Part shown: positions 1 to 64,000 of the stretch, one piece after another
Layout of the letters: the number at the start of each line of letters is the position of its first letter
How positions within the stretch are numbered: the first letter of the stretch is position 1
Source: Cyanidioschyzon merolae
Taxonomy: Eukaryota
DNA: 64,000 nucleotides
Assembly (NCBI GenBank): GCA_000091205.1
Contig: AP006499.2
Direction: 5' to 3' (one strand)
Notes under the pieces: model-generated
What the model saw: the letters and a program-made list of their open reading frames with translations, nothing else
Told to the model about the DNA's origin: nothing
Databases searched by the model: none
Translations under genes and position numbers: made by a program

Positions 1-1825
1 GTCCCGATTTCGCTACTTCCGGCTGCTGTCAGAGCATGTCATGCATCGGCAAACGCTGCGACCTATGCTTCGCTTGCCATTTCCATGTTGTTTCTGTTCG
101 ACTTCGATGTACGCGTCAAAGCGGTGACATCTGGTTATCTTGCGGTGTTCTCCTGTGTCCGCAACGCCGGCTTCACGGGGCTACTTCCTTGTGGTGCCTG
201 AACGCTTACCTCATTGCCCGCTAGATGCGCTTGACGGATGCAGAGACGCTCGTCCATATCCGAATCCGTTTCTGCGCCCGGGGATGCAGCGCCCGATCAG
301 ACGTGCTTTTCCAGGTTATCCACTTGGTGCGTAGTTGGTCCCCTGTATGCGTATGCGAACGTTGCGTCATCCGACAGAGGATTTGCGGATCGCGATATTG
401 TCCATGATGAAACCAGTACCGCGTCCGAAATCGGAGCCCGACGATCAGCTCGTCACATTCCCATCGGTATACGCCCCGTCGTGCACAGCAGTGATGCTCT
501 CGCTATCGCAAGCAGTCGCTGCGATGACTAGATTCCGAGTGAAAGATGCTATTCCAAGTCAACAGAAGAGAACAGAGACGATCGTGCATATCCCGTGAGA
601 GGTATTGTGCTGGTGTCGGATGCCGTTTCGTCTAAGGTCACATGGAGAGGAGGATTTGTATTCCGCAGTTGTCGATTGCTTGACGTGACACGTTCATTGA
701 ACTTTAAACAAGAACTTGTGAACAAGTGCTCTAGCGACGACATTGAGCTGTTTTCTTCATCGATCCAGTGGCACGAATAGCGGCGCCTGCGACTTGCCTT
801 GGTTGATCAAAAACGTGCAGCATGCGCAAACCATACATGCAGCACGTAAGGAATTCAGAAGATCAAAGGCTTCTATCTATGAATTTGTTGATGATATCGA
901 TTATTTTACGAAGCCTTTTTCGAAGGTGTCTCGATTCGCCCTGATGTTGAGTACGTAACGAGTCCATGCGGCAACGAGTCGACGCAGTCACTCCACAGAA
1001 ACAGCCGAGAATCTTAAAAGGACCTTTGAATCCGTTGTCTCTCTCTTTGCTACAGTTCGATTCTTAAACCTGAAAATCTACAATCATTTTGGAAAGAATC
1101 GCCAGGCTAAAGCAGCACGAGCAGATACGCATCCACCCGACGCCTTTGGTACTTGGGCGTTTGGACGCGCGTGCGCTGCGCTTCAGCAGGCGAGGGACCA
1201 GATCCGAGAGCACCAAGAGCGTTACGGTGCTAGGTGGCCCTGGCTGGTGCTCTTTAAAGTGACGCAGGTGTTCAGGGGGTTCATAGGCTCGTGCGAAACA
1301 CTCGAGTCCATAGGCGCGAGCAGCCGTGCTCCACTTGGTTGTGGACGACTGGTTGAACTTGGGCACCTGTGCCTTGGCTTTGCGCGGCAGAGAGGCTCGA
1401 TCTTTACGTCGACCCTGCACACGGAACCTCACATCGCTTGGAGCTGGGAGAGGCACGCGAAATCCTGTTTCGTGTAGCTGAGCGACTTTTTCGTCTTCTT
1501 AAGCGGTGTATGAACTTTTGGAAAACCTCGGCACCGGCGTAGGGGTACGACCTGGAAAGCGCGGCGTTATTTTGGAGGTGGAGGCGAAGGGCATCGAGCG
1601 GAGACGGCCCCGACTGAGGAGGCAACCGTGCACGCCCGGGCTTCTGTGTATCGGTGCAGCTGCTGCTTAGACGCCTTCTTGCTGACGGCTGATCTGCCTG
1701 TGGCACGGAGCTCGAGCTTCAGTGCGTAACACAGGCAGCGTCGGGTGCTCTCGTTGGCACGACTTGTCTGCGGACGCACGTAGTGCGTATTTTCTTGCAT
1801 CTCTCGGGACGAACCCGTATCTGTA

Positions 1826-3877
1826 TTGCAGAACTGCAAAAGCTTGCTCCTGGAAACAGCGCTGTCTGTACTGCAGCAACAGATCACTCGGGTGGAGGCG
1901 TCTTTAGGTAGAGATCCAGCACTACTAGTGCGCACGCTGGGTGCACCGGAACCTTCTGCATCCTTCGAGCTGCACTCCATGCCGCTGGCGACCCATTCAG
2001 TTCACTTTCTCCGTACAACAACACCAACTGCGATGTTGCAAGACAAAGCGTGCCCAGGATGGACCATTCATATGCAGACGAATGCCCGAATACTCTTGCG
2101 TCACGACTGGCTCCGTGAGGATAGAACGCTGCAGGCTGCCTGGTACAGCGTGCTGGACCCTACAAAACTGAGCAAGCCGGGAGCATCTCTCGCTGGTTGT
2201 GCAAATGGTTTTAGAGCTCCTATCTCGCCCCGCTGGTCATTCGGAACTGGCAGTCAAAAGGAGTCGAGCGATCAGGAGAAGCTGCAGCCGCGAGACTCAG
2301 ATCCACTGGCACGCCTGCAAACGCCTCAGATGAGCGATGGCGTTGAGGCTGCAGCGCCAGGTGATTCTCCCGAGGAATCGAACAATACCGAATACACGCC
2401 GACACTGGCGCGCAAAGGAGCGAGCGTTGCCTCACTTACTCGCCGAAGAAGACATTCGGAGCTAGAGAAGGCGTCTACCAGGTGCACATCGCCCGAACGT
2501 TCGGTGTCGAAGCATCAGCTTTCCTGTGCTGCTTCGCCAGAGCGAGAGCATCCTAGCTGCCAGGACGCAATCCGAACTCGAAACGCTTCCGGAGACGAAC
2601 CGTCTGCACCAGCACGTGATTTAGGTTGCCTGTCGCTGCTCGTTGTAGGTTGCAAATCGCCGTCAAATATGAGTCGGCAGGAGAAACAAGCGCTTTCTGA
2701 AGCGCGAACGCTCTGGGAGATGCACGGCGGTCGTTGGCTGGACCCGTGCGACCTCTCGCAAGTCTTCCAACTGCTGGAGACGTTTATCGAGACCACAGGT
2801 ACCGCAAGTGCCGCCACGGATGATGAGACTTCAAACGCTTGCCCGAGTGCCGGCGAGGAGTCATCACCGATTTCGAAGCGCAGACGCTACGAACCGAAGC
2901 CCGGCGTTCGCGAACCTGCCGCAGGAAAAGCGTCACCGGAGCCAGCGCTGCTGATTGCAGCCCTGCATCATAGCGTTGCTGCATGTTTGCAATCAAAGCA
3001 GTGCTGTCCAGTAGACGGCCTGGCTGCACAACAGTTATACGCTATTGCGTCAATCGCGTGGCAACGCGGCTGGGCCCTCCTGATCGATCTGCAAAACACG
3101 AAGGACGACAAGGATATCCGTAACGCCGGAGCTGCCGCGTTGAGGGTGTGGATTCGTTCTGTTTTGAGCGAATCTGCATCTAGAATGGAACAATCCAAAT
3201 CAGAGGCTTCCCTTCAGGACGGCAACGAAAGCCTTTGGGAGCGAATTCGTAATCACGCGTTGGAGAATACAACCCCGAGCAAACTCGGTGTTTTTTCCAA
3301 TTTTGCTTTTTCGTTCATAAGCGAGAAGGATCATGTCGGTGTATCTGCTCCAGCTGCGAAACGGAGGAAACACGTCCGCCAGCACAGCTCAGAGACAACG
3401 GAACGTTGGTCAGCGGGAATGCAGCCCGGCGATGAGCATTGGCATCATGACGTGCAGCTGCTGATCCGTCTCGCGGGAGGCATCTGCGTCCCCGAGCAGA
3501 GCGACGCGGCTTGTATCCGAGAGCGCGCTTCCATTTCAGTAACAAGGCAGAAACGAACAAGGACACAGAACCCGGCGTCGACCGAGTCGCCTATGCATGC
3601 TTTCAAAGTATGCCGAGCGCTTGACCTCGCGAGAATGGAGGAGAACGCAAACTTCCCGGACTCTTCGCTGCCGCTGATTGACTGGGACCGGCTGCTGTCG
3701 GCAGTTTGTACTGGGACAGGGCACGCTCTGACGTCGTCGACAACCGCCTCGTGCCATGTGGAGGCGCCGAAATCCCCCGAACGGCAAGCATCAGCGACTC
3801 CAAAACGAGAGCAGAGCAAGCGGCGTGGAACCCGTTCGCCATCAAGACAATCCCAGAGATCAAAACGGCGATCCTGA
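1826..3877 (+). CDS. Hypothetical protein; Ser/Ala/Arg/Pro-rich, low complexity, no recognisable domain
   Basis: 2-kb uninterrupted ORF in the track. Length is unlikely by chance, but composition is GC-biased and no motif is recognised; the true start is uncertain. Confidence 0.35.
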   Translation: MQNCKSLLLETALSVLQQQITRVEASLGRDPALLVRTLGAPEPSASFELHSMPLATHSVHFLRTTTPTAMLQDKACPGWTIHMQTNARILLRHDWLREDRTLQAAWYSVLDPTKLSKPGASLAGCANGFRAPISPRWSFGTGSQKESSDQEKLQPRDSDPLARLQTPQMSDGVEAAAPGDSPEESNNTEYTPTLARKGASVASLTRRRRHSELEKASTRCTSPERSVSKHQLSCAASPEREHPSCQDAIRTRNASGDEPSAPARDLGCLSLLVVGCKSPSNMSRQEKQALSEARTLWEMHGGRWLDPCDLSQVFQLLETFIETTGTASAATDDETSNACPSAGEESSPISKRRRYEPKPGVREPAAGKASPEPALLIAALHHSVAACLQSKQCCPVDGLAAQQLYAIASIAWQRGWALLIDLQNTKDDKDIRNAGAAALRVWIRSVLSESASRMEQSKSEASLQDGNESLWERIRNHALENTTPSKLGVFSNFAFSFISEKDHVGVSAPAAKRRKHVRQHSSETTERWSAGMQPGDEHWHHDVQLLIRLAGGICVPEQSDAACIRERASISVTRQKRTRTQNPASTESPMHAFKVCRALDLARMEENANFPDSSLPLIDWDRLLSAVCTGTGHALTSSTTASCHVEAPKSPERQASATPKREQSKRRGTRSPSRQSQRSKRRS

Positions 3878-4501
3878 TGCCCTGGCCTGTACTAAGATGC
3901 CGGATCCGCACCCAGACTGGTCAAGTACAACAGCATCAACGACCTAGTGATGACGCGAAGAGATGTCCGACGATAGAGCTGGCTGTGCCTGCTGCCTGGA
4001 CCCGCCAACATGAGGCAATACGCAGTCATCTCGAACAATGAAATACCATCGTGATTCACCAATTGCTCACAAAATGCATTCCCGATGTATCTATACAGCG
4101 CTTTCTTCTTACTGGACTGCTGAACCGTACGAGAGCAGTGCCTTGGTGCAGACGGAGATCCAATGACCACTCTCGTGGCCATTGATTTTTTTCATCGGAA
4201 TTTGTCAGCATGTGAGTACAGTGCCTCGACTGCGTTCTCAGCGATTCCCACGAACATTCGCGTAAAACGAAGCTGCTGGAGGCCCCGGAGAGCATGAATC
4301 ATTTCCGGATATTGATCGAGGCGCTCAAGTATCGGTGCAGAAGGTGCTTCGGCGCATTGTTGATAGCAAAGTCACACCATAGCGAGCCTCGCTTCCTCCA
4401 TTGCCTCTCCGTTTGGCGCTTGATTCGCTCTGCCCGACGCCATCTCGAGCATTCGTCTCTGTTTCACGCCTTGCTTATGCATCTGTTGGATATGCGATCC
4501 G

Positions 4502-5040
4502 TAAAACAGAAAATGCGCCACGACCATGGCGGGTACGTTTCCATATACCCACGCGCAGACGCGTCCCAGCATTTTTGACTGGCTGCCTGCTATCGGTATC
4601 GGATTATCCAGGTAAACGTGGTGCTTGAGACGCTGCCCCACAAAGTTAGCTCGCGTTAGCTCCTTGGGTATCTCGTCAGTTGCACCGGAAATCGTCTGAT
4701 ACTGATATCGACGTTGAACTCTCGATTCACGAACTCCTTGCGTCCGTTGTCGCTGGTGGAACGCACCAGTGCAACGATCCCCGGAACGCGAGCCCTCTGG
4801 GTCACAACAGTCTCGTCGTCATCCCGTCGCGGAAACCCCGCGTCTCGTCTATCTTTCCTCTTTCTTTTGTCGTATGTTCTTCTGTGCTCGATGATTGACA
4901 AACAGCGGATTTTTCCGGTTTTCCGGCATCTGGCGATCACGGGCATCTAGGATCCCCGACTTTTACGTCCATACCGTCCGCTTGGATTGTTTATTTCTTC
5001 AAAATGAACGCACTTTGAACGCGTCTGCTATAAACCACGA
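4502..5040 (-). mobile_element. Truncated 3' fragment of a TnpB/Fanzor-like (IS200/605 OMEGA-type) element, copy 1
   Basis: Minus-strand ORF 4656..4946 ends ...KEFVNREFNVDISIRR, a degenerate match to the TnpB C-terminal zinc-finger/RuvC-III signature. Flanking DNA aligns with the other copies: the 'aaaacagaaaatgcgccacgaccatggcgggtacgtttccatatacccacgcgcagacgc' tail at 4502-4560 and the 'ttatttcttcaaaatgaacgcac' body start at 4990. Homology is lost after ~5040. Confidence 0.45.
4656..4946 (-). pseudogene. TnpB/Fanzor-like nuclease C-terminal remnant (RuvC-III motif degraded: D>E, AA>VD)
   Basis: The track ORF ends ...EFVNREFNVDISIRR. Compare copy B's CNKFVNRDHNAAVNIRR and the canonical TnpB C(G/N)FVxDRDxNAAxNI. 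Confidence 0.4.
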
Positions 5041-8000
5041 GAAAGCATTTGATTACAGGAACCCAGGAATAAAACACATTTGAGGCGAAAGACGACTAGG
5101 TGCACCGGTGCTTGTGATGCGTGTATGTTGTCCTTGACGTATGAAAGCGAATCATAGCACATCGTCTCCTGCACTCGTTGTGCGCTATCTTGGGCACAGC
5201 AGGAGTGCATTCTCGTGCGCGACAGCTCGTCCAGCGCCATCGTCAAGCACCAAATGATGCAGGTTATCAGTCAACAACGCTTCTGACTCATTGCACAAGT
5301 CGGTGAATGCACATTTCTTGCCTCCGTCCAATCGAGACGGGTCGGCAACCCCAGCGCGGTTACAGGCGTCTTTGACAAAAATCGTTCCCGTGATCCACTT
5401 GAACAGTCACGTTTTATCTAAATGAAGCGTACAGAGTCTCGCTGGCGGCTCGATACGGTTCTCAGAGTGTCGAGACTCGGCTGCTCACGCCGTGATTCCT
5501 CTTCCTGGCATGTCGCCTAGCATTCAGGATTCCCGACTGCAGATGATGTCGAGCCCCGGAGACGATGAGCAGCAGCATCTGCTTTTCGTTTTTGGCATCG
5601 GGTCCGTCCGTCCTTTAAATTTAGCAGTACGGAGACGCCCTTGGAGGTCTTCAATCCAGGATCCAAGTCCGTTGCCAAGTCTTTCTCTTCATCTACGTCG
5701 AGCGGATGAACATAAGAATCGTTGCCCGAATGGGACCTCGGTTTTCACCAAATGCATGCAGAGCGATGTGTGGTCGACCTCCATTGCCCCAGTACACTCG
5801 TTTTCATTTCCTCCCTGTGAACGTGAAACCTTGAACGAACTCCGTCACAATGTTCCTCATGAAGTTCTTCGAATGCTGCATGCCTGCTCGCGGAGACCAG
5901 ACGTAACGGACTGAGGTCGGCATGCAACGCAGTCCAGTCCAGAAGTATCTACGGGCACATGTACAGGAACACGGAGTTGGATACGGTTCCCCGATCGAAC
6001 GGAAACCTTGAGGAGGATTGAGTGCTCGGATCCGGGATGGCAGTCTGGTTTGCTGTCGAGGGCTCTGTTCAGGAAAATCCAGAAGCGAAAGATGCAACGA
6101 AGGTAGCGATGACGTACCCAGCGCCTTCTGGATACGACATCCCGCCGTCCGCAACCGTGTGCAGCACGACCAGCGTGAACGATCTGAAGCGAACCTCGTT
6201 CTCGTAGCGACACCTCTCCTGAACTCGCTACCACCCTTAGCGCTTCCGTCACCAGTTCGTCATTTGCATATAGCGAAAGACCAAGAATCCCTTACATCAG
6301 TCCCTGCTCCTCTGGGTCAGCTAGGTGATGGTATCAAGCCCATAGGTTGCATTTCACGAAGCGCTCGAGATGGACCCGTTGATGGATTTTCAGGTTCGTT
6401 AGATGCACTTTGTCACCTGTCCTCTGGACGTTCCGCTAGAAAACATGACAAGCCTGCGAGTCAACCTTTCATCCGAAACGCATTAGCAACTGTTTGATTC
6501 TGAGATCGAACCGTTTCGCATCTAATATCCTGGGGAATCGTTGTGTTGTTCCACGACAGCTAGATCAAACTTCCAAGCGAATGTGGTGAGCTTCCAGACC
6601 GGCTTCGCGACCTTGTACGAAGTTTGGCTTGACCAGGCGCGTCTAGACAAGGGAAGCAAGGCGGACCTTTCTCGAGTGAGAAGCTACTCGACCTCAAAAA
6701 GGGCTCTGCAATGCTCCATTCGAAAGATTCTCAACGCCGTATTGGTATGTTTGAATTTGGAGGCAATAAAATTGTTATCACAGTGAGCTTCTTGGTCCTA
6801 TGGTTTTCCGGTCTTGTGCCTTTTCGCCCTCTCTTCGGAATAATCTTTCTCTTCTATGGCTGGTGATGTCTTCTCTGTCTCTATTACTTGGCGGGATTGT
6901 AAAGCCCCTATGCTCTACATCCGTTCTTTCCCTCGTGACTCACATATGCGCTGGGTCCACGATAGGACTGAGACTCGTCTTTTCTAATTCCATTTCCAAA
7001 AGTTCTCAAGTACCTCCTCATCACCTTCTCCGTCGCAAGCAAGCCCGCGGACTGAAGGGCACCGTCCCGCTCGCTCCTGTACACGAGCACAGAAGCAGCA
7101 GAGCAGCCAGGGCCGGTGAAGATGCTCGAGAACGCATTGTCGAAGTGAGGTGTCACGGATCCGAACAACTCGTCTAATGATCCATGAATTGAAACATAGC
7201 GCTCGAAAAAACATAAAAGACGCTTTCGAACGGGTTGAAGCGGGGAGGCTAGGCTGGCATGAAGCGTTGGTCAAAGCCAGTCTCCACCGGATGCTTCTTG
7301 ACCGCTTTTGATTCATGGACATCGATGTTGTCTAACAGCAGCACCGAAGCATGCGGGATGGAGAATCCACAAAGCGTACGTCGACGAAGGATGCGGTTTC
7401 GAGCATTCCCTTCCGTTTGGCGATTCGTAGGTAACGAAACGATAGCATCGCAGCTATCGCTGGTGCTGTCGCCGTGCCCGGTTGTCGCTTCTTAACGAAA
7501 AGCGGATTACCCCGCTTTGTGAACCCATAAACAGGTCAGCAGCTTCCCGTGAATGAGTCTTGTTGAGTGAGACAAGCATACGTCCCTCCTGTACAACGCG
7601 GTCGTGTTTCAGTACGAAATCGATATGGTGTTGGTCAATGCGTAATGGTCTCCCAAAGGAGCGTGCTTTTTGCTTCGTCAATCTGTGTCATTTATCACTG
7701 TACGGATCAACGATTCGCAAACTCTACATCCTGTAGCTTATCAGATAGTAATTCTCAGAGTATGCATATGGTTTGGAATGCATGGACGAGGCGAAAATCG
7801 TGTGGATAGAGCTTGATAAGTGCTGCTTTGGGTCCACGACTTTCTACGAGAAGCGTGTTTCATCCATCCGTTGATCGTAGAATGGCTTTCTTGCACACCA
7901 AAGACCTCTTCTCGCTAGCTTTCATTGACAGCACGGTCTTTCCGCGTCCTCTCTCAAGCCTCAGGGATGCAATCCTTTTGTTAAATACCTACCAGAAAAA

Positions 8001-8790
8001 CAAATTAAAACAGAAACGGCGTGCTGGTACGCATGTACCAGCATTCACTGCGCTCATTACATCACAGGTGGTAGCGCCGCCTCCCGGGCCTAGCACTCGG
8101 ATATGCGACCTACTCTCGCTCGAGTTCGATAAACGGCCAAGAGTCGGCTCTGTGTCATGGTTTCGCAAAACCGAGCACTTGTTGGATGCAGGTCCCGAAG
8201 CGCGAGCACTTGCGCCTCCCGCACATATCTTCGAGAAAAGAGCGGTCCACTGCAAGTCCAGTGCCAGAGAAACCAGCGCATGTTTTCCTGATACAAACAT
8301 TTCCTGGGGCGACTCGTTACCTAGATTCTAGTCATCTTTACGTGTGCCTCACTAGCGTCGGAGCAGAATCGATATGCCGAAAGTGCGCACGCTCTAGCAA
8401 AGCGTCAGCACAGCCGCCCCCTGCACGCAACGTGGACCCGAGTCACGAACACGGGTGCAGTGCCCTGTAGCAGCGAACTTTTTTGTTCCAGCCGTTGCCA
8501 CAGCTTCCGTTCCTACTACCGTAACGATTCCCCGGACTCCCGCGAATCTAATTCTTCCATAAGAAACTACCAGCAAAACGAAGCAATCACCCGCCCAGTC
8601 ATACGCAACGCTCGTTTGCGAACATACCCGGTGTTCCGCAGCGGAGTCCGAATGCCACCGCAGACGTCGCCGGTGCGGTAACGCACGTTCCATCGAATAC
8701 GCTGCTCCTTGCGGCTGCGCTGCTCGACTGGGTCCACGTACCGCTCTTGTTGCTGGTGCGGCATCGACAACTGGTACAGCTACCAGTGCT

Positions 8791-11406
8791 TTGGTTACTC
8801 GTTCCATCGCCATGGCTTTTGGCACAGACGACACCTACGGCTCCACGACTCACGGGAAATATCGTCCCAAGTCCGATATGCGGTACGACGGGGCGGCTGC
8901 GCAGGTGTTCTTCACGTGTCTGCTGGGCCTGCTGTGCGTGAGTGTTACCTGGGGGCGCTGGCGGCACCTGATTCATCAACGAAAGGTTTCCGCCGAACAC
9001 GAACGAGCGCTATGTCCGTGTCGTGCGTGTCGCAGTCGTCGTCACGCTAAAATCGCTCAGAAACGGCGAAGCGAACGCTTGAAACGGCTAGTTGTGAACG
9101 GCGTGCTGCTGGGCCTCTGGCTCCTCTTCCTTTTCGCTGTAGTGTTCCTGTACCGCAGCGTTTCCGCGTCACTCGCTAACGAGACGCCATTCGACCCGTA
9201 CGAGGTTTTGGGAGTCTCCAGAAACGCTGATCGTGAGCAGATCGTCCGTGCGTACCGCAAACGCTCGCTTGAACTGCACCCAGATAAAAACCTGCAGAAT
9301 CCGAACTATCAACCCGAAGCGTTTGTGCGGTTGAACAAGGCGTACCGAGTGCTTACAGACCCCGTAGCTCTTGAAAACTACCAAAAGTACGGGAACCCTG
9401 ACGGATACCAAGGCACACGTTATGGGATCGCGTTGCCGAGTTGGCTCGTGGACCGGGGCACCCCGGTCCTCCTCGGCTATGCGCTGGTGTTGCTGGCGGG
9501 ACTGCCACTCGGGGTGGGTATGTGGTGGCGTCGACGGGCCCATCTGCTATCCGAGAGCGTTAGTCAAGAGACATATGCGCTGTTTGCAGAGTTTCTGGGC
9601 CAGCCAACGGCGATAAAGTTTCGCAACTTGCCCGAAGTCTACGGTGCAGCACTCGAGTTTGCAACCCGTACACCGTTCGAGGCTGAATGTGGCGATCGTG
9701 AGGCCATCAGTCTGCTCTGTCAAGCGCTTGAAACAGGTGGCCGGTTTGATCACCGCGAACAACGACTGTTTAATCGCGGACTCCCGCATTTTACGATGAA
9801 CAATGTGTTACTGCACGCGCACCTCGCTCGTATAGAGTTGGATCGTTTTCCCGTTGATATGACCCGTATGAAACAAAATGTGGAGGTTCTGCTTGCACAC
9901 GTGGATAGCATGATACCAGCGATGGTTGACGTGGCTGGTGCGACGCCTCGACCCGAGGTAATGCGGCGGTATCAGCGCGTCTTCTCCACAGGTGGCTATA
10001 TCGACCGGGTGCTGCGCATAATTCAACTCGAACAGAGTCTTTGTCAGGCGATGCTTCCGAGCGAAAGCGAGTTGCTCCAGTTGCCGTGGTTTGGGCTCAG
10101 CGAAGTCAAAGTTTGCGCAACAAGTCGCAGGTTCGGGGCCGATGGGATCCGCACGATCGCTGAGCTGCGGGAGCGTGTCTGGGAACCCGATGTGCTTGCG
10201 ATGCTGGCGAGCCAGGGGCCATCAGCCCTGTTCCCCATAGAGGCACCAGCAACGGCAGCGAAGCGGTGCATACGTCGTTCGGACCTCCAAGAAACGCGCG
10301 GCCGCCACGGAGCAGCAACGGAGGCATCCACAGCGCCGTGCGGGCTCGAGTCCCGGCTCGATACCGGCGCTGAGCGACTGTTGCGGTGCAACTGGGACGG
10401 CACTCGACTCCGATCTCTGTTGCGCATGTTCTCCGATGCTCAACTCGATGATATCCACCTGTTTTTGATTCGCTACCCCCGCAAAGTTCAATTGCAAGTA
10501 GTCGAGCCTTACGTCGTGGACCAGGATCGCGCTGGTGAAGCGGACCTGGTGCGCGATCCTCGCGTTCATGCTGGCGATATCACGACGCTGGAGGTTCATA
10601 TCCTCATCGAGCGTTTAGGCTGGCAAGAGATGCCGAATCGAACCACTTACTACCCGTGTTGCAGTCGATTGCCGTTTGACAAGAACGAGCACTGGTGGAT
10701 GATCGTCGGCGATCGGAAGATGAATTCCATCGTCGCTGTTCGGCGGCTTCATGCCCGGCAGGCTGTTCAACAGCAGCCGGGGTCTCGGCAAGCGGCTGCA
10801 TCTGCCGGGGAAGCAACAGATGCCCGGGACATGACGTGTACACCATCGCCGCCCACAAGCGCTTCGAGTCGCACCTCGACGCAAACTGATGCCTCTGACA
10901 CCGCCACAAGTGGCAGCAACAACATCGGCGATCGTGATGGAGCAAGTCCCGTAGCCGCATCCGGGGCTCGCGAGTACGCCCAGCCCACAGACAAGTGCGA
11001 CCTGGCTCCGTATATCCGACGAGAAGCGCTTTCGTACAGCGTTCAGTTCATGGCGCCGCCTCAGGTTGGTACCTGCAAGCTGGTCGTGCACGCCCTACCG
11101 GATTGTTATTTTGGGCTCAATCGCCATGTACAGTTGGATGTGGATATACACGAGCACAAGCCGCCTGAACCGGAAATGCATTATTTCGATCCGAGCGATC
11201 TTAGTGAGGACGACGATGACAGGCCCACTGGCCAAGCACGATCGCTTACCGCTGAGCATACGAGAGCAGTGCCAGCGTCGAATGGTGAACAGGGCGTCTC
11301 CAGTGAGCGCACGTCCACGCAACAGGTTCCAAATGATACCGAATCCGCAGAGGACACTGATTCGAGTGCTGATGACGCCTTCGACATCGACGGCGAAGCG
11401 GACTAG
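8791..11406 (+). CDS. SEC63: Sec63-like ER translocon J-domain protein: N-terminal TM segments, luminal J domain with HPD, Sec63/Brl-like domain, acidic C-terminus
   Basis: J-domain motif YEVLGVSRNADREQIVRAYRKRSLELHPDKN lies between hydrophobic segments (FFTCLLGLLCVSV, LLGLWLLFLFAVVFL, LLGYALVLLAGLPLGVGMWW). It is followed by a ~450-aa domain and an acidic tail ...SAEDTDSSADDAFDIDGEAD, matching Sec63 topology. Confidence 0.75.
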   Translation: MVTRSIAMAFGTDDTYGSTTHGKYRPKSDMRYDGAAAQVFFTCLLGLLCVSVTWGRWRHLIHQRKVSAEHERALCPCRACRSRRHAKIAQKRRSERLKRLVVNGVLLGLWLLFLFAVVFLYRSVSASLANETPFDPYEVLGVSRNADREQIVRAYRKRSLELHPDKNLQNPNYQPEAFVRLNKAYRVLTDPVALENYQKYGNPDGYQGTRYGIALPSWLVDRGTPVLLGYALVLLAGLPLGVGMWWRRRAHLLSESVSQETYALFAEFLGQPTAIKFRNLPEVYGAALEFATRTPFEAECGDREAISLLCQALETGGRFDHREQRLFNRGLPHFTMNNVLLHAHLARIELDRFPVDMTRMKQNVEVLLAHVDSMIPAMVDVAGATPRPEVMRRYQRVFSTGGYIDRVLRIIQLEQSLCQAMLPSESELLQLPWFGLSEVKVCATSRRFGADGIRTIAELRERVWEPDVLAMLASQGPSALFPIEAPATAAKRCIRRSDLQETRGRHGAATEASTAPCGLESRLDTGAERLLRCNWDGTRLRSLLRMFSDAQLDDIHLFLIRYPRKVQLQVVEPYVVDQDRAGEADLVRDPRVHAGDITTLEVHILIERLGWQEMPNRTTYYPCCSRLPFDKNEHWWMIVGDRKMNSIVAVRRLHARQAVQQQPGSRQAAASAGEATDARDMTCTPSPPTSASSRTSTQTDASDTATSGSNNIGDRDGASPVAASGAREYAQPTDKCDLAPYIRREALSYSVQFMAPPQVGTCKLVVHALPDCYFGLNRHVQLDVDIHEHKPPEPEMHYFDPSDLSEDDDDRPTGQARSLTAEHTRAVPASNGEQGVSSERTSTQQVPNDTESAEDTDSSADDAFDIDGEAD

Positions 11407-11773
11407 ACGCACAACGCGATGGTGCTGCTGCATATATAGGCGGCATTCGCAACTGCGATCCAGTGACTGGTACGGACAGGATCTCACAGCCTGCATCGCG
11501 CGTGCTGAACATCACGGGCTCTGGTCGAGAGTGCACTCAGGGAGCGCCTAAACCAGGGACGAGGCGGAAGCGGGCACCTGTCAGCTGTTCGATGATCGCC
11601 CGTGGTCGTGAGAGCGCTCACGCGGAAACACCATGCTTTTCCCTAAAGTCAACGATAGTATTTAATGGAAATGCGCATTCATGTGGAGCGCTTTCAAGCA
11701 GCGCGCGTCATTGGCAGCACCACGGGCATGCGCGAGGCATCTCGCTCTCCGTCCAGACGCCCACGGACTCGAA

Positions 11774-13477
11774 TCAGAGCTCCCGAAAAGACTCCCCGAA
11801 GCTTTCTTGCGCCTCCATCATAACGGTACTGTCGTCGCCGGTGTCGGTGTCGGAGGTATTTCCTGTGTTAGGAATCCGACTTTGCAACGGGGCACTCGCA
11901 TCGTCATCATCAACGTCGATCATGTTTGGAATACTGGCATTTCGAAGCAATTGCGGATGAACGATTTGAGAGAGCGGACCCGTGGCAGTCACAGCGGCTG
12001 CGGCAACGTGTGCTCGTTGGTCATCTGCTCCGGCCGCTTTGGTATGCTCTGCGACACACGGCGTATGATAGGTGGATTCTACGGCATTACCGACGATCGT
12101 CGGTTTCAGTCGGATTGCAGGCGCATCTTCGGGCCTGTCTCGAGCCATGCCCTCGACCTGATTCCACATTGTCGCCAGTTTTTCCTTGGGCATGCTCGCA
12201 TACGCTCGCTCGTACGGTATTCCGTCCCGCTGTTGACTCGTTAATGCCGCGCGGAAGCGATCCGCCTCACTGGGGATCTCGTATCCTCCCGCATGGCCTC
12301 GTAGCATCGTCTCGCGTAAATCTGGATGGTAGTGCAGGATTTCCTCCCAGAAAAGCTGCCGCATCTGTGATGCAGTGAGCTGCTCGCGTTCGAAGAAGAA
12401 TTCCTCGGGCGGCAATGGGCTACCAGATACAATGGATTCCGGAGTATAGAGGCCTCTAAAATAAACATGCTGGAGTGCTTCCAGGGCTGTTAGGCGCTTG
12501 TTCGGATCAAACTGAAGCAGGTTTCGAAGCAGGTCCAATGCATCCGGGGGCGCGTCTGGGAACACTGTATCCAAGGGTTTCGGCGGTCGCGGCGGCAGCG
12601 AGCGCAGATGTTGTCTTACGCGCTGATTCCGCACCTTCGCAATCGACTCCTCATCCGGGGTACCGAGCAGCTTCACAATCAGCTCCAATTGCTCAAAGCT
12701 ATTCATACCGGGGAACAGGGGTTTTCCGCGATTCAAAAGTTCGGCGAAAATGCATCCCGCAGACCAGATATCGATCGCCGCTGAGTACTTTGACGAATAA
12801 CTCATGATCAGCTCTGGTGCACGATACCATCGCGTCGCCACATAATCCGTCCAGCACGCCATATCTTCTTGTTGGTTGTAGGCTAGTCGGGCGAGCCCAA
12901 AGTCGATCACCCTTAAATCACACAACTCATTAATCATGATGTTGTTCGGTTTTATATCGCGATGAAGCACGTTGCAGCTGTGCATGTAATGAAGCGCTTG
13001 CAATAGTTGATACATGAGCCATCGGATATGATCCTGCGATAACGGAATGGGTGCCCTCAGGACTCGATTCAAGTCCGCTGGCATCAACTCGAAAACCACG
13101 AACACGTCATCAAACGAGTCACGCTCCGAAGGTGCAAGAATCTCGCGGATGCTAATGATGTTTTCGTGGGAACGCAGGAGGCGCAGGAACCGAAGCTCCC
13201 GCAGGATGCGTACAGCTTCGGGAATCTCGTCGAAAACGCGGCGAATTCGTTTCACAGCCACTTTTTCCCCTGTCTGTATATCAATCGCTGAGCACACAAC
13301 CCCATAAGCACCTTCTCCGATGATTGACACGAACCTGTAACGGTTACCAATTAGGCGTGCATCAAAGAAAGCGCTGCGCGCTTCAGCCGGGCGGTGTGGC
13401 TGTGGCGCCTGACGCCTATCCCCTACGTTGTAACCATCCTGAACTCCTTGGGCATGGCTGTTGCGCAAGTCGCTCAT
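11774..13477 (-). CDS. Mitogen-activated protein kinase with TDY activation loop and a long C-terminal extension
   Basis: Kinase subdomains are present: IGEGAYGVVCSA, VAVKRI, HRDIKPNNIM, DFGLAR, TDYVATRWYRAPE. The TDY activation-loop motif is typical of plant group-D and protist MAPKs. Confidence 0.85.
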   Translation of the reverse strand: MSDLRNSHAQGVQDGYNVGDRRQAPQPHRPAEARSAFFDARLIGNRYRFVSIIGEGAYGVVCSAIDIQTGEKVAVKRIRRVFDEIPEAVRILRELRFLRLLRSHENIISIREILAPSERDSFDDVFVVFELMPADLNRVLRAPIPLSQDHIRWLMYQLLQALHYMHSCNVLHRDIKPNNIMINELCDLRVIDFGLARLAYNQQEDMACWTDYVATRWYRAPELIMSYSSKYSAAIDIWSAGCIFAELLNRGKPLFPGMNSFEQLELIVKLLGTPDEESIAKVRNQRVRQHLRSLPPRPPKPLDTVFPDAPPDALDLLRNLLQFDPNKRLTALEALQHVYFRGLYTPESIVSGSPLPPEEFFFEREQLTASQMRQLFWEEILHYHPDLRETMLRGHAGGYEIPSEADRFRAALTSQQRDGIPYERAYASMPKEKLATMWNQVEGMARDRPEDAPAIRLKPTIVGNAVESTYHTPCVAEHTKAAGADDQRAHVAAAAVTATGPLSQIVHPQLLRNASIPNMIDVDDDDASAPLQSRIPNTGNTSDTDTGDDSTVMMEAQESFGESFREL

Positions 13478-14024
13478 CGGCGCCTTGAGCAGTCACAACA
13501 AGCTGTCGCACGCCCGACCCCAGCTCCGACAACGCCTCCGTCTGTCTTTGAACGTGTGCGGCGGACCGGCCAGGACTCGCTAGCCCGCAGCACGTTACAG
13601 AGCCGTGTAAAGGCAGAGCACAACACGCAACGCCCTACTCTAGCCTAGAGTATGAAGTGCAGACGAAACACCGCCACCTTTTCAACCTTGCGCCGCTTTC
13701 TTGCAAGGTTTACCTGCATGCAGGGACACGTCAGTGCCGCCAGCGACAAGGATGCGTGCGCGCGTCGTGACGATGCGTGCGCTGTCACGCCTAATCCCGC
13801 GCCGGGGCCGCTGGCCGCCTTCGAGGCCTCCGGCGCAAATCGAATCGCGCTGAGCGGCTGACGCAGCGCAGCGCTGCGCAGCGCAGGGGTGGGCTTGTGC
13901 GGTGCGCGACTGCGCAAATGCGCTCGTGGAGTGGGGGGTTGTGGAGCTGCGGCCCCGCCGCACTTCGCTGCGTTGCGCGTATCGAGCCGACGTCCCCGTG
14001 CCGTCCCCGCCATGCTCTGGTCAG

Positions 14025-15420
14025 GAAAACGAACACTGTTCCACGGCCATGGAAGGTATCTATACACCCACGCACGGATGCCTGCCAGCCGTTTTGTTTC
14101 GACCGGCCGCCTGCGATCAGTTTTGTTTTATCAGGGGACAGTGCGAGCCTGAGAGACAGCCCAAGAAAGTCGGTTCTCATCAACAGCGCCTATCGTCGGA
14201 TATTGATAGTGGCATTGAAGTCCCGATTCACAAAGTCCATTCGTGCGGTTCCGCTGGTGGAACGCACGAGTACCAGGATTGCGAGAACTCTTGTCCTCAG
14301 TGCCGTTTAGTGCTCTGCTCGCTCTTCGTACTTTTTTATCGCCGAAGCGTTCGGCCGGCTTTGCTCCATCTCGACGTTCTCAAATGTTCAATACAGCGCA
14401 ACCTCTGCACTTCCTATTTTTGAAACTGAAAGCACTCTTTCTTATGCCATTGTTTGAAGACCTTGCCGGAGAGAGAGGCACGAGCGCAAGAAAGACGACA
14501 TATGTCCGAGTGTGTCGCCATGTGCTGAACGCTTCACCAATTCGCCCAGTGCAGCGATTATAACGTTTCACGATAGAAACCACGTCTTCGATTGGCATGA
14601 ACCAGGAAGCGTATGGAGGAATGATACGCGGCTCTACCCCTGATAGAATCGGAAACAGCTCGAATGCAAGGGGAATGTTATAACGCCACCTTATCTAGTA
14701 GAAGGACGTCGTCGGACGTCAGGGAGAGGTCTTCAGTGATTCGATAAAGTGATTTGTGCTGCAGTATGAGCCTTCTCTACGAGCGAGACTTAGGCTGGCA
14801 AATGAATCCACTGCAGATAGAACAGATGATGATGTCGTCGTTCCCTTTGAGCTCGATCTTGCATGCAACCGGTGTCCTGCTCCTCGAATACCCATACACG
14901 CTCCGTCTGTCTCGTTTGAAGCAAGTCACATCGACTGGAAAAAAACAAACCGATGTTCCTCTTCTTCATGTCGATCGCTGCGTTCCAGGAAAGCTGTGGC
15001 AGTTTCGATTTCGATGGAAGATGGCCGTGCGTGAACTAGGACTTTTTTGCGACTGTATATTCGTGTTTCCATGATTACACGAACGAGCTCTTGAGAAACA
15101 GAGACGCCCGCAGTAAATAGAATCGACGCTTTTGTTTTCCGTAAGGTGTTCAACGGGTCGTTTCTACACCATTGACCGCAAGAAGTCTTTCAGAGTATCG
15201 GCATTTGATGCGGAGCGCGTGTACTCTTTTCTATGAACATTCCTCAGTCATCAGGGTACTGTGCAACGACTGACCTGAAGGAGGAATGCCATCCTCCATG
15301 CACTGCTCAGTCAAGTATATATATCCTAAAGGCAATTCGTCTACGATCTATGCTGTACATTGCATCGATCTTTCGATCTCTCGCGCTGTACTGCGAAAAA
15401 AGCATTCGATCACATGCGGC
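14025..15420 (-). mobile_element. Degenerate TnpB/Fanzor-like element, copy A (~1.4 kb): decayed coding body plus conserved 3' non-coding tail
   Basis: Minus-strand translation at 14192-14233 gives MDFVNRDFNATINI (RuvC-III motif). The body at 14460-15420 aligns with copies B and C, with shared blocks 'ttcgcccagtgcagcgattataacgtttcacgatagaaa', 'gtgaactaggac', 'ttgagaaacagagacgcc' and 'gtacattgcatcg'. The tail 'gaaaacgaacactgttccacggccatggaaggtatctatacacccacgcacgg' at 14025-14080 is shared with all copies. Multiple frameshifts. Confidence 0.5.
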
Positions 15421-15648
15421 GATGACGGAATAAAATAGAACTGAACGACCAGAAAAGGCACTTTTCACGCGACTCCGAACTAGCAGGTAAAGCGTGCCGG
15501 TACGCCTGCGCAGCCGATTGGCGCTCGAATTCCTTGCCGCTGCGCAGCACTGCGTCTGAGTAGGTCGTTGTGCTGCAAGGCTGCGGCCTTTCTCGAGGGT
15601 GTGCTGCAGAAACCGCCTTGACGGTGGCTAGGGGCGACAGGACCGTGT

Positions 15649-16596
15649 ATGTTCCTGAACGTTCAAGTCTGTGCCCGTTCGGTTACTCCCAAGCCGGCAG
15701 CGTCTCTCGCATTGCTCGTTTTGCAGTCTCAGCGAGGGCCTCTCCCTGCAGACGCCGCACGGTGTCGGCGTCAGTTTCCGACCTCGCAAACGAGGGTCTG
15801 TCGCTTGCGAATGGCCTCACCAGTGAAGAAGCTCAACTTGGAGGATCTTAGAACGAAACTCATACGTCAGGAGGAGACCATCATCTTCGCGCTGATAGAG
15901 AGAGCGCAATTCAAACACAACGCAGTAATCTACGAGAAAAATGGGCCGCTGTTTCGCATACCGGGCTTTACCGGCTCATTCCTCGACTATCTTCTGGTGG
16001 AGACTGAACGACTACACGCCAAAGTGCGGCGCTACACAGCCCCTGACGAGCACGCCTTCTTCCCAAACCAGTTACCGCAACCGATACTCCCGCCGTTGGA
16101 CTACGAGCAGGTGCTCCATCCGAACGACATCAATGTGAATCACAAAATCATGCAAGTCTACGTCCACGAGATCGTCAACCGCCTCACAGAAGAGGGCGAC
16201 GATCTCAACTATGGCTCATCCTGCGTGAATGATGTGGCCTGCCTACAGGCTTTGAGTAAGCGCATTCATTACGGAAAATTCGTAGCCGAGGCCAAGTACC
16301 AAGCCAATAAGGAACAGTATCAACCTCTAATCGAGCGACGCGATGCGGCCGCTATTGAGCAGCTGCTCACGGATCGGGCGGTTGAAGAGAAGCTGCTGCG
16401 ACGAATCGAGATGAAAGCCGCCACCTACGGCCGAGAGGTCGAGGTTGGTCAACTCCAACGATGGCGCACGGGATCGGATCGGTTTGGTGACGAGGTCCAG
16501 CAGTTTCCACACCTGTTAGCGAACATCTATGAACATTATGTCATACCGCTGACAAAAGAGGTTGAGGTTTTGTATATGCTGCAGCGATGGCCCTAG
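15649..16596 (+). CDS. Chorismate mutase (eukaryotic AroQ class), probably with an N-terminal targeting extension; the conserved core starts at the ATG at 15811
   Basis: The core MASPVKKLNLEDLRTKLIRQEETIIFALIERAQFKHN... resembles yeast/plant-type chorismate mutase. The first 54 codons of the ORF are Arg/Ser/Ala-rich, either a transit peptide or an ORF over-extension. Confidence 0.75.
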   Translation: MFLNVQVCARSVTPKPAASLALLVLQSQRGPLPADAARCRRQFPTSQTRVCRLRMASPVKKLNLEDLRTKLIRQEETIIFALIERAQFKHNAVIYEKNGPLFRIPGFTGSFLDYLLVETERLHAKVRRYTAPDEHAFFPNQLPQPILPPLDYEQVLHPNDINVNHKIMQVYVHEIVNRLTEEGDDLNYGSSCVNDVACLQALSKRIHYGKFVAEAKYQANKEQYQPLIERRDAAAIEQLLTDRAVEEKLLRRIEMKAATYGREVEVGQLQRWRTGSDRFGDEVQQFPHLLANIYEHYVIPLTKEVEVLYMLQRWP

Positions 16597-19113
16597 AGAC
16601 GTGACCGCACGGTATACCTGCACTTTCAGAACTGGGCATGTGCATGCGTCTTGACGACCCAGGGCGAGAAACTGCAACAACGACGCCAGATACAGCAGGC
16701 AGCAGCGGCTCGAGCGAGTGCGTCTCGCGATACCATTTGCGAAGCGACCGGCATGCTGGAACGACCACAAAGACGCGCGGGACGCAGCGTGATCGTACCT
16801 GTATCTATCGCTAGTGGTTGCAGCACTACGTAGCGAGATCCGATGCACTCATCGAGAACACGTCATCGTGGAGAGAAATGCGCACAGAGACTATCGCTGC
16901 ATCATTTTCGGGTGCAGCATTGCGACGCACCGAGGAAAACCGATCACGCGAGCATACCGTGAAGCGGGATAGATGTTTCCGCGAAGAAAAGTTTTTTCCA
17001 CAGTCTAAAATAGGGCCTTTTTGCATCATTCCTGGACGTTCAAATGGAAACACCAAGCATTGATTGCCCTTGACGTATTCGCCGGGCCAGATGGTTCCTG
17101 TTCCAGCTGCTCTGAGCATGAAGAATGCGGAACGTGCACGCTGCATTCCACGAGTTGCTGCGCCGCAGTAGCACGCGTTTGCGCGGTCCCGATTACAGTC
17201 CGCAAAGGTTCAGGTTTTTGGTTTCAAGCTGGCGACAGTTCGTATGTGCAGGAGGGATTGGGGATCCATCTAGACTGCCAATAGAAAAGCGCGAGTCGAA
17301 AGCAGCGTTCATGTACGGCGCTCAACTCTGCAGATCCGCTTTGCAAGGAAGCGATCGGACGGTTGCACGCGACGTCGCATGCGTTTCGATACACCCGCCT
17401 AACGCGTTACCGGGCAAGAGACACCACGGAAACCCGGCTAATATACACGATGTGTCGATAAAGACACATGCTTCATGCAGCCTGCTGGTCTGCTGGACTG
17501 CAACGCCGCCACCCGTGAAGTGTATTGAACGCGCGGAAGCGTCGAGGCAGCTGCATTGGAGCGGAGATCGAGACCCTGGGAACCGGCTCTGGAAGCGGAA
17601 ATTCCGGTTTACCCGTGTCAGAATAAAAAATAGAACGAGTCGCGTTCGCCAGCCGAGGCATACGTTCTAAAGTCTGGGACTCTTCGCATGAACGCCAGCG
17701 CCAGCCTCCACGGGATTTTTTTGCGTATGTTTTGTTTGCTTGTCTCGGAACTATAACTCTGTTTTCAGCTGCCAGGCGATGTGCACGGCGACGTAAATGT
17801 TCCTATTTCGTCGCTTTCGGGGGTTGTCGACGCATTTCATGCTCAGGTAAAAGTTGTAATCTCCGCTTTGCCAGCCATTTTCCTTCTCTTTAGATACAGG
17901 ATCGGTGTGCCCTGCGCAGCTGTGGCACTTGACTAACGGCACGTGCTCCGATACATTCAATGCATCTTCTCGCGAGAGCGCCGAACTCTGCCGCGTGAAC
18001 GCTTGCTTCTTCGCTCGGCACATGCCCTTGACAAGGACAGAACTTTCACCCTGATGCTGTTCTCCGCTTCTGCGCCCAGGATCGTACCATGCGATCAGGG
18101 GCTCCTTCAGGGAGCTCGCCCCGGAGAGCACGCCGGCTGCTCCTTATGCGAGCGCATGCAGTTCCATTCGAAAGAGAGTTTCTGAAAGGCGAGGCTCTCC
18201 GTGATGAAGCAAGTATTGTAAGGAAAAATCAGGCTGGAGATCGTCTCTAGAAATTCCGATCCGTCTGTGATCCCTCTTTGCGGAAAGCGTTGACGAAGTC
18301 TCCATCGGAAGCGATCGCCTCTGTGGCTCAAGTCCGAATCCAAGACTCTTTTCCATGAAAGAAGACACGGGAACTTCTGGGACCATACCTTGTGAATTGT
18401 ATCATGGTACAGTGGAGTCCCGTTTCACCAGTTACCATGACGAGAGGAGGATTTATCTCTCGAACGCAGTCTGTGATTCAGCGAGACAAGTTCAGTGAAT
18501 GTTCGGCATGAGATTGTGAACAATGCCCCCAAAGAGTGAAGTCGAGCAGTTTCCTCGTCAATCGAGCGGGCGAATGATTATGGTCACGAGATGTCCTGGA
18601 GCATGAAGATCGATAAGATAAGGCAAGCTTGATTTGTGTATTTTACATATAAGGGAAGGAGAAGGATGGATGCTTTTTCATATGCATTGGATAATACTGT
18701 CGGTTGTTTTACCAGTGCTTGTTCGAGCGCGTTACGAATCATCCCGATTCCGGTGACGCAACGAATGCCAGTGGCAGACAATATTGCAGGTGCCACTTCG
18801 AAACGACGACCGAGGATCCGAAAACTACCTATGGATCCGTAAGCGCATTGTGCTGCGCTTCGAACGCCTACCAAGCGCATCAAAAAAATTCGTACGGAAA
18901 TCGAAAACCAGGAAACGATTGCCCAGTTCACTTTACCACTTGAAGCTGACACCAACGTAGATGCATAGATCCAAAACTCTACGTCAACTCGCCGACGCCC
19001 CTAGAGCGATTGTGATCATCATCAGGTCGAGTGGTGCGCGATGTGCGCTCGCTTTTGCTAGAATGGCACCAGATGCATTCGGGGTGTACGGAACGCGAAC
19101 AAGACTGCTTTAT

Positions 19114-20814
19114 TTAAACGCGAAGAACTCCGGCCATACTCAACGGTGAATGATTGTTGTCGGCTTCAGCATACCGACTGCGATACTCGTCTAGATACGG
19201 ATACACGCATTCGTGCAAAAATTCATCGACTTGTTGGGGCGCACGGCCCACGAATTCAGAGCCGCTACAAAGCGAGTCTATTTGATCCCTAATACAAGCG
19301 AAACGATCATCGTTTCTGAGACGTTCCAGAAGGTCATTGTCAAGCCCTTGGTCCTTCACGCGTGCAGCTGCGGCTACGCTATGCTGCCGAATCGCTTCAT
19401 GCATGGTTTGGCGGTCTTGCCCGGCGCGAACTGCGGCCATAAGAATATTTTCCGTCGCCATGAAAGGAAGTTCTTGAAGCAGATTGCGCTCTACTACCCG
19501 AGGATGCACAACCAGGCCACGACTTATGTTGAGCACCAGCTGAAGGATCGCATCCGTTGTCAGAAACGCCTCACTGATCGCAAGTCGCCGATTCGCCGAG
19601 TCGTCCAGGGTGCGCTCCAACCACTGCGTCGAGGCTGTTTCGGCGGGATTCAACACAAGCGTTTGCAGGAAACGAGCAAGACCATTGATCCGTTCCGAGC
19701 GCATCGGATTTCGTTTGTAGGCCATCGCTGAGCTCCCGATTTGGTGCTCCTCGTACGGCTCCTCGACCTCCTTGAGATGCTGCAGAAGTCGAATGTCGTT
19801 CGCCATTTTGGCCGCCGACTGTCCGATTCCAGCTAAAACTGCCAAGACGAAAAAGTCCTGTTTGCGAGAATACGTCTGACCGGTGACAGCGAAGCTCGCT
19901 GCGAAACCCATTCGCTCTGTGACGAGTCGATCGAGCTGCCGCACACGCTCGTGCTCGCCGTCGAACAGCGCCAGGAAAGATGCCTGGGTTCCGGTGGTTC
20001 CTTTCACACCCCTGAACTTGATCTCATTCAGCATGCGCTCGACCTGGTGTGCGTCCATCAGGAAATCCTGAATCCATAGACATGCTCGCTTGCCCACGGT
20101 TGTGGGTTGTGCCGGCTGGAAATGCGTGTAGGAGAGGGTCGGCAGCTCGCGGTATCGCTCCGCAAACTGGGCGAGCTCTCCAATACAAAGCCAGAGCATA
20201 CGATGGAGCAACGTCAGTCCGCGTCTTTGCTGTAGAAGCTCAGAATTGTCGGTGACATAGCACGACGTAGCCCCTAGGTGGATAATGGGTCGCGCGACCG
20301 GTACCTGATCACCAAGCGCGTGGACGTGGGCCATAACGTCGTGGCGAAGCTTTGCCTCATAAGCGGCGGCTGCCTCAAGTGGAATCGGAAAATCATCTTC
20401 TGCGGCTTTGCGCAGGGCCTCAACCTGTTCGGAGGTTATCTGAAGACCCAGGGAGCGCTCACAGTCAGCGAGGACGTACCACAGTTTTCGCCACAGGCGA
20501 AAGCGGTACACGTCCGAAAAGGTCTCGCGCATTGCGGCTGAAGCATATCGCGTGGAGAGTGGGGATACATATGTTGGGCCAGTTGCGTTAAACTGAGACT
20601 TTTGCGCTTCGTTCGCCGACATGACGCTATGAACACAGCGTTGCAGCGCTACCGATCGGAAAGCTGCCCCTTTTCTGCGCCTCGCGACAATTTCTCCCCG
20701 ATGACTACTTTTTCGTAGACTTGTAAAACTCGGAGCAGCGGAAAACGCAAAAGCGAGCGTCAGCATCACCCGATAGCGACGTGTTGCTCGCGTTGTACGC
20801 AGGTTACGCGTCAC
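19114..20814 (-). CDS. ADSL: Adenylosuccinate lyase (PurB/ADSL) with a ~65-75 aa N-terminal extension
   Basis: Fumarate-lyase family signature SSAMAYKRNPMRSE is present. Conserved blocks are LWRKLWYVLADCERSLGL and HLGATSCYVTDN. An alternative start is the Met of MSANEAQK near 20622; the upstream extension may be an organellar presequence. Confidence 0.85.
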   Translation of the reverse strand: MTRNLRTTRATRRYRVMLTLAFAFSAAPSFTSLRKSSHRGEIVARRRKGAAFRSVALQRCVHSVMSANEAQKSQFNATGPTYVSPLSTRYASAAMRETFSDVYRFRLWRKLWYVLADCERSLGLQITSEQVEALRKAAEDDFPIPLEAAAAYEAKLRHDVMAHVHALGDQVPVARPIIHLGATSCYVTDNSELLQQRRGLTLLHRMLWLCIGELAQFAERYRELPTLSYTHFQPAQPTTVGKRACLWIQDFLMDAHQVERMLNEIKFRGVKGTTGTQASFLALFDGEHERVRQLDRLVTERMGFAASFAVTGQTYSRKQDFFVLAVLAGIGQSAAKMANDIRLLQHLKEVEEPYEEHQIGSSAMAYKRNPMRSERINGLARFLQTLVLNPAETASTQWLERTLDDSANRRLAISEAFLTTDAILQLVLNISRGLVVHPRVVERNLLQELPFMATENILMAAVRAGQDRQTMHEAIRQHSVAAAARVKDQGLDNDLLERLRNDDRFACIRDQIDSLCSGSEFVGRAPQQVDEFLHECVYPYLDEYRSRYAEADNNHSPLSMAGVLRV

Positions 20815-21100
20815 TCGTTGAACGCGAGTCTGTGGCAGCGCAACGAGTTCGGGGTCGAGGCGACCGCTAGCGTCTATGGAGTGCGTTCCTCGCGGCAGGT
20901 AGCTGTGGTATGAACAATGGTGACGGATACAGCTCCGAGCGTTGCCACTTCACCTGGCGTGTATACCAGCTTTATTTTTAGAACCTCATGGAAACGCGCC
21001 CAGTCATAGGCGTATGCAAGGCGTGCATGAGCGCCCGGACGGCAAACACTAGCGCGCAACGCTTTATATACCAAATTTCGTGCTAATTGTTGCGAGTCGC

Positions 21101-21185
21101 GGTAGTATAGCTCAGTCGGTTAGAGCGTGCGGCTGTTAAGACAGTAGAAACCGCAAGGTCGAGAGTTCAAGCCTCTCTACTACCG
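21101..21185 (+). tRNA. tRNA-Asn (anticodon GUU) with an 11-nt intron at the canonical 37/38 position
   Basis: Cloverleaf is readable: acceptor GGTAGTA/TACTACC, D arm GCTC-AGTCGGTTA-GAGC, anticodon stem TGCGG/CCGCA with loop CTGTTA|AGACAGTAGAA|A, variable loop AGGTC, T arm GAGAG-TTCAAGC-CTCTC, discriminator G. U33 and A37 are conserved. Mature length 74 nt. Confidence 0.75.
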
Positions 21186-21190
21186 TCAGC

Positions 21191-21196
21191 TTTTTT
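21191..21196 (+). terminator. Pol III oligo-T terminator downstream of the tRNA
   Basis: T6 run begins 5 nt after the discriminator base. Confidence 0.5.
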
Positions 21197-22619
21197 CCTC
21201 CGCCAAAGTTCGAGAATCTTGCGTGAAATATATAAGCTGCAGAATTTCGACGTCAAAAGAAAGCCTTCCCTACATGAAGCCGCCCTTCGCTGAGCGATAG
21301 TGTATGCGCTGCCCGCTAACGTCGTGGATGTTCTACCACAGAGACCACGCTCTCAACAAAGAGGTCGTGCACGAGCACCATGTCGTCACGACTGGCGACG
21401 AGAACGTGAGTGCGAGTCCAAGACAGCAGGCTTCGTGCGCCACTACAGCGCATACGACCGGTGCACTTGGGCTGTTGAGGTCGCGTTGTGCTCGCCCGGT
21501 CTCCTGACTCTGGACTTGTTTGACCTCAGCTTTTGACGGGGCGCGACGGTTTTCGGCTGCAGAACCTGGAAACCCCCTCAACCGTCCGACAGATTCATGG
21601 GTTTTTCAATTGGACAAGACGCGCTTCGGGGCCACGTGCGCAAGAGACAAAAGCGCTTGCCTCGCATATCATTACTGCAAAGCTACCGGATGCAGCAGAG
21701 GTATGTGCATGCTTTATCGTTACAGGCTGCAGTCCGTAATATGCTTCTCGCGTTTCAAGCATTCAATGGAGTTGCCCCATAGAACGCCTAAACCTCCCCG
21801 TCACTGCAGCGGATACGACATTGCTGGTATATAGACGACACCTGGTTAGTGCACCGTCGGCTTCTGTGAGACCTGCATGCCTCGGGCCTCCGAGTGGCAA
21901 GCGCTTCCACGCAGAACGTTCAGTGCCTGCGCTGGGCAGTGCATGAAAAAGCGGGGCGATTGCTCTTGAACTTCCCGCATTGTGTCACGCTTCGGGTTGC
22001 TTTCACGTCGCTCCGGGAAAACGATTCCCATGTGACAACAGTTATCGCTCATGCGGTGTACAGAACGAATTTCATCGAATGACTTGTGTTTGCATCTATG
22101 AGCTACCGCTGCTCAAGCCGCGGACCAGTGCGCTAGTCGCAGGCATGTGTCGCTCACACCGGATCCGTGTCTGTCACGATCGATATGGACGAGTCCGGAT
22201 TCCTGCCATACAAAAAGAATCTTGGTAAACGAACCACGACTCTAGATGGCATGGTATCCGCTCATGACTTGCCACTTTTACTGCGCATGCATCTGTAGCG
22301 CATACGTCGTTCCCCAGCTACCTGTGTTTGGCGAGGTCCCGCGGCAAGCTAGAATATCGTTCAGTGACCAGCAGGTTCCGAGAGGGCACGGGCCGCCTGC
22401 TGCCGGTCGTTGTGGCCTCGGTCTGAGCTCGGAATCCTTCCGTCGACAAAGAGAACGGACGCGCATGCGGCTCGAAAGACCCTCCATGACAAGCGCCTGG
22501 GATGCAACATGTTTCCATGGTATGAGGAACCTGCAAGTCACAGCGCTTCTTGAGAGTGGCGACATACAAGGACGAACCCCCATTCGCAGTTCAAAAAAGC
22601 TATTGCATGGTTTACGTTC

Positions 22620-23999
22620 TCAAAGAATATTCACATACTCGCGAAGCATCGCGGTCAAACTTGGATGACGCAACTTTCGCAGAGCTCGTGACTCAATCAG
22701 GCGAATCGTGTGAACTGGTAACTTGAACCTTGCACTGAGTTCCTCCGCGGAGTGCGGACGTTCGTCATCCGAAATGCCGTACCTCAAACGAAGAATCTCG
22801 CGTTCCTGGAACGGAAGGGTGCGCAACACGCACTCGACATCTTCACGCATACAGCTCCGCTCCAGAGCCTCCTCGGGTGTCTCCTCTGTGGCCTCTATGA
22901 CGCTGCCAATGGAGAGCGGCGCCTCTCCCTGCTGTGCCTTGTAGAGACTCTGGGCCTCAGTGCTTGGTGGCCCCTCTAGACTAAGGGTCTGCGTTTCCCA
23001 GGCGTGTTGCGTGATCTTCTTCAGACGTTTCAGTGTCATATTGCATGCCTCAGCGACTTCCTCGTCCGTTGGTGGTCTCTTCAAAACGTGTTGCAAGCGG
23101 GCCCTCGTCCGATAAATCTGTCGCAATGATTCAGTCACATGATTGGGTAAGCGGATCGTGCGTGAGTGCTCAGACACACACCGCTGGATTGCCTGCCTGA
23201 TCCACCAAGTCGCGTAGGTTGAGAACTTGAAACCTTTGGAGGGATCGAACTTCTCCGCCGCGCGGATGAGGCCAATGGCTCCCTCCTGAATGAGATCGCC
23301 GAGAAAAATGTTATGCTGCCTCTGAAGTCGCACTCGTTCATGAGCGGGCACCTCTATTCCGCTCTTCGTCTTGGACCGCCAGGCAGAGCGCACTACTGCC
23401 CGAGACTTGTAACGATTGGCTATTGCTAGAACTAAACGCAAGTTTGCTGCGACAAGACGTTCACGCGCCCTCCGTCCACGTTCCACCCGCTGCTGGATTT
23501 CCTCTTCGGGCGCATCAACTGCAGCCGCCCACTCTGCGTTTGTAGGCTCACGCCCCAGGGTGTTCCGGAGCTCGTCACGTTGTTTCAACAGCGCGCAGTA
23601 GTCCTGCGTGGCTCGCGACAAACGCGCAACCTCCTCGTCAGAGATGCGGTCCAACTTACAGATCTCTCGGACATAGGCCGTGGCTGCACAGGTCGTCGTG
23701 TGATTCGTTCGACGTCGAGGCTTCTTCGCCGCGCTCGTCGGCTCCTCTAGCTCGTCAACTTCGACCTTCTCAAGATCTTCTTCTTGAGCAAGCACCTTGT
23801 TCTCGTCCTTGATAACAGGAACATTTGGCACCGAAACCAACGTCGACAACGAGCGCAGCGACTCCGGCAAGGACCCCAGCGGGGTAACCTTCATGTGCGG
23901 GGTCATCACTGCGTGGCCCCGCGCAACCCGCGAAACGGGACAGACCCGCGCAGCAACCTGCCGCTTAAGACTCGAGACGCGTGCCCAACTGAGAAACAT
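22620..23999 (-). CDS. Sigma-70 family RNA polymerase sigma factor with an N-terminal extension (nuclear-encoded, plastid-type)
   Basis: Region 2 ([12 protein letters not shown]...[37 protein letters not shown]), region 3 and region 4 ([11 protein letters not shown]...[24 protein letters not shown]) are present. The first ~150 aa are non-conserved, consistent with a targeting peptide. Confidence 0.85.
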
Positions 24000-24435
24000 A
24001 GAGAGGGATACAAAGCAGTCTCCTCGTGAAACGAGGTGTCAGCTGCGTAACCAGGAAGAAACAGGTCCTGCTTGAGCACAGGTCACCGCAACGAGAGTAC
24101 AAAGAACGTTGGCTGAAACCCGCCGCGTGTAGGGCGTGTGCTCGCCCCCGATCTCAACGACGGCGGGGCAACGCAGTGACCTCAGGGCGCGCGCGCGCAC
24201 GCCCCAGGGCGTGGCTGGAGAGCTCGACCGCGGGTGTGGACCCCCGCCGGGGTGCACGCGCCCGAATCCCAGATCAGGGCGGTTGGTTAAGCGGGTGCAC
24301 GCTCGGCGCAGCGCGTCGGGATGCTGCCGTCTGAGTCTTAAAACTGGAATTTATTGGATATTTTGGTCGTGCGTCGGCTTCAGCAGGCGCCGGCGGCCGC
24401 GGCACACCTCAACCATCCCAGATACGGCATCGTGA

Positions 24436-25450
24436 GCGCGCGTCCGATAAAGGTGGAATCCTGAGATGTTCGCTTTGTTCTTGGCTTGCGATTTACGTTA
24501 CGAACGATTCCCAGAGGTACAGCGCCAGCATTCGGATCGCAGCAATAGGGGATGACGGATTCATACGTAGTTTCAGGATGATCGGTCATCGTTTCGAAAT
24601 GGCTCTTTCGAATCTCTTTCAGAGGGAACACGCAACGATACCACACTGAGGATGATCCTCGATGCCCTCGAACAACGGCTCCTAAAATAACCGATCTCAT
24701 CATCCAATGCATACGTACAAGCCTCCACGCCTCTCTTTTCCTCAGGTGCAGCACGATCGAATCACCCATGCCTCAAGGTATCGATCCGTAGGTTATGAGC
24801 GCAATCGTAGGCGCACCAATTTGGACTGCTGCATTACCATGGGGAAACAGTATTCGACATCGCTTCCCTAGGGCTGGCCTGTGACCTCGTTGCGGACGTT
24901 CGCTGAATTTGGCACGTTCAATAGTCGATTCGATTCGATTCGATTCGAATCGAATGACAAATCCGGCTCCATCTGCGGCTATCGACGAAACGGCAATCGA
25001 CTGCAGCACGGGAGGTGCCACGGGGTATGGGCTGCGGGGCTCCCGTGCCTTGCGTTTGCATGGAAATGATCATTGGGTCGGTCTCGGATCGTCCGTTGCG
25101 TTGGCATCCAGCGGATACTGCGTCACTGCGGTGCACGGAAAGCGGGTGCCTGGGTCGATATGTACGGACCTGATCTCCAGCCTGGATTTTCATCCTGGTA
25201 CGTGTTTCTTCCTGATGAACATCGCGTGCCGCAGACCCTCGTCTCGTCGCGAAACAGCGAAGAACAGAGGCTGAATACGATAGAGAAGAAGAAGACAAGC
25301 GAAGCGTAGATCGCAACGACCGCTTGTGCTTGCAATGGATGCACAGCAGCTGGAAGCCGCGTCATTGCGTCGATAACGCTGCTATCAACAATCCTTCGAC
25401 TGCTCAAGATGGAGTTGGTGCAAAAAGGGAGACCAGCAGATTGAAAGCCG
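24436..25450 (+). repeat. Family-X dispersed repeat, direct-repeat copy 1 (~1 kb, no long ORF)
   Basis: About 97% identical to 27750-28765. Starts at 'cgcgtccgataaaggtggaatcctgag'. Contains a (GATTC)n microsatellite at 24925-24955 and the conserved core 'gaagacaagcgaagcgtagatcgcaacgaccg...ccttcgactgctcaagatggag' at 25290-25430. Confidence 0.9.
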
Positions 25451-25860
25451 GAGATTCGAGCGAGGAAAAGGACGGAGTTCCAGATAAAGCACGCAAATGC
25501 TTGTGTTGATCACTGAAAAAGAAAGCGACTCACACCCTATAGTCTCCATCCGTTTTTAGGGAGTTGATCGGTTCGGTTTTCTGTCTGACATGGGTGCAAA
25601 ACCCCAAATATGTGACCTATGCGTTTTGAAAAGCCGACATACTTCACGGCCTCCTGCGGTGTGCAACTGCAGCTGCAGCACCTGCGGCTCGGTATCGCAA
25701 GCGGCATTCTACTCAGAGGCCGCCATGTAACGCGTCGCGGTGCGTCCAGCCGGTGGGCGGTGTCCTGGCTGAGTCGCAGCGCCGGGCGTAGCTGACGTCG
25801 AGTGCGAGCCTGGTGGTAGCCAGCGACTTCCTCCGTACCAGCACGAGGCACTGACAGGTC

Positions 25861-26853
25861 ATGTTCGTGGCACTCGGACCTGCCAAACTAGGCCTTGACC
25901 GGCGGCTTGGAGCCCCTCGAGTTTCAAACCGGTTGAGGACGTTAAGGCTGTCGTTCGCGGAACGCGTGGAGCGCAGCTTGCGGAGAAAGTTTCCTGCCGA
26001 CTCGGTCGCCCGTGTAATCCAAGCTTGGCGACAAATTCAAAGAGGCGAGATGCTTCGCGAGGATCAGAGGGAGGCACATAGCTATATTCGAGGACTTCGC
26101 ACTGCCAGGTTTTTTGATAACGCCGAGTTTCCCTGGGCGGCTGCTCTCGAGAGGAACTGGGAGACCATCCGCGACGAACTGCGGCACTGGGAAACGCGAC
26201 GCCAGGAGCTCGAGGCGCTTGGCTCGCAAGTTTGGGTTACTGCAGCTCGAGCGGAGGCCGTTGCCTATGGCCCGGACTGGCGCACCCTGGTTCTGCAGGA
26301 TAGACGCTGGCATGACGACAACTGCAAGCTCTTCACCAAAACGACAAGAATTATTCGGGATTGCGGTGTGCCGTCAGTCGAGGCTTTTTTTGCCAGGCAA
26401 GCACCCCAGAGCGGCATCAAGCTTCATTCTGACGGATGCAACTTTATTTTGACAGCGCATTTGGCACTTCAGGCACCGCCACGACAGTCATGGATTGCAG
26501 TTGGCGGCGAGCGCCGTTTCTGGGAAGACGGGAAGGTGCTCATTTTCGATACCAGCTATCTCCATGAAACATATAACGAGAGTCAAGACTCTGATCGGTA
26601 CGTTCTTTTGTTGCGTTTCTGGCATCCTGAAACAACTAGAGTAGAGCGCGAGGCCTTGCAGTACATTTTTGACGTGGTCGACAACCCGTCGTGGGTCGAT
26701 CGAGACCTGAATGATCTGGGAGCAGGTCTCGATTCCTCGCTCGTAGAAGATTGGATACAGCGTCCGAATAGGAAGGCGCGGCGTGGCACCGGCGGCAAAG
26801 ACCGCAAGGACCGCACGTTAAATCCGCCCAGGGGTTTCGGTCGCTCGGAATGA
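25861..26853 (+). CDS. Aspartyl/asparaginyl beta-hydroxylase-family (2OG-Fe(II) oxygenase, cupin) protein
   Basis: The FFDNAEFPW...LERNWETIRDEL block and the ...IKLHSDGCNFILTAHLAL... His/Asp metal-site region resemble the Asp/Asn beta-hydroxylase family. The gene lies between the two family-X direct repeats. Confidence 0.6.
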   Translation: MFVALGPAKLGLDRRLGAPRVSNRLRTLRLSFAERVERSLRRKFPADSVARVIQAWRQIQRGEMLREDQREAHSYIRGLRTARFFDNAEFPWAAALERNWETIRDELRHWETRRQELEALGSQVWVTAARAEAVAYGPDWRTLVLQDRRWHDDNCKLFTKTTRIIRDCGVPSVEAFFARQAPQSGIKLHSDGCNFILTAHLALQAPPRQSWIAVGGERRFWEDGKVLIFDTSYLHETYNESQDSDRYVLLLRFWHPETTRVEREALQYIFDVVDNPSWVDRDLNDLGAGLDSSLVEDWIQRPNRKARRGTGGKDRKDRTLNPPRGFGRSE

Positions 26854-27749
26854 TGATGCCTTGGCTTCTCCGAGGCTGTGCCATTCAAGCGCTTGCGCGT
26901 TCGCGATCGACATTGGGTGCTCTTAGAATTTTCCAAGACATATTGTTTCTGAACTTGGCGTGCACAGAGGGTCAGCCTGGTGATTTCCAAACGTAACGTG
27001 GTTTCGCACGGGGAGTACTGCTCGACGAGCACGTCCCGCGAGGACTAGCGAGACACGCGACGACGCCAAAGGTGTATTACCGCTCCCAGTCTGGATTGCT
27101 TTTCGTGGATAGCCCAGAGCTTTACCCGGGAGCAAAGGACAACAAAAGAGCAGCGTACATGCCTGTATTAGCATCACTCGATCATGTGGCACAGGAGCCG
27201 GTTCAACTGCTAGCAACATGCGTTCACTCAAGGAAACATTCGACTGTAAACGAAAGCAGCAAGCTGTTTTGAGTCTCTTCTCGAATGCGGCAACATGGCG
27301 CTTAGCATTCAGTATTCCCTTTTCCAGGATGTCGAGCTATGGTTTCAGCGTCTGTGCATCTTGTGTTGCATATTAGCTGACATCGATGCGAGTCGTAAGA
27401 GCAAGTTGCAGAACAGCTACAAGCTCTGTTCACGAACAGGTCCATGTGTGGCGCTGGGCAAGCTCATTCGCGGGATTTTGATCAGCACTAGAGCGACAGC
27501 GATCTCAGGGTTGTGCAGTACATCACTTTCGCATGATCGACTTGATTGAATGTCAGCTTCGAGCGGCACGTTTTCAGTAATGGCTTCCAAGGGCATCTTC
27601 TGGAGCCCGGCTTCAGTGCATGATGCGCCACCTTTTCACTCTCGTGTGCAGGGCGTGCTGTGGGAAAATACATTGTACGGAAATCGATTGATTTGCGATG
27701 TAATCATGGCTCCGTGATGGTTCCAGCTGGCACCACCAGCTCATTCCGC

Positions 27750-28765
27750 AATACCCGCGTCCGATAAAGGTGGAATCCTGAGATGTTCGCTTTGCTCTTG
27801 GCTTGCGATTTACGTTACGAACGATTCCCAGAGGTACAGCGCCAGCATTCGGATCGCAGCAATAGGGGATGACGGATTCATACGTAGTTTCAGGATGATC
27901 GGTCATCGTTTCGAAATGGCTCTTTCGAATCTCTTTCAGAGGGAACACGCAACGATACCACACTGAGGATGATCCTCGATGACCTCGAATAACGGCTCCT
28001 AAAATAACCGATCTCATCATCCAATGCATACGTACAAGCCTCCACGCCTCTCTTTTCCTCAGGTGCAGCACGATCGAATCACCCATGCCTCAAGGTATCG
28101 ATCCGTAGGTTATGAGCGCAATCGTAGGCGCACCAATTTGGACTGCTGCATTGCCATGGGGAAACAGTATTCGACATCGCTTCCCTAGGGCTGGCCTGCG
28201 ACCTCGTTGCGGACGTTCGCTGAATTTGGCACGTTCAATAGTCGATTCGATTCGATTCGATTCGAATGACAAATCCGGCTCCATCTGCGGCTATCGACGA
28301 AACGGCAATCGACTGCAGCACGGGAGGTGCCACGGGGTATGCGCTGCGGGGCTCCCGTGCCTTGCGTTTGCATGGAAATGATCATTGGGTCGGTCTCGGA
28401 TCGTCCGTTGCGTTGGCATCCAGCGGATACTGCGTCACTGCGGTGCACGGAAAGCGGGTGCCTGGGTCGATATGTACGGACCTGATCTCCAGCCTGGATT
28501 TTCATCCTGGTACGTGTTTCTTCCTAATGAACATCGCGTGCCGCAGACCCTCGTCTCGTCGCGAAACAGCGAAGTACAGAGGCTGAAGACGATAGAGAAG
28601 AAGAAGACAAGCGAAGCGTAGATCGCAACGACCGCTTGTGCTTGCAATGGATGCACAGCAGCTGGAAGCCGCGTCATTTCGTCGATAACGCTGCTATCAA
28701 CAATCCTTCGACTGCTCAAGATGGAGTTGGAGCGAAAAGAGAGACTTGCGTATCAAGAGCCGGCG
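27750..28765 (+). repeat. Family-X dispersed repeat, direct-repeat copy 2
   Basis: Near-identical to 24436-25450 and carries the same ORF artefacts in the track. Differences are a shorter (GATTC)n at 28234-28257 and a more diverged final ~40 bp. Confidence 0.9.
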
Positions 28766-30109
28766 ATAAGTCGTAGGAGAAAGATGCATTCGCAGGAAAA
28801 CCAGCAAACGCTGGTCTTCATAGCGCTTGGAGTAGACCGAAACTTGTGAATATATGCTCCCGCTCGAAACGCGGACCTGGTTCTTTTTTATTTTGGAGTG
28901 GGTGTAGAACCATGTCAAGATAAGAGTATCTGCGATCAAGTCACGCTGGCGCTCGCTCTTCGATATTCGCAGGCGGAGGCCTTGGCGGCTGCTATCAGAA
29001 TGCCATCCATAACCGGGTCGAGCTCCGTTTTCCCTGTTTCCGAGCATTTCCGCCTATTGTAACACTTTAAAGTCAGTTGATCATCTGAGGCACGAGTTGT
29101 CAAACCATTGGTTCAAAGATCAGCCCCGACCGAAGCGGGCCTGCTCAGCATCTCTGGCAGGCTCATAGCCCTTTGGGCGCTCCGGTAGCCGCTCGAGATG
29201 TAGAGATTCAGCACCAAGTCACCGGGACGTCGTTCAGCGCATATTCTGGTGCCCCGAACAGCGGTTTTTGCCGCGTGATATCGCGGAAACGAGGCAAAAC
29301 TTCCCGAATGCGCAAGCGGGAATCGCAACCTGCTAAAGACCGAAGTTACTCACCAGGTGTGATAACATTCCCCGCAAATCCAATATCAAGTTCTATGCTC
29401 GAATAAAGGCCTCATCGATCCAGCAAGCCACCAGAACCGAGCGCTACTGGTGGTGCACCCTGCGACGTCGGATGCGTCGCCGCCGCGGTACCATTACCGA
29501 GATGGAACCGCGTTGCAGTCCGTAATCGGTCATCGGTTCGAGGTCGTCTAGCCAGCGATTGCATAGTGTCTGTTCACGGTTTAGAGTTACGACGATTCGT
29601 TGACGAGGCGCGCAGCCCATGTTGCCGCTTCTGTGCATGCATCGACCCAGCTCAAGATTGACTCCGGGGACACCCTGCATAGACTCGGAAGGCGAAAATT
29701 CATACCTACGCTTTGGAGACGAATGCACAGTCGGAGACAATTCGAGACAGGCACGCGCACTCTCCGCCGCATGAAAGCTACCAAGCGGCTCGCTTGTGTC
29801 CGAGCCTAACGTCGTGCGAGAAGACGGTGCAGTGTACCTGGCCAACACCACGCCATCATTTCAGCTATGGGTAGCTCGCTTTAAATCTGCATGATTTGGG
29901 CATCGTATACGCCACCAGTCTCGAGCAGTACACACCAGGGATGATAGAGCGCCTCATGATCTGACAGAATGATTAGCAACATCGCGGATGCACGCTGCAG
30001 AAGACCATGCGATCGACAGCTGCGAGGCCGTCCTCGGTACGCATCGATTGTGCACCGACACGCTGCCCAGACGCACGGAATCGCGGTAGCCCAGCAACGT
30101 GCATCTTCA

Positions 30110-30400
30110 AACTATATCTTTCTGAACTTTATGGTTAAAATATCCAACAATATACCCCAAATGCTCGCGGACAGCGTTCGCAGAGGCAATACCCGATGAA
30201 CAGAAATATCACTAAAATATACTTTCCTCCACCTTATGGGAAAGAGTGTACCAACATTCCGACTCGATATGCGCGCGGACAGCGTCCCCCGGAGGCGATT
30301 CCCGATGAACAGGTACATCACAAAAATATACATTCCAGAACTTTATGGAAAAGTATACCCAGAATTGGACTCCAAATGCGCGCGCAATCGATCCAGCGGG
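30110..30400. repeat. Imperfect tandem repeat, ~110-bp unit x ~2.6, 400 bp upstream of the CHD gene
   Basis: Units share 'ctttatgg..aaa...tacc.a.a.t...ctc.a.atgcgcgcggacagcgt.c.c.gaggc.attcccgatgaacag..a.atcac.aaaatata..ttc'. Confidence 0.6.
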
Positions 30401-30801
30401 CCAATGCTGCGTGCTGAGCAAGCAGACGCGTACGCGTCGCCAGAAGCGCCCCGTGCCTGCCCGCGATCCAGCGGCTGCCAGCAGCAGCTCCAGCACCGAA
30501 ACGTAAATCGCGCGCCTCCACACGCGCCAGTAGAGGCAGGTGTAGCCATCGGCGATGAGCCGGCGCGCGCTGTTCAGATGCCGCGCTCCAGCACTAGCCG
30601 GCAGCAAACGCGCTTGCAACGACAACAAGTATGCGAATATGGTCAATGCGCGATCATGGCTGCTGGCCCCCCACGGGGAACAACACGGAGCCGGCGGTTG
30701 CGCGCTAGACGTGACACGGGAACGCAGCGCCTCTGTCGTCGGCGGTGTGTTTGGAATTGGTGTTCGTGAACTTTGGCAAGTTGACGGCTTGAAAGAGAGC
30801 G

Positions 30802-33800
30802 TTGGGCTGCATGGGGCTTCAGCTGGAACACACTGGGAGACGTTTGCGAGGTGACTCAGCACGTCAGTCGAAACGCTCGCGCTCGGAGTCGTCCTCCGGA
30901 ACCGATGCGCTCAGTGAAGCTAGTTCGTGGTTGCGCGATGAGAGCAGCGGGCTCTATCCTGAAGCAGAGGGTGTTCGTCGACAACCGAGGCGCAGTGCGC
31001 GGGCTAGCCGCTCGATGCGTGTTGAGTCTAGCGCTTCGGAGCAGAGTGATGAGGCTCTGTACCTGAGTGATTCGTCGACGAGCTCGCAGTCTTCGACTGG
31101 AGCCGATAGCGAAGCGTGCGTGCCGCGAGCAAAGCGTCGTCGTGAAGCGCGAGGCTCGGAGGCAACCCGCTCCAGCCGAGGGGAGGTTGAAGAGGTTTCC
31201 GATGCACACACTCCGAGAACACCCGGCGATCAGGGTGCTTCGTTGGACTCGTACCCAATGGAGCGCATCCTTGCGCGGCGTGTACGCCATATGACCCTGG
31301 AAGAGGCGGCTGAGATGAACTCGAGTTTGTCACCAGCGTCGAAAGTCTCTGCTGGCGCCGAAGAGCGTTCGCCTGCAGAGGGCTCGGGCGACCGCGGTCG
31401 TCTGCGTACCCCCATGGTAGAGGAGTACCTGATCAAGTTTAGGGGACTCTCCTATATACATTGCCAGTGGGTCCGGGAGGATTTTATTCTGGCGCAGCCC
31501 AGTGGGAAGCAGCGTCTCCAGCGGTTTCTGAGCAAAGAACAACAAGAGGCTGCATACCGAGGTGTCCGAGGTGTCCTGGGATCGGCCTCCGATGCTGAGG
31601 ATCACGATGAGGAGGACGAAGCAATTCCCGAAGACTTCGTCACGGTGGATCGAATCATAGCCGAACACGTGGGCCCCGACGGCACACGGCAGTTCCTCGT
31701 CAAGTGGTGCTCGCTCGGCTACGATGAGTGTACCTGGGAATACGAGCACGAAGTCCAGGACGATCTCAAAATCAAGGAATTTTACGAGCGGAATACGCTG
31801 CCACCGGAAAGCGAGCGAAAACGGCCACCACGGCCAAACCCAGCAAGCTTCGTGAGGCTCTCGAATCCATCCTTTAAAAATGGAGGCGAGCTACGCGAGT
31901 ACCAGCTCGAGGGCCTCAACTGGCTGGTGCATTGCTGGTTCAAACGTCAGGGGTCCATTCTGGCCGATGAAATGGGCCTGGGCAAGACCATTCAAGCTGT
32001 ATCATTCCTAGACTATCTCTACAGGGAACAGCACCTTCGGGGTCCTTTCCTGGTTGTCGCGCCTCTATCCACATTGGGACATTGGAAGCGAGAGTTTGAA
32101 ACCTGGACTCACATGAATGCAATCGTCTTCCACGGCAACGTCAGAGCGCGTGATGTAATTCTGCAGTATGAATGGACCTATGCGGGCATGAGCGTCAGAT
32201 CAGGCCTTTTTAAGTGGCATGTTCTCATTACGACGTATGAGATTATCTTGCAAGAAGCTAATCGCCTGCGGGGAATACCCTGGGCTGTCATCGTCGTGGA
32301 CGAAGCGCACCGACTGAAGAACCGACAGTCCAAGCTGTTCGACGAGCTGCTTGGCTTCCGTTCCGAACATCGGGTACTGCTCACCGGAACGCCGCTCCAG
32401 AACAATTCGCTGGAGCTCTTCTCGCTGCTCCATTTTCTAGAGCCAGCAAAATTCCCGAACGAGAAAGAGTTCCAACAAGCCTACGGAGATATTCGTGACG
32501 CCGAGGCTGTCGAGAACCTGAAAGCGTTACTGCGACCGTATCTCCTGCGCCGGATGAAGGAGGATGTTGAGAAAGCGATACCGCCCAAGGAAGAGACGCT
32601 CATAAGTGTCGAGTTAACTCGAATTCAAAAGCAGTGGTATCGAGCGCTGTACGAGCAGAACTTTGCTTTCCTCGAACAAGGCGGCAAGCGCAATAATGTT
32701 GGTAATCTGCGCAACATTGTGATGGAGCTTCGCAAGTGTTGCAACCATCCGTATCTCATTCGTGGTGTCGAGGAGATCGAAACACAATCACTCGCTGCCT
32801 TAGGTGAAGATGCACTGATGCGACACTTGGTGGAAGCATCTGGGAAGCTGGTGCTTGTCGACAAGTTGCTGCCTGTACTGCGCGAAAAAGGGCATCGCGT
32901 GCTTATCTTCTCGCAAATGATTCGCGTTTTGGATATACTGGAGGACTATCTCCACTGGCGGGGATATAAGTTTGAACGACTGGATGGCCGGGTCCGCGGA
33001 AACGATCGCCAGCAGTCCATTGATCGCTTCCAAAAGGACCCGGAAAATTTCGTGTTCCTGCTCTGCACTCGTGCTGGTGGACAGGGCATCAATCTAACCG
33101 TTGCCGACACTGTGATTATTTTTGATAGTGACTGGAATCCGCAAAATGATGTACAAGCACAGGCGCGCTGTCATCGTATCGGGCAAGAACGCGACGTGAA
33201 AGTATATCGCCTCATTACGCGCGGCACGTACGAGGAAGAGATGTTCGATCGAGCGAGCAAAAAGCTCGGACTCGACCAAGCAGTGCTGCAGAACATGGGT
33301 GTCGACCAGGGCGGCAGCGGCAACATGCTCTCCACCATGGGCCGCGATGATATCAATCGCCTCTTACGACGTGGTGCCTATGATGTATTTAACGAAGACG
33401 ACTCGGCAGCTGACGCATTCACTGCTGAAAATATAGAGAATATCATGGCGCGACGTACCAAGACGATCAAGACTGGTGGCGCAGGCGACGTTGGACCGTC
33501 AGCGTTTTCCAAGGCAACTTTCACGGCGGATGCTGATGGGATGTTTGGCGATGAAACTTGGCTGAATGACAAAGAATTCTGGAAGAAACTGATGCCACTA
33601 GCGGCCTCTGCACCGAACCCCGATATCATCTATGAACCGCGTCGCCGGCGACAAGTTCAGCGCTTCCAGCCGGGCGAAAACTCTGATGAGGAGAGCGGCG
33701 AACACGAGTCCGACAGCGATGAAGCCGACTTGTCCGAGGACAAACTCGGACCCGATGGTCGGAAACTCTGGAACAAGTCCGAGCGACATCGATTTCATCG

Positions 33801-36800
33801 GGCGATGCTCACTTATGGCTACGGAGAGTGGGAACGGATTGCCCAGGCCATGGCCAGGGCCCAAAAAAGTGCCAATCAACGGTCTGTGTTTGAGGTTCAA
33901 CGCGCTGCTCGCAGCTGGTTGCGGCTACTTGCGGAGCACACTGCTGCCGCGCTGGTTGCTGGCGATGCCGCGGATGCCACGCAACAGGAGCGTCTCGCCC
34001 AGGAGCGCCTCGTGAAGCTTTGCAACGAGAAGCGCGTGCTGCAAGCTGCCTTTGAACCCTGGATCGATGAGAACACGCAACAACCTGTCGATGAATCGTT
34101 CACTGAACCAGTCTTCACTGAAGATAGCTACCTCGATGCAATGGAACGGAACGGGTACAACTGGATTGAACGTCTCGAATGCATCGAAGACATCAAAGAT
34201 CTGGTTCGAAACGGTGACGTTGACGGTGAGATTCCCTCGATCACCGCCAGTGGCATCTATGTGATGCCCGACTGGTGGGACGCCGAGTTCGATCGAGCCC
34301 TGATTCTGGGCACCCACAGGCACGGGTACGGCCAGTACGATGATATGAGGCGGGATCCGGATCTGCACTTTTTCGGACGACTGGCGCCTTTGCCGCAGCC
34401 GGAGCCTGGCAATGGGAACGCAGCCGAGGACGGCGACGCGAGGCTCGCCGAATGGACCGCGCTGGACCAAAGCTACCGTGAAAAGGCCGCGTCTTTGGGA
34501 CTCGACGCGGAACAGCTACGAGCACGCGAGATGCCGACCCTACATATACTGAATACGCGACTGAAGAAGCTGCTTAAGGCATTCCAGCGCCTACGACGGC
34601 GACAAGATCGTCGACGGAGCCAACTGGAACAGGCCGAAGAACGTGCGCGTGCTCGTGAGGAGCAACAGTTAGCACGCCGACGACAACGCGAGGCGTTTGA
34701 ACGCGAACGATCGGCTCGCTTTGAGGTTCAGGCACAACGCTGGTCCAAGCGTGAAAAGCACGACTTTGGACGTCTTCTTGGACGTCTCGGCGGCGTGGTC
34801 TATGACGCGGATGGGCGTATTGACTGGTCCGTTTACAAGGAGCGCTGCCAGCTTTCACGCAAGTTCGACTACAACCTCGAGCGCATGTACATTGAGATGT
34901 TGGCCATGGCTCGGGAGAGTTTTCGACGTACCGGTGACGATGCGCTCGCAAAGGCCCTCGATGAACCCATCGAGTATGCGCTGCAGTGGCGGGCCAGTCA
35001 GCATGAGTCGCGCCTCGCGGAGATGCAGCGACTGAGCCGCGAGAGCAGCGACGCTGCCACTCGATTAGCTGCGCTCGAGGAGTGCCTTCGAGCGCCCCAA
35101 CTGGAAGGTTTTCCACCGACTGAACTCGAGGAATTGCGCACCCTGTTTATTCTCTCTCGCCGTTTCGTAGAACGCGTGCGTGTCTTGCACTTTATCCGCG
35201 TCGTCGCTGCACCACTGCTACAAAACCCGGAACTCTGTTCACATCTGATCGAGAACATACCGCCGCCTCGGTCGGACACACTGCCCTCCTGGTGGCGTGT
35301 CGCTGAGGGCCACGACTTGGCGCTCCTGCGCGGCGTCATTCGCTACGGCTTCGACACCGCCCCGCTAGCACTGGACCCGTCGCTCCCGTTTCTGCCGATA
35401 TGCTCGGATTTGGCGCAGCGAGCGAGCACCGCTGAACGTGCCCCCGAAGACGGTGACCTCAGCACCGCAGAAACAGAAACACGATCCACAAACAACGAAA
35501 ACGACATCGTTGCTATGTTTGCCAAACACCGCGGTGTCTTTCTGCGTGCACGCATCGCCGCTGAGGTGCTCGTTTACGGACGTATCGAGCGCGTGCATGC
35601 AAGCGCATCGTCGGGATCCGTGAAGCCCGATGCCCTGCCCCCGCAGGTGCCACCGCTGCCGATGGACACGTCATCGATGATCACGCATGCAGCGGGCACG
35701 CTTGGCAGCTTACGTGTCTATGCGACGGCCTCGGGGGAGCCGATCTCCAGCGAGGGTGGCGATGATTTCGAGCCTGTTCCCCTGGAGCTCGTTACCGTGG
35801 ATATGTTGCAGACATTCAAGCAGTTGAAGAAGCGAGCATCTGGGGTCGTCGATGTATCGAGTTTACCAGAACAAGTAGTGAGCCTTGGTCGCTTGCTCCA
35901 GAGACAAATGATCCGCGAAGAGACCATGTCAGGGAGCACGGGGCTTGAGCACCGATCTTCTGCTCCTGCTGCTGCTGCTGCTGCTGCTGCGTCGCTGGAC
36001 ATGGTGACAGCGTCGGCTGGATCGAGTGGGAAAAACGCCTCGTTGGTGCCGAGCCTCGCCACGGCAACTGCGGAGCGTTGCGGGCATACCGGTGACACGG
36101 AGACGAATCCCGTGCCTGTGGCGACGGGTCAGCGTGCGGTTGTGCCTGCAGCGGCGGCAGCGGGATCGACAGGTCACGGATCGGCGAGTCAGCCGCAGGT
36201 ACGCAGGTCGCAGCTGCACAAAGTCGCTCGCGATGAACACGGGAACGTTCGGTTGCCGATCCAGATCGGGGTGGTCCTACGGATCGAATCCCTCGGGCAC
36301 ATTGATCCACGAGAGAGTTTCCATAACGAGCGAGCGATCTACCCAGTCGGGTATCGATCGGTGCGCACGTACACGAGTTGCGTCGATGTGAATCGCTCAA
36401 CACAGTATGTATCGGAAATTCTGGATCGAGATGGACATCCGTGGTTCCGGGTCACTTGTGCGGACATGCCGGAGGAGCCGTTCGAGGACAAGTCGCCGAG
36501 CGGATGTTGGTCTCAGATCATGCGAATCATTCGAGAGCGAACCCCGTTGGATAGACGACGCGTTCATGCCACGGTTAGCGGTCCAGAGTATTTCGGACTG
36601 ACACAGCCGATCGTCGAAGAGCTTTTGCAGTCCCTTCCAGGGGCCGCACAACTCAAGAACTACAATTTTAAGCGGTTTCTTTCTCCGGAAAAGGCGGAAT
36701 CTGAGGAATCGCTCCATCCCCTGGGCGCAGCGACGGATTCACCGGCAGCGGGTACAGCGCAAGAGCAGTTGCGAGCGGTTGAGCGCGCGAAGACCATGGC

Positions 36801-36855
36801 AGATCCGGTTCGTATCAGACTCTGCCTAGAGCCGATGGAAACAAACCCCGACTGA
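30802..36855 (+). CDS. CHD-type chromatin remodeler: tandem chromodomains, SNF2 ATPase, helicase-C, SANT-like region, C-terminal FYRN/FYRC
   Basis: Chromodomains: [16 protein letters not shown] and [19 protein letters not shown]. SNF2_N: [16 protein letters not shown]...[11 protein letters not shown]...[10 protein letters not shown]. Helicase-C: [30 protein letters not shown]...[21 protein letters not shown]. SANT-like: [24 protein letters not shown]. C-terminal FYRN-like [12 protein letters not shown] and FYRC-like [13 protein letters not shown]...SPSGCWSQI. Single 2017-aa ORF containing a (GCT)n poly-Ala tract. Confidence 0.9.
   Translation: [2017 protein letters not shown]
35959..35990 (+). 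repeat. (GCT)n trinucleotide repeat encoding poly-Ala inside the CHD gene
   Basis: gctgctgctgctgctgctgctgc is translated [12 protein letters not shown] in the CHD ORF. Confidence 0.9.
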
Positions 36856-38154
36856 TGGATGGAGATGAGCGGTTTAGAAGCATCGGATCGCAGAGGATAT
36901 GGTCCGGAATCAGGATTTTGGTTGAGGCTTTGAGCACTGCGCTGCACGAGTACGGTGTTGCGACAAAGCGTGCACCCTCGTGCATAGCGAGCATTCATGA
37001 ATCTCAGGTTGCGGCCGTGTGCATCGCCAGCGTCTTTCGCTCCAGACGCAGACAGGTGGAGCACCACCAGCACCACCGCTACCGCTGCGTGAATCACCAG
37101 CACCGGCACCAGCAGTGCCTGTCATCATGATCGTGAACGAGTTGCAAACCGTGCGGCAATCATGCAGCATGGATACCCATGCGGACAACGCTTTGTTCTG
37201 CGCATGATCGCTCCAAAGTTGCTTTTTATGATGGCGCCCCAGTCGACAAACACAGAAACGCGCACGGCCCAGGTTGTCCATGTCATGCGCAAATCACCCT
37301 GCAAATGGTCTGCGCTTACCTCTTCGTCAGGTCCACGTTCCACGAAACCTTAAACGCTTGCTTTTACGCGCAAGGCATGAGAAACATCAAAATCCGGTTC
37401 GATGGGACGCTTCGGGATCAGGGCAGCATCCAAAGCGTCAACAGCGCCAGTTTCGATCCGATGGAAAGCGTGTTTCCCGAGGAACTTTCACCTGAAGACA
37501 GCCTGTATGAAGCAAAGCGCAAGAAAGGCCGCCAAGTGTTATATTTTCCGGTACAACGATTGAATTTTGCGACGCTATCCTGACTGGTGCTAGTCGTCCG
37601 CTGACCGAGTATTTACGCCATGAACTCCCAAACGATCACGTATGTCTTGAACGCTCACAACGTTGCAGTGGGTTGCAAACTACTGGGAGCCGCCCTGGAA
37701 GCACGCGCCTTTCGTAGACGTCCCGCAGGTCGTTAGAGGTACACAGGAACCGCACGCGGTTGGTGCTGTCCAGCCTGACGGCAAAGAACCCCGGATACCT
37801 GCGGTATTCGTGCGTGATGGGCAACAACGCCACCGTTTCAGGTAAACATGCTCACTCCGGCTGCTCTGCGTGACAGCAGACAGACTCGAAAGAACAGCTC
37901 ACTGCACTGCGGCATCTGACGCCTTACCGGCGCTCGCGGTAACGCGGAGTTTGACAAGTTCGACATAGTGGCGTACTAGAGCATTCAGGCCACAGTCCGC
38001 TTGATTGGAAACTCAACCTTTCCAAGCAAGCGGGACGTTCAACCACCGTATACGAACGAAAAGCGTTTCGAGCCCCAGGTCTGTGGCAGCACGTTGCGGT
38101 TGGTGCAGGTCGGCGTGACCGTCGCCCGTGCCGTCGGAACGCAAAACAGGTGGA

Positions 38155-38197
38155 GCTGCTGCTGCTGCTGCTGCTGCTGCCGCTACTGCTGCCGTTG
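38155..38197. repeat. (GCT)n microsatellite, intergenic
   Basis: gctgctgctgctgctgctgctgccgctactgctgccg. Confidence 0.85.
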
Positions 38198-38545
38198 TCA
38201 GTTCGAAGATGGTGTACGGCACGGCGTGCCGGTGAACGATATAGCCGAGAATTTCCGGGCCTGGCTTCGCTCCCAGAAGCAGGGTGCGAATGCGAAACGT
38301 GGAAGTGTTTCCAGGAGATACTGCGAGATGCTGGCGCTTATGGAGAGATAGAAACAGGGGCTTTCCGGGTCAAAGGGAGCAATCGTTCCGTTTTTGTGCA
38401 TATGGACATGAAGTACGTGCAGGAATACTATTTTCGGAGAGGCTTTTATGACCTGAATAGCAAGGTTTTAAGGGTGGCTGGTCGCTTTTCTTCTGGAAAC
38501 CGCTGCCATGATTCATGGAGACCAAGGGATACCCGACGCTTGAGT

Positions 38546-39927
38546 CGACACCCATGAAGAACGACAATGTCATGGGTGCGCTCCGCGAGCTCGTACGCAC
38601 ACGCTCAAGTTCTGGTCTCTTGCGAATGCGATCAAGTCTCTGGGGTTTATCTCAGCGACTGCTTCCTGTTCCTGCCGCGTACTTCCGGCTTCACAGGCAC
38701 CGTTCTCTTCTGTCGCTCCAGATTCGGTGTCAGCAGTCGAAGGGTGTTGACGGCAGTGTGCGAGTCCCAACTGTTTCTCGGCCTCGGGCTGGTGTCAACG
38801 AATGCAATGCGCACTCGCGGTCGCTGCGATCTACGCATCACTTGCCATGTTCGTCTTCTTATTGTGCAGCCTCAGTGCACGTCCTTCGCAGCAGTAACGC
38901 TTGACTCTGGGCAGGTGTTTCCGTACCGTCCATCGCACCGTTTTCTCCGAGTCCTGCCTTCTGGGTCACCAGCGCTAGTCGCATCGCTCGCTACAAGCGC
39001 TGGACGGGTCCAGGCGGTTACCTCTGATACCAACCTGCATTGGCGCGCCCGCCGCTGCACCCTACGCTCATGAGCTTCACCTAGAGTGACCAGCTCGGCG
39101 AATTCGCTTGCTTCTGCGTACGAAAGCGAATGCATACGCTGTTGCGTTCGGTCAAGGACTGTGGAGCGCGATGTTGTCCATGATGAAACAAGCACCGCAA
39201 GGAATACCCTGCGGGCGAAACGAGTCTACGAATTCTGATCCGTCCACGCGCCTTTCGTGCAACGCGTCGACACCAGCTCGACTGGAAGCGCTCGCTACGA
39301 TGACTCGAGTCCGAGTCCGGGTCCGAGTCCGAGACCCCTCAACAGGTAAACGGAAGCGTCGGGCACCCCCGGGGTCGTATCCCGTGAGCGATACCGTGCT
39401 GCTGTGGAGTCTCGTTGCGTCGATAGCCACGGAGGAAGGATGATTTGTCTTCCAAGCGGAACTCAATATTGGACATGACATCGTCTGCGGGCCGTCGGCA
39501 GGAGCTTGTGATCAAGCCGTCATGGCGTATCGTAGAGTGTTTTGCATCGTTCCTCTGGCGTTGCGGACTGCTGCGCCCACGAGTTGCCATGAAGCAGCTG
39601 AATCGTGAGCTTGAAGCACGCGTGACTGGAGCGTGCGTCTCGTCATGCGAGGTGAAGAGCCGAGGCATGCTCGTTTGAACCGGATAAAGAAATCTGTTAT
39701 TTTGCATACGCTAATTCGAGGAGGTCGCGACTCATCTTGATTCTGGTGTCGCAGCGAATGCAACCGGTTGAGCGTCGACGGAGCCGCACCGGAACGTTCA
39801 CCGAGAATCCTGAAACTACTGGTGAATCTGGAAACCCCTATTGGGTGAATCTGAGTGTCGAGGTTGCAAATCTGGAAAACGGTTGGAAAAAATCGAAAGG
39901 CAGGAGCAGTCGACTAGTGCAGTATTC
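38546..39927 (-). repeat. Family-X repeat, inverted-repeat arm L (~1.38 kb)
   Basis: Reverse complement of 43613-45002. Identical 168-aa and 77-aa ORF artefacts appear on opposite strands in the track (38567..39073+ = 44475..44981-; 39445..39678+ = 43857..44090-). Contains a (GAGTCC)n hexamer repeat at 39306-39333. Confidence 0.9.
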
Positions 39928-41963
39928 TATTTTCGTTGGGCACTGGTTGAGACAGCAGCTGCAAGTTGCGAAAGAATGCGCGGTGCCAGACATCTTGGAA
40001 TGTAGTGAAATCCTCAACAGTAATTGCGGAAGAAGCGCTCTATTGCTTGGATATACACGTGAGTGACGGCCTTGCCGCTCGGGTTCAGGTCGTAGGTCAA
40101 CGGTTGCATACAGTCTCTACAGTGAAGCATTAGAGCAACTTCGCGAAGAGCATTGACGGTGTATGGTTCAGTTTTTTTTTGCGTACAGAGAGGAAATGGA
40201 ATAAAGTTGACAGATATGATATAGCCCGACGCAATATCAATCTGCACGTACTTCGTAACTACGAATTGCGAGTCGAGCAACAAGGCTCGTTTTCAACTGT
40301 TCAACATAGGTGAAGAGCAATGGTTCATTGTGGGTGTGGAAACGGGCTTGAAGAGTATCATGCCCGTTGTTTTGCCTCTGAGTCACGGATACGGGGCCAA
40401 AGGCTTACACTGAACAAGACGAGGTTGCCCAGCTTTGCAGGGCTCTGTACTTTCGAGAGTCGTACATGACACACGGTACGCGACGTACCAACAGGTAACA
40501 GGATACTGTTAGAATAATCTCGATGCTCTGAGCACTGCACCCGGCAGACGAGATGCTTTGTGCGCTTCATTCGAAGGTTGCATCAGCGTCCGAGAATCCT
40601 GATGCAGGCGAACATTGGCAGGATTGCATGAAACCACGCTGGGGGCGCCAACGGTTTCGGTTGTACGGTGGCGAGGACGGTGCATACGTCAACTTCATCA
40701 ATGCGCTGGAGAAGGCGAAGACCGATACGTCGCATCGTTTGGCGGTTGAATTCTGTGGCACTGGACGTGCTGTAGAGCACACACGCTGCACTCCTGCACC
40801 ATCGAAGAGAGTGGACTGCTGGCGGAGGAAGCGATTCGTCACGTTTCCCATCGATTAGTTCAGGACAATATACATGCATCACAAGCACAGGCGTGCGCTC
40901 AGACTGGTCCAGAAGAAGATAGTGAAACAGAGCCGGATACACAAGGTGATGTGCGGTAAGCTAGCCGAACGTCAGATAGCGAGATAATCGAAGTTGTGAG
41001 GTTTGCTGTGGTTTGTTTCCGACCGCATCCATGTGCGCGGAAGCGCCTTCCGCACCGAGCCTTGAACGCCTCGTTCAACAAGCGGAAATATCCTGTACTT
41101 TCGGATCGTCCAGCGCTGCTCTGTCGAGCGAATATTCGAGTGAACCGTTTAGAACTCAGTGTGAGCATTGTGCTCAAACGCTGACGACTTCCAATGAAAA
41201 ACATAGCAAACGCCAAGAGGGAGGGCATCGCATTCCTGCCTCGAACAAGGCACTGGGATGGTACGGGAACGCGATCCGGCATGGCTTCAGTGCCTTACGT
41301 ATACATAGGGAGAGAGTTTCTCGGGCTTTTGTTCGACGATACTGGTATTCTATTATCCGACGTTACTGGGCAAGTCCAAATTCAAAATGCAACATTTCAT
41401 GGCAACGCTACAGCACGTGCCAGCGTCAGATCAACAGCGAATCGCCTCGGCAACGGAGACCAACCCCTGGGTAGTTGTATCATAAGCGCAAACGCTCCTC
41501 GCTAACGTACAGTGCCGAGAGCAGGTACTAGGATTCACCCATTGTGGTAGATCATCTCCCTTGGACTCCAAATTCGCGATACCGGAACCCATTGCATACG
41601 TACGTGCAGAAAAAGCAGATGATTTCCCTAGCACCAGGACATTTTTTCATGATTCATATATTCCAATATGCGACCTTTCTGCGGCACAGCGGAAAGTAGC
41701 TCAAGTTTCTCGCTCTTGTGAGAACGCAGTAAAGCTGATCGGTATGTAATGCGATTTTTTGCAATCCTGTAAATCGACCAAGAACTTGGGGTTGTCTTCC
41801 ATCGCAACGGTTGGCACCCTGTGCGAGAAACGATGCCGCCGCCTCCGTCGACGTCACTGGAATGCAACCTCGGGTCTTCAAACGTGCGTTTCGGGTCGCC
41901 AAACGCGAAGCCGTGTTCACAAAGACTACCAAGGCACTCGAACATCAGTGCAGCATCCGCGAA

Positions 41964-43310
41964 TCACTGTGCGTCGCGTCTTTCAAAGGCCGCTATGAAA
42001 TACGCAGAACGTGACGAGAAACCTGTAACGGGAGCTGTGGCTATTTCTGCAGTGCTTGCGCCTATCCTTGGACCAGAGACTCCAAGCGGGGTTCGTGTCT
42101 GCGCTGCCTGCGCGGGAATACGAACCGCTGCAGAGCAGCCAGCCAAACCACGATGCGGCCACGCGGGGAAGACAGTGTCCAAGCGCCAACGACTTGCGAT
42201 GAACGGATCGGCGAGCAGCGCCTCGACAACTTTTTCGTTTTCCTCAATCAGTACGCTACACGTGGAGTAGACAACCCGCCGGACTCGAGGAAAAGCCACC
42301 AGCGCATGCCGAAGTAGCTGAATCTGAACGGCAGCCAGTCGACCGATTCTGGACCAGTTATAGCGCTCCCCGACGGGCCGGTAACGCACTAAACCAGACC
42401 CTGAGCACGACGGATCGACTAGGATCGCTGACGCTTGCGCAAGAGCGCCATCATGAGCATCATCGGATACCACTGTTCGAAAGTCCTTCAGATGCATGCG
42501 AATGCTCTGGGTGAATCCTGCGCTGCGAACACGCGATACCATCGCCCGATAACGTTCGGCATCTCTTTCGAATGCATAAACCATGCCACTCTGTTGCAGC
42601 AGATTGGCAAGAAACATGCTTTTATTCCCAGGTGCTGCACATGCATCGATAAGGTGCCAGCCGCGTTGTGGTTGGAGCGCGAGCGCAGCCAGGCACGAAC
42701 CTCTGTCCTGCACGATGAGTAGCCCGCGCTGCACCCACTCATGGCTGAGGAATGCCCCTAGGTCTCCATGGAAACACCAGAAGAGGTCCGGGTATGCAAG
42801 ATCGCGTTCAACGCATCCAGGGAAGGCGCGTTCGACTGCCGCAGGATCCAAACCGCCAAGGACTTGCGGTCGAAACCAGAAAAAGCGATAATCCTCTGTT
42901 TGTTGAAAAGATGGCGGCTCATCGGTGTTCGTCCTGGACCCGCCACAGGACGTTGTTGATGCGCTGAGCAATTTTTTGAGCTTACGAGCGATGAACCCTC
43001 CAGCGCGAAGCAAGTTACCGCGGCCAAAACAGCGTTCGTAGACCACAACTCGAGCTAGCCAGTGGTTCGTGGGACGTCTCAACCAGTCGTGCCACCAGCG
43101 CCGTTCATCTTTTGGTTGCTGCTGGATCGCACTCTGCAGTATCCGCTCGAGTTCGTGGCTCCAGCGGTGTGTCTCGGTTGCCAAGGCGTACACGCGTGGC
43201 CACTCGGTACCCAGACGCGTTCGTTCGCGGTACAGAAACGTGCGCAGCGAAGCGGATGACGTTTCCGTCAGCGTTAAAACCTGCGCAACGCTTCTATAGA
43301 CGGGGTGCAT
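41964..43310 (-). CDS. NOL1/NOP2/Sun-family RNA cytosine-C5 methyltransferase (NSUN5/Rcm1-like size)
   Basis: SAM-binding motif I (LIDACAAPGNKS), catalytic motif IV (ILVDPSCSGSG, cf. DAPCSGTG) and motif VI (VYSTCSV) are present. The gene lies in the spacer between the inverted family-X arms. Confidence 0.8.
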   Translation of the reverse strand: MHPVYRSVAQVLTLTETSSASLRTFLYRERTRLGTEWPRVYALATETHRWSHELERILQSAIQQQPKDERRWWHDWLRRPTNHWLARVVVYERCFGRGNLLRAGGFIARKLKKLLSASTTSCGGSRTNTDEPPSFQQTEDYRFFWFRPQVLGGLDPAAVERAFPGCVERDLAYPDLFWCFHGDLGAFLSHEWVQRGLLIVQDRGSCLAALALQPQRGWHLIDACAAPGNKSMFLANLLQQSGMVYAFERDAERYRAMVSRVRSAGFTQSIRMHLKDFRTVVSDDAHDGALAQASAILVDPSCSGSGLVRYRPVGERYNWSRIGRLAAVQIQLLRHALVAFPRVRRVVYSTCSVLIEENEKVVEALLADPFIASRWRLDTVFPAWPHRGLAGCSAAVRIPAQAAQTRTPLGVSGPRIGASTAEIATAPVTGFSSRSAYFIAAFERRDAQ

Positions 43311-43612
43311 GAACCGTTCATCACTCGGGTAAGTGTAGTGACTGCCCCCAGGCGGTGCTCAACGTGCCCGACTCGACTCGCACACTAGACAAGTTTTGCA
43401 CCCGCGGCGCGCTGCAGACAGCGGGCTTGTGTACTCGGCACACTGCGGATACCCGAGTGGAAAAGGAAGATGCTCGACAGAACACTCCTATCAGAGAGCG
43501 ATTGGGTTGTAGGATTGCTTTGTCGGTGTAGCGGTCGACGAGGAAGATAATGCAAATAGGTACGGATATGCCACTGCGCGATGCTACACTAGTGTCAGAT
43601 CAACATGGAATA

Positions 43613-45002
43613 CTACACTAGTCGACTGCTCCTGCCTTTCGATTTTTTCCAACCGTTTTCCAGATTTGCAACCTCGACGTTCAGATTCAACCAATAGGGG
43701 TTTCCAGATTCACCAGTAGTTTCAGGATTCTCGGTGAACGTTCCGGTGCGGCTCCGTCGACGCTCAACCGGTTGCATTCGCTGCGACACCAGAATCAAGA
43801 TGAGTCGCGACCTCCTCGAATTAGCGTATGCAAAATAACAGATTTCTTTATCCGGTTCAAACGAGCATGCCTCGGCTCTTCACCTCGCATGACGAGACGC
43901 ACGCTCCAGTCACGCGTGCTTCAAGCTCACGATTCAGCTGCTTCATGGCAACTCGTGGGCGCAGCAGTCCGCAACGCCAGAGGAACGATGCAAAACACTC
44001 TACGATACGCCATGACGGCTTGATCACAAGCTCCTGCCGACGGCCCGCAGACGATGTCATGTCCAATATTGAGTTCCGCTTGGAAGACAAATCATCCTTC
44101 CTCCGTGGCTATCGACGCAACGAGACTCCACAGCAGCACGGTTTCGCTCACGGGATACGACCCCGGGGGTGCCCGACGCTTCCGTTTACCTGTTGAGGGG
44201 TCTCGGACTCGGTCTCGGTCTCGGACTCGGTCTCGGACTCGAGTCATCGTAGCGAGCGCTTCCAGTCGAGCTGGTGTCGACGCGTTGCACGAAAGGCGCG
44301 TGGACGGATCAGAATTCGTAGACTCGTTTCGCCCGCAGGGTATTCCTTGCGGTGCTTGTTTCATCATGGACAACATCGCGCTCCACAAGTCCTTGACCGA
44401 ACGCAACAGCGTATGCATTCGCTTTCGTACGCAGAAGCAAGCGAATTCGCCGAGCTGGTCACTCTAGGTGAAGCTCATGAGCGTAGGGTGCAGCGGCGGG
44501 CGCGCCAATGCAGGTTGGTATCAGAGGTCACCGCCTGGACCCGTCCAGCGCTTGTAGCGAGCGATGCGACTAGCGCTGGTGACCCAGAAGGCAGGACTCG
44601 GAGAAAACGGTGCGATGGACGGTACGGAAACACCTGCCCAGAGTCAAGCGTTACTGCTGCGAAGGACGTGCACTGAGGCTGCACAATAAGAAGACGAACA
44701 TGGCAAGTGATGCGTAGATCGCAGCGACCGCGAGTGCGCATTGCATTCGTTGACACCAGCCCGAGGCCGAGAAACAGTTGGGACTCGCACACTGCCGTCA
44801 ACACCCTTCGACTGCTGACACCGAATCTGGAGCGACAGAAGAGAACGGTGCCTGTGAAGCCGGAAGTACGCGGCAGGAACAGGAAGCAGTCGCTGAGATA
44901 AACCCCAGAGACTTGATCGCATTCGCAAGAGACCAGAACTTGAGCGTGTGCGTACGAGCTCGCGGAGCGCACCCATGACATTGTCGTTCTTCATGGGTGT
45001 CG
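43613..45002 (+). repeat. Family-X repeat, inverted-repeat arm R (~1.39 kb)
   Basis: Partner of 38546-39927. Carries the family core 'gaagacgaacatggcaagtgatgcgtagatcgcagcgaccg...cccttcgactgctgacaccgaatctggag' at 44694-44850 and an expanded (GAGACC/GAGTCC)n at 44199-44250. Confidence 0.9.
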
Positions 45003-45159
45003 ACAATCGTTGTTTCGATAATCATGTACAAATTGTATACTTAGCCCGATAATATCCCATTTATGTCCATCACCATCTCGATGACGCACTGTCGTCTCTA
45101 CCGGAATCCAATCCGTGTTGACACGACGTTTGTGAACACCCCCGGTTCCTTCCTGAAGC

Positions 45160-46617
45160 ATGCAAAACCGCAGCGATGTTTCACAGATCCCCGAAGACAG
45201 GCGCGTGCGTTATGTCGTTCAGAAGCAGACCGAAATTTTCGATGGAAAGCGCCTCCGTCGGGCGATGGTTCGGAAGACAGTGGACTTGCAGGCGCCTGCA
45301 GCTCGCTGGTTGCTGGACCGTACCTGGCAGCAAGACAGTCGTCAGGGACCGCCGCTGGAGCCCTCAGCTGAATACATCTATCGGCTGCAACCACCCTGTG
45401 CTGCGGCGTTTCGAGAACGGCCGATAACCAACGCCTGTACGCACTTTGTGCAGCACGCGCAGAACAAGCAAAAGTGCGGGATAAACGCCTGCTGCTGGAC
45501 GCCGGAAGGCCGTCGACTCATCACGGGCGCTACGAGCGGCGAGTTTACACTCTGGAATGGTTGGACTTTTAACTTTGAGACGATACTATTGGCCCATAAT
45601 CTGGCGGTGCGCAATATTACCTGGAGCCATGACGGCAAGTTCATGGTCTCAACCGACCAGTCTGGCATTGTAAAGTACTGGCAGAGCAACCTCAACCATC
45701 TGAAGGTATTTCGAGCGCATCAAGAGACAATACGGGACTTGGCCATAGCCCCAACGGATCAGAAACTAGCGACTTGTTCGGACGACCAGACGATCCGGGT
45801 GTTCGACTTTGAGTCGCCCGCTCGAGCGGGTGAGATCCAGGGCTCCCCCGAGCGCATCCTGCGCGGACACGGCTGGGATGTGCGCTCTGTGGACTGGCAC
45901 CCAACGCGCGGCCTCCTTGCGTCTGGTAGCAAGGACTCTCTGATCAAATTGTGGGACCCCAAATCAGGCAAGTGCCTAACGACGATCCATGCGCATAAGA
46001 ATGCAGTTGTGAAAGTGCGGTGGAACCCCAGCAATGCGAATTACCTGCTGAGCGGCTCGCGTGACCAAACCGTCAAGTTGATCGATATTCGGATGATGCG
46101 ATCTGTGCAGAGTTTTCATGGACATCGTCGCGAGGTAACGACGCTGGCCTGGCATCCCATCCAGGAGGATACTTTCGTGTCGGCTGGCTACGACGGTTCG
46201 CTGTTCTTCTGGGTGCTTGGCGATCCTGAGCCGGCGGCAGTCATCCCGAACGCCCATGCGACCCAGGTTTGGGACCTCTCTTGGCATCCGTTGGGGCACG
46301 TGCTCGTAAGCTCCGGCAACGATACGTACACCCGGTTCTGGACTCGGTCGCGGCCAGGAGACGGCATGCGCGATCGCTACCAGCGCAGCAGTTGTCGCTG
46401 GGAGCACGTCAAGCTGTACGCGACTGAAGATGATCCGCTTGTGCGCGAGGTTGAAGAGCTTGAAGCCCTTCAAGGCAACGGCGGGGTCGATGGCTTCGGG
46501 GAATCTCTCCTCGACCGACACGTTATGATGGTGAAGCGCCAGCGGACGACTGCTGCTCAGCGACCTCCTCCAGGTCTGGAATACGTCCAGAATGACGTGC
46601 AGATGACCAAGAGTTGA
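45160..46617 (+). CDS. WDR33: WD40-repeat protein, WDR33/Pfs2/FY-like (cleavage and polyadenylation specificity factor subunit)
   Basis: Seven WD repeats with Pfs2/WDR33-type blocks: RRAMVRKTVD, ITWSHDGKFMVSTDQSGIVKYWQSN, GHGWDVRSVDWHP, LIKLWDPKSG, HKNAVVKVRWNPSNANYLLSGSRDQTVKL, SFHGHRREVTTLAWHP, LVSSGNDTYTRFWTRSRPGD. Confidence 0.8.
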   Translation: MQNRSDVSQIPEDRRVRYVVQKQTEIFDGKRLRRAMVRKTVDLQAPAARWLLDRTWQQDSRQGPPLEPSAEYIYRLQPPCAAAFRERPITNACTHFVQHAQNKQKCGINACCWTPEGRRLITGATSGEFTLWNGWTFNFETILLAHNLAVRNITWSHDGKFMVSTDQSGIVKYWQSNLNHLKVFRAHQETIRDLAIAPTDQKLATCSDDQTIRVFDFESPARAGEIQGSPERILRGHGWDVRSVDWHPTRGLLASGSKDSLIKLWDPKSGKCLTTIHAHKNAVVKVRWNPSNANYLLSGSRDQTVKLIDIRMMRSVQSFHGHRREVTTLAWHPIQEDTFVSAGYDGSLFFWVLGDPEPAAVIPNAHATQVWDLSWHPLGHVLVSSGNDTYTRFWTRSRPGDGMRDRYQRSSCRWEHVKLYATEDDPLVREVEELEALQGNGGVDGFGESLLDRHVMMVKRQRTTAAQRPPPGLEYVQNDVQMTKS

Positions 46618-47299
46618 CAAGATTCGACGTCGATGCGGGGTCGCGCCTTATGCCGTCGGCGTTTGGGAGCGATAACCATTCCGATTCCTCGGAAGAAGTT
46701 CTGAAATCACGGAGTCAAGCAGGCAAGTGCCGGTGTCTCAGATGCAGGTCCAGCAATACTGCAACCGATACGAGTGTGCCCAGGGATTCGATGCCCGATG
46801 GGAGTCAGCAACGCTGCGCTCTGTGTGTGAAGCCTTCCGCCTCGTGCGACATCGGGCGGGCACATTCTGGTATTTCGCTGGATACCAGGGATACGATTCA
46901 TCTTGTACTCGCCTTTGCCGATGAGGCTCAACCCGGAGGTTCCACCACGAGTCGTTTTTCGATAAAGCACGGAGCCTGCGAAAGCAACACATAACCAGTG
47001 AGGCAGGGAACATCACTGGTGGTGCCGCGTACGCGGTTGGTGACTGTGTCACTGTCGCTTCTCTGCCTATGTCGTTTTCTGACAGAGATTATCCGTCCCC
47101 TGTTTCGTATCTCACCAGGTTTTTCATTAGCAAAATCGCTTGGAGCTTCCAGCAGAGTCGGTAGTACTGATCAAATTCCATGGTGGAGTGCTCTGGCTCT
47201 GATACGTGGAAGCGTCGATGACAGCCGGCTGGTAGGCAGTAGATGCTGCAAACGTTCTGATCCGGTGTAAGGAAACGTAGATGCTCACATTCAGGCACG

Positions 47300-48770
47300 A
47301 AGCATAAATTGTAAAACCAGATGATCTGATATATACGGCCAGAAAAGACAAAAAAACATTTCACGACCACGGAGGGTATGTATATGTACCCAGGCGCAGG
47401 CGCCTGCCAGTCTTTTTTGGCCGTCCGCCTGCTATCGGGTTCAGCTTCACCCTGTACACGTCGAGCCGGAGAGGCTGCCTTATAAACTTGGATCGCGTCA
47501 GCTCCGCGGATCTCGTCTTCAGCACCGCTCATCGTCTGATATTAACAGCAGCGTTGTGATCCCGGTTCACGAACTTGTTGCATGCAGTGCTGGTAGTGGG
47601 GAACACCAATGCAGGGATTGCCGGAACTTGCGCCCTCCGTGGTAATACATTCTCGACATCGTCCCGTCGAGCGAGTACCTTTTCTCGTGTATCTCCACTG
47701 TTCTTCTTCATCACTTGCTCTTCTTCGCATGGTGGTCTTAGAGAAGAGTATTTTTTCGTTTTTTTTTCGCTGCAGGCGACGATAATCGCCCTCCAGGATT
47801 CTCGACTTCCATGTCCATAACTTTCCCGTAGATTTTTTATTTCTTCATATGAACGCACTTCTTGATGCTCTTAGACAAGGGCCATCGCGGAGTGAGAAGG
47901 ACCTGCGCAAGAAAGAAGAATTGTGCCCGTGGGCTAAACGTACGGAGAACGCTTCGGCAATTCGCCCAGTGGAGCGATCATGACGTTCCACCCTGGAAAG
48001 TACTCCTTTGATGGTGCTTAACCACCGAGCGTACGTAGGAATGAGAAGCAGCTCTATCCCGGTAGAACTGGCATAAAGATCGAATGCAAATGAATGGTGA
48101 AATGCCACGTTGTCGAACAGAAGAATGTCGGCGGAGCTGCAAGGGAAAAGTCTTCAATGATTCAACAAATTGGGTGCTTTTGTTGCAAGAGCCTTCTCAA
48201 CGAGCGAAACCGTGGCCGGCAAATGAATCCTCTGCAACTAGAAGCTGAAATGATGATATGATCTTTCTCTTGCATGTCTTTTCTAATTACAACGAGCGCC
48301 CTGCTCGGCGAATACCCATATACGCTCCGACCGTTTCGTCTGAAGGACTTTTCAACGATTGAAAAAAACAAACCGATGTCTCTGTGATGCATACCGACCG
48401 CAGCGTTCCAGGAACGCTATCGTTGCGTGAACTAGGACGCTCGTTTTGGCGACTGTATTCCAGGGCTTTCAACGCGACACGAACAAGCTGTTGAGAAACA
48501 GCGACACCCGCGATGGCTACGATCGTCGCTTTTGCTTTTCATACGGCAATCAACGAGTCGCTCTCTACCATGGACTGCAAGAACGCTTCGACAATACCAG
48601 TTTTTGGCGCGGAACGCATCTACTTGTTTCTTTCACTGTTCCTCAACCATCTGAGTACAGTTGGATGACTGAACTGAATGAGGAATACAGTCCTCCTTGT
48701 ACTGTTCAGTACATAATATATATCCTACAGACGATTCGTCTACGATCTAACCAGTACATTGCGTCGTGAT
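47300..48770 (-). mobile_element. Degenerate TnpB/Fanzor-like element, copy B (~1.45 kb; best-preserved C-terminus)
   Basis: Minus ORF 47529..47858 ends ...KKYSSLRPPCEEEQ...FPTTSTACNKFVNRDHNAAVNIRR. ISDra2-type TnpB has ...YPSSKTCSSCGH...CEACGFVLDRDLNAAINI, i.e. a CxxC zinc finger plus RuvC-III. The body at 47830-48770 aligns with copies A and C. A conserved tail lies at 47300-47530. Confidence 0.6.
47529..47858 (-). pseudogene. TnpB/Fanzor-like nuclease C-terminal fragment (zinc finger plus RuvC-III); upstream body is frameshifted
   Basis: CNKFVNRDHNAAVNIRR terminates the ORF. Upstream minus ORFs 47845..48108 and 48162..48392 are in other frames, and the shared peptide block RxTGRI(A/G)EAFS also occurs in copy A. 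Confidence 0.6.
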
Positions 48771-48993
48771 TTCAGTGCCCCGCTTACTGAACGCGGCATC
48801 GAGCGTGGAACGAATCCTAGTTGAAGGACTTTGAGGAAACCTCAATGCTCGTGTGCCCGCGGGCCGCCGAGCGACACGACCGGGATGCGCGCACGCGCCT
48901 GCGCCACCGGGGCATCGTGCAACGTCCCCCGGAGGCCTGACGGGGTGAAAGCGCCTCACTGGCGAATCGGAGCGCTGTAGTGCGGCTTAGGCT

Positions 48994-51900
48994 GTGCTTC
49001 CGCGTGTATTGGTGTTTCTGCTAGTTCTATCACTGGCAGCACTCGCTCGAATGCAACGTCATATTGCCTTCGTGTGTGCACCCTTATATCGCAGGGCAGT
49101 ACAGCTGCAGAAAAAAGGTGAACACCCCCACGCTGTTTTTCGCAGCTCGAGGTGCAAAGTCGGCGTGCAGCGCCAGGTCCGTTTCACTGTACCCGGGTTG
49201 CGAGCCACGGCCGTGATGCCTACACCAACCCAAGCGCCGGTTCGTGTGCAAGTCCCTCGACGTGAGCTGGGCGAGAAGGCTTTTGGCTTCACTCTCGTCA
49301 GATCTGAATTCGTTCCCGAGATTCAGTCTTATGTGCGCGTGTACAAACACGATAGGTACGGAACCGAGCTGATATCCGTTGTGAACGATGACGAGAACAA
49401 GACGTTTGGAGTCGCGTTTCGTACACCGCCTTCTGATTCGACTGGCGTGCCTCATATACTGGAGCACTCTGTGCTCTGCGGGTCCCGAAAGTATCCCGTT
49501 AAGGAGCCCTTTGTGGAGCTGTTGAAAACCTCTATGAATACTTTCCTGAACGCAATGACGTTTCCGGATAAGACCTGCTATCCGGTGGCTAGCACGAACT
49601 TGCGTGACTTTTACAATCTCGTGGATGTCTATCTTGACGCGGTATTTTTCCCCAGGCTAACACCAGATACGCTTGCGCAAGAGGGGCACCACATAGAGCT
49701 GGATGCCGTCGACCAACCGATGTCGATCAAGGGCGTCGTGTATAACGAAATGAAGGGTGCTTTTTCCTCACCCGAGCGAGTTTTGATGTCTGCGAGCCAG
49801 AGAGCGCTCTTCCCTGACACCACCTATGGTGTTGAAAGCGGTGGAGATCCCGCTGACATACCGCAGCTCACCTGGGAAGCATTCAAGAGTTTCTACGATC
49901 GGTGCTATCATCCAAGTAATGCACGTATTTGGTTCTACGGTGATGACCCCGAGGACATGCGCCTGCAGAAAGTTGCAGAATTTCTCGATGCTTTCGCAGA
50001 ATCGAGCGACCGTCCACCGAGCATGGACCCGAAAGCGACCGCGATTTCCGTTCAGAAGCGTTTCGCCGAACCACGCCGGGTCGAGCTCCCGTATGCCACT
50101 GATGAATCCGGAAAGTTTTACACGACAGTCAACTGGATGCTGCACGATACCGTCGTATCACTCGATGCGGATCGTATGCTCAGTCTCGTTGTTCTGGATC
50201 ACATTCTGCTCGGCAGCTCGGCGGCACCGCTGCGCAAAGCACTCATCGATTCAGGGCTTGGTGAGGACGTCCTCGGTGGTGGCCTCGAATCGGATCTGTT
50301 GCAGATGACCTACAGTGTGGGCATGAAAGGAATTGCTCAAGAGCAGGACACGGAGCGAGTTGCAGACCTGATTTTCGAGACGCTGCGGAAACTGAGTAGC
50401 GAGAAGCTGGATGATAATCTGGTGCTGGCCTCTCTGAACACCATCGAGTTCCGTTTGCGCGAAAATAACACCGGCTCGTTCCCGCGTGGCCTCGCTCTCA
50501 TGCTGCGGGCGATGACCACATGGCTACATGATGCTGACCCAGTTTTGATGCTCAGGTTCGAAGAGCCACTGAAAAAGTTGCGCGAGCGGATTGCGTCCGG
50601 CGAGCCCGTCTTTCAGAAGCTCATCCAGGAGGAGTTTCTGACGAATACGCATCGCGTACAGGTGGTTCTGCGTCCAGACCCTGACTATGCGAAACGCACC
50701 GAGGAGGCCGAGCAAGCCCGTCTGGCTGCCCTGAAACAGTCCCTTCCTGCAGCCGAAATCGAAAAGATCATACAGGAGACACAACGGTTGCGTGCGAAAC
50801 AAGCCGCACCAGACGCTCCAGAGGATCTCGCAAAAGTGCCGTCTCTGCATGTATCCGATCTCGATCGGAAAGTGAAAACTGTTCCGCGTCACGCAGAGAA
50901 CAGAGCTGAGGGTGTAACGATCCTGTCACATCCGCTAGCAACGAATGGTATCGTGTACATCGATGTCGGGTTTGATACGACGCAGGTGCCCTCTGAGCTG
51001 CTGCCTCTTTTGGGTATCTATGCGGAGAGCCTCTTCGAGGTCGGTACCCACAGAGAGGACTTTGTCGCGCTCCAGCGTAGGATCGGACGTGATACTGGCG
51101 GCCTGCGTGCGGCGGTACTAACCACCCAGCAAGTCGACGAGCGCGGCGACGGGGCGGTGATTCAGCGGTTGTTCCTGCGCGGCAAGGCAACCGCAAACCA
51201 GGTTGCCTCCCTGTTTGACATCCTAACCGATGTGCTTCACGAGATCAAGTTTGATGACCGAGAACGGATTAGGCAACTAGTTGTGGAAGAGCGAGCGGGT
51301 CTTGAAACGCGCCTGGTGCCCAGTGGGCATGTAATGACGGCAAGTAGACTGAAAGCGCAGTATCGCCGCAGCGACTGGGTGAACGAACAGCTTAACGGCA
51401 TTTCTTACCTGCGGTACTTGCGCGCACTTCAAAAACGCGTCGAGCAGGACTGGGATCAGGTCAAGGCGGACCTGGAGCGCCTACACCAGTGCGTCATCTC
51501 GCGCCAGGGCGTCATCGTGAACGTGACTTACCCGCAAATTGACGAGGTGATGTCGCACGTGGACGCGTTTCTGGAGGCATTGCCAGCCCGTGCGCTTTCC
51601 GCAGCTGCGGACACGAATGCCGCGCCCGCGCTGGACGGCGTGTCGCTGCGCCCCATGAACGAGGGCCTTGTCATTCCGGCACGAGTGAACTATGTTGGCA
51701 AAGCGGCGAACCTGTTCGACGCCGGCTTCCGTGTCCACGGTGCATTGCTGTTGGCGGCGCGCTACCTGAGCAATACCTATCTCTGGGAAGAGGTTCGAGT
51801 GCGCGGCGGCGCATATGGCGGGTTCTGCCGCCTTGACCCGCGCACGGGCACGTTTCTATTTCTCTCCTACCGAGATCCGAACGTGGAGAAAACCGTCGAT

Positions 51901-52254
51901 ATATACGACGGAGCGTGTGATTTCCTTCGTCGGATCCAACTGAGTCGCGATGAGATTGACAAGTCCATCATCGGCATCATCGGTGACATGGATGCCTACG
52001 AGCTGCCTGACGCGAAAGGTTTCAACAGCGCTCTGCGCTACCTGACAGGAGAGACCGACGAACTGCGACAAAAGAGACGCGATGAGATTTTCAGCGCCAG
52101 GATCGAAGATTTTCGTCGACTTGCGGATGCACTCGCACAAGTTCGGGAGCACGGATCGGTCGTTGTGCTCGGTGCTAGTGAGTCGATTCGTCGTGCGGAA
52201 TCTTGCCTGAAACTCGAACGCGTTGAACCAGCCCTGCCAGGAACAGACGTTTAA
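48994..52254 (+). CDS. PREP: Presequence protease PreP (pitrilysin M16C family), organelle-targeted
   Basis: Inverted zinc motif HILEH within GVPHILEHSVLCGSRKYPVKEPFVELLK is present. Length is ~1000 aa plus a ~90-aa N-terminal extension before the conserved FGFTLVRSEFVPE start. Confidence 0.85.
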   Translation: MLPRVLVFLLVLSLAALARMQRHIAFVCAPLYRRAVQLQKKGEHPHAVFRSSRCKVGVQRQVRFTVPGLRATAVMPTPTQAPVRVQVPRRELGEKAFGFTLVRSEFVPEIQSYVRVYKHDRYGTELISVVNDDENKTFGVAFRTPPSDSTGVPHILEHSVLCGSRKYPVKEPFVELLKTSMNTFLNAMTFPDKTCYPVASTNLRDFYNLVDVYLDAVFFPRLTPDTLAQEGHHIELDAVDQPMSIKGVVYNEMKGAFSSPERVLMSASQRALFPDTTYGVESGGDPADIPQLTWEAFKSFYDRCYHPSNARIWFYGDDPEDMRLQKVAEFLDAFAESSDRPPSMDPKATAISVQKRFAEPRRVELPYATDESGKFYTTVNWMLHDTVVSLDADRMLSLVVLDHILLGSSAAPLRKALIDSGLGEDVLGGGLESDLLQMTYSVGMKGIAQEQDTERVADLIFETLRKLSSEKLDDNLVLASLNTIEFRLRENNTGSFPRGLALMLRAMTTWLHDADPVLMLRFEEPLKKLRERIASGEPVFQKLIQEEFLTNTHRVQVVLRPDPDYAKRTEEAEQARLAALKQSLPAAEIEKIIQETQRLRAKQAAPDAPEDLAKVPSLHVSDLDRKVKTVPRHAENRAEGVTILSHPLATNGIVYIDVGFDTTQVPSELLPLLGIYAESLFEVGTHREDFVALQRRIGRDTGGLRAAVLTTQQVDERGDGAVIQRLFLRGKATANQVASLFDILTDVLHEIKFDDRERIRQLVVEERAGLETRLVPSGHVMTASRLKAQYRRSDWVNEQLNGISYLRYLRALQKRVEQDWDQVKADLERLHQCVISRQGVIVNVTYPQIDEVMSHVDAFLEALPARALSAAADTNAAPALDGVSLRPMNEGLVIPARVNYVGKAANLFDAGFRVHGALLLAARYLSNTYLWEEVRVRGGAYGGFCRLDPRTGTFLFLSYRDPNVEKTVDIYDGACDFLRRIQLSRDEIDKSIIGIIGDMDAYELPDAKGFNSALRYLTGETDELRQKRRDEIFSARIEDFRRLADALAQVREHGSVVVLGASESIRRAESCLKLERVEPALPGTDV

Positions 52255-54130
52255 TTGGACAGTGTAAAAGAAAACAAAAGTGATCGGATAGCGTTTGGTA
52301 GCGCCGCTGCTCATTCGGTTCGAGACGCAAAGCTCGTACGGTGTCGATAGGCTGCGCTCTACCAGTGTGCGTTGTGGCGATTACCTCCTGGTTCGCGTTC
52401 AGGAGCGCAATGGAACGCCCTCGTTCGACAAGCAATGGCATCCATTTGCGTCATCGGGACATGGTTTTAGGTGCTGGATGTTTGTGAACGCCGGCTCTAG
52501 GGCTTCTGCTTGCTCGCGACGCGATATACACGTTGGGACGGGTCAAAGCGTGCTGCGCGTTTGCGAATCCAAAGGCCTCTAATTCCAGTCATCGGTCTGG
52601 TGGCGAGGAGGAATTGCGTGGGCATCTGTGGCGCGGATGCTCGTGTTCGAGCTCGCTGCCCTCCAGAACAGTGGCGGTTTCCCGCATTGCGAGCGTTTTG
52701 CGTCTTTGAAGACTACCGACAATCATACATATATCGAGCCCTGGTACGCAGCACCAGGGTAGCGTCGTTGGTCCGTTCATAGAGGTGCCTTGCGGATCAC
52801 TCAAATGGACTTGTATTCCGGGATATGTATCGTTCGGGACGGACGGCTTTTTCGGCCCGAGACAATGAGAAGCGTGCTCCAAAACAGCATGCGCTCAGAG
52901 AGGGAAAACTATGAAAATGGCTTTTTCAGACCGGCGTAAGCGCCCTGCATGTATGGAGAAATGTCGACGGCCCAAATCCTGACTTGCGTGCTTGTGGACG
53001 AGTGAAGAATTGTTAAGGTTTTCCGCTTCGGCAACGCAAGTACAGAGAGAGATCGAGCCCCGCTGGTTTGCATAGCGTCCGTGCGATTTCCCACACAGAT
53101 CCTACGGGCGTTCCGCGCTAGCGCTCGAAGCAACGATGCACAACGCATCGCCTGGTCTGAAGCTGCAACCGATTCGCTCTGCCGCCCAGCAGCGAAAGCG
53201 GGTCGGTTTGCTGAACAAGTCCTGTCCAACTCACGGTGCCAAATGTATAGGGATCTCTTTCTCGAACCGTTCCTTGCAAAATTATCTCAACCAATAGGGA
53301 CGATCTTTGTGCTTTTACAACACATTTTGTGCAGTAGAGGGGTCTAAACAGACTTTCATTTCAGCACGGCCATTTTTGGCAGTTGGGACATAGACCTCAA
53401 TGCATGCGGGGACACTTGCATGTTCCACCTCGTGGTGGACACTGGTCCGACATGAAACCAAGGCACGATCCGCAGGCACCGCGGATGCCATATGCACGAC
53501 GTGCGCTTTCGCCGTTCAATTTGCAGGCAGCGGCTAGAGCACGATGGGGTCGCGTTCGGGTATCCCGAGTTGTCGTCGTTGTCGTCGACAGGCCCGGGAT
53601 TCGCGGTCTATGCATGGCTGCGCAGCACCCTCGTGGACGCATCACAGCGCGCGCTCGTCTGACGGTACGGCGCACGTGACGGAGCCGCGCGATGGCGAAG
53701 TCGCCACAGGGCTGGCCCGCGTCGCATCGCACCCGCAGGTGCTCGACAACCGTGGCCGGCACGCGTGCAGGCGCCGGTGCGATCTTCCGGATGCTTCTGC
53801 GTCCGCGGCGGCGGCGGCGGCGACGGCAAGTGAAACGCCGCGGCCGTCGCTGTGGATCGCGGGCGGACGACGCACCAGCGCCGGATGTCAGCGCCTACGC
53901 GCGCGATCAGCGACCTGAAGCATCCGCAAGGTTCCGGGCGATTCGCGGCTCTCGGGCGAGCGATGGAGTGCATGCAGGACGGCATAGGCGGCGGCGCCGA
54001 CACGCACACATCGCGCACGAACGACTAGGATTTCTGCTGCTGTTTCGATTACGCACAACTCGTCGAACTGGCTCGTTCGCACTAGCCTGAGCGGAAACTT
54101 GAATAGAAAAGCATTCTGTACTTAAACGAA

Positions 54131-56251
54131 ATGGCGCAAAACACTGGACAAGAGACTTATGAGTTCCAGGCGGAGATCAATCAGCTCATGTCGCTGATTG
54201 TCAACGCGCTGTACTCGAGTCGCGACGTGGCGCTGCGAGAGCTGATTAGCAACGCCTCTGATGCGCTGGATAAACTTCGTTACTTATCTCTGTCGGACAA
54301 GTCAGTCTTGGATGCCGATGAGAAGATGGAAATCTACATCAAAGCAGATAAAGAGGCGAAGACACTGGAGGTGCGCGACACTGGTATCGGGATGACCAAG
54401 TCAGACCTCGTGACAAACCTCGGCACGATTGCCAAGTCTGGCACGAAGAGCTTCATCGAGGCGCTCCAGGCCGGAGCGGACGTTTCGCTCATCGGGCAGT
54501 TCGGTGTCGGGTTCTTGTCCGCTTTCCTTATCGCAGATGTCGTGGAAGTGCGCACCAAGCATAATGATGATGCGGGCTACATCTGGGAGTCCTCAGCCGG
54601 TGGTACGTTCACTATTCGACCGGATCCTGAACCGCTCAAGCGAGGAACTGCCGTGATTTTGCACTTGAAGGATGATCAGTTGGAGTACCTGGAAGAGCGT
54701 CGTATTAAGGAAATCGTCAACCGACATTCTTCCTTCATTCAGTATCCTATTTTCTTGTACAAGGAGGTGGAGAAGGAGGTGGATGCGGATGAAGACGACG
54801 AGAAAATGGAGGATGTTGACAAAGCTAAGGAAGAGGGTGATGTCGAAGAGATCAAAGAGGAAGAGGAGAAGAAGGACAAGAAGAAGAAAAAGAAGGTGAA
54901 GACGGTCGAGTGGGTGCAGCTGAACAAGACCAAAGCGATCTGGATGCGGCGTCCAGAGGAGGTTTCTCGAGAAGACTACAACGCATTCTACAAGGCGATT
55001 ACCAACGACTGGGAGGACCCGCTCGCAATCAAGCACTTCTCCGTGGAGGGCCAAGTCGAGTTTACAGCGTTGCTGTTCTGCCCACGCCGAGCACCCTTCG
55101 ATTTATTCGAGCCTCGAAAGAAGCTCAACAATATTAAGCTGTACGTTCGGCGCGTCTTTATCATGGATAACTGCGAGGATCTCATCCCAGAGTACCTGAA
55201 CTTTGTCAAGGGCGTCGTCGACTCCGAAGACCTGCCGCTCAATATTTCCCGCGAAATGCTCCAGCAGAACAAGATCTTGAAGGTCATGAAGAAGAATATC
55301 GTGAAGAAATGCCTTGAAATGTTCAGTGACCTCGCGGAAAACAAGGAAGATTTTAAGACTTTCTATGAGCAGTTCAGCAAGAACATCAAGCTTGGTATCC
55401 ATGAGGACACTGCGAACCGCTCGAAACTAGCAGAGCTGTTGCGGTTCTACTCGACCAAGTCTCCGGACGAGTACACTTCGTTGAAAGAATACGTATCTCG
55501 CATGAAGGAGGGCCAGAAAGCCATCTACTACATCACAGGTGAAAGCAAGAAGGCGGTTGAGAACTCGCCTTTCCTGGAGAAGCTGAAGAGGCGCGGTTAC
55601 GAGGTCTTGTTCATGACAGAGCCTATCGACGAGTACTGTGTACAGGCCCTGCGAGAATACGACGGTAAGAAGCTTGTCTGCGCCACGAAGGAAGGTCTCC
55701 AGCTCGAGGAAGACGAGGAAGAAAAGAAGCGGCGTGAAGAGGAGGCTGCGCGCTTCGCGAATCTGCTCAAAGTGATGAAGGATATTCTAGGAGACCGTGT
55801 CGAGAAGGTCATTCTCAGTGAACGGCTCGCAGACTCGCCATGCATTTTGGTAACGAGTGAGTTCGGTTGGTCCGCCAACATGGAGCGTATCATGAAGGCG
55901 CAAGCGCTTCGAGATAGCACCATGTCCATGTACATGAGCGCCAAGAAGATCATGGAAGTGAACCCGAGCAACCCCATCATTCGTGAGCTGCGAGACCGAG
56001 TCGAAGCGGATCCCTCGGACAAGACAGTCAAGGACCTAGTCAATTTGCTATACGACACAGCGCTACTCGCGAGTGGTTTCTCCCTCGATGAGCCGAATAC
56101 ATTCTCGAGCCGCATCCACCGCATGATCAAGCTAGGTCTCAGCATCGACGAAGACGAGGAAGAGGAAACACCAGGTGTCACCATGGAGAATGGTGCAGTC
56201 GAGTCAGGCACTGGCGATGCCGTCGAGAGTGCCATGGAGGAAGTCGACTGA
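54131..56251 (+). CDS. HSP90: Heat shock protein 90, cytosolic type (C-terminal MEEVD)
   Basis: Signature blocks [19 protein letters not shown]-like ([24 protein letters not shown]), LGTIAKSGT and [13 protein letters not shown] are present, with a charged linker and a C-terminal MEEVD TPR-binding motif. Confidence 0.95.
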
Positions 56252-56315
56252 GCGTCTTTATCGGATTGGGCGCGCCCACTGGCACATCATTCCCAGGTGC
56301 TGGATATCTGTATGA

Positions 56316-56342
56316 GCTGCTGCTGCTGCTGCTGCTGCTGCT
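56316..56342. repeat. (GCT)9 microsatellite in the Hsp90 3' flank
   Basis: gctgctgctgctgctgctgctgctgct lies 65 bp after the Hsp90 stop. Confidence 0.9.
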
Positions 56343-56467
56343 AGTGGCGAGTTCGAGCATTGGCACTGGGAAAAGCAAACACGCTTGGTCAGCGACTGCA
56401 TGAGCGCAACTGAGAACGTGGTTTTTCCAGTTTAACGTCGTCGAAATGGCACACACGCACACGGTCA

Positions 56468-57840
56468 GTAAAACGAAAACGTTTCACAACCATGGAAAGG
56501 AAAAATATCTACCCACGCGCGGACGCCTCCCAGACCTTTTTTGACAGGCCGACTTGTATCGGTTTGAGCTTCTCCTCGTAAACCTCTTGCCTAAGCGACT
56601 GCTCCATAAAATGAGGTTGCGTCAGCTCGGCGAGTCCCGTCTTGAGCACCGCACATCGTCTGATATTGATGGCGGCATTGAAGTCTCGATTCACGAACTC
56701 CATGTATATACTGACACTGGTGGAACTCACCAGCGCAAGGATTGCTCAAAGTCGTGCGCGCTGGGCCCTTTGGTGCTCTGTCAGCTCTCCGTGATTTTCT
56801 AGCTCCAAAGCGCTCCGCTGCATTTTCTCCATCTTGACATTTTCGAGTGTACACCAAAGATCGTACTTTTATTTTTTTTTAAATGAACGCACTTCTTTAT
56901 GGCCTTCGGTAAGGGCTCTCCCGGGGGAGGAAGCTTTTGCGGAAGCAAGACGTCATGTGCCCCGGTGAGTCACCGTATGCTGGACGCCTCAGCGATTCGC
57001 CCAGTAGAGCAATTATAACGTTTCACGATAGAAAACACTCCTTCAGTGAGGTTGAACTACGGCGAGTACGGAGGACCGAAAAGCAGCTCTGCCCGGATAG
57101 CATTGGTAAAGCTCGAACGCAAACGGAATGATGAAATGCGACGTTGTCCAGTTGAAGGATGTCGGCAGACGCCACGGGAAGAGTCATCAATGATTCAACA
57201 AAGTGGGTGCTTTTCTTGTATGAGCCGTCTCTACGAGCGAAACTGAGGTCGTAAAATGAAACCACGGCACCTAGAAGCTGCGATGATATCGTTCTCGTTC
57301 TCTTCGAGTTCGATTGTAGATAGAACGGGCTCCATTCAACTCAAGTACCCGTGTGCGCCTCAACCGTTTCGTGTGAAGCAATTCTAGTCGTCTGAAACAA
57401 ACCAAATTTCCTCTGCTTCATACCGATTGCGACGCTCCAGGGAACTGTTTTTGCGATTTCGGTGGATAATGCCCATGCGTGAACTAGGACTCTGTTTCTG
57501 CGACGGTATCCCAGTGCATTCAGGACCAAACGAACAAGATGTTGAGAAACAGAGACGCCAGTGGTGGCTAGTATCATCGCTTTTGCTTCCCGGAAGATGA
57601 TTCACGGGTCGTTTTGAACCACTGACCGCAAACAGTCTCTGATGGTACCAATTTTTGGTGCGGTGCGCATCTGCTTGTTTCTTTCAGTGTTCCTCAACCA
57701 TCTGAGTACTGTGGTATGATCGAGCAAAAGAAGGAATGCAGTGCTCCTAGCACTGATTCGTAAAGAATACATCCTAGAGACAAGTCGTCTCCGAGCTATA
57801 CAATACATTGCATCGCGATTTCCATTTCCTAATATACACC
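56468..57840 (-). mobile_element. Degenerate TnpB/Fanzor-like element, copy C (~1.37 kb), inserted ~215 bp downstream of Hsp90
   Basis: Minus ORF 56509..56730 contains MEFVNRDFNAAINIRR. The body at 56875-57840 aligns with copies A and B, with minus-strand translation ...VKRYNCSTGRIAEAS. The tail 'aaaacgaaaacgtttcacaaccatggaaaggaaaaatatctacccacgcgcggacgcctcccagacctttttt' is at 56468-56540. Confidence 0.55.
56509..56730 (-). pseudogene. TnpB/Fanzor-like nuclease C-terminal fragment (RuvC-III motif; zinc-finger cysteines lost)
   Basis: EFVNRDFNAAINIRR. Confidence 0.5.
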
Positions 57841-58289
57841 GCATCGAGGCTGGAGCAAATCTGAGCTGAAAGCCCAGAGGGGCTCTGCGCGAACCTGCCG
57901 CTTGCCCATTGGATCCGTTCGTTCCCGCGGCGGTGCTCAGCGCTCCTGCGCCGCATGGTATTCGGCATGCTGGCGCCTGACACACTAAGTGCGACGTGGC
58001 TGTTGGGGAGTCGACGCCACTCTCAGCGCAGGGCCTTGAACAAGCACCAGGTCGTAGAGAGTCTGCCCGCCTTGAAGCAGTGCGCCACAGACTCATTATT
58101 TCAGATCCAAATGGGACACTGGACTGAGCGCTCTGCTCTTGTCTTTCCATTTATTTTCCGAACTTTGTTTGAAGAAGTACAGCATCAACATTCGAGCTGC
58201 AGCGATCAGGGCTTTCGGACTCGTACGTGCGTTTCGGATCCTCAGTCGTGGCCTCGGAGTGGCTCATTCGACGCTTTGGCGCTGGTATT

Positions 58290-59290
58290 CGATACGTGAC
58301 CCGAATTAGGACGATTCGCGACGCCCGCGACCATGGGTTCCTAACATCATCCAAGTCATTATTTAATTCATACGTAGAAGCCTCCACGCGTCCCCGTTCC
58401 TTATGAATATCATGGACATAGCACGCATTCTTCAAGATTTTGTTTCTTCTGTTTCAAGGCAACGCTTGGGCAGAACGCTTCGCGCCGCTGAATGGACGAG
58501 ACGAAAACGCTCAACGTCGTCACTTGAGGGCCTGGTTCAAGAGTTCATCCTTAAAGTCCGCAGAGCTTTGGGCGGTCAAATAATCGATTCCGTTCGAAAC
58601 GCAGATCCCTCTCTCATTGTGATCATCGACGAAACGTGATGGCATACCAGCTAGAAACCTTTCACGGAACAAACTCCCGGAAACGCCCAGCGCTTCCGTT
58701 TCCATGTTAAAGGGTTTCGGACTCGGACCTGAGTCATCGCAGGGATCGCGTCTAGACGAGAATGCATCAGTGCGATGAACGTAAGGAACGTAAACAGACC
58801 GAAATGTTTAGACTCGTTCTCCAGCCTGGTTCCTCCTCACTGTACTTGTTTCAGCATGCGTGACATCGCGTTCCCGCACATGCTCCGAAGAATGGTACAG
58901 CGCGCACATGCGCAGCGCACAGCGTATTCACGGAAGGAATCGTCTAGAGGAAGCTAGTGATCGTAAGGTACTGCTACGCACGCGGAAACAGAGGAGGAGG
59001 CGGAGCGCATCCGGGCGAGCCTGCATGCACCATGGGGCGGCGCTCGTAGGCGACATTGTGGTGGCATATCGGGGCATTTGAAGACACGCTCTTGTGACCG
59101 CTGCGAAGCGCGCACCGCGACTATATGCAGCGAAGATGAATATGGCAAGCGAAGCGTAGATCACAACTGTTGCCTACACACGACATGCATAACCACAACG
59201 ACCGGAAACTGTGAAATCGGGACTTGCACCTCGCCATCAACATCCTTCGGCTGCTGATAACGGAGCTAGAGGAAACAGAGAGAGACCGGT
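58290..59290 (+). repeat. Diverged solo copy of family-X repeat
   Basis: Shares 'catcatccaag..at.....tacgtagaagcctccacgcg' (58333-58390) with the direct-repeat copies (24693-24735). Shares 'cgcttccgtttccatgttaaagggtttcggactcgg..ctgagtcatcg' (58693-58740) with IR arm R (44175-44265). Shares the core 'gaagatgaatatggcaagcgaagcgtagatcaca...catccttcgactgctgataacggag' (59135-59270) with all copies. Confidence 0.6.
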
Positions 59291-59533
59291 ACTTTTAAAA
59301 CCGGATATGAAACGAGGGAAATGGGATGCATTCGCCGACCAGACCCACAAAGGCGGAAACTCATGGCCAAGGGAAAGACACCCAACCTTTTGAGTCTGCC
59401 CCCGATTCGGCTGCGTGTACCCGTTCGATACGATGTTCACATGGTTGTTGCAGTGCAAGCACCTTGTCCAGCAAGTCCAGCCTTCAAGCTCACGCTCCGT
59501 TTTCTCGTGTAAAAGAGGCACGCTTGTTCATAC

Positions 59534-60550
59534 GTGTCGAGGATGAAACCCGCTGGAACGTTGTACCACGGTACCAAGAGCAGCACCAACAACACGAACA
59601 ACAACAAGCCAGTTCATGCGCTCAGCGAATGCTATGGAACCTTTGCCGAACGCGAGGCGCGCTGTGCTGCTGAACGCGATTACAGCAACGATTATCATTG
59701 CTGTGGCTGTCATCAACGCTTCCGCACTATGTTTCTTTCAAGGTCCGAGTATGATCGGGGGGTGAACACTTTTTCTCCGGAAGGACGTCTCTTTCAAGTT
59801 GAGTACGCTCTTGAAGCAATTAAACTGGGGTCCACTGCGGTGGGCATTCAGTGTGCGGACGGTGTCGTGCTCGCGGTCGAGAAGCGGGTGACGTCACCTC
59901 TGATCGAACCGCGTTCCATCGAGAAGATCGTGGAGATCGACACACACATTTGCGCGACCATGTCGGGTTTAACCGCTGATGCGCGGACACTGGTGCAGCA
60001 CGCGCGCACGGAGGCGCAGAACCACCGGTTCAACTACGAAGAGCCGATGCCAGTCGAGTCTGTCGCTCAGGCGGTTTGTGACTTGGCGCTGCGCTTTGGC
60101 GAGTCGGGTTATGGTGAAGACGATGGCGAAGACGAGGATGGTGGTGGGGGTGATGGAAGCGGCCAACGGGGCCGGAACAACGCCCCGGTTATGTCGCGCC
60201 CGTTTGGTGTTGCGCTTCTGCTCGCCGGCTGCGACGAACGCGGACCGGCGCTGTACACCACGGACCCCTCGGGCACGTATACACGCTGGCTTGCGAAGGC
60301 TATCGGCGCGGGTGGTGAGAGCGCTCAAGTCGTGCTTGAGGAGCGATACCGAAGGGATCTGTCGCTCGCCGAAGCCGAGGCAATCGCACTCCAAGTCCTG
60401 CGTCAGGTCATGGAGGAGAAGCTCGGCGCGAAGAATATTGAAATGGCGCGAGTAGTGCCTGATGGCAAGTCTGGTCGCTTTGAGCTTTACTCGATGGAAC
60501 GACTAAAGGCCTGTATTGAGAGCATGTCTATGACGGACTCGCCGAGATAG
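59534..60550 (+). CDS. PSMA5: 20S proteasome subunit alpha-5 (PSMA5/Pup2-like); the conserved protein begins at the ATG at 59729
   Basis: [41 protein letters not shown]...[13 protein letters not shown] matches alpha-5 nearly residue for residue. The upstream 65 codons of the ORF are unrelated. There is a Gly/Asp-rich insertion ([23 protein letters not shown]). Confidence 0.85.
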
Positions 60551-61977
60551 CCTTTGCGGAATTGTTGGTAAACATTCATCCCGAGCAGCAGGAGAATTTG
60601 CGCTGCAAGCGTCGCAGCGCACGCTAGACCAGTAGTCTCCGCAGGCGCGGTAGCCGCTGCAACCGCCAGACCCGGAAAGGCAAGCTCGTACGCGAACGTT
60701 CGACGCACTCTCGGTGAATGGCCGGCAAGGCGTCCGCCAATCAGACCAAACAGGAGCCCTATCAGTGACATGAGCAACGACGCCACAAATACGCCTCGAC
60801 TGCCGCTCATCACGCGTGCCGTGCGAGACGATGCCATCGTTCCGAGGGTCAGCAGGGCGATGCTTATCCATGACACCGGACGGAGGACTCGACGTAGACG
60901 ATCCACCGGTGCCGGTGGTGCGAAAATGGCGCCAACGCAGCCCGCCAAGAGCGGCACCGTAACCAGTAGGACGTAGAGTGAAGCGTACCAGAGAATCGCC
61001 GGGGCTCCGGTGCTCGCTACCAGATAATCAGCGACACCCACGGAAGAGGGAAATCGCGCAACTGCCGCAGCGATCAGCAGCAGCAGCGGAATCGTCAGCG
61101 CGGATGCGGCCACAGAGCTGAATGTCATCATCGCTGCGAGCTCGCGAATCGTTGTGTTCGTCAGTGCTGCAATCCACAAGGTCGCATAGCCGCTTGGTGA
61201 GGCAGCGATCAGCAACAGCGATGAAACAGACGCAGCGTCGAGCTGGATTCCGAGCGGGAACACCAGCAGTGCCGTGGCGAGCGGCATCAGTAAGAGGCGA
61301 CCAAGCGTGGCCATAGCGATTGTTAGCGGCAATCGCTTGATATTTCCGAGCTCGTAGGAGCCCAGGGAAAGCCCCAACGCAAACGTAATGATAGCCAAGG
61401 AGGGATATCGAACTCTGGCCGAACTTGCAAACAGGAACCATCGGGGAAACACAAACGCGAGCGTTCCCAGGGCCAAGAGCGCACCGAGCAAGCGAAGGGC
61501 TAGCCGGGTATCTTTAGCGTGCGCGAGCGAGCCGTAGTAACTTGTTGGGCTGGAAAACGCCCCGCTATGGACTCGCTGTTGCAGGGACTTGTCCTGCATG
61601 TATAGAGTCTGCGTTAGACCGGGGAGCGAGCGCCCTGAGGCGTCGTCGCGCTCACGCGTGCCGCAGGCGAAACGCCATCGTCTGGCATGCCAGCCGGTCA
61701 GAGGCGCTTGCGACGCACGAGCTGAATCCAGAAAGCGCTCCCGGGAGCGGCTCACAGAAACACCGGTCGCGACCGGTTTCCGATCGGCTTGCGTAGCGCT
61801 GCGCCAGCAGCACCACGCTGGCGCCGACTGCAGTTTACACAGGAGCTTGACTTGAAACATGTTTCGTTTGCTGGAGTTCAGAGCTGCTACATGGAACTGG
61901 ACACATATCCAGAACCCTTGTGGTGTAGAGGTATCTGCAAAGGACCAAGCACACGACCCCTTCCCGCCGTTCTCCAA
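60487..61977 (-). CDS. BASS/SBF-family (bile acid:sodium symporter-like) membrane transporter, possibly organellar
   Basis: [14 protein letters not shown]...[16 protein letters not shown]...[47 protein letters not shown] parallels the SBF consensus (MGLSL..EDF...LMPLLGF...CCPGGTASNVFTYLA...SISMTAVSTLLAPFLTPLL). Multiple TM helices. N-terminal ~150 aa are non-membrane, so the start is uncertain. The 3' end overlaps the PSMA5 3' end by 64 bp. Confidence 0.6.
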
Positions 61978-62482
61978 GGCGTCCTCTGACCTGCACCAGT
62001 GGCGGTGGCTAGTCGAACGCCACGTACGAGCGGAGTTGCGTCAGCGACAGGGCTAGGTTCGCATTCCGGACAAGGCTAGAACAAAACTGAATCATACAGT
62101 TTCTATATGTATGTAATAGATCAGAAATATATATAACTGGATATTATAAGACGTGCGCGCGGATCACACACGCGCAGCGGCTGGCAGGCATCATTGCGCG
62201 GGGGATTTCCCGCGCCACACCCCAGCAGCACCGCACGGACACGCTCGCAGCGCAAATCGTGCGGTCCAGCGCAGAACGTCGAGAAACAACGCGTATCGCC
62301 GCGTTCACGAACCTGACTCAAGCGGTGCACTACACAGAAAGTTCCTGTCTGTAAACCGAGTCCCTTCACCGTGCGGTATCCAGTGTCCTTGGTTTTCCGT
62401 GCCTGCAAGAAAGCTACGCACGGACGCTCTGTGCGCTGCAGCGACTTGGAGCGCAAAAACGGACCCGCGCGTTTAGGGTGCG

Positions 62483-63814
62483 GTGCGTTGCGGAGCGAAG
62501 CGTCTTCCCATGTCGGCGGTGCGTCCGAAACGCCAACGATCGCACAGGTCGACGGCACCCGGGTCAAGACGCAGTTCGTCCTCCCGTGTACCCGTGGGCA
62601 CTGTGAAGGCGGTCAACACGGAGGTACCGCCCTCCGCGACGTCGGGCGACGGCGAAGGCTCAGCTTGCGTCTCGGTGGACCGCTGCTGCAACGCTGCCGC
62701 CGAAGGTGACTGGACCACCTACCTCTCCAACGCAAAGCGAGTGCTGCGTGCGACCCTGGATCGTGGCACGCGTGTCCTCGATGGACACGCTCGCTCCACC
62801 GGTGACGCATGGCTCGTACTTCGCGCTTTCGTGGAGCGTGCTCACTTTGCGAATGCGAGTCAGCGCTTTCAAGAAGTGTACGCGGCGCTAGAGCGCTGTA
62901 TGCAAGACGCTGCGTTTCTCGGTATGCTTCTGTCCATCCTGCAGGCGGACATCGATCGAGACCTCACTGGAACTGTTGCGCAGAGCATCACACGCCTCGC
63001 TTTCGCCGAGAATGGCCGTGAACGTCTGGAAGCGGCCGGTTTCCTGGGAGCGTTATGGGAGGCCCGCTCACGATACCTGGCCAGGTGCGATTGGTGCGTC
63101 GTTGCCCATTTAAGTGAGGCGCTTGCTATTCTGGTCCAGTGTGATGCGAACGTGCAACGGCTGTTGTCAAGTGAACCCAACCCGACGATTCACATCGACG
63201 CCTTGCGTGCTGAAGTTCAAGACTCGACAGATGCCAGTGGGCCAGCGTTCGCACTGGAGGCCATCGTCGGCCTTGTTGCGTCACCTTCGTTTTCAGTGAC
63301 CGGTGCTATGGCAAAGTCCCTGAGCAAACTGGTGATACAGGTGACGCAAACGGCATTATCTGCTATGCGGACGCGCCCTCCTGCAGAGCATGGGTTTCTT
63401 ATAGACCGCGTTGTCGTGGCGAGCACACTTGCACAACGACTGGCTCGATCGAATCCGCAGGATGTTTTGAGCGAACTTTATGAGCAATGGCTGCCCTTGA
63501 TTGAGCAGACGATGACCGTGCAGGAGTTGGATGGTGCAATGCGATGGCGCCTCATGTCGAACGCGGCGGATATCGAATGGGTGCAGCGCCTTGGATGCAG
63601 CGAGAAGAGCGGCGATCGCACTGAAAAGGGCGATCTGCCGCTGTCATTGCATCCAAGCGACCGCACAAGCAAACAGGCAGATGCCGGTACCAGCATCGCC
63701 GGTAAAACGAGACTGAATCGGGCTGGGGCTTCATCAACTCAACGGGGACGAGGCCAACGAACGGGTCGCGGAGCTGGGCGTGCTCGCAGTGCGGGCGTCG
63801 AGGTTGCTTCGTAG
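62483..63814 (+). CDS. Hypothetical protein (Arg/Ser-rich N-terminus, alpha-helical middle, Arg/Gly-rich tail)
   Basis: 443-codon ORF with no recognised motif. Confidence 0.35.
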   Translation: MRCGAKRLPMSAVRPKRQRSHRSTAPGSRRSSSSRVPVGTVKAVNTEVPPSATSGDGEGSACVSVDRCCNAAAEGDWTTYLSNAKRVLRATLDRGTRVLDGHARSTGDAWLVLRAFVERAHFANASQRFQEVYAALERCMQDAAFLGMLLSILQADIDRDLTGTVAQSITRLAFAENGRERLEAAGFLGALWEARSRYLARCDWCVVAHLSEALAILVQCDANVQRLLSSEPNPTIHIDALRAEVQDSTDASGPAFALEAIVGLVASPSFSVTGAMAKSLSKLVIQVTQTALSAMRTRPPAEHGFLIDRVVVASTLAQRLARSNPQDVLSELYEQWLPLIEQTMTVQELDGAMRWRLMSNAADIEWVQRLGCSEKSGDRTEKGDLPLSLHPSDRTSKQADAGTSIAGKTRLNRAGASSTQRGRGQRTGRGAGRARSAGVEVAS

Positions 63815-64000
63815 TTCCGCTTGGGCCTCGGCGGCCTGTTTCAGTTTGGTGTTGAATTCTTGCGCCTCTTGGAGAAGGCGTTTTCGGATGCTATCCTCCC
63901 GTCCTGGTTGTGTTTTGGACGCTGAGCGCTGGCCTTGTCGAAGATGCTCTTCATGTCTGGTGAGAAGTCGATCTTCCAGGGCACAGATGCGTTCGCAGAG

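Follow-up and report, generated by a model that had tools for sequence, protein, structure and literature searches.

Old, dead transposon copies around a resident AspH-family gene of Cyanidioschyzon merolae, probably homogenized by gene conversion

In Cyanidioschyzon merolae, a gene for an AspH-like 2OG-oxygenase is bracketed by two ~1-kb direct repeats, C and D, which are decayed copies of one transposon family. We consider it probable that this is an old and dead transposon pair that was homogenized by conversion around a resident gene. The locus is an ordinary phenomenon and not a new kind of system. A previous sequence-only reading of the window (the whole 64-kb stretch of DNA analyzed) described the arrangement as composite-element-like. 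Two direct transposon copies do flank the gene; however, both elements are dead and their ends are not identical, and, therefore, the unit cannot be mobile in the manner of a composite element. AspH is consequently no longer a candidate for a cassette that is mobile or was acquired horizontally, but a normal resident gene of C. merolae.

The repeat pair and its family

The window is nuclear DNA of C. merolae 10D; four of its proteins exactly matched proteins of this strain from a 1,232,258-bp chromosome (BAM82107, BAM82108, BAM82110, and BAM82111). In BLASTN, 24439-25510 and 27756-28821 were 95.6% identical over 1072 nt in direct orientation (E=0), and the repeats previously noted are, therefore, real and far beyond chance. 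They had been placed at 24436-25450 and 27750-28765 with ~97% identity; the repeat itself stands, whereas its core is narrower and more similar (98-99%), and the value of 97% includes degenerate edges. The remaining details of that description agreed with our measurements: the spacing of ~3.3 kb (3312-3317 nt from start to start, with a gap of 2.1 kb between the elements), a (TCGAT/GATTC)n microsatellite differing by one copy, and shared ORF artefacts. The loss of the microsatellite unit is private to copy D of strain 10D. The artefacts are the minus-strand ORFs 24380-24769 and 27613-28086, which are antisense to the transposase pseudogene and gave no Pfam match. The coordinates of all features are listed in Table 1.

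A sensitive self-comparison and a profile HMM search of the window revealed that C and D belong to a family, F1, of at least seven collinear copies (A-G). These copies are 58-61% identical to one another and ~75% identical to the family consensus. The observation that only two high-identity ~1-kb pairs are present, each around one gene, was borne out; both pairs (C/D and E/F) are within this single seven-member diverged family, and the bracketing of one gene is attributable to the short spacing of the pairs. Diverged repeats occupied ~16.4 kb of the 64-kb window. A separate family, F2, carries a TnpB/Fanzor-like "NRDxNAAxNI" motif at 47538-47561 and 56662-56685; no TnpB-like motif was seen in F1.

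Table 1. Features of the 64-kb window discussed in the text (coordinates from the first nucleotide of the window)
Feature	Coordinates	Strand	Remarks
F1-A	1-1164	-	Singleton, cut by window start
F1-B	17591-18957	-	Singleton
Plastid sigma-70 factor gene	22620-23999	-	BAM82107.1; left syntenic anchor
F1-C	24435-25596	+	sigma70-AspH intergenic; profile matches 24437-25259 and 25261-25612; ~245-nt internal deletion; termini positioned by consensus terminal inverted repeat
Near-identical tract, copy C	24439-25418		10 substitutions and one 5-nt indel (microsatellite unit) vs 27756-28731
Transposase pseudogene in C	24521-25241	+	Putative HTH region, then DDE_3 through second catalytic Asp region; frameshift, in-frame stops
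(TCGAT)n microsatellite, C	24925-24953		5.8 units, within transposase pseudogene
Right end of C, outside tract	25419-25596	+	B/E/G-only profile positions 165-337, E=1.5e-7; GC 47%
AspH-like 2OG-oxygenase gene	25861-26853	+	BAM82108.1; PF05118 Asp_Arg_Hydrox, E=3e-37
F1-D	27751-28904	+	AspH-CHD intergenic; profile matches 27753-28571 and 28573-28918; same internal deletion as C
Near-identical tract, copy D	27756-28731		Partner of 24439-25418
Transposase pseudogene in D	27838-28553	+	By comparison with family-consensus ORF
(TCGAT)n microsatellite, D	28242-28265		4.8 units, within transposase pseudogene
Right end of D, outside tract	28732-28904	+	B/E/G-only profile positions 164-341, E=7e-10
CHD-type chromatin remodeller gene	30802-36855	+	Right syntenic anchor
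F1-E	38535-39947	-	Inverted pair with F
E-F intervening segment	39948-43585		Carries NSUN5/NOL1; inverted vs Cyanidiococcus
NSUN5/NOL1 gene	41964-43310	-	Between E and F
F1-F	43586-45004	+	Inverted partner of E
F1-G	58094-59489	+	Singleton

Transposase ancestry and decay of F1

Judged by its sequence, F1 is an IS630/Tc1-mariner-type (DDE_3) DNA transposon family. The majority consensus encodes a 257-aa ORF that matched Pfam DDE_3 (PF13358) with 32.9 bits (E=7e-8; cut-off 28.6 bits). Similar to IS630/Tc1-mariner elements, DDE_3 is preceded by an N-terminal region that may be HTH-like, the consensus shows IDETGF (first Asp), GYAPRGSR, and MDNIAFxKS (second Asp), and the element is ~1.4 kb long with short (24-nt) terminal inverted repeats. 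The 5' end of the consensus, CACTCGTGTCAGATCAAAATGGAA, and the reverse complement of its 3' end, CACCCATGTAGAAAGAAAATGGAA, agreed at 17 of 24 positions, a score reached by only 11 of 2000 shuffles; this inverted repeat was not detectable in single decayed F1 copies. TA was found by eye at 3 of the ~11 assessable flanks (B left, F left, and D right) of these heavily decayed copies.

An exhaustive HMMER search yielded intact transposases with HTH and DDE_3. Six of the ten relatives scanned had DDE_3 scores of 66-102 bits, mostly among the longest hits. Two intact DDE_3 transposases, P0231 and P0234, matched the raw sequences of C (24975-25259, E 1e-7 to 3e-8) and D (28287-28571, E about 2e-8) in tblastn. 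They carry HTH_28, HTH_33, and HTH_Tnp_Tc3_2 matches, and their HTH region was aligned by eye with the N-terminus of the consensus, which itself gave a weak match only (HTH_Tnp_4, E=0.14).

Unlike typical members of this transposon type, all F1 copies in the window are pseudogenes as judged by their reading frames, and none of them represents an active autonomous element. Long ORFs are absent from all copies in the window, as are recognisable motifs of the third catalytic region. Since codon periodicity is missing from the F1 conservation pattern and the copies contain stops and frameshifts, we consider them to have decayed as pseudogenes. The family-consensus ORF and the pseudogene in C were 50% identical over 207 aa in tblastn, with stops and a frame change. 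Both C and D contain in-frame stops and frameshifts and an altered context of the second Asp (FLMNIA). They also have the same deletion of ~245 nt (profile positions 806-1051) and are without the third catalytic region. An intact F1 transposase or family member was not found in this lineage.

The identity switch and its probable origin

The identity between C and D drops from 98% to 54% at 25418/25419. The lower value is the level observed between any two F1 members. Past this point, the right ends of C and D each matched, in register, a profile from which both copies had been left out. The ~5 nt at the extreme left likewise differed at the family level. The tract in C begins ~5 nt inside the left terminus and stops ~180 nt short of the right terminus. 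Since the right ~180 nt are family-like but mutually 54% identical, the near-identity is best interpreted as a gene-conversion tract rather than the product of a segmental duplication or fresh transposition. C and E (73-75% identity to the consensus) have diverged from it as far as the singletons have (76-77%) and are, therefore, not young copies.

The substitution pattern points to repeated exchange. The ratio of W>S to S>W substitutions was 128:88 in the paired lineages C and E vs 97:135 in the singletons A and B (Fisher p=2e-4, or p=0.0016 when G is added to the singletons), in a small sample of two pairs and three singletons in which G is intermediate. The GC content of the core was 54% in the pairs and 47.5-50.7% in the singletons, and that of the right ends of C and D outside the tract was 47-48%, with uniform flanking GC (55-57%). 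The GC-biased substitution in paired copies suggests long-term, repeated exchange rather than one recent event. At position 24895, both 10D copies have G vs A in 7 of 7 metagenomic copies. Furthermore, each of the metagenome contigs L011 and L012 has a pair of copies that match each other fully but not those of the other contig, a pattern in which the short-read assembler may have collapsed the repeat. Homologous recombination at only ~60% identity is normally inefficient, and the conversion model, therefore, needs C and D to have been in contact since they were similar. We infer this contact from the GC-bias signal only.

We propose that an IS630/Tc1-mariner-type transposon spread long ago through the intergenic regions of this lineage and that every F1 copy then decayed. 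C would have inserted between sigma-70 and AspH, and D between AspH and CHD, in the same orientation. Intrachromosomal conversion may have kept, or made, 980 bp of C and D ~99% identical, including the shared 245-nt deletion. The outermost ~5 nt at the left and ~180 nt at the right, being outside the tract, would have drifted to family-level divergence. Conversion was presumably repeated over a long period and was not a single recent event. AspH would simply happen to sit between two occupied intergenic regions. Rather than forming a mobile composite element, the pair provides a substrate for homologous recombination. In the inverted pair E/F, recombination with crossover may have flipped NSUN5. 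The dependence of conversion on distance is also inferred, from two pairs in one 64-kb window. This proposal resembles the GC-biased ectopic conversion of yeast Ty/delta elements, the arms of sex-chromosome palindromes, and tandem duplicates, which also show a sharp identity switch with diverged edges outside the tract, more W>S substitution where copies exchange, and an inversion as the product of crossover at an inverted pair. However, the substrates here are dead DNA-transposon relics of ~1.2-1.4 kb with 2-3.6 kb between them, and the host is an alga with a very small genome.

Two other origins of the near-identity are unlikely, to a similar degree. C and D may be young paralogues, produced by a recent local duplication or short hop of one deleted, non-autonomous F1 copy. 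The ~99% identity, the common 245-nt deletion, and the common microsatellite are in keeping with this origin, and DNA transposons generally favour nearby targets. However, a new copy would carry both ends, whereas the ends of C and D differ and are in register with the family profile. Neither the distance of the copies from the consensus nor the lack of a detected intact F1 transposase fits a recent hop. Moreover, a 36-mer specific to C/D was found in two contexts only (C and D) in the metagenome collection, with no third context of this type. The alternative is a single recent double-strand-break repair of one old copy from its neighbour, which would leave one tract with no long exchange. The tract is indeed contiguous with sharp edges, and the ~1% divergence between C and D is comparable to the 0.6% seen between strains. 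However, this repair requires invasion at a time when the two sequences shared only ~60% identity, and does not predict the W>S excess and raised GC in both independent pairs. It also leaves unexplained the substitutions that are common to both copies within a strain and differ between strains, to which the assembly caveat above applies.

Two other classes of sequence were rejected. An LTR retrotransposon, LARD, or TRIM does not fit because the repeats are DDE_3 pseudogenes with different right ends and the interior is a syntenic host gene. A segmental duplication does not fit because family-level homology runs on past the right boundary in both copies and the left boundary is ~5 nt inside the element terminus.

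Synteny of the AspH locus and the NSUN5 inversion

The AspH-family assignment of the gene between C and D was confirmed; it is annotated as "similar to aspartyl beta-hydroxylase" and exactly matches the C. merolae 10D protein. Its best named homologues were in Cyanidiococcus (72%), followed by Porphyridium, Gracilariopsis, and Chondrus. The order CM-ADSL-sigma-AspH-CHD-NSUN5-Pfs2 is retained in Cyanidiococcus, with short and repeat-free intergenic regions, and the sigma-AspH interval is ~0.58 kb in Cyanidiococcus vs ~1.86 kb in C. merolae. A search of ~33 kb of Cyanidiococcus DNA from the syntenic region yielded no F1 or F2 copies. Since the syntenic position is ancestral and the nearest relatives are red-algal, the suggestions of a segmental insertion and a horizontal origin were not upheld. 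Gene order and homology show AspH to have been inherited vertically; the elements surround this resident gene but do not include it.

E and F differ by 8 substitutions and 2 indels over 43608-45004 (about 99.4% identity) in inverted orientation, and ~20 nt from the left terminus their identity drops as it does in C/D. In C. merolae, NSUN5 lies between these two copies and is encoded on the minus strand, whereas in Cyanidiococcus its neighbours are CHD and Pfs2 and it is encoded on the plus strand. As the gene between them is inverted relative to the sister genus, E/F shows the outcome of a crossover. A metagenome contig (L032) crosses E and has the same arrangement as the window.

The sequence-only reading had also proposed that homologous recombination between the repeats may delete or circularize AspH. 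The conversion tract argues for an interaction between them, and a deletion or circle is physically possible; however, none was observed. The search for a solo-repeat allele without AspH yielded none, and two metagenome contigs that span the locus (99.4% identical, collinear over 12620-33994) retain C, D, and AspH. Assemblies break at repeats and only these two contigs span the locus; other sigma-carrying metagenome contigs end at or before the repeat and say nothing on the AspH allele. We regard it as very unlikely that C/D and E/F are active recombination cassettes that generate AspH deletion alleles or circles and flip NSUN5 back and forth. If they were, natural populations would vary in AspH dosage or presence, and conversion over short distances would have preserved their competence for recombination throughout the time in which the other copies decayed to 60% identity.

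It is highly improbable that the two repeats travel, or were brought in, together with AspH, whether in a composite mobile unit or by a segmental insertion, or that AspH was acquired horizontally. Similar to the bacterial composite transposons Tn5, Tn9, and Tn10, two DDE transposon copies, in direct orientation, surround exactly one non-transposon gene. However, this is a eukaryotic nuclear locus in which both elements are pseudogenes without the third catalytic region and their right ends are unrelated beyond the family level. The proposal is contradicted by synteny, as AspH lies in the same gene order in Cyanidiococcus without flanking elements. The red-algal homologues of AspH and the restriction of the 36-mer to these two contexts also speak against it, as does the lack of a compositional anomaly in the bracketed AspH region, and there is no sign that the unit ever moved. 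A composite transposon or gene cassette was, therefore, rejected, with AspH at its ancestral position and retained in both spanning contigs from other populations; functional flanking elements were similarly rejected because C and D are pseudogenes with right ends that are 54% identical.

Least probable of all is selection on a function borne by the repeats, namely, a small protein (the 129/157-aa minus-strand ORFs), an ncRNA, or a boundary or regulatory element around single genes. In its favour, each high-identity pair brackets exactly one gene, the 157-aa ORF is annotated by automated gene callers on metagenome contigs, and the AspH start codon follows the right end of C after ~265 nt. However, the ORFs, which gave no Pfam match and are antisense to a transposase pseudogene, have different C-termini in C and D, no Rfam family matched, conservation has no codon periodicity, and the other five F1 members are not conserved.

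The C. merolae genome is usually described as almost transposon-free (0.7%). In the present window of 64 kb, deeply decayed relics of DDE transposons, which standard similarity searches miss, make up a quarter of the sequence. Relics with 2-4 kb between them appear to undergo GC-biased exchange, and they have given rise to at least one inversion of a single gene since C. merolae and Cyanidiococcus diverged. These results may be useful for repeat annotation and for reading synteny breaks in Cyanidiales, and also for the design of gene targeting in a species reliant on homologous recombination.

Repeats previously reported in C. merolae include a 253-copy "WSV486-like" interspersed element and eight transposase-related class II elements (Nozaki et al. 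2007, PMC1955436), as well as the Fanzor1 element CMe-1A and TE-N2_CMe (Bao and Jurka 2013, PMC3627910). Compared by description only, these repeats resemble F1 in being highly diverged copies in the same genome (CMe-1A is ~80% identical to its consensus), and their transposases were described as closest to bacterial ones. In contrast to the WSV486-like element, with 253 copies per 16.5 Mb, F1 is far denser, with 7 copies per 64 kb.

The bracketed gene and its neighbourhood

A BLASTN comparison of the window with itself aligned 24439-25510 to 27756-28821 with 95.6% identity over 1072 nt. The sequence-only reading had described large direct repeats approximately 3.3 kb apart around an AspH-like gene, and this observation is confirmed; the start-to-start distance is 3312-3317 nt. 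The near-perfect core is 24439-25418 versus 27756-28731, with a degenerate tail beyond it. The cores differ by 10 substitutions and one 5-nt (TCGAT)n unit, in agreement with the one-copy microsatellite difference reported earlier. The bracketed ORF encodes an Asp_Arg_Hydrox protein (PF05118, E=3e-37, Pfam), as expected of the 2OG-oxygenase/AspH family to which it had been assigned. It was also correctly noted that two high-identity pairs of about 1 kb each enclose one gene; the only other such repeat in the window is the inverted pair 38544-39933 versus 45004-43602 (98.4%, BLASTN).

The window has approximately 55% GC and long ORFs without introns, and a nuclear sigma-70 gene adjoins chromatin genes. 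Four of its proteins are exact matches to C. merolae 10D, namely BAM82107 (sigma), BAM82108 ("similar to aspartyl beta-hydroxylase"), BAM82110 (NOL1-like), and BAM82111 (Pfs2). Among named homologues, those closest to the AspH-like protein come from Cyanidiococcus yangmingshanensis (72%), followed by Porphyridium, Gracilariopsis, Chondrus, and Pyropia, and then other algae. Two Cyanidiococcus-type assemblies have the same gene order as the window: chorismate mutase, adenylosuccinate lyase, sigma-70, AspH, CHD, NSUN5, Pfs2, PreP, HSP90, and proteasome alpha. The sigma-AspH intergenic region is approximately 1.86 kb in the window versus 0.58 kb in Cyanidiococcus, and the AspH-CHD region is approximately 3.9 kb versus 1.5-1.9 kb. 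No bracketing repeats were found in the intergenic regions on either side of the Cyanidiococcus AspH gene; the sole repeat in the regions compared is a 47-nt tandem pair downstream of AspH in one contig (L003). The composition of the bracketed region is unremarkable.

On homology and gene order, AspH is thus a resident gene of C. merolae. The suggestion of a composite element was not supported: the gene is resident, and the repeats that flank it are dead DDE_3 transposons. A segmental insertion is not supported by the shared gene order, nor is a horizontal origin by the ranking of homologues, with Cyanidiococcus nearest and other red algae next.

Deletion of AspH, leaving a solo repeat, or its excision as a circle had also been proposed. 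Neither allele was seen in the metagenome contigs, a test of low power. Two 53-kb contigs (L011 and L012) are collinear with 12620-33994 at 99.4% identity and retain both repeats and AspH; the remaining contigs end at the repeats, and those from the sigma side either end at the repeat or run on into AspH. A 36-mer specific to C and D found only the two known contexts in the metagenome collection, and revealed neither a deletion allele nor any additional young copy.

A family of decayed DDE_3 transposons

A more sensitive self-comparison placed both pairs in one family (F1) with three singletons, A, B, and G (table below). The members are collinear across 1.2-1.4 kb with 58-61% identity. In their present state, the elements contain no long ORF and match nothing in Pfam or Rfam. 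We considered whether the present repeat encodes a protein, and dropped this possibility because the C/D ORFs (24380-24769 and 27613-28086) have no Pfam match and conservation in the family has no period-3 signal; six-frame scans of copy E also found nothing. Rfam searches of 23500-30500 (E<=1) and of the whole window (gathering threshold) returned nothing in the elements, and a structured RNA was rejected on this basis. LTR, Helitron, and other termini were viewed by eye and dropped on finding a terminal inverted repeat and a DDE_3 signal.

Transposase ancestry became visible only when a majority consensus was made from five independent lineages. Read on the plus strand of the family, the consensus has a restored ORF of 257 aa, which matches Pfam DDE_3 above threshold (32.9 bits, E=7e-8), and its termini form a 17/24 inverted repeat, a score matched by 11 of 2000 shuffles. 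A word-indexed search with the consensus yielded two decayed metagenome ORFs and no other close relative. An exhaustive HMMER search seeded with P0174, a metagenomic F1 fragment, found approximately 140 relatives, mostly fragments, together with a few distant, intact HTH + DDE_3 transposases of approximately 260-320 aa. These intact proteins align directly to raw C (24975-25259) and D (28287-28571) with E of approximately 2e-8. Based on the consensus match, these alignments, and the terminal inverted repeat, we concluded that F1 is a decayed DNA transposon of the IS630/Tc1-mariner type. C and D carry stops and a frameshift, and they have in common an internal deletion of approximately 245 nt. 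No F1 members were found in the Cyanidiococcus contigs L002, L003, and L029 (nhmmer, tblastn), and neither F1 nor F2, a second family, was detectable in approximately 33 kb of syntenic Cyanidiococcus sequence.

Features of the window (positions in window coordinates)
Feature	Position	Strand	Remark
A	1-1164		F1 singleton
B	17591-18957		F1 singleton
C	24435-25596	+	F1 copy, direct partner of D
D	27751-28904	+	F1 copy, direct partner of C
E	38535-39947	-	F1 copy, inverted partner of F
F	43586-45004	+	F1 copy, inverted partner of E
G	58094-59489		F1 singleton
F2 copies	14019-15380, 47324-48825, 56461-57870, 4481-5015		68-70% identity between copies
F3 copies	4023-4486 + 5105-5880 vs 41368-40123		60-64% identity between the two copies
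AspH-like gene	25861-26853	+	between C and D
E/F-enclosed segment	39948-43585		carries NSUN5/NOL1
NSUN5/NOL1	41964-43310	-	between E and F
DDE_3 relic	7198-7485	-	outside F1, F2, and F3
Tandem repeat	30109-30384		upstream of CHD gene
tRNA gene	21101-21185	+	60.9 bits, Rfam tRNA model

Probable gene conversion between neighbouring copies

C and D are 98% identical up to 25418 and 54% identical from 25419 to the element end, the latter being the value of any other F1 pair. Both right ends match, in register, a profile made from B, E, and G only (E=1.5e-7 and 7e-10), and the left edge of identity lies approximately 5 nt inside the inverted-repeat terminus. Therefore, C and D are two complete, independently old elements. 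The same pattern was observed in E and F, which are 99.4% identical from approximately 20 nt inside the left terminus through the right terminus and differ by 8 substitutions and two indels, one of 12 nt in a hexamer repeat and one of 1 nt. The distance to the family consensus is as great for C and E as for the singletons, so neither is a young copy. We regard the homogenised 980-bp internal tract as characteristic of gene conversion, and not of segmental duplication or new transposition.

Base composition also differs between paired and single copies. In core alignment columns, AT-to-GC and GC-to-AT substitutions number 128:88 in C + E versus 97:135 in A + B (Fisher p=2e-4; p=0.0016 with G included). 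Core GC is 54% in the pairs versus 47.5-50.7% in the singletons, a difference of 4-7 points. The right ends of C and D outside the tract have a singleton-like GC of 47-48%, and unique DNA flanking the F1 copies is uniformly 55-57% GC. Repeated biased gene conversion would yield this GC bias. Population variants agree with conversion as weaker support: position 24895 is G in both 10D copies and A in seven metagenomic copies, and C and D are identical within L011 and L012 and different between these contigs, although the repeat could have been collapsed during short-read assembly.

Quite probably, the C/D locus is best explained by two dead DDE_3 copies that flank a resident gene and have been homogenised through gene conversion at short range. 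The C/D cores would never have diverged, exchange having continued throughout; therefore, recombination would not have needed to start between 60%-identical sequences. The gaps between elements are 2.1 kb (C-D), 3.6 kb (E-F), 5.5 kb (B-C), and 9.6 kb (D-E). We suggest that exchange persists only across the two shortest gaps, with none in B/C and D/E, and that both pairs enclose a single gene because only elements one short gene apart are near enough to keep exchanging.

NSUN5 lies on the minus strand in the window versus the plus strand in Cyanidiococcus, with the same neighbours and unchanged CHD and Pfs2 orientations. The simplest account is that this single gene was probably inverted by crossover between the inverted elements. 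A crossover in the direct pair would delete AspH or free it as a circle. One metagenome contig of 15 kb reads through E and has the 10D arrangement, and, in a check for orientation polymorphism, every metagenome contig with NSUN5 ended at the inverted repeats. It is well known that neighbouring repeats can undergo gene conversion, that conversion can be GC-biased, and that repeats can mediate inversions.

A (CTCGGN)n hexamer microsatellite inside E and F (approximately 39300 and 44200-44231, respectively) has two units more in one copy than in the other. This parallels the length difference of (TCGAT)n in C and D, each pair having its own private microsatellite.

Other repeats and minor observations

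Two further diverged families, F2 and F3, occupy other intergenic regions. Together, F1, F2, and F3 make up about 16.4 kb (25%) of the 64-kb window and are deeply diverged, mostly transposase relics. Relics of this kind are lacking in the syntenic intergenic regions of Cyanidiococcus. This fraction contrasts with the 0.7% transposons and 5% interspersed repeat usually cited for the C. merolae genome. F2 carries a DDE_3 relic on its minus strand (consensus 43 bits), and approximately 450 nt downstream "FVNRD[HF]NAA[VI]NIRRCAVLKT" is conserved at 47538-47561 and 56662-56685. This TnpB/Fanzor-like motif ("NRDxNAAxNI") resembles the RuvC-III end of TnpB/Fanzor proteins. According to Nozaki et al. 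(2007; PMC1955436), transposons make up 0.7%, a value that includes eight transposase-related elements whose closest counterparts are bacterial transposases; a "WSV486-like" repeat with 253 copies was reported as well. CMe-1A, described by Bao and Jurka (2013; PMC3627910), is a Fanzor1 element of approximately 3 kb with approximately 150 diverged copies. Because F2 carries both the DDE_3 relic and the motif, it may be CMe-1A or the "WSV486-like" element. An Ensembl-type annotation gives approximately 28% repeats, mainly from a consensus-free detector (PMC11050394). The first F3 copy is split by a piece of approximately 600 nt related to the left part of F2, and F3, including 40123-41368, had no Pfam match in any frame.

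The isolated DDE_3 relic is weak; intact transposases used as tblastn queries hit it with E 1e-6 to 5e-6. The tandem repeat has 2.1 copies of a 109-nt unit with approximately 77% identity. One metagenome contig (L017) follows the window from the sigma gene to 24081, a point 82 nt upstream of the first sigma codon, and then continues with 461 nt (L017:1-461) unlike the window or other loci; this break probably reflects a chimeric assembly, the alternative being a structural variant. ARAGORN reported the tRNA gene as "tRNA-Stop, anticodon tta"; by eye, it is a tRNA-Asn (GTT) with an intron of approximately 11 nt after the anticodon loop, and its designation as a suppressor is apparently an artefact of parsing.

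Follow-up and report, generated by a model that had tools for sequence, protein, structure and literature searches.

A repeat family at the locus

The window analysed here, a 64-kb stretch of chromosome 17 of Cyanidioschyzon merolae 10D in which two encoded proteins are identical to BAM82107.1 and BAM82108.1, contains seven copies of a repeat that we call family X, each 1.16-1.41 kb long and together amounting to 8,966 bp, or 14% of the window (Table 1). A 1,383-bp consensus and an HMM were built from 12 copies; in metagenomes of strains about 99.3% identical, at least seven more copies lie in other genomic loci. The window copies detected by nhmmer span HMM positions ~2-1382 and have common termini. 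Our alignments agree with an earlier note on this DNA, which had united the direct repeats, the inverted arms and the solo repeat at 58290-59290 (here 58.1-59.4 kb) in one family, and the pair of direct-repeat and inverted-repeat segments that it quoted does align. The five copies it counted all exist, but the total rises to seven with copy E, overlooked on first reading, and copy D, which is cut by the window start and whose right ~220 bp, outside the window, are present in loci L025 and L027. Copy A1, in which the earlier note's positions 25290-25430 fall, and copy A2 have the same internal deletion of ~240 bp (consensus 787-1025). The suggestion that the region is subtelomeric found no support, as the window has no telomere repeats and housekeeping genes are interspersed throughout.

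Table 1. Coordinates of family X copies and of their landmarks in the window
Feature	Position	Strand	Basis
Copy D, cut by window start	1..1132	-	nhmmer
Copy E, full length	17607..18958	-	nhmmer, HMM 2-1380
Copy A1	24434..25599	+	nhmmer, HMM 6-786 and 1026-1382
A1 transposase relic (start codon position, HTH region, two D sites)	24515..25235	+	consensus landmark mapping
A1 first catalytic D, 'IDET'	24981-24992	+	consensus landmark mapping
A1 second D, 'MDNIAFHK' position	25212-25235	+	consensus landmark mapping
A1 core	25282..25396	+	consensus frame +2 match to PF07282, BLASTP to Fanzor1, landmark mapping
A1 block 1, linker between two CxxC motifs (EDENGKRSVDRN)	25282-25317	+	consensus mapping
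A1 second CxxC	25327-25338	+	consensus mapping
A1 RuvC-III motif 'NRDLNAAINIL'	25363-25396	+	consensus mapping
A1 right terminal inverted repeat, ending TCTGACATGGGTG	25573..25599	+	alignment, consensus mapping
Copy A2	27751..28907	+	
Copy B2, full length, inverted partner of B1	38546..39948	-	nhmmer, landmark mapping
Copy B1, full length, least interrupted copy	43586..45002	+	nhmmer, landmark mapping
B1 left terminal inverted repeat	43586-43611	+	
B1 transposase relic	43664-44389	+	
B1 Fanzor1 relic	44404-44944	+	
B1 block 1	44690-44725	+	consensus mapping
B1 RuvC-III motif	44773-44808	+	consensus mapping
B1 right terminal inverted repeat	44977-45002	+	
Copy C, full length	58092..59450	+	nhmmer, landmark mapping
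Copy C block 1	59132-59167	+	consensus mapping
Copy C RuvC-III motif	59215-59247	+	consensus mapping
Conserved block 1, as located in five copies	25264-25329, 28576-28641, 44672-44737, 59114-59179; 38811-38876	inverted in the last	
Conserved block 2, as located in five copies	25393-25432, 28705-28744, 44805-44844, 59244-59283; 38704-38743	inverted in the last	

Two protein-coding relics in the consensus

The description of the family as ORF-less stands for the present copies, every one of which has stops in all six frames. However, since the consensus restores two recognisable protein-coding relics, the further claim that the family has no coding capacity is wrong historically.

The 5' two-thirds of the consensus is a truncated Tc1/mariner-IS630 transposase. 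Its frame +1 matches Pfam DDE_3 (PF13358, positions 3-99 of 146; E=8.4e-10, 39.1 bits, cut-off 28.6), the transposase homology that marks this superfamily. The closest intact transposase, the 307-aa DD35E protein P0003, is only 30% identical over 59% of the query (E=1.2e-13), and it begins, as does the relic, with 'MYSLD(I/L)R'. The 'YSP..NPIE' region is missing because the Fanzor sequence starts ~10 nt after 'MDNIAFHKS'; the catalytic triad (D, D, E/D) is thus incomplete, and we class family X as a non-autonomous derivative. Two other readings of these motifs were rejected. 'IDET' and 'MDNIAF' as RuvC-I and RuvC-II of a single TnpB-like protein are ruled out by the many DDE_3-specific motifs and by the match to P0003, while the nucleotides that read 'AYSP', a candidate for the transposase 'YSP..NPIE', give in another frame the Fanzor1 sequence 'KKPVIVGYG', conserved in the proteins P0070 and P0150.

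The 3' third derives from a Fanzor1 gene, of which it holds the C-terminal ~170 codons. In BLASTP the relic matches residues 554-754 of the intact 756-aa protein P0150 with 42% identity (E=9e-35), P0152 with E=3e-35 and Chlamydomonas CRe-4 with E=3.8e-15. Frame +2 of the consensus matches PF07282 (Cas12f1-like TNB) with E=8.8e-6 and 26.2 bits, 0.1 below the gathering score of 26.3. Single copies score poorly in Pfam, and the Fanzor homology rests on the reconstructed consensus and on tblastn matches of intact proteins. The latter are independent of the consensus: P0152 and P0153 match copy E at 18173-17853 (E=1e-9 to 4e-10), and residues 716-744 of P0150 match the core of copy C at 59206-59292 (65.5% identity, E=0.001). 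Searched by itself against the PDB, the family X relic gave no match; a profile that includes family X matches the SpuFz1 structure 8GKH with E=2.4e-11. A scan of viral contigs found no relatives.

The consensus reads WEHLTIVKCHRC...CMKC...NRDLNAAINIL, that is, the Fanzor1 C-terminal arrangement [TS][TS]-x-x-C4 zinc finger-x(5,50)-RD, with T-I where the motif has [TS][TS]. The relic begins near residue ~554 of P0150 and lacks both RuvC-I ('GLDPG' in P0150) and the N-terminal domains. A complete Fanzor1 has an open reading frame that includes the RuvC-I aspartate, the first D of D-X(125,275)-..., and family X has no such frame; its Fanzor part is a fragment and does not amount to a Fanzor gene. 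Two frame changes are required in the consensus, one at the junction of the two relics and one near 'GNGG'; they may be alignment artefacts or real.

The conserved core lies within the Fanzor1 relic

The earlier note had described a conserved core of ~150 nt around a variable middle. Both conserved blocks are present at the positions it gave, but the core is not a separate unit, as the copies align over the whole 1.16-1.41 kb between their common termini. Pairwise identity is slightly lower in the middle (0.56-0.60) than in the flanking blocks (0.62-0.71), yet the alignment across it is gapless. Nor is the core clearly more conserved than the rest, with a mismatch to the consensus of 0.23 against 0.25-0.26 elsewhere. 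In copies E, G and K, found independently of the core pattern, block 1 is 72-76% identical to the consensus by hand count (76% in copy E).

Judged from its sequence, the core is a coding relic that comprises the Fanzor1 zinc-finger linker, the second CxxC and the RuvC-III motif. It sits within coding sequence, 125-250 nt upstream of the Fanzor stop, and 170-310 bp inside the right terminus, and it is therefore not a functional transposon end. The proposal that the family is a non-autonomous transposon was nevertheless essentially right in view of its shared termini, inverted repeats, TA-enriched flanks and truncated transposase and Fanzor1; it erred in taking the core for the end of the element.

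Termini and decay

The shared discrete ends of family X carry terminal inverted repeats (TIRs) of ~26 bp, as expected of a Tc1/mariner-IS630 element: the left end of the consensus agrees with the reverse complement of its right end in 21 of 26 positions. The dinucleotide TA adjoins 7 of 25 scored ends against a background of 3% (P=7e-6), and a majority rule gives T-A flanks on either side. However, decay of 25% should have left TA intact at ~56% of ends, whereas it is seen at 28%, and copy H alone has it on both sides, so that a target-site duplication is not proven. No empty site was seen. Reading the element as solo LTRs, or as an LTR pair around the AspH gene, conflicts with terminal repeats that are inverted and not direct and with the transposase/Fanzor interior. 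We also considered a promoter module, since three plus-strand genes have the core-bearing end 150-350 bp upstream of them, but the positions of copies A2, B2, D and E speak against it.

At each of the three codon positions the copies differ from the consensus by 0.24-0.27 (chi-square P=0.11-0.85), and this uniform divergence of ~25% indicates neutral decay. Among the metagenome strains there are no presence/absence differences over the window.

Intact relatives with the composite layout

Intact relatives recovered from metagenomes have the layout predicted for a parent of family X, a transposase followed by a full-length Fanzor1. On a 3.3-kb contig, P0003 is followed after 93 nt, in the same orientation, by a 636-aa PF07282 protein. 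In L036, the transposase end 'PPYSPWFNPIE' precedes a P0150-type Fanzor1 with an internal deletion of its own. That contig and the P0150-type lineage (L039, L036, L038) hold the closest intact relatives of the two halves of family X: the gene order is the same, the Fanzor is 42-46% identical to the family X relic, and the right-end motif, 'ATTCT...ATGG.GTGTA', resembles that of family X. As the recovered sequence of these relatives does not include their left end, the comparison of TIRs covers the right side only. In contrast to the decayed family X, these relatives have kept intact ORFs, on which purifying selection acts (dN/dS 0.15). Their source is a low-GC organism (32-39%) and not C. merolae, and they have a longer insert between the two zinc-finger CxxC motifs. 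The 216-aa P0070 is not a selected 'mini-Fanzor': P0150 is a 93%-identical full-length protein and L036 keeps the first ~24 codons of P0150, which makes L036 an internal-deletion derivative, as family X is. A full-length parent with family X TIRs was not found in C. merolae-like sequence.

Discussion

Considering all the above results, we conclude that family X is very probably an extinct, non-autonomous, internally deleted Tc1/mariner-IS630 transposon of C. merolae, derived from a mariner-Fanzor1 composite. Its parent would have consisted of a left TIR, a DD35E-type transposase, a Fanzor1 (a TnpB-like RNA-guided nuclease), a 3' tail and a right TIR. An internal deletion of an estimated ~2.2-2.3 kb would then have given rise to a master copy of ~1.38 kb, joining transposase codon ~240, just past the second Asp ('MDNIAFHKS'), out of frame to Fanzor1 codon ~550 ('EQRVLA...'). 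Such a deletion would have spared both ~26-bp TIRs, the transposase HTH region with the first two catalytic residues, and the last ~170 Fanzor1 codons with 'VIVGYG', 'WEHLT', the two CxxC motifs, 'NRDLNAAINIL' and 'ERP', at the cost of the transposase 'NPIE' glutamate and of the Fanzor RuvC-I. Having lost these catalytic parts, family X would have encoded nothing functional, and its cut-and-paste movement, probably into TA sites, would have depended on a transposase acting in trans. Following what was presumably an amplification burst, neutral decay took the copies to ~25% from the consensus, and gene conversion presumably homogenised the neighbours A1/A2 and B1/B2 later.

An unlikely alternative is that the Fanzor 3' region and the right end are, or were, a functional cis module, family X representing 'ghost' loci from which a Fanzor or transposase encoded elsewhere obtained omega-RNA guides or binding sites. 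If true, this would explain the retention and apparent conservation of the 3' part, and ghost loci with omega-RNA and no Fanzor gene are documented for SpuFz1 (PMC10432273). In the consensus, taken as the ancestral state, the 3' 227 nt fold better than shuffles (z=-3.5, 0/200) and form the strongest plus-strand window (others z=+2.2 to -1.9). For the structure tested, 70.6% of cells are paired, compared with 67.1% in shuffled alignments (0/500), and two independent deletion derivatives, family X and L036, keep Fanzor from nearly the same point (~aa 538-554 of 756). However, the pairing test is biased, its structure being derived from the consensus of the same sequences, and 5-25% of unstructured alignments reach such values. 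RNAalifold gives no consensus structure, minus-strand windows of the 3' third also reach z ~ -2.9 to -3.4, the core falls inside coding sequence, and the 3' tail decays faster (mismatch 0.30 vs 0.25). Moreover, C. merolae-like sequence yielded no intact Fanzor of the family X type that could use such RNAs.

It is also rather improbable that the chimera arose through capture of a Fanzor1 fragment by a non-autonomous mariner, or through recombination of two elements, and not by one deletion. Fanzor1 has been described as 'frequently captured', often within chimeric elements (Bao & Jurka, PMC3627910), and the two reading frames overlap at consensus 757-813, which blurs the exact position of the junction. 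Against this, the intact relatives already have adjacent, same-orientation transposase and Fanzor1, which makes a single deletion the simplest course, and the retained Fanzor part continues without a break into the 3' tail and a right end similar to the one in the intact lineage.

It is scarcely credible that the core represents a gene or module for a structured small RNA repeated in intergenic regions, an idea that its intergenic repetition without an ORF in present copies had suggested: the only gathering-score match of Rfam 15 covariance models in the window is a tRNA (21101-21185), the folding and covariation check that the earlier note had called for revealed no conserved RNA structure (extant core z=+0.57 relative to shuffles; RNAalifold -0.37 kcal/mol with 6 predicted pairs), and in the consensus the core translates to Fanzor1 zinc-finger and RuvC-III motifs.

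An origin of the copies by simple segmental duplication, or as pseudogenes of a host family, seems equally far-fetched. A1/A2 (95.6% identical) and B1/B2 (98.4%) are indeed recent local duplicates or conversions, but the high identity breaks off within the element or at its ends and in no case reaches the flanking sequence: A2 matches A1 at ~99% from the left end to ~28744, while the last ~170 bp are as diverged as unrelated copies. Segmental duplication, which the earlier note had named as the outcome that would overturn its reading, could thus apply to these two pairs only, and even these have the appearance of gene conversion that stayed within the element. Identity among the remaining copies is 65-70%, and they are dispersed in both orientations, with termini common to all. 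As to a host gene, block 1 reads on the minus strand as a hydrophobic peptide, reminiscent of a membrane protein ('AIYASLAIFIF', with seemingly synonymous differences); this reading was rejected in view of stops in every copy and the lack of codon periodicity.

The origin of family X from a mariner-Fanzor1 composite places it among known elements. Mariner-type composites with Fanzor1 and TA target-site duplications (PUl-1, PGv-1) were described by Bao & Jurka in 2013 (PMC3627910), and family X adds to them. Like family X, PUl-1, PUl-2 and PGv-1 have a Tc1/mariner-type DDE transposase upstream of a same-orientation Fanzor1 and share with it the transposase motifs 'DE.AF', 'GSVD..F' and 'DN...H'; their TIRs of 24-33 bp and TA target-site duplication compare with TIRs of ~26 bp and TA-enriched flanks in family X. 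In contrast, family X is 1.38 kb and not 3.4-3.8 kb long, lacks the transposase C-terminus and ~550 N-terminal Fanzor codons, is multi-copy and fully decayed, and its Fanzor relic shares only 27% identity with the PUl-1 Fanzor1. The 'ghost' Spu-1 loci of Spizellomyces punctatus, which outnumber the autonomous copies (Saito et al. 2023, PMC10432273), are likewise non-autonomous relatives of a Fanzor1 transposon that keep inverted repeats and the right end and make no Fanzor protein. They are, however, ~550 nt long and well conserved, with a demonstrated omega-RNA and no transposase remnant, whereas family X is 1.38 kb long and decayed, carries transposase and Fanzor relics, and any omega-RNA from it would be hypothetical.

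MITEs, by working criteria, are short and have an interior that is not coding-derived. Family X, at 1,383 bp and with an interior of transposase and Fanzor relics, is not one; according to P-MITE, C. merolae contains none (PMC3964958).

The one Fanzor1 family that Bao & Jurka name for C. merolae, CMe-1A (~150 copies, 3,169 bp), was left unclassified, with no TIRs or TSDs reported (PMC3627910). The 253-copy, 3.2-kb repeat described by Nozaki et al. 2007 is probably the same family, since both resemble a white spot syndrome virus protein. The second repeat family of our window, family Y, is a CMe-1A-type Fanzor1 fused to a DDE_3 transposase relic. Families X and Y are both Fanzor1-derived, old and dispersed in the same host, and are interleaved in the window; CMe-1A and family X nevertheless have no DNA similarity, and their protein similarity is restricted to the RuvC-III region (E=8e-4). 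In blastn and tblastn searches CMe-1A DNA and CMe-1 protein match family Y loci and not family X, apart from a single match of 22 aa (E=3.6).

Altogether, an apparently ORF-less conserved core becomes an annotated transposon fossil, and family X a second Fanzor1-derived family in C. merolae, with recognisable mariner-type termini. The known workings of such elements are unchanged by this result. Family Y joins the unclassified CMe-1-type Fanzor relics to a DDE_3 relic in the window and points to Tc1/mariner-type carriers for both lineages. One may speculate, as a doubtful extension of this, that both C. merolae Fanzor1 lineages rode Tc1/mariner-type transposons, that ghost-like deleted derivatives kept the Fanzor 3' end and right terminus as a working cis/trans module (an omega-RNA donor or a transposase/Fanzor docking region), and that several hundred such fossils make up a tenth or more of the genome. 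The C. merolae genome paper reported eight class II elements and 0.7% transposons. With family X alone occupying 14% of a 64-kb window, decayed transposons probably make up more of this model 'minimal' genome than has been estimated.

Results

Family X is a full-length repeat with defined ends

A repeat search recovered the conserved blocks at the positions given in the earlier note, as four direct copies and one inverted copy, but the total of five copies was too low, since a profile search added copies D and E (Table) and brought the number to seven. Likewise, the conserved blocks of the proposed ~150-nt core are present but do not form a separate unit: in self-comparison and multiple alignment the repeat aligns over its full length, and the core is just one stretch of it. 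The seven copies, all intergenic, occupy 8,966 bp (14%) of the window, or one copy per 9 kb, and each carries stops in all six frames. By self-comparison, A1 and A2 are ~99% identical across most of the element, B1 and B2 98.4%, and the remaining pairs in the window 65-70%.

Scanning metagenome contigs with a degenerate 24-mer taken from block 1 of the core yielded 30 loci. About half represent the window's own chromosomal region in strains ~99.3% identical to it, colinear and without insertion differences; the others are different genomic sites bearing copies F, H, I, J and M. Neighbouring copies G and K and one deleted copy were recovered independently of the pattern. In one strain (L022:843-1076), the 3' tail of copy C (window ~59350) is partly duplicated, adding ~130 nt; this is the sole structural difference from the window among these strains. 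Three further copies were found in ~58 kb of non-window sequence, itself not pattern-selected, and a rough extrapolation gives several hundred copies genome-wide, a figure that clustering may inflate.

Similarity starts and stops at the same two points across a 14-copy alignment. The left end (ACACCTGTGTCAGATCAAAATGGAAC) of the 1,383-bp majority consensus, built from 12 copies, matches the reverse complement of the right end at 21 of 26 positions. Majority-rule flanks are T-A at both ends; of the 25 scored ends, 7 carry TA, where the background frequency is 3% (P=7e-6). A TA target-site duplication is therefore likely, albeit short of proof because both sides are kept in one copy only.

Table. 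Features located in the window
Feature	Coordinates	Strand	Remark
Family X copy D	1-1132	-	profile search; truncated by window edge
Family X copy E	17607-18958	-	profile search
Family Y copy	14088-15380	-
Family Y copy	47353-48825	-
Family Y copy	56476-57870	-
Family Y partial copy	4519-5015	-
tRNA gene	21100-21187	+	85-88 nt; Rfam 60.9 bits; ARAGORN label 'tRNA-Stop, anticodon tta'
Plastid sigma factor	22620-23999	-	exact match to BAM82107.1 (C. merolae 10D)
Aspartyl beta-hydroxylase-like protein	25861-26853		exact match to BAM82108.1 (C. merolae 10D)

The GC content is 50-60% along the whole window, and a search for telomere repeats within it found none. The tRNA gene is probably an intron-containing tRNA with a mis-assigned anticodon. 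Two ~109-bp tandem units, 77-81% identical, lie at 30161-30384, upstream of a 2,017-aa ORF (30802-36855).

The interior holds transposase and Fanzor1 relics

Frame +1 of the consensus is nearly open, from MYSLDIRIAAIRA... through ...CFIMDNIAFHKSS. Pfam DDE_3 is matched there over profile positions 3-99 of 146, with E=8.4e-10 and 39.1 bits (cut-off 28.6), and there are weak Tc3-type HTH matches as well. The closest intact transposase in a collection of 5.8 billion proteins is P0003, a metagenomic DD35E protein of 307 aa with the N-terminus 'MYSLDLR' (30% identity, E=1.2e-13). Copies B1 (44240-44290) and B2 (39270-39310) differ at few places, one being the length of a short GGACTC/GGTCTC microsatellite within the transposase relic.

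The consensus changes frame ~10 nt past the second catalytic Asp, and the second frame, reading EQRVLACAADSVLAEGIAQKKPVIVGYGTGRGNGG..PSVPVKGMYRAMKQAF..VVDIWEHLTIVKCHRCEG..EDENGKRSVDRNFRLCMKCVDNSRKLRNRDLNAAINILRLLTTELEGQERPAYL, represents the C-terminal portion of a Fanzor1. PF07282 (Cas12f1-like TNB, formerly OrfB_Zn_ribbon) matches it at E=8.8e-6 (26.2 bits, cut-off 26.3). By BLASTP, it matches the published Fanzor1 C-termini of CRe-4 from Chlamydomonas (E=3.8e-15) and four others (3e-10 to 4e-7), and is 42-43% identical to the intact metagenomic Fanzor1 proteins P0150 (756 aa, residues 554-754, E=9e-35) and P0152 (E=3e-35). The relic alone found no match in the PDB; a profile of Fanzor1 C-termini including family X retrieved solved Fanzor1 structures (8GKH, 2.4e-11), then TnpB and Cas12f. 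As a control independent of the consensus, tblastn of intact Fanzor1 proteins on the raw window sequence hit copy E (18173-17853, E=4e-10 to 2e-7) and, at E=0.001, a stretch of 29 aa in the core of copy C (59206-59292, 65.5% identity).

The core itself can be decoded in A1. Block 1 (25282-25317) codes for the linker EDENGKRSVDRN, which joins two CxxC motifs. The second of these (25327-25338) falls in the 'variable middle', FRLCMKCVDNSRKLRN, and the RuvC-III motif 'RDLNAAINIL' occupies block 2 (25363-25396). Lying 170-310 bp inside the right end, the core is therefore not the terminus, contrary to its reading as the functional end of a transposon. Nor is it specially conserved to any real extent. 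Measured against the consensus, the core mismatches at a rate of 0.23 and the 3' tail at 0.30, with the two coding relics in between at 0.25-0.26. Core conservation comes out higher in the 12-copy set, an effect that is partly artefactual since block 1 served as bait for five of its copies. Pairwise identity in the core among the five independent window copies (0.60-0.69) resembles that of consensus blocks 121-300 and 741-780, and E, G and K, recovered by other routes than block 1, are 72-76% identical to the consensus there (hand count on the alignment).

The alternative of a small RNA module found no support, as the only Rfam match in the window is one tRNA, with none in the core. Folding of the extant core, a check suggested by the earlier note, gave z=+0.57, and RNAalifold, run on 12 copies over their 3' 340 nt, returned -0.37 kcal/mol and six pairs. 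The 3' 227 nt of the consensus form the strongest plus-strand window (z=-3.5), although windows on the minus strand of the 3' third come close, at -2.9 to -3.4. Pairs of the 227-nt structure are kept at 70.6% vs 67.1% in shuffles (0/500), a test biased because the structure was derived from the same sequences. These values hint, weakly, at structure in the ancestral 3' end, which an encoded omega-RNA would predict. Fanzor 'ghost' loci with omega-RNA but without the gene are known (PMC10432273).

Copies have decayed neutrally

In neither relic does mismatch differ between the three codon positions (0.24-0.27; P=0.11-0.62), and pairwise comparisons of family X copies revealed no codon periodicity. 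The differences therefore reflect post-insertion neutral decay of an already chimeric master. A 240-bp deletion is private to A1 and A2. From the left end to ~25432/28744 (24434-25432 vs 27751-28744) these two copies are ~99% identical; over the last ~170 bp to the right end, identity is ~60%, as diverged as unrelated copies. The near-identity of B1 and B2 (38546-39948 vs 43586-45002) is confined to the element. Both patterns suggest gene conversion between neighbouring old copies, not recent transposition or flank-inclusive duplication.

Intact relatives show the proposed parent architecture

On the 3,273-bp contig of P0003, a co-oriented gene for a 636-aa protein bearing PF07282 follows 93 nt downstream. 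Contig L036 (GC 33%, positions 1-1114) carries the end of a mariner-type transposase (VLFVPPYSPWFNPIE...), a ~240-nt spacer and a Fanzor1 of P0150 type whose first ~24 codons are joined to the last 216, with aa ~25-537 lost; it is another internal-deletion derivative. The complete 756-aa P0150 gene lies on L039:207-2477, and L038 and L039 have a common right-end motif resembling that of family X. Between the coding regions of L036 and L038 (L038:112-672) dN/dS is 0.15, hence the P0150-type lineage is or was recently functional. L036, L038 and L039, from ENA metagenomes and a low-GC (32-39%) organism, represent the closest living relatives of family X. In the 3' tail, which separates the Fanzor stop from the right end, a hairpin (L038 ~735-765, L039 ~2555-2580) differs by one compensatory pair (AAACTAC...GTAGTT vs AAAGTAC...GTACTT) and could belong to an omega-RNA or to a site for transposase binding.

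Discussion

The earlier note was half right: family X is a non-autonomous transposon, but the functional end or small RNA module it proposed did not hold. Bao & Jurka described mariner and Fanzor1 composites with TA target-site duplications (PMC3627910). Family X is best read as such a composite from which the stretch between transposase codon ~240 and Fanzor codon ~550 was deleted. We conclude that it is an ordinary transposon family of the mariner-Fanzor1 type, non-autonomous and extinct.

The C. merolae genome paper put transposons at 0.7% and counted eight class II elements, which weakly resemble bacterial transposases (PMC1955436); these eight may be the best-preserved members of family X and of family Y, the second repeat family of the window.

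Two CMe-1 Fanzor1 relics were also detected by tblastn, a longer one at 4561-6417(-), with aa 166-724 matched in pieces, and an isolated one at 40616-41020(+), flanked by B2 and B1, the inverted pair of family X (aa 524-657, 41.6% identity, E=5e-22). Some CMe-1A copies still encode an intact Fanzor1 (Bao & Jurka, PMC3627910). In the metagenomes, L008:1581-3929 matches the full 734-aa CMe-1 protein in one tblastn segment (75.6% identity) and is a putative ORF.

The copies of family Y have matches to both the CMe-1 protein and the Fanzor1 consensus published as CMe-1A. Their three-copy consensus holds a DDE_3 transposase relic (PF13358, E=2.3e-10) with all three catalytic regions, 'SVDENCF', 'LLLDNVAFQH' and 'PPYAPWFIPIE', followed downstream by CMe-1A nucleotides ~827-969 and then the last ~120 Fanzor codons. 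Families X and Y thus have in common the layout of a transposase plus an internally deleted Fanzor1. CMe-1A was left unclassified by Bao & Jurka (PMC3627910), and the structure of family Y ties the CMe-1 family to a Tc1/mariner-IS630-type transposase.

Follow-up and report, generated by a model that had tools for sequence, protein, structure and literature searches.

In the genome of the red alga Cyanidioschyzon merolae 10D, the gene for an NSUN5/NOL1-like RNA cytosine methyltransferase on chromosome 17 is enclosed by two inverted and nearly identical copies of a dispersed intergenic element. The 64,000-nucleotide stretch of the chromosome that was analysed is referred to here as the window, and the two element copies as the arms. 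The arms are probably old copies that have been homogenised by sequence exchange, and a crossover between them probably inverted the segment that carries NSUN5. The mechanism that we favour starts from two old, inverted copies of a non-coding element dispersed in the C. merolae lineage, one in each of the intergenic regions that flank the gene. As the arms are only 3.7 kb apart, the homologous-recombination machinery may repeatedly repair or convert one from the other; such concerted evolution would keep about 1384 nt of both copies ~99% identical, and an exchange resolved as a crossover would invert the 3.7-kb segment between them. This would have occurred at least once, because NSUN5 in 10D is opposite to its ancestral orientation. 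We infer that the crossover took place between arms that already existed and that the inversion may recur. Since the arms provide identical sequence over at least 1.4 kb on both sides, a flip would spare the gene and its proximal upstream region and is probably neutral. The locus adds one more case to a familiar class, the real but unexceptional inversions that repeats bring about.

Architecture of the inverted repeat

Gapped blastn joins the arms in a single alignment of 38544–39927 with 45004–43608 that has 1377/1397 identities and 13 gap columns, in agreement with the sequence-only reading, which had described two inverted arms of >98% identity. The intervals given there for the arms, 38546–39927 and 43613–45002, were approximately right but were off by 2–5 nt. 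A repeat search returned the arms as three collinear inverted blocks, which the gapped alignment merges (Table 1). The arms differ by 7–8 substitutions, a 1-nt indel and a 12-nt length change in a hexamer microsatellite; the right arm is 13 nt longer than the left owing to the microsatellite expansion and the indel. The short form of the microsatellite is present in 16/16 full-length arm copies from Yellowstone strains, which are ~99% identical to 10D (99.0–99.8%) and were assembled independently. Beyond the aligned block, the inner termini of the two copies match at 12 of 20 positions, which has a chance probability of about 0.002, and this diverged 20-nt stretch marks the edge of the homogenised tract.

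Table 1. Features of the NSUN5 inverted repeat and its surroundings (window coordinates)
Feature	Position	Strand	Remarks
Left arm	38544–39927	+	~99%-identical block of full-length ~1.35-kb dispersed element copy; non-coding
Right arm	43608–45004	-	Second full-length element copy, inverted orientation
Inverted block 1	38544–39160 / 44388–45004		617 nt, 100%
Inverted block 2	39160–39336 / 44211–44387
Inverted block 3	39306–39947 / 43588–44229
Hexamer microsatellite (CGAGTC)n, left arm	39306–39333	+	Main arm-to-arm length difference
Same hexamer microsatellite, right arm	44199–44241	-	12 nt longer in 10D
Left copy, diverged inner terminus	39928–39947	+	12/20 identical to right copy; family consensus still recognisable
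Right copy, diverged inner terminus	43588–43607	-	Fits family consensus CAYnTkrA-TCkGACrC
Unique spacer (invertible segment)	39928–43607		3680 nt; recovered as exact contig in L003–L006
Non-coding part of spacer	39948–41963		GC about 50.7%
NSUN5/NOL1-like RNA cytosine-C5 methyltransferase gene	41964–43310	-	448 aa, BAM82110.1
CHD-type chromatin remodeller gene, left flank	30802–36855	+	Syntenic anchor
WD40 polyadenylation factor Pfs2 gene, right flank	45160–46617	+	BAM82111.1; syntenic anchor
Non-arm element copies (nhmmer)	8–1116, 17657–18940, 24440–25503, 27751–28911, 58102–59449

The spacer and its gene also stand as first described, as a 3.7-kb interval with a NOL1/NOP2/Sun methyltransferase gene. 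The enclosed gene product is identical to C. merolae BAM82110.1, annotated as 'probable tRNA/rRNA cytosine-C5-methylase NOL1'; it matches the Pfam family Methyltr_RsmB-F at 1.6e-24 and NSUN5_N weakly, and is the only Pfam-supported gene inside the segment. The non-coding part of the spacer holds fragments of another dispersed repeat (40626–40891 and 41034–41266, matching 5105–5367 and 4125–4356), and the poly(A) site of an NSUN5-sense transcript lies there at 41131. On the right, Pfs2 starts 155 nt past the outer end of the arm.

Inverted repeats around a core are the geometry both of a programmed invertible switch, here for NSUN5 or its neighbours, and of a centromere-like core of the fission-yeast type, and the 2-kb non-coding part of the spacer is lower in GC than the window mean (50.7% versus 54.9%). 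A functional module of either sort is nevertheless highly improbable. Pfam detected no recombinase, invertase or integrase in the segment or beside it, the neighbours being CHD and Pfs2; the arms are unexceptional members of a dispersed repeat family, and for about 1.7 kb upstream NSUN5 has the same surroundings in both orientations. Equally GC-poor 2-kb stretches occur elsewhere in the window, at 46801–48800 (49.7%) and 6201–8200 (49.8%), and the centromere idea was set aside on the ground that the GC dip of the spacer is not unique within the 64 kb. The published C. merolae centromeres, 2–3 kb long with a GC content of about 48.4%, show no pattern except low GC (bioRxiv 10.1101/096016, summarising the published description), which likewise speaks against such a module.

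The arms as copies of a dispersed element

A search with nhmmer located seven copies of a ~1.35-kb intergenic element within the window, both arms included. The five non-arm copies are 65–75% identical to the arms, and the two best of them cover arm positions 4–1396 and 53–1388. The family consensus begins at arm position ~5 and extends ~20 nt beyond the high-identity block. Judged by these alignments, each arm is a complete copy of the dispersed element, which the sequence-only reading had missed.

The arms are apparently transcribed, as they are covered by contigs from RNA-type libraries. Structured RNA or rRNA in the arms was considered and rejected: at the gathering threshold Rfam found nothing over the whole window except one tRNA at 21101–21185, and at E<=1 it found no RNA family in the arm region in a search of 37000–45200. 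A protein-coding role for the arms was also rejected, no Pfam domain being reproducible. Each arm contains a 168-aa ORF (38567–39073 on the plus strand and 44475–44981 on the minus strand) and a 77-aa ORF (39445–39678, plus, and 43857–44090, minus), and the translations of each pair are identical. Neither ORF has a Pfam match, and the frame of the 168-aa ORF apparently differs from that in which the family copies resemble the arm, as judged by eye from the translations. The ORFs are best treated as artefacts, as had been proposed for the identical ORFs on opposite strands.

The sequence GTCGAC, noted earlier near the arm ends, does occur at the outer ends (38544–38549 and 44999–45004) and 13 nt from the inner ends (39909–39914 and 43621–43626). 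Each arm has four occurrences, whereas the density of the motif across the window predicts about 0.8. In the family alignment it is absent from the corresponding positions of the other element copies, so its presence at the arm ends is taken to be incidental; a role as a recombination site was rejected, for despite its enrichment in the arms the motif shows no conservation across the family.

A single event of intramolecular replicative or alternative transposition could have produced the second copy and the inversion in one step, with later homogenisation by gene conversion. Intramolecular replicative transposition of bacterial IS and Tn3 elements yields inverted copies that flank an inverted segment, a product of just this form, and in 10D the arms are complete element copies in both of the intergenic gaps that bear the breakpoints. 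This route is unlikely, however. Comparison of the sequences at the four arm junctions disclosed no target-site duplication, whether direct or inverted, no terminal inverted repeats are visible in the end alignments of the element copies, and no transposase was found. A Pfam scan of ten ORFs and three full frames from the element gave only a sub-threshold match to DDE_3 in an arm ORF (E=0.021, 15 bits against the Pfam cutoff of 28.6), which was not reproduced in whole-frame translations or in the other element copies. A profile of the best-conserved frame matched just four unannotated metagenome ORFs in a search of 5.8 billion proteins.

Sequence exchange between the arms

Comparison with the Yellowstone strains supports the view that the arms are kept ~99% alike by sequence exchange rather than by a recent duplication. 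At arm positions 132 and 667 the two 10D arms share alleles that differ from 16/16 Yellowstone arm copies; they are also alike at positions 188, 543 and 685, where they differ from 15/16, and at position 550, where they differ from 14/16. Between the two 10D arms there are 8 differing sites, compared with 12–18 between the 10D arms and most Yellowstone arms; the arm of contig L026 is an exception, with as few as 6 differences. Polymorphisms at arm positions 143, 188 and 191 occur on both sides, in arms joined to the left flank as well as in those joined to the right. Within the terminus of the element itself, about 20 nt before its end, identity drops from >99% to 12/20. Strain-specific alleles shared by both arms, polymorphisms that cross between arms and this cliff in identity are the pattern of arms that evolve in concert.

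High arm identity and sharp outer boundaries could also be produced by a recent inverted segmental duplication, in which ~99% identity would reflect young age with no ongoing exchange. This is improbable on several counts. The same repeat boundaries are found in 10D and in Yellowstone strains that differ from it by about 0.6–1.1%, and yet the 10D arms are closer to one another than to most Yellowstone arms and share alleles absent from all 16 Yellowstone copies. The arm boundaries are the ends of a dispersed element, which is not expected of a random segmental duplication, and the final ~20 nt look old while the remainder is >99% identical. The near-identity had at first been ascribed to recent duplication or ongoing gene conversion; conversion is upheld by the alleles shared between arms and the identity cliff, and recent duplication is not.

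The inner edge of the arms bears on inversion as well as on conversion. The GT/AC alleles at arm positions 1312–1313, 72 nt from the spacer, are associated with opposite spacer ends in 10D and in the Yellowstone contigs L031, L033 and L034. These swapped alleles could also be explained by conversion together with allelic recombination in diploid wild populations, with no inversion involved.

Orientation of the NSUN5 segment and its significance

The orthologous locus was compared in Cyanidiococcus yangmingshanensis (L024) and in a second related lineage (L020–L022). In both, CHD, NSUN5, Pfs2, PreP and HSP90 lie on one strand, so that NSUN5 is co-directional with CHD and Pfs2, and NSUN5 is the one gene that is reversed against the window, all others being collinear with it. 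On either side of NSUN5 the intergenic gaps measure only about 0.8 and 1.1 kb in these lineages, and neither lineage has a homologue of the arms or any inverted repeat around the gene. In 10D the breakpoints must fall within two intergenic gaps, and each of these gaps holds one arm; as both related lineages lack the arms, the breakpoints are placed to these two arm-bearing intergenic regions and not to the nucleotide. The gene lies between CHD and Pfs2 in all three, with no sign of transposon-like movement. This comparison supports an NSUN5 orientation in 10D, as given by the reference assembly, that is opposite to the ancestral one, and it lends weight to the earlier suggestion that such a structure is able to invert the gene inside it.

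Independent Yellowstone assemblies show the repeat too, so that it is no artefact of one assembly, the outcome that would have undone the original description. These assemblies are either interrupted precisely at the edges of the arms or include the two arms together: four contigs from independent metagenome assemblies (L003–L006) correspond to 39928–43607 to the base, and both inverted arms are found in single contigs in L016, L031, L033 and L034 by alignment and in L067 by its gene calls. All contigs of either arrangement are apparently short-read assemblies, which cannot phase arms of 1.4 kb. Ten contigs are flipped, running from the left flank through an arm to the NSUN5 end of the spacer, and four of DNA-derived or unknown source are reference-like. 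The flipped contigs come from apparent metatranscriptome libraries, as is shown for one, L014, an 11.7-kb RNA contig with a non-templated poly(A) tail that reads CHD, arm, NSUN5.

Should the repeat be real but the spacer mis-oriented in the 10D reference, there would have been no evolutionary inversion. Short sequences cannot read the orientation of a spacer between 1.4-kb near-identical arms, and the other orientation is seen in the ten apparently RNA-derived contigs and in both related lineages. We nevertheless consider such an error improbable. The 10D genome is a finished, clone-based, '100%-complete' Sanger assembly (PMC1955436), and the RNA contigs follow expression-weighted graph paths that do not constitute evidence of adjacency. 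The reference orientation is also that of the DNA contigs L009, L016 and L026, which may nevertheless have taken an arbitrary route through the repeat.

It is conceivable, though doubtful, that the segment is actively flip-flopping, with both orientations present in wild diploid Yellowstone populations and one of them perhaps rare in clonal 10D cultures; flipped NSUN5 would be co-directional with CHD, and read-through might change its expression. As either arrangement is an equally valid graph path for a short-read assembler, the contigs, with the poly(A) tail of L014 and the unphaseable arms of a short-read project, were rejected as proof of polymorphism, of coexisting isomers or of present-day flipping. 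The search for the reciprocal junction, in which an arm would connect the right flank with the non-coding spacer end, found no such contig; the right-flank contigs end 65–872 nt into the arm.

An inversion through pre-existing, homogenised arms, the reading we prefer, has its closest parallel in the human FLNA-EMD inversion at Xq28, which like other polymorphic inversions flanked by inverted repeats arises by non-allelic homologous recombination (PMC3961182; bioRxiv 10.1101/2020.04.20.051185). Both loci have long inverted repeats of >98% identity around a small unique segment with one or more housekeeping genes, a segment that is oppositely oriented in related genomes, arms that evolve in concert by gene conversion, and no gene broken by the inversion; for C. 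merolae the likeness does not extend to segregating isomers or recurrence. The C. merolae arms are shorter (1.4 kb against at least 11 kb) and are copies of a dispersed element instead of a locus-specific segmental duplication. In plastid genomes the large inverted repeat mediates flip-flop isomerisation, and the two isomers are present together at equal abundance. There too, homologous recombination inverts a single-copy region, and the arms are held identical by copy correction, but the plastid genome is organellar and multicopy whereas the present locus is a single nuclear site. The Hin, Gin, Cin, Fim and 2-micron FLP systems share with it a DNA segment that is bounded by inverted repeats and can invert; they rely on short specific sites and on a dedicated recombinase whose gene lies close by, in place of which the C. 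merolae locus has 1.4-kb generic arms and no recombinase.

The arm element may be set beside the 'novel interspersed repetitive element' of C. merolae, which has 253 copies of mean length 3.2 kb with a truncated ORF weakly resembling WSV486 of WSSV (Nozaki 2007; PMC1955436). The two are alike in being lineage-specific, dispersed, intergenic and apparently transcribed. The arm element, compared here by description, is shorter at ~1.35 kb, and its seven copies in 64 kb represent a much higher density than is expected from 253 copies in 16.5 Mb.

Whole-genome dot plots of 10D against the Yellowstone strain MS1 revealed rearrangements on chromosomes 3 and 19 only (PMC13353863). A 5-kb inversion of the present kind is probably invisible at that scale, and every short-read assembly examined breaks at the locus or takes a path through it that reads cannot verify. 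The 10D genome is a reference for hot-spring metagenomics and is put forward as the free-living eukaryotic genome that is simplest and has been sequenced most completely, with very few repeats. C. merolae also has efficient homologous recombination and simple genetics. If the flip still occurs, simple PCR at the locus would serve to assay ectopic recombination in an alga that is amenable to genetics, and true flip-flopping would make the locus a natural reporter of the rates of mitotic and meiotic inversion and gene conversion between short dispersed repeats; if it no longer occurs, the locus is an ordinary repeat-mediated micro-inversion. The dispersed intergenic repeats of C. merolae would in any event not be inert: they appear to exchange sequence and to have given at least one conserved housekeeping gene an orientation different from that in the sister lineages.

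The inverted repeat and its element family

Exact protein matches (BAM82110.1, BAM82111.1 and BAM82113.1) assign the window to C. merolae strain 10D, and the locus is on chromosome 17. The NSUN5-like gene of this locus is enclosed by two inverted arms. A repeat search of the window recovered three collinear inverted blocks (38544-39947 against 43588-45004), and a single gapped blastn alignment pairs the left arm with the right, read from 45004 to 43608, at 1377 of 1397 identities with 13 gap columns, leaving 3680 nt of unique spacer. The arms differ by seven or eight substitutions, one 1-nt indel and the length of a hexamer microsatellite, and their outermost 617 nt are 100% alike. The sequence-only reading had described such a repeat bracketing an NSUN-type methyltransferase gene and carrying ORFs of 168 and 77 aa that recur identically on the opposite strand; this description is correct, with arm coordinates off by a few bases, the two translations match exactly and the enclosed ORF is of the RsmB/F type. 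Each arm has, right at its outer terminus (38549-38578 and 44970-44999), a 9-bp stem (CACCCATGA / TCATGGGTG) closing a 12-nt loop, and terminus alignments indicate that it is not conserved in other copies of the family.

Features of the locus and related repeats (window coordinates)
Feature	Position	Strand	Remarks
CHD remodeller	30802-36855	+
Left arm	38544-39927
Spacer	39928-43607		begins with 2 kb non-coding DNA
NSUN5-like RsmB/F-type methyltransferase	41964-43310	-	448 aa; BAM82110.1 ('NOL1' methylase); 0.3 kb from right arm
Right arm	43608-45004		0.16 kb from Pfs2
Pfs2	45160-46617	+	BAM82111.1
PreP, then HSP90	after Pfs2		HSP90, BAM82113.1
Hexamer microsatellite	39306-39333 (left arm); 44199-44241 (right arm)		12-nt length difference
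Further element copies	8-1116; 17657-18940; 24440-25503; 27751-28911; 58102-59449
Asp/Asn beta-hydroxylase gene	25861-26853		PF05118
Element end to start codon	25590-25861; 45004-45160; 59449-59534		hydroxylase; Pfs2; 338-aa ORF at 59534
Second dispersed repeat family	4519-5015; 14184-15380; 47353-48825; 56476-57870		68-74% identity
tRNA	21100-21187	+	Rfam 60.9 bits; sole tRNA in the window

The possibility of an assembly artefact, also raised by that reading, was checked against independent Yellowstone hot-spring contigs (L-numbers) that are 99.0-99.8% identical to the window. Four of these (L003-L006) consist of exactly the spacer, many contigs of the right flank, some as long as 28 kb and 100 kb, end 65-206 nt into the arm, and inverted arm sequence occurs at both ends of single contigs (L016, L031, L033 and L034 by alignment, L067 by gene calls). 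The inverted repeat is real outside the reference, since these contigs behave as expected for a true one.

Sensitive DNA searches found five further copies of the arm sequence in the 64 kb, with 65-75% identity to the arms, the two best spanning arm positions 4-1396 and 53-1388. The family consensus starts (ACACCCATG) at arm position ~5 in the terminus alignments and runs on ~20 nt past the spacer-side limit of high identity, so that each arm amounts to one complete copy of a dispersed intergenic element of ~1.35 kb. A locus-specific duplication as the nature of the arms is ruled out by the five other copies. No target-site duplication was seen at the arm junctions, alignments of the element ends show no apparent terminal inverted repeat and Rfam returned no known RNA in the arms. 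No coding capacity was detected: Pfam gave only a sub-threshold DDE_3 match (PF13358; E = 0.021, 15 bits) in the arm ORF 39152-39481 (-), which was not reproduced and is absent from whole-frame translations and from other copies, and an element profile compared with 5.8 billion proteins matched four anonymous ORFs and nothing else. The frame of this ORF can be aligned with other family copies free of frameshifts (~40% amino-acid identity); the DDE_3 signal may be a trace of transposase origin, or noise. GTCGAC motifs, proposed earlier as marking the arm ends, are present and somewhat enriched (four per arm), but are missing at the equivalent positions of other copies and are therefore incidental. 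An interspersed element of 3.2 kb with 253 copies has been described in C. merolae (Nozaki et al.; PMC1955436), to which the present family may or may not belong.

In three of the seven element copies, a start codon follows 85-270 nt downstream of the outer end, and Pfs2 RNA contigs start 65-872 nt within the right arm. Promoter or 5'-UTR sequence might come from the element; alternatively, the arrangement may reflect mere tight intergenic spacing. A copy of the second dispersed family within 4125-5367 separates two segments that neighbour each other in the spacer (41034-41266 and 40626-40891), which looks like a nested insertion.

Sequence exchange between the arms

Recent duplication and ongoing gene conversion had both been offered by the sequence-only reading for the near identity of the arms; four observations favour ongoing exchange, as judged from allele distribution and identity. 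The alleles at arm positions 132 and 667 are common to both 10D arms and differ from those of 16/16 full-length Yellowstone copies, as do positions 188, 543 and 685 from 15/16 and position 550 from 14/16; eight sites distinguish the two 10D arms, whereas most Yellowstone arms differ from them at 12-18 (the exception, L026, is only six sites from the 10D left arm), a divergence between 10D and Yellowstone arms similar to that of the unique flanks. Polymorphisms at 143, 188 and 191 are common to left-flank-linked and right-flank-linked arms. The terminal ~20 nt of the element (39928-39947 against 43607-43588) are identical at 12 of 20 positions (P about 0.002 by chance) and fit the family consensus, and all sequence internal to them is >99% identical; a newly made copy should be equally alike up to its last base, so this drop short of the element end fits a conversion tract needing flanking homology. 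A GT/AC pair at positions 1312-1313 is separated from the spacer by 72 nt, a distance that one read covers. In L031, L033 and L034, the allele that adjoins the non-coding spacer end in 10D is found at the NSUN5 end, with the other allele reversed, and such a swap requires that the arms have exchanged sequence reciprocally or repeatedly. A recent duplication of the arm is disfavoured by the strain-specific alleles in both 10D arms and by the divergent terminus, and the structure is a genuine inverted repeat of two dispersed element copies homogenised by gene conversion.

Another pair of near-identical copies of the arm element (24439-25433 and 27756-28745; 98.2% over 995 nt) is in direct orientation, has the same internal deletion in both copies and flanks the Asp/Asn beta-hydroxylase gene, which it could delete or duplicate. 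This pair suggests that homogenisation of neighbouring element copies is general here.

Orientation of the NSUN5 segment

In Cyanidiococcus yangmingshanensis (GCA_013995675), CHD, NSUN5, Pfs2, PreP and HSP90 are all on the same strand, and a second lineage at a similar distance (L020-L022; ~75-78% DNA identity) shares this arrangement. The gaps around NSUN5 in these lineages measure only some 0.8 and 1.1 kb and contain neither an inverted repeat nor an arm homologue. Every gene of the window is collinear with them but NSUN5, which is reversed; the comparison of the orthologous locus, suggested from the sequence alone, thus gave the opposite orientation in both lineages. The segment with the NSUN5-like gene appears inverted relative to its sister lineages, and by parsimony the 10D arrangement would be a derived inversion of the arm-to-arm segment only, given a correct reference orientation, which derives from a finished clone-based assembly (PMC1955436). 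Conserved synteny around NSUN5 contradicts a composite or foldback transposon carrying the gene, and a one-step origin of the second copy and the inversion by intramolecular transposition keeps a low probability but has no positive support. The second lineage is cyanidiophycean (JGI 3300039285, 3300051397 and 3300061725; contigs of 47-686 kb) and shares, across the syntenic block, about 78% identity with Cyanidiococcus yangmingshanensis and about 76% with C. merolae.

All arm-crossing contigs were classified by junction. Ten (L014, L015, L017, L027-L030, L032, L037 and L038) have the flipped, ancestral-like arrangement, in which left flank, arm and NSUN5 end of the spacer are joined, and four (L009/L025, L016, L018 and L026) have that of the reference; no contig among those searched had the reciprocal junction, which would run from the right flank through an arm to the non-coding end of the spacer. 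The flipped contigs are of the Ga0506/Ga0556 series, and the Lemonade Creek project comprises 12 short-read metagenomes and many metatranscriptomes (PMC11662350). At the end of L014 (11675-11683), nine non-templated A residues follow window position 41131, so its library is RNA-derived; the project description and contig naming suggest that the other libraries of the series are RNA-derived too. In a de Bruijn graph, the spacer can validly be traversed in either orientation, and RNA coverage skews the choice of the branch that is kept. The flipped and reference contigs are therefore uninformative on adjacency, and the earlier proposal that the enclosed gene can flip holds for the reversal against two related lineages but draws nothing from short-read contigs on present-day isomers. 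A telomere-to-telomere comparison of 10D with Yellowstone MS1, which found rearrangements on chromosomes 3 and 19 only, at dot-plot scale (PMC13353863), is silent on a 5-kb flip. A programmed switch is not supported, as a gene and Pfam survey of the window revealed no recombinase in or beside the segment.

The end of L014 places a poly(A) site of the NSUN5-sense transcript at 41131 (minus strand), 833 nt downstream of the stop codon. A Pfs2 contig (L048) likewise has a run of A residues, possibly templated, at its downstream end. ARAGORN reads the tRNA of the window as an 88-nt 'tRNA-Stop' with anticodon TTA; it is probably an intron-containing tRNA, misread by the program. Unusual tRNA genes are a known trait of C. 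merolae.

In the almost intron-free C. merolae genome, long intergenic stretches without ORFs are normal. A centromere-like core between the arms would accord with the GC content of the non-coding part of the spacer (50.7%), low GC and no other pattern being what has been described for C. merolae centromeres, as summarised in a preprint (bioRxiv 10.1101/096016), but the window has two further stretches of 2 kb with GC equally low or lower, and this reading is not supported.

The closest likeness to the derived inversion is found in human inversions flanked by inverted repeats, such as FLNA-EMD, and the mechanism would be the familiar repeat-mediated (NAHR-type) one. The locus would be a new instance of a known inversion type, its main practical value lying in the caution that it brings to short-read assemblies and in its potential as an assay of recombination in an alga that is tractable.

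Follow-up and report, generated by a model that had tools for sequence, protein, structure and literature searches.

The four related repeats in a 64,000-nucleotide stretch of Cyanidioschyzon merolae DNA (contig AP006499.2; this whole stretch is referred to as the window) are very probably copies of a two-gene DNA transposon that are now dead and carry internal deletions; the transposon encoded a mariner-type transposase and Fanzor1. Hsp90, Pfs2, and chorismate mutase encoded in the window are exact matches to proteins of C. merolae 10D. A sequence-only reading of the same DNA had described them as an old, decayed transposon family of TnpB/Fanzor-like elements. Old and decayed the family certainly is; the identity assigned to most of each copy, however, had to be changed.

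Four homologous stretches on the minus strand were detected at about the positions claimed for them (pairwise blastn E-values of 1e-19 to 0), although the copies are 61–71% identical to each other (pairwise) rather than 70–80% as had been estimated. Copy boundaries were set by the conserved termini common to at least 8 independent metagenome copies.

14018–15449, minus strand: copy A, a DDE_3 pseudogene and the Fanzor1 tail only
47336–48829, minus strand: copy B (the flagged copy), with 5' leader, DDE_3 pseudogene, internally deleted Fanzor1 pseudogene and 3' end
56462–57874, minus strand: copy C, a DDE_3 pseudogene and the Fanzor1 tail only
4495–5096, minus strand: copy T, with 5' terminus, CMe-1A-like leader, Fanzor1 codons 1 to ~58 and ~640–724, and 3' end

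The coding frames are broken as reported, with stops and frameshifts in all copies and no intact open reading frame. The count of four copies also held, but two further Fanzor-related remnants in the window had been overlooked. T had been regarded as a truncated 1.4-kb unit but is a transposase-free derivative of 602 bp, nested in an older Fanzor pseudogene, and its 5' terminus is the same as in the composite copies (5'-terminal alignment). An ortholog of B is present in L012 (Fanzor tail protein 97% identical), and C occupies the same site in strains L001–L004 with 97–99.6% identity. A, B, C, and T survive as fixed fossils between genes, and neither protein can be encoded by any window copy.

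The C-terminal module does derive from a TnpB-like Fanzor gene, in agreement with the sequence-only reading. It is homologous to CMe-1, the published Fanzor1 protein of C. merolae (tblastn on the four copies, E-values of 4e-28, 9e-20 (B), 8e-17, and 3e-12), and also matches intact relatives of 660–750 amino acids (aa) which contain the RuvC-I Asp (G.DPG), the RuvC-II Glu (DEFRT), and the RuvC-III Asp (NRD). The peptides cited earlier were all found: ...STACNKFVNRDHNAAVNIRR in B, MDFVNRDFNATINI in A, MEFVNRDFNAAINIRR in C, and KEFVNREFNVDISIRR in T. The Fanzor1 remnants of the three longer copies are as follows.

47391–47818, minus strand: B, codons 1 to ~58 joined to ~635–734, with FVNRDHNAAVNIRR (RuvC-III) and then a stop
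14088–14387, minus strand: A, tail, codons ~616–723 (tblastn with CMe-1)
56533–56865, minus strand: C, tail, codons ~611–722 (tblastn with CMe-1)

In B, residues 1–23 of CMe-1 align at 47818–47747 and residues 639–728 at 47657–47391 (tblastn). At the DNA level (blastn), B matches positions 869–969 and 2839–3084 of CMe-1A and T matches positions 790–959 and 2840–3101; across copies, the CMe-1A consensus aligns only at 790/869–969 and 2738/2839–3101. The surviving Fanzor1 codons are 1–58 plus about 635–734 in B and T, and about 611–734 in A and C. More than 80% of this ~700-aa Fanzor1 nuclease is deleted in the four copies, RuvC-I and RuvC-II included: the RuvC-I Asp (G-x-D-P-G) is absent from A, B, C, and T, its region being deleted, and the RuvC-II Glu motif ((V/I)DEFRTS) is absent from all four as well. 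The RuvC-III Asp in ...NRDxNAAxNI is part of NRD in A, B, and C, and of NRE in T. A zinc finger had been reported in B (KKYSSLRPPC...STAC), but this is the Fanzor N-terminus read out of frame, the correct frame being MDMEVENPGGRLSSPAAKKKRK. No C4 zinc finger (CxxC...CxxC), which in the motif of Bao and Jurka lies between RuvC-II and RuvC-III, was detected in CMe-1, P0158, or P0197–P0200, which have THHELGC... instead; the whole lineage is without the finger.

Full-length relatives P0197–P0200 carry G.DPG, DEFRT, and NRD. The RuvC-II motif is kept in CMe-1 and P0197–P0200, and the RuvC-I motif of intact relatives reads GADPG, GNDPG, SCDPG, GCDPG, or AIDPG. Pfam searches with full CMe-1, P0158, and P0197–P0200 returned only PF07282 (E-values of 0.2–0.5), and the PDB yielded no match to Fanzor1 relatives by either sequence or profile search. 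Family membership was therefore tested by fold, on P0197 and not on the window remnants. Using an AF2 model of moderate quality (pLDDT 66, pTM 0.51), Foldseek listed PpFz, SpuFz, and GtFz as top matches (E-values of 4e-15 to 1e-13, probability 1.0), and Cas12 and TnpB ranked below these Fanzor1 structures (TnpB (8H1J) and Cas12f being the weaker fold matches).

The body of ~0.9–1.2 kb upstream of the nuclease remnant, previously taken for a frameshifted TnpB of ~400 aa, is a DDE_3 (IS630/Tc1/mariner-type) transposase pseudogene according to both Pfam and tblastn.

47845–48759, minus strand: B, DDE_3 transposase pseudogene, start codon at 48759 (MY.IDRRR), frame split over three frames
14428–15360, minus strand: A, DDE_3 pseudogene (Pfam, tblastn with P0201)
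~56880–57808, minus strand: C, DDE_3 pseudogene (Pfam, tblastn with P0201)

Three-frame scans matched PF13358 (DDE_3) with E-values of 4.4e-6 in B, 6e-4 in C, and 0.05 in A; all three scores fall under the curated cutoff because each match sits in one frame of a frameshifted gene. The independent intact transposase P0201 gave tblastn E-values of 1e-26 (C), 2e-20 (B), and 2e-14 (A). A stitched A/B/C consensus matched 87 proteins (best E-value 4e-47, 42% identity), almost all of which carry a PF13358 annotation. The matched proteins are intact DDE_3 proteins of ~295 aa and contain ...SLDETSF..., LLDNVAFHHS, and PPYSPWFNPIE; the consensus itself recovers FFSVDE, LLLDNVAFHHS, and NPIEG. DD34E spacing was counted from LLDN to NPIE on the intact relative P0201, and we infer the catalytic D, D, and E residues by analogy. 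Single copies carry substitutions in the DDE motifs (e.g., STIKG in B), and B retains the motifs LLFDNVAFHHS and STGRIAEAFS. The peptide RxTGRI(A/G)EAFS does recur in A, B, and C as had been noticed, but STGRIAEAFS is the C-terminus of the transposase. It counts against our explanation that the Cyanidiales contigs searched yielded no intact DDE_3 gene belonging to this lineage.

Additional support came from the DNA surrounding T. A decayed full two-gene element, in which T is nested, spans about 4.2–8.0 kb, and a further Fanzor1 fragment is present elsewhere in the window.

7210–7884, minus strand: older DDE_3 transposase remnant, first gene of the ~4.2–8.0 kb element (tblastn with P0201, E-value 4e-11)
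5102–6714, minus strand: older Fanzor1 pseudogene body, P0197/P0198 residues ~77–605 (tblastn on the whole window, E-values down to 5e-16)
4269–4421, minus strand: older Fanzor1 pseudogene tail, residues ~628–682, RGSLWCD...INIRK and then a stop (tblastn E-values of 2e-7 and 4e-7)
40192–41020, plus strand: sixth Fanzor1 fragment, residues ~372–657 (tblastn E-values of 1e-27 with P0197 and 6e-22 with CMe-1)

The gene order of the older element is DDE_3 (7884–7210) followed by Fanzor (6714–5102 and 4421–4269), the nested T splitting the Fanzor1 tail from its body. The body keeps DLDPGLK (RuvC-I) and RTTYTHHKHRC, and a decayed form of RuvC-II, IRFHTSRTTYTHH, is found at ~5102. The sixth fragment reads PID(stop)FRTIYMHH at ~40.9 kb, where a stop replaces the RuvC-II Glu codon, and is flanked by the arms of a 1.4-kb inverted repeat.

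The same arrangement was observed in metagenome contigs. In L092, an intact 291-aa DDE_3 ORF and the intact 702-aa Fanzor1 P0197 lie between 28-nt terminal inverted repeats (TIRs); the element is 3454 bp long and its ends are compatible with TA (single copy). L007 contains an intact 296-aa DDE_3 gene and a 609-aa Fanzor1 (hhalign probability 100%, E-value 2e-91) between 30-nt TIRs in ~2.9 kb, and L093 has the same order of DDE_3 and then Fanzor1. The G+C content of L092 and L007 is 44–47% versus 55% here, which counts against our explanation. At least 8 independent composite copies in Cyanidiales metagenome contigs end at the same 5' and 3' boundaries and are embedded in unrelated sequence, indicating that DDE_3 and the Fanzor tail move as a unit.

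Fanzor1 in C. merolae has been known since 2013, intact copies included, and its linkage to a transposase is a modest new detail. CMe-1A, a Fanzor1 element of strain 10D with a 734-aa protein and ~150 copies, was reported to lack TIRs, each copy sharing ~80% identity with the consensus; some copies are intact and carry intact Fanzor1 ORFs (Bao and Jurka 2013, Mobile DNA 4:12, PMC3627910). The intact paralogue which the sequence-only reading envisaged elsewhere in the genome is not new. CMe-1A and the window copies occur in the same genome, are homologous at both Fanzor1 termini and in the 3' region, and are all old and without TIRs or target-site duplications; furthermore, CMe-1A 790–865 aligns with the first ~75 nt at the 5' end of the composites and of T. 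On the other hand, the window copies form a diverged sister subfamily (67–75% DNA identity to the consensus, and 43–58% protein identity between composite-type tails and CMe-1). They have lost >80% of the Fanzor ORF and lack the TE-N2_CMe-like 5' ~790 nt of the consensus, and A, B, and C have a DDE_3 pseudogene that is missing in it. CMe-1A appears to be a sister derivative in which consensus positions ~790–3169 would correspond to the window unit minus the transposase ORF. For CMe-1A 780–960, this comparison with the composite relies on a multiple alignment and two short, weak matches. The possible transposase 3' leftover inside CMe-1A (IAEAF and KKCVH) is statistically weak (E-value 0.58) and counts against our explanation, and a gap-tolerant alignment of CMe-1A 780–960 as a composite minus the transposase ORF broke up into noise.

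We also analyzed the ends of the copies. No conserved TIRs were detected in A, B, C, or T, either within each copy or in the aligned ends of 9–13 copies, and their flanks showed no TA or other target-site duplication. The C. merolae copies may have moved by cut-and-paste, as the transposase family and the intact relatives suggest, and the missing ends count against our explanation. A possible 4–5-nt GGTC/GACC and a direct 'TTTTGTTTCAC'-like motif were seen near both ends; we did not rely on them. At the 3' ends, a search for guide-RNA features gave z-scores of −0.4 to −0.9 for single-sequence folds; for 13 clade-2 tails, RNAalifold returned a consensus fold energy of −2 kcal/mol with no consensus structure, and Rfam showed no match. 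A hairpin in the coding tail (CCGGTC-AAAAAA-GACTGG) was rejected, since alignment inspection showed no compensatory changes.

In the most probable model, the ancestral element contained a DD34E IS630/Tc1/mariner-type (DDE_3) transposase gene followed by a Fanzor1 gene for ~700 aa on the same strand. By analogy with the family and with L092 and L007, the transposase would move the element by cut-and-paste between TIRs, and Fanzor1, guided by RNA from the 3' end of the element, might cut DNA in a way that favors retention or spread of the element, as suggested by published TnpB/Fanzor work. Decay in C. merolae has left A, B, and C with their 5' leader and a transposase gene broken by frameshifts, B with Fanzor1 codons 1 to ~58 and ~635–734, and A and C with ~611–734; T has additionally lost the transposase gene and lies in an older full-length two-gene copy. 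The Fanzor deletion is common to B and T, whose 5' halves are nonetheless different, so this history must include recombination, which counts against our explanation.

The view of the ~1.4-kb copies as frameshifted OMEGA/IS605-type elements, each with a TnpB body of ~400 aa, draws on the RuvC-III-like FVNRDxNAAxNI at the 3' end and on a weak match to PF07282 (Cas12f1-like_TNB, E-value 0.14, last 17 profile positions). We consider it extremely unlikely: the body resembles DDE_3 transposases and not TnpB, Pfam scans in three frames found no Y1_Tnp or OrfB_IS605 match in A, B, or C, the full-length homologous nucleases have 660–750 aa, and only the first ~58 and the last ~100–125 nuclease codons align to the copies. 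A Tc1-like element might instead have landed by accident in or beside an unrelated Fanzor element, the junction being spread later by segmental duplication, so that no single two-gene transposon ever existed. There is a precedent in the window (T inside the older Fanzor pseudogene), TIRs were not seen in the copies, and Bao and Jurka stressed that Fanzor elements are often chimeric (PMC3627910). Nevertheless, such nesting is highly improbable given that both genes of L092 and L007 are intact and enclosed in one TIR pair, that the gene order is repeated in L093 and at 4.2–8.0 kb of the window, and that composites at 8 or more loci have common outer boundaries and unrelated flanks.

It is also conceivable, but very unlikely, that the kept tail (the last ~100 codons and ~60 nt) serves as a cis-acting end or encodes the scaffold of the guide RNA (fRNA/omega RNA), possibly for intact CMe-1 Fanzor1 acting in trans. 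TnpB and Fanzor genes carry their guide RNA at the 3' end, an example being the SpuFz-omega RNA structure 8GKH. Exactly this part is kept in all four copies and in every metagenome composite, and intact CMe-1A Fanzor1 ORFs are present in the genome (PMC3627910). However, no thermodynamic, covariation, or Rfam signal was obtained, any nonautonomous deletion derivative keeps both ends, and cross-recognition by CMe-1 is doubtful because the tails are just 43–58% identical in protein. A broader scenario, which we regard as unlikely, is that the whole C. merolae Fanzor1 lineage, including CMe-1A, came from a DD34E Tc1/IS630-type two-gene transposon, and that its TIR-less derivatives, always keeping the 3' tail, are 'guide-only' satellites whose tail (guide-RNA scaffold or cis-site) is used in trans by a few intact Fanzor1 proteins.

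Returning to the two-gene transposon, the C. merolae Fanzor1 elements, left unclassified by Bao and Jurka (PMC3627910), probably belong to the Tc1/IS630-type superfamily, as judged from the joined DDE_3 and Fanzor remnants, the decayed two-gene copy in the window, and the TIR-bounded L092 and L007 sequences. For annotators, a C-terminal RDxNAAxNI beside a broken ORF of ~1 kb need not mean a TnpB body; here it is a transposase. The window is of little value for gene hunting, since its copies are fossils and Fanzor1 has already been published here. L092 and L007 are candidates for a compact pair of transposase and Fanzor1, and the natural deletion derivatives show which minimal portion of the element is never lost.

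Elements of the IS200-IS605 family have a Y1 (HUH) TnpA partner and subterminal hairpins and transpose as single strands by 'peel and paste'; none of these features was found in the window copies, which have a DDE transposase partner instead. ISDra2 TnpB is a distant homologue in the nuclease superfamily, with the RuvC-III motif ...RDxNAAxNI in common, but has ~400 aa compared with ~700 aa in the Fanzor1 lineage here. SpuFz (8GKH/9CEU), GtFz (9CER), and PpFz (9CF0) have a fold like that predicted for P0197 and D...E...D RuvC motifs in the same order, at only 13–14% sequence identity. Unlike them, the Cyanidiales lineage is devoid of a canonical C4 zinc finger, and the window copies keep only the RuvC-III end.

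Elements joining mariner and Fanzor1 are known elsewhere: PUl-1 and PUl-2 of Pythium ultimum and PGv-1 of Phaeocystis globosa virus are Mariner/Tc1-type elements carrying Fanzor1 (PMC3627910). Apart from the catalytic motifs, the transposase of PUl-1 does not resemble the window copies significantly (tblastn on the window, E-value 8 or higher), and the C. merolae copies differ from all three elements in being pseudogenes without recognizable TIRs or TA duplications. PUl-1, PUl-2, and PGv-1 have a transposase followed by Fanzor1 on the same strand in ~3–3.6 kb, with 24–33-nt TIRs and TA duplications, and this form is shared by L092 (3454 bp, 28-nt TIR) and L007 (~2.9 kb, 30-nt TIR).

Repeat finding and MAFFT alignment bore out four related stretches in the window, all on the minus strand, whose boundaries were defined by comparison with independent copies from outside it:

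14018-15449, minus strand, copy A
47336-48829, minus strand, copy B
56462-57874, minus strand, copy C
4495-5096, minus strand, copy T

All peptides quoted in the sequence-only reading were located in these copies, and stops and frameshifts interrupt every one of them. Pairwise blastn gave identities of 61–71% (E 1e-19 to 0) rather than the 70–80% first proposed. The repeat family is genuine yet old, and every window copy is a pseudogene. The lead as a whole was correct, but it misread the anatomy of the element, whose parts and their order could be established.

The ~0.9-kb upstream part of A, B, and C (the body) had been taken for a frameshifted TnpB. Its three-frame translations match Pfam DDE_3 (PF13358; E 4e-6 in B, 6e-4 in C, 0.05 in A), and the sole TnpB-related Pfam match from A, B, and C was to the last 17 profile positions of PF07282 (E 0.14). 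A frameshift-corrected consensus of the body matched 87 proteins, nearly all of which are DDE_3 transposases of ~295 aa (best match E 4e-47, 42% identity). An intact relative, P0201, begins with MY.IDRR...HTTV.RWL, contains ...SLDETSF..., LLDNVAFHHS, and PPYSPWFNPIE, where 34 residues separate the second D from the E (Tc1-like DD34E spacing), and ends in ...DDAF....H...FF.KSFSLRRGP. As an independent tblastn query it detected C (E 1e-26), B (2e-20), and A (2e-14). Based on the Pfam, consensus, and P0201 matches, the body is thus an IS630/Tc1/mariner-type transposase pseudogene and not TnpB. In each copy, the GCAATGTAC on the 5' side represents the start codon of the transposase, and the recurring STGRIAEAFS, although indeed present, belongs to the transposase C-terminal region.

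The tail at the 3' side is of TnpB/Fanzor kin, as suggested, but the copies retain only remnants of full-length Fanzor1 genes. A profile of the four tails found 152 short metagenome ORFs, the longer of which reach upstream into ...FVTIPVDEFRTSYTHHELGC...; in contig L005, ORFs preceding the tail contain VVGADPGNTN. Using CMe-1, the 734-aa protein of the published C. merolae Fanzor1 element CMe-1A, tblastn detected C (E 4e-28), B (9e-20), A (8e-17), and T (3e-12): A and C keep residues ~611–734, and B and T have residues 1 to ~58 joined to ~635–734. RuvC-I and RuvC-II are missing from all four, and the RuvC-III NRD alone is left (NRE in T). The supposed zinc finger of copy B is the Fanzor N-terminus seen out of frame; CxxC pairs are absent throughout this Fanzor1 lineage. 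The CMe-1A DNA consensus, taken from the supplement of PMC3627910, aligns with the window copies at few positions only (67–75% identity):

Copy T, consensus 790-959 and 2840-3101
Copy B, consensus 869-969 and 2839-3084
Copy A, consensus 2738-2970
Copy C, consensus 2739-3088

Because Pfam and PDB sequence searches did not recognise the full-length relatives, intact P0197 was modelled on a 12-sequence alignment (pLDDT 66, pTM 0.51). The best Foldseek matches in PDB were the Fanzor1 structures PpFz, SpuFz, and GtFz (E 4e-15 to 1e-13, probability 1.0), followed by Cas12 variants, Fanzor2, Cas12f, and TnpB. The predicted fold and the D...E...D motifs support membership of these relatives in Fanzor/TnpB.

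Several lines point to the DDE_3 transposase and Fanzor1 as parts of a single two-gene transposon. Two metagenome contigs of 44–47% G+C carry such pairs:

L092 3-3456, two-gene element, apparently intact, 28-nt TIRs
L007 4946-7873, two-gene element, apparently intact, 30-nt TIRs

In L092, 190 nt separate an uninterrupted 291-aa DDE_3 ORF (53% identical to P0201) from the intact 702-aa Fanzor1 P0197, which lies downstream of it on the same strand; this 3454-bp element is flanked by imperfect inverted repeats with the ends TATAC.../...GTATA. In L007, a 493-kb eukaryote-like contig, a 609-aa Fanzor1 (hhalign probability 100%, E 2e-91) overlaps at its start with a 296-aa DDE_3 gene, and inverted repeats of the same type lie on either side of the pair. 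Both are candidate active pairs of a DD34E DDE_3 transposase and a Fanzor1 of 609–702 aa. The genes of contig L093 are ordered likewise, the transposase gene there being broken. The window, too, has a DDE_3 remnant (7884-7210) that precedes, on the same strand, a decayed, P0197/P0198-like Fanzor1 (6714-5102 and 4421-4269) in which DLDPGLK is still present. Copy T sits between residues ~605 and ~628 of this older Fanzor1 and is therefore a nested insertion.

A scan of metagenome contigs yielded 386 tail relatives. Among the 80 that were retrieved, composites resembling A, B, and C recur at 8 or more loci; they are surrounded by unrelated sequence but share their outer boundaries (5' GTCTTTCARCTCAATTTTGTTYCA..., ~70–120 nt before the ATG, varying by copy; 3' ...TTTYACTGAYCR). 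They have the decayed DDE_3 gene and the Fanzor tail alone in common. B-type (codons 1–58 plus tail) and A/C-type (tail only) forms are both recurrent among them and seem to have arisen independently, by internal deletion, from an ancestor that had both transposase and Fanzor. The common Fanzor deletion and differing 5' halves of B and T imply recombination among copies. Judging from the families involved, the ancestor would have moved by DDE cut-and-paste, and its Fanzor1 would have been a passenger acting as an RNA-guided nuclease. Neither TIRs nor TA duplications were found at copies A, B, C, and T, and folding of 3' ends and Rfam gave no guide RNA for the window copies. In another organism, P0282 (167 aa; L011 188-691) continues from the C-terminal half of DDE_3 into the Fanzor tail (...NAFNSVTSNHLNAAINIQRCAILP...), an independent deletion fusing the two genes.

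The Hsp90, Pfs2 (WDR33-like), and chorismate mutase ORFs of the window are exact C. merolae 10D proteins. Hot-spring metagenome strains have the locus too (97–99.6% identity) and carry copy C there; this copy is fixed across strains. In L004 (97.4% identical), collinearity stops at position 3883 (window 57819), a point ~55 nt inside the 57874 boundary of copy C and ~10 nt upstream of its transposase ATG, and a GST and a TRAPPC gene replace the window sequence. Either a rearrangement had its breakpoint at the element, or the assembly broke at a repeat. A 182-aa ORF (57602-58150, minus strand), predicted as gene P0286 by metagenome gene callers, starts in unique upstream DNA, crosses the copy C 5' leader, and reaches into the first part of the transposase pseudogene; this ORF probably represents an artefact of the decayed element.

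Other features of the window are as follows:

38544-39947 and 43588-45004, inverted repeat of two 1.4-kb arms, 98–100% complementary, with a weak DDE-like FIMDNIALH at 44294-44386 (tblastn E 9.7 only)
40192-41020, plus strand, Fanzor1 fragment in the 3.6 kb between the arms
41964-43310, minus strand, 448-aa ORF, also between the arms
24439-28744, tandem duplication, ~3.31-kb period, 99% identity
25264-25432, 28576-28744, 44672-44844, 59114-59283, and inverted 38704-38876, ~170-bp dispersed repeat, 64–75% identity between loci, unrelated to the Fanzor/DDE_3 element
~58130-58400, 24471-24742, 27788-28059, and 18649-18844, ~270-bp repeat family (~68% identity), detected by comparing strain contigs with the window
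21101-21185, plus strand, tRNA gene; nothing else in the window matched Rfam at gathering threshold

CMe-1A was described as ~150 copies, each ~80% identical to a 3169-bp consensus encoding the 734-aa Fanzor1, some of them intact; it lacks TIRs, its TSDs were undetermined, and it was left unclassified (Bao & Jurka 2013, PMC3627910). Over their initial ~75 nt, the composites align with CMe-1A ~790–865 and the 5' end of T. Past this point, CMe-1A and T continue into ...TTTATAGCAGAAGCGTTCAAAGTGCGTTC..., which leads on to the Fanzor ATG. Both halves of TTTATAGCAGAAGCGTTCAAAGTGCGTTC match the end of the composite transposase gene (IAEAF... and KKCVH, 86 nt apart there), a statistically weak match. 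Since the short matches are weak and gap-tolerant alignment of CMe-1A with the composites was uninformative, we only infer that the CMe-1A core may be the composite unit minus the transposase ORF; the preceding 5' part of the published consensus would be unrelated and TE-N2_CMe-like. The last ~20 nt of CMe-1A-type copies (L041, L034, L061, L063, etc.) form a short hairpin at the element boundary (alignment columns ~357–385), with the variants CGTTCGAC-TTT-CGAACGGCG, CGTCTTTC-TTTT-GAAAGACG, and CGTTTTTC-ATTT-GAAAAACG. The stems vary between copies and stay complementary, in registers that differ between variants; the 3' terminus looks like a conserved terminal hairpin.

The Fanzor1 family of the C. 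merolae genome and mariner-type elements with Fanzor1 have already been published. Three points are new within the searchable literature: the C. merolae Fanzor lineage is linked with a DD34E DDE_3 transposase, a fossil two-gene copy holds the nested derivative T, and there are intact TIR-bounded relatives in L092 and L007. The two-gene element has the same transposase and Fanzor1 architecture as PUl-1 and PGv-1 ("Mariner + Fanzor1", PMC3627910). The PUl-1 transposase itself has no detectable similarity to the window copies.

Follow-up and report, generated by a model that had tools for sequence, protein, structure and literature searches.

Four copies of a conserved tail in the DNA of Cyanidioschyzon merolae as the probable right ends of dead Fanzor1 transposon relics

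The window analysed here, the whole 64,000-nucleotide stretch of Cyanidioschyzon merolae DNA (contig AP006499.2), contains four copies of a conserved block beside the remains of a TnpB-like nuclease gene. The original prediction took this block for a non-coding module of a bacterial-type element, the scaffold of an omega-RNA. The question is what the block encodes, and whether it works as an RNA. We propose, with a probability of roughly 0.85, that the conserved "tail" is the right end of four dead, internally deleted Fanzor1 transposon relics of the CMe-1 family in the nuclear DNA of C. merolae. The block would be the right-hand ~240 bp of a DNA transposon relic, and its four copies may be seen as neutrally decaying members of one subfamily, named W-type here. 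It lies at the position of an omega-RNA, but present working as a guide RNA is a candidate role at most, with a plausible origin in an active ancestor by analogy with known systems. The main value of the analysis is a correction: an apparent non-coding RNA module of a bacterial-type TnpB becomes a C-terminal coding end and a terminal repeat. The transposon family has been known in C. merolae since 2007/2013, and the element is an ordinary relic with a slightly improved annotation. The Hsp90 gene of the window (54131-56251) matches C. merolae 10D BAM82113.1 with 100% identity.

A homologous block follows, on the minus strand, the FVNRDFNAAINIRR-type RuvC-III motif in all four copies, with a mean column identity of 71% in the alignment. 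A profile of the last 85 alignment columns has exactly four matches in the window (E 8e-20 to 1e-16), all on the minus strand, and the copies have sharp ends at 4495, 14018, 47337-47340 and 56462. The predicted conservation in all four copies is thus borne out. The terminus ...GTTTTACTGACCG is shared by the window copies and nine further copies from metagenome contigs, which together form the 13 copies used in the W-type comparisons. Contigs such as L004, with an identity of 97.8%, indicate variation between strains. The flanks beyond it are unrelated, and their divergence starts immediately past ...CTGACCG. The abrupt end of homology that had been described therefore holds across 13 copies, while the boundary placed at 56468 lies 6 bases inside the true end at ~56462. 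The statement that every remnant carries the tail is too broad: two more Fanzor-like remnants, at 40616-41163 (plus strand) and 5099-6417 (minus strand), have no recognisable end block. The former was compared with both end types and is too decayed for assignment.

It is important to compare these copies with CMe-1A (Bao and Jurka 2013, Mobile DNA 4:12, PMC3627910), which has approximately 150 copies and a 3169-bp consensus encoding a 734-residue Fanzor1 protein. CMe-1A corresponds to the "253-copy interspersed repeat with a WSV486-like ORF" of Nozaki et al. 2007, who reported 253 transcribed copies of 3.2 kb each (PMC3627910, PMC1955436). The CMe-1 family was left unclassified, "without TIRs", by Bao and Jurka (PMC3627910). 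The four window copies match the CMe-1 protein with tblastn E-values of 3e-12 to 4e-28, and by blastn they map to CMe-1A bases 2739/2839 to ~3100 and also to bases 790-969. The identity per copy is 67-68% at the nucleotide level for bases 2739-3100 and 43-54% for the C-terminus of the protein. Both come from the same genome and share the RuvC-III motif and the C-terminal peptide RP.ELTR. The RuvC-III "RD" motif (..NRD.NAA.NI..) appears as FVNRDFNAAINIRR in copies C and A, as NRDHNAAVNIRR in copy B and in the mutated form NREFNVDISIRR in copy 1. The right ends differ, however: CMe-1A finishes with a 62-base 3' UTR ending ...TTCGAAAGGCG, whereas in the window copies the reading frame continues into a terminus that repeats the left end in inverted orientation. 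In addition, a DDE_3 transposase remnant replaces the 5' 900 bp of CMe-1A. The window copies represent a diverged subfamily.

The window copies keep only CMe-1 residues ~611/640 to 729. RuvC-I and RuvC-II are deleted, and ~1.8 kb of the Fanzor gene has been lost through two different deletions. They are remnants and not genes, with no complete D..E..RD triad plus [TS][TS]xx-zinc-finger. The left boundary of the window copies is imprecisely defined, no left end or target-site duplication having been found for them; the CMe-1A left end and the right end of the intact (A-type) elements, used as queries in blastn-short and nhmmer, gave no match within the window. The TnpB/Fanzor status of CMe-1 rests on the published motif analysis (PMC3627910) and a weak Pfam match to Cas12f1-like_TNB (E=0.034 over 17 residues of a raw three-frame translation), since the full CMe-1 protein gave no Pfam match, and no PDB match by phmmer.

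Approximately 210 of the 233 bases of the block belong to the Fanzor1 C-terminal reading frame. The block consists of the last ~57 codons and a ~22-base terminal repeat (56462-56483) located past the ancestral stop. The very strings that had been quoted as non-coding can be translated on the minus strand: gcgtcagctc...ctgatatt gives NIRRCAVLKT..AELT, and ctgctatcgg...acccacgcgcagacgc gives PIAGGRSKKTGRRLRVG. The consensus of the 13 W-type copies is an open frame without a stop, NIRRCAVLKTRPEELTRANFVGQPLRLEVYKEKLKPIAGGRSKKTGRRLRVGRYIYPPWS*, and is 71% identical and 87% similar to the C-terminal peptide of CMe-1, in which 53 codons follow NIRR. The dN/dS value between the two subfamily consensuses is 0.18 (pS 0.52), and in the tail of 44 intact-type copies the diversity pi3 is greater than pi1 and pi2. 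The description as non-coding does not survive these results, and the coding part would have been under protein-level selection in the master element.

The terminal stop differs by copy. The ancestral TGA occurs in the context GTG TGA AAC, while in other copies the frame is closed by the TGA within the terminal CTGAC; the protein P0096 terminates as ...YPPWL*. In copy C the frame is shifted by one inserted base near 56534-56536 and runs to a premature stop at 56509-56511. An internal deletion of ~1.8 kb has placed the fragment of this copy immediately next to the Fanzor 5' leader, seen in repeat family D16. A small reading frame made of the Fanzor start and the last ~95 codons is open in the family consensus.

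A Tc1/mariner-type DDE_3 transposase gene, decayed in every copy, is located upstream of the Fanzor fragment. Its region is common to 8 copies and belongs to the same repeated unit of ~1.4 kb. The raw translated frame matches DDE_3 with E=7e-4 in Pfam and the consensus reconstruction with E=4.8e-20 (72 bits, cut-off 28.6); raw three-frame translations gave only weak Pfam matches, and the match became clear only after consensus building. The reconstruction also has a weak match to HTH_Tnp_Tc3_2 (E=0.006) and 30% identity to the PUl-1 Mariner transposase (E=7e-12). Pfam found no match in the ORFs upstream of the tails in the fetched loci. The assignment to IS200/IS605 has to be abandoned: the host is eukaryotic, the family is Fanzor1 CMe-1, and the element has a DDE_3-type transposase and no TnpA. 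One subfamily in this way ties the CMe-1 Fanzor1 to a Tc1/mariner-type transposase, which is a gain in annotation. The order on the minus strand would be the DDE transposase, the Fanzor1 leader with or without its first codons, a large deletion, the last 90-120 Fanzor1 codons including RuvC-III, and the ~22-base terminus, with the stop codon presumably placed inside the terminal repeat ahead of this terminus. The right end is probably also the recognition site of the DDE transposase. The latter is only a candidate mobiliser, because the window copies revealed neither left end nor target-site duplication. The coordinates are collected in Table 1.

Table 1. Features of the right end of copy C, its surroundings and the tails of the three other copies.
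Feature	Position	Strand	Basis or remark
RuvC-III motif codons FVNRDFNAAINIRR, copy C	56656..56697	-	ORF 56509-56730; aligns to CMe-1 residues 671-684
Ancestral Fanzor1 C-terminal coding after RuvC-III (CAVLKT..AELT..KLKPI..SKK..RRLRVG.Y.YPPW[SL])	56487..56655	-	tblastn, CMe-1 residues 611-722, E=4e-28
TGA, the ancestral stop codon, within the terminal repeat	56484..56486	-	translations
Subterminal hairpin H1 (GGGTA-variable loop-TACCC)	56496..56514	-	85% of cells paired; changes mostly G-U compatible
Terminal palindrome ATGGTTGTGAAACG-TTTT-CGTTTTAC(T)GACCGT, reaching the element end	56461..56493	-	80% of cells paired, 13 copies
Stretch AAAACGTTTCACAACCATGGA, matching in inverted orientation the published left end of CMe-1A (bases 7-30)	56476..56496	+	local alignment
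Host flank beyond the right end, 3' region of the Hsp90 gene; would-be guide source; differs between copies	56442..56461	-	
Rest of the Fanzor1 C-terminal fragment (CMe-1 residues ~611-671)	56698..56862	-	blastn: CMe-1A bases 2739-3088 = 56862-56515
Decayed Tc1/mariner (IS630-type) DDE_3 transposase gene	56965..57880	-	Pfam
Copy B tail, RuvC-III codons to right end	47337..47573	-	frame ...GRRLRLGTYTYPPWS* still readable after one stop
Copy A tail, 23-base internal deletion	14018..14234	-	
Copy 1 tail, RuvC-III mutated to NREFNV, frame shifted	4495..4733	-	

The tail had been described as conserved at least as well as the coding body, and a function at the RNA level had been deduced from this. 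The pairwise identity among 8 copies is 0.69-0.73 in the tail and 0.65-0.75 in the rest of the element, and neither the excess nor the deduction is sustained. The tail shows uniform decay without excess constraint. The codon-position diversity of the relics is flat (0.31/0.31/0.35), and the bases past the stop are the least conserved part (pi 0.42). The resemblance among the copies would reflect descent from one master element, with drift since insertion at the same rate as in the rest of the element. In the 44 intact-type copies, third-position diversity is 0.215 in the tail against 0.267 upstream (p=0.046), and the ratio of pi3 to pi1,2 drops from 2.0 to 1.3 in the tail. This slightly lower value leaves room for a weak overlapping constraint other than on the protein. 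In the 3' UTR of the intact type, diversity ranges from 0.00 to 0.30, and mostly does not exceed 0.20, in the stems GGCG/CGCC and in the block CACTACTGTACAC, and the loop between the stems is hypervariable; a separate alignment was used here, since the fast alignment is unreliable over the last 80 bases.

The terminus of the W-type copies corresponds to the CMe-1A left end in inverted orientation, with a local alignment score of 27 compared with 11.9 +/- 2.1 for shuffles, none of 5000 reaching 27. This relation is one between subfamilies, because the published CMe-1A consensus has its own right end and was reported without inverted repeats; no terminal inverted repeats were detected when the copies were searched one by one. 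The recognition of the right end as an inverted copy of the left end of the family adds to the annotation. The terminus can form a subterminal and a terminal hairpin. Across the 13 copies 81% of cells are paired in these hairpins, compared with 39-53% in slid controls, but this percentage is surpassed by only 9 of 500 shuffles and is not decisive by the calibration of the tool itself. Hairpin H1 is intact in copies 1, A and B and degenerate in copy C.

Folding of the tail as RNA was also assessed. RNAalifold found no shared fold for the 13 W-type copies (-3.6 kcal/mol, covariation term +0.22) and no consensus fold for 51 intact-type (A-type) sequences (-2.6 kcal/mol, 3 pairs). In the named hairpins 6 compensatory pairs were observed against 5.1 expected from shuffles, so compensatory change is essentially absent beyond chance; 37 of 500 shuffles attain the hairpin covariation score of 0.306, compared with 0.275 for shuffles. 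Taken as a whole, the 239-nt tail has no better fold than shuffled sequences (z=-0.25). For the last 76 nt the z-value is -3.1 in copy C and -0.2 to -0.5 in the other three copies. In Rfam (E<=1) the only match was one to an lncRNA, below threshold and due to chance. What remains of the predicted omega-RNA scaffold is its position and its run to a sharp transposon end, while the excess conservation, the shared fold and the covariation are lost.

The position deserves attention. The block extends from the 3' end of the nuclease gene to the right end of the transposon, as an omega-RNA would. The unrelated flanks are not diagnostic of a guide, since they are expected for any transposon insertion. 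In an active ancestor, transcripts through the right end were probably processed into a Fanzor omega-RNA, by analogy with published systems (Saito 2023, Jiang 2023). The ancestral scaffold would extend over the final codons and the terminal repeat, with the flanking DNA supplying the guide. With a Fanzor frame that continues into this repeat, almost the whole of any omega-RNA from the lineage would coincide with coding sequence, as is the case for bacterial TnpB.

The relics could accordingly be only the dead imprint of such a template, the last 80-200 bases of the master element having served as the scaffold. This reading is compatible with the preferred one, and we give it a little less than an even chance. 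A scaffold overlaps the 3' coding end in ISDra2 TnpB and in GtFz1, where the omega-RNA covers 17 C-terminal codons, and it includes the 3' inverted repeat in SpuFz1, from which the omega-RNA is transcribed (Saito 2023, Nature 620:660, PMC10432273). The palindromic terminal segment, the lower third-position diversity in the intact-type tail and the low-diversity stems of the intact-type 3' UTR with their hypervariable loop all point in the same direction. However, the two subfamilies are close to saturation at synonymous sites, their right ends are unrelated in spite of the 71% identical C-terminal peptides, and the intact-type sequences have no consensus fold. The ISDra2 element shares with the window copies a RuvC-III near the 3' end and a scaffold that would overlap the last codons and end at the right end with a hairpin. 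It is nevertheless bacterial and moved as single-stranded DNA by the Y1 (HUH) TnpA, while the element in C. merolae, a eukaryote, lacks TnpA and is linked to a DDE transposase.

It is possible, with the odds somewhat against it, that the terminal ~45 bases were a recognition end for the transposase, as an inverted repeat, a DNA hairpin or both, and never acted as RNA. The significant inverted similarity to the left end of the family and the DDE_3 transposase gene within the same unit favor this, and Fanzor1 genes are documented within Mariner elements with inverted repeats, namely PUl-1 and PUl-4 of Pythium ultimum (PMC3627910). As in these elements, the transposase precedes Fanzor1 on one strand, and the ends may likewise be related as inverted repeats. 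PUl-1, however, has clear 24-bp inverted repeats, TA duplications and an intact Fanzor gene, while in the window copies such repeats and duplications were not found and Fanzor is deleted. Against a role in DNA only, the window copies gave no matching left end, and several stem changes are G-U compatible on the sense strand only, although transitions produce this by chance too. In addition, the characterized Fanzor1 systems use such an inverted repeat as the omega-RNA template as well, so that the two roles are not exclusive.

It is unlikely that the four tails are kept at present as "ghost" guide loci, used in trans by an intact Fanzor1 encoded elsewhere. In its favor, the position is like that of known Fanzor and TnpB omega-RNAs with a sharp end followed by unrelated flanks, the hairpins are paired in 13 copies well above the slid controls, the repeat family was reported as transcribed (Nozaki 2007, PMC1955436), and ORF-less "ghost" loci with working omega-RNAs have been described (Saito 2023, PMC10432273). 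Like SpuFz1 and GtFz1, the family has a Fanzor1 gene followed by the putative right inverted repeat of the element, and its non-autonomous copies retain this end. In those systems the omega-RNA is read from the right end and takes its guide from the flank, as a putative omega-RNA of the window elements would. In S. punctatus the RNA was sequenced, the guiding of cleavage was demonstrated and the ghost ends are strongly conserved, while the window copies are ~70% identical without excess conservation or covariation. The tail is conserved no better than the adjoining dead transposase gene, the bases past the stop are the least conserved, and neither the folding energies, the compensatory pairs, the shuffled pairing percentages nor Rfam speak for a functional RNA.

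It is still less probable that the ~1.4-kb relics form a dispersed "ghost" guide library, whose omega-RNAs would be loaded in trans by a few intact CMe-1 Fanzor1 proteins, with a contribution of the small frame. The guide of copy C would then be the Hsp90 3' region TGTGCGTGTGTGCCATTTCG. If true, a red alga would have an RNA-guided system aimed at intergenic stretches of its own genome. Genetic work is feasible in C. merolae, and the exact ends make a small-RNA test straightforward. Hardly any credence can be given to retention of the block by the host as a terminator or 3'-UTR signal for neighboring genes: gene ends do lie close by in this very compact genome (copy C is 210 bases past the Hsp90 stop codon in convergent orientation), but the orientation to the neighbor gene is inconsistent across 13 loci, both convergent and tandem, and there is no excess conservation.

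Covarying terminal hairpins of the A-type (TTCGA-CTT-TCGAA and TTTTC-TTTT-GAAA) were considered and rejected, as their pairing registers differ. An origin of the last 45 bases from a separate TE-N2/CMe-1A 5' end by nested insertion was likewise considered; this was rejected since the similarity stops after ~35 bases and all 13 copies have an identical junction.

The block at the right end of each repeat copy (56468-56700 in the copy cC) is the C-terminal coding sequence of a Fanzor1 gene together with a transposon right end, held in dead, internally deleted and neutrally drifting copies. The window contains four such copies in direct orientation, c1, cA, cB and cC, all on the minus strand, and the alignment of their ends (A1, mean column identity 71%) shows an abrupt loss of homology. 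A profile built from the last 85 alignment columns has exactly four matches in the window (E 8e-20 to 1e-16), ending at 4495, 14018, 47340 and 56462. Nine further copies with the same tail (W-type, the subfamily of the window copies) were fetched to give a set of 13. All of them share the end ...GCGTCTGCGCGT-GGGTA(loop)TACCC-TCCATGGTCGTGAAACGTTTTCGTTTTACTGACCG and diverge directly after it, as expected from the sharp element end in the original prediction.

However, the tail had been described as non-coding, and it is in fact mostly coding, with only about 22 non-coding bases. In the published CMe-1 protein, the 53 codons after NIRR are CAVLEKRPPELTRENFVGQPLKVELYEKKLEAVVGGRSKKTGRRLHVSWRRFV and a stop, and the strings quoted in the prediction translate on the minus strand as NIRRCAVLKT..AELT and PIAGGRSKKTGRRLRVG. 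A protein search distinguishes two tail types, the published one (A-type) and the W-type of the window copies, with a peptide that ends in ...GRRLRVG.Y.YPPW[SL] before the stop. The 13-copy W-type consensus is an uninterrupted frame, NIRRCAVLKTRPEELTRANFVGQPLRLEVYKEKLKPIAGGRSKKTGRRLRVGRYIYPPWS followed by a stop, which aligns to CMe-1 without gaps at 71% identity and 87% similarity; dN/dS between the two consensus sequences is 0.18 (pS 0.52, pN 0.14). In 44 intact-type copies, pi3 of the tail exceeds pi1 and pi2, the same as in the remaining gene. The terminal repeat contains the stop codon, which is either the TGA of GTGAAAC (56484-56486 in cC) or, where the frame differs, that of the terminal CTGAC. 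A 1-base insertion in cC creates a premature stop at 56509.

The genomic setting identifies the host. The MEEVD ending of the protein encoded next to cC is the signature of eukaryotic cytosolic Hsp90, and an exact look-up found this protein 100% identical to C. merolae 10D BAM82113.1 / XP_005538149.1. Contigs from hot-spring metagenomes are 99.4-99.6% identical to the window. It follows that the window is nuclear DNA of a red alga and that any TnpB homologue it carries is a Fanzor. The block is just downstream of the Hsp90 reading frame, and the cC relic ends about 210 bases past its stop codon, in convergent orientation. One metagenome contig (L004) shares 97.8% identity with the window across Hsp90 and the relic; from its position 3840 (window 57776) it departs inside the transposase remnant and runs on into a GST gene, which reflects either a strain-level rearrangement at the relic or an assembly chimera.

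The family itself is already known, and the additions made here are at the level of annotation. CMe-1A, the Fanzor1 family of C. merolae, comprises about 150 copies that share about 80% identity with a 3169-bp consensus encoding a protein of 734 residues; its description reports neither inverted repeats nor a target duplication and assigns it to no class (Bao & Jurka 2013, PMC3627910). A 3.2-kb repeat with a WSV486-like reading frame was reported in 253 transcribed copies, about 5% of the genome (Nozaki 2007, PMC1955436). When the published consensus is mapped onto the window, cC and cA keep its bases ~2739-3090, while cB and c1 keep ~2839-3100 and part of the leader with the first codons (bases 790/869-969). 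Each copy has therefore lost internal sequence, through one of two different deletions.

Upstream of the Fanzor fragment, cA, cB, cC and five external copies have about 950 bases in common, which defines a repeated unit some 1.4-1.5 kb long; neither a left end nor a target duplication was definable for it. The shared bases contain decayed transposase genes (see table). The reconstructed transposase consensus matches Pfam DDE_3 (E=4.8e-20, 72 bits) and, weakly, helix-turn-helix models, and shares 30% identity (E=7e-12) with the transposase of PUl-1, a Mariner element of Pythium likewise carrying Fanzor1. This suggests that the "unclassified" CMe-1 family, or at least its W-type subfamily, is a mariner-type Fanzor1 carrier like PUl-1. 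The proposed assignment to IS200/IS605 has to be replaced by the eukaryotic CMe-1 family with its DDE_3 transposase remnant.

Features of the window, with coordinates and strand
Feature	Position	Strand	Remarks
Hsp90 gene, cytosolic, intron-less	54131-56251	+	706-aa ORF; C-terminus MEEVD
Decayed Tc1/mariner-type DDE_3 transposase genes	56965-57880, 47870-48850, 14400-15450	-	directly upstream of Fanzor fragments
Fifth Fanzor1 remnant, more decayed	40616-41163	+	CMe-1 residues 524-697, 33-42% identity
Very divergent Fanzor-like stretch	5099-6417	-	25-29% identity to CMe-1 residues 166-616
Large inverted repeat	38544-39947 and 43588-45004		~1.4 kb per arm, 98-100% complementary
Direct duplication	24439-25432 and 27756-28744		99% identical; spacing 3312 bases
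Older dispersed copies of a 66-170-base unit	44672-44844, 59114-59283; 38704-38876, 34-89		first two related, last two inverted

Neither the fifth remnant nor the very divergent stretch has a recognisable end (a right end in the former). The divergent stretch lies immediately upstream of c1 and may represent an older element, either nested or neighbouring. The large inverted repeat, a recent inverted duplication, encloses 3.6-5.2 kb with a reading frame at 41964-43310 (-), and the fifth remnant is located between its arms. The direct duplication and the dispersed unit, covered by repeat families D2, D3, D11, D14 and I5-I8, are another repeat family.

The conservation of the tail had been taken as a sign of RNA-level function, but pairwise identity along the unit is 0.69-0.73 in the tail versus 0.65-0.75 in the transposase remnant, and diversity past the stop codon is the highest in the block (0.42). 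Diversity by codon position in the 13 relics is flat (0.31/0.31/0.35, p=0.09), which indicates neutral decay. Consensus folding by RNAalifold returned -3.6 kcal/mol with a covariation term of +0.22 for the W-type; the 51 A-type sequences gave -2.6 kcal/mol and 3 pairs. Two hairpins were defined, the subterminal GGGTA/TACCC stem and the terminal palindrome. In these, 81% of cells are paired versus 39-53% with slid partners, so the palindromes are real ancestral features. However, their shuffled controls are 79% paired (9 of 500 shuffles reached 81%), double changes number 6 against 5.1 expected, and the covariation score is 0.306 versus 0.275 (37 of 500 shuffles scored as high). Under the calibration of the tool itself, these values are no evidence of selection. 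The whole 239-nt tail of cC folds with z=-0.25, and its last 76 nt with z=-3.1 versus -0.2 to -0.5 in the other three copies; Rfam has no match. Any present-day RNA function of the four copies is improbable.

Two weak hints for RNA are both found in intact A-type copies: the tail has lower third-position diversity than the sequence upstream of it (0.215 vs 0.267, p=0.046), and the 3' UTR combines well-conserved blocks (GGCG/CGCC stems, CACTACTGTACAC) with a hypervariable loop in a mosaic. The predicted position holds, as the block is at the element end, where the guide RNA is located in SpuFz1, GtFz1 and ISDra2. By analogy with these systems, the right end of the active ancestor may have templated an omega-RNA that would overlap the coding sequence almost completely, and the same end was probably recognized by the transposase. 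We put such an ancestral omega-RNA role at roughly 0.45, slightly short of an even chance. Exact termini and a tractable alga would make a small-RNA test easy.

In the consensus of the 1.4-kb unit (Wcons) and in some copies (proteins P0016, P0017), the Fanzor start and first ~20 codons are in frame with the last ~95 across the internal deletion, giving an open "mini" reading frame of 120-135 residues. It is probably without function, because diversity among copies looks neutral.

The W-type subfamily is absent from the accounts of the family cited here (Bao & Jurka 2013; Nozaki 2007); its features are the linkage to a mariner-type transposase, the reading frame extending into the terminal repeat, and a terminus that is an inverted left end. 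When reverse-complemented, the W-type end is similar to the left end published for CMe-1A, AAAACGTTT(A)CA(TT/C)GACCATGGA. Their local alignment scores 27, while shuffles give 11.9 +/- 2.1 (0 of 5000 reached 27) and control orientations and the A-type right end give 10-16. This makes the W-type right end an inverted copy of the family left end. The published A-type right end differs, with a 62-base 3' UTR ending ...TTCGAAAGGCG, though its boundary is likewise sharp. One contig (L098) joins an A-type coding tail to a W-type end; ends have therefore been exchanged within the family.

Past the A-type end ...GAAAGGCG in L005-L084, the first 10-12 flank bases are G/T-rich and semi-conserved (TTGTTGGTG, GGTGGTG, TTTGGTG), which may mean a true end further out or a target-site preference. 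Copies of the CMe-1A left end with 78-82% identity occur at L087-L089:290-484 (-) and L035:2150-2299, a few kb from W-type or A-type tails and in inverted orientation; they could aid the definition of complete elements.
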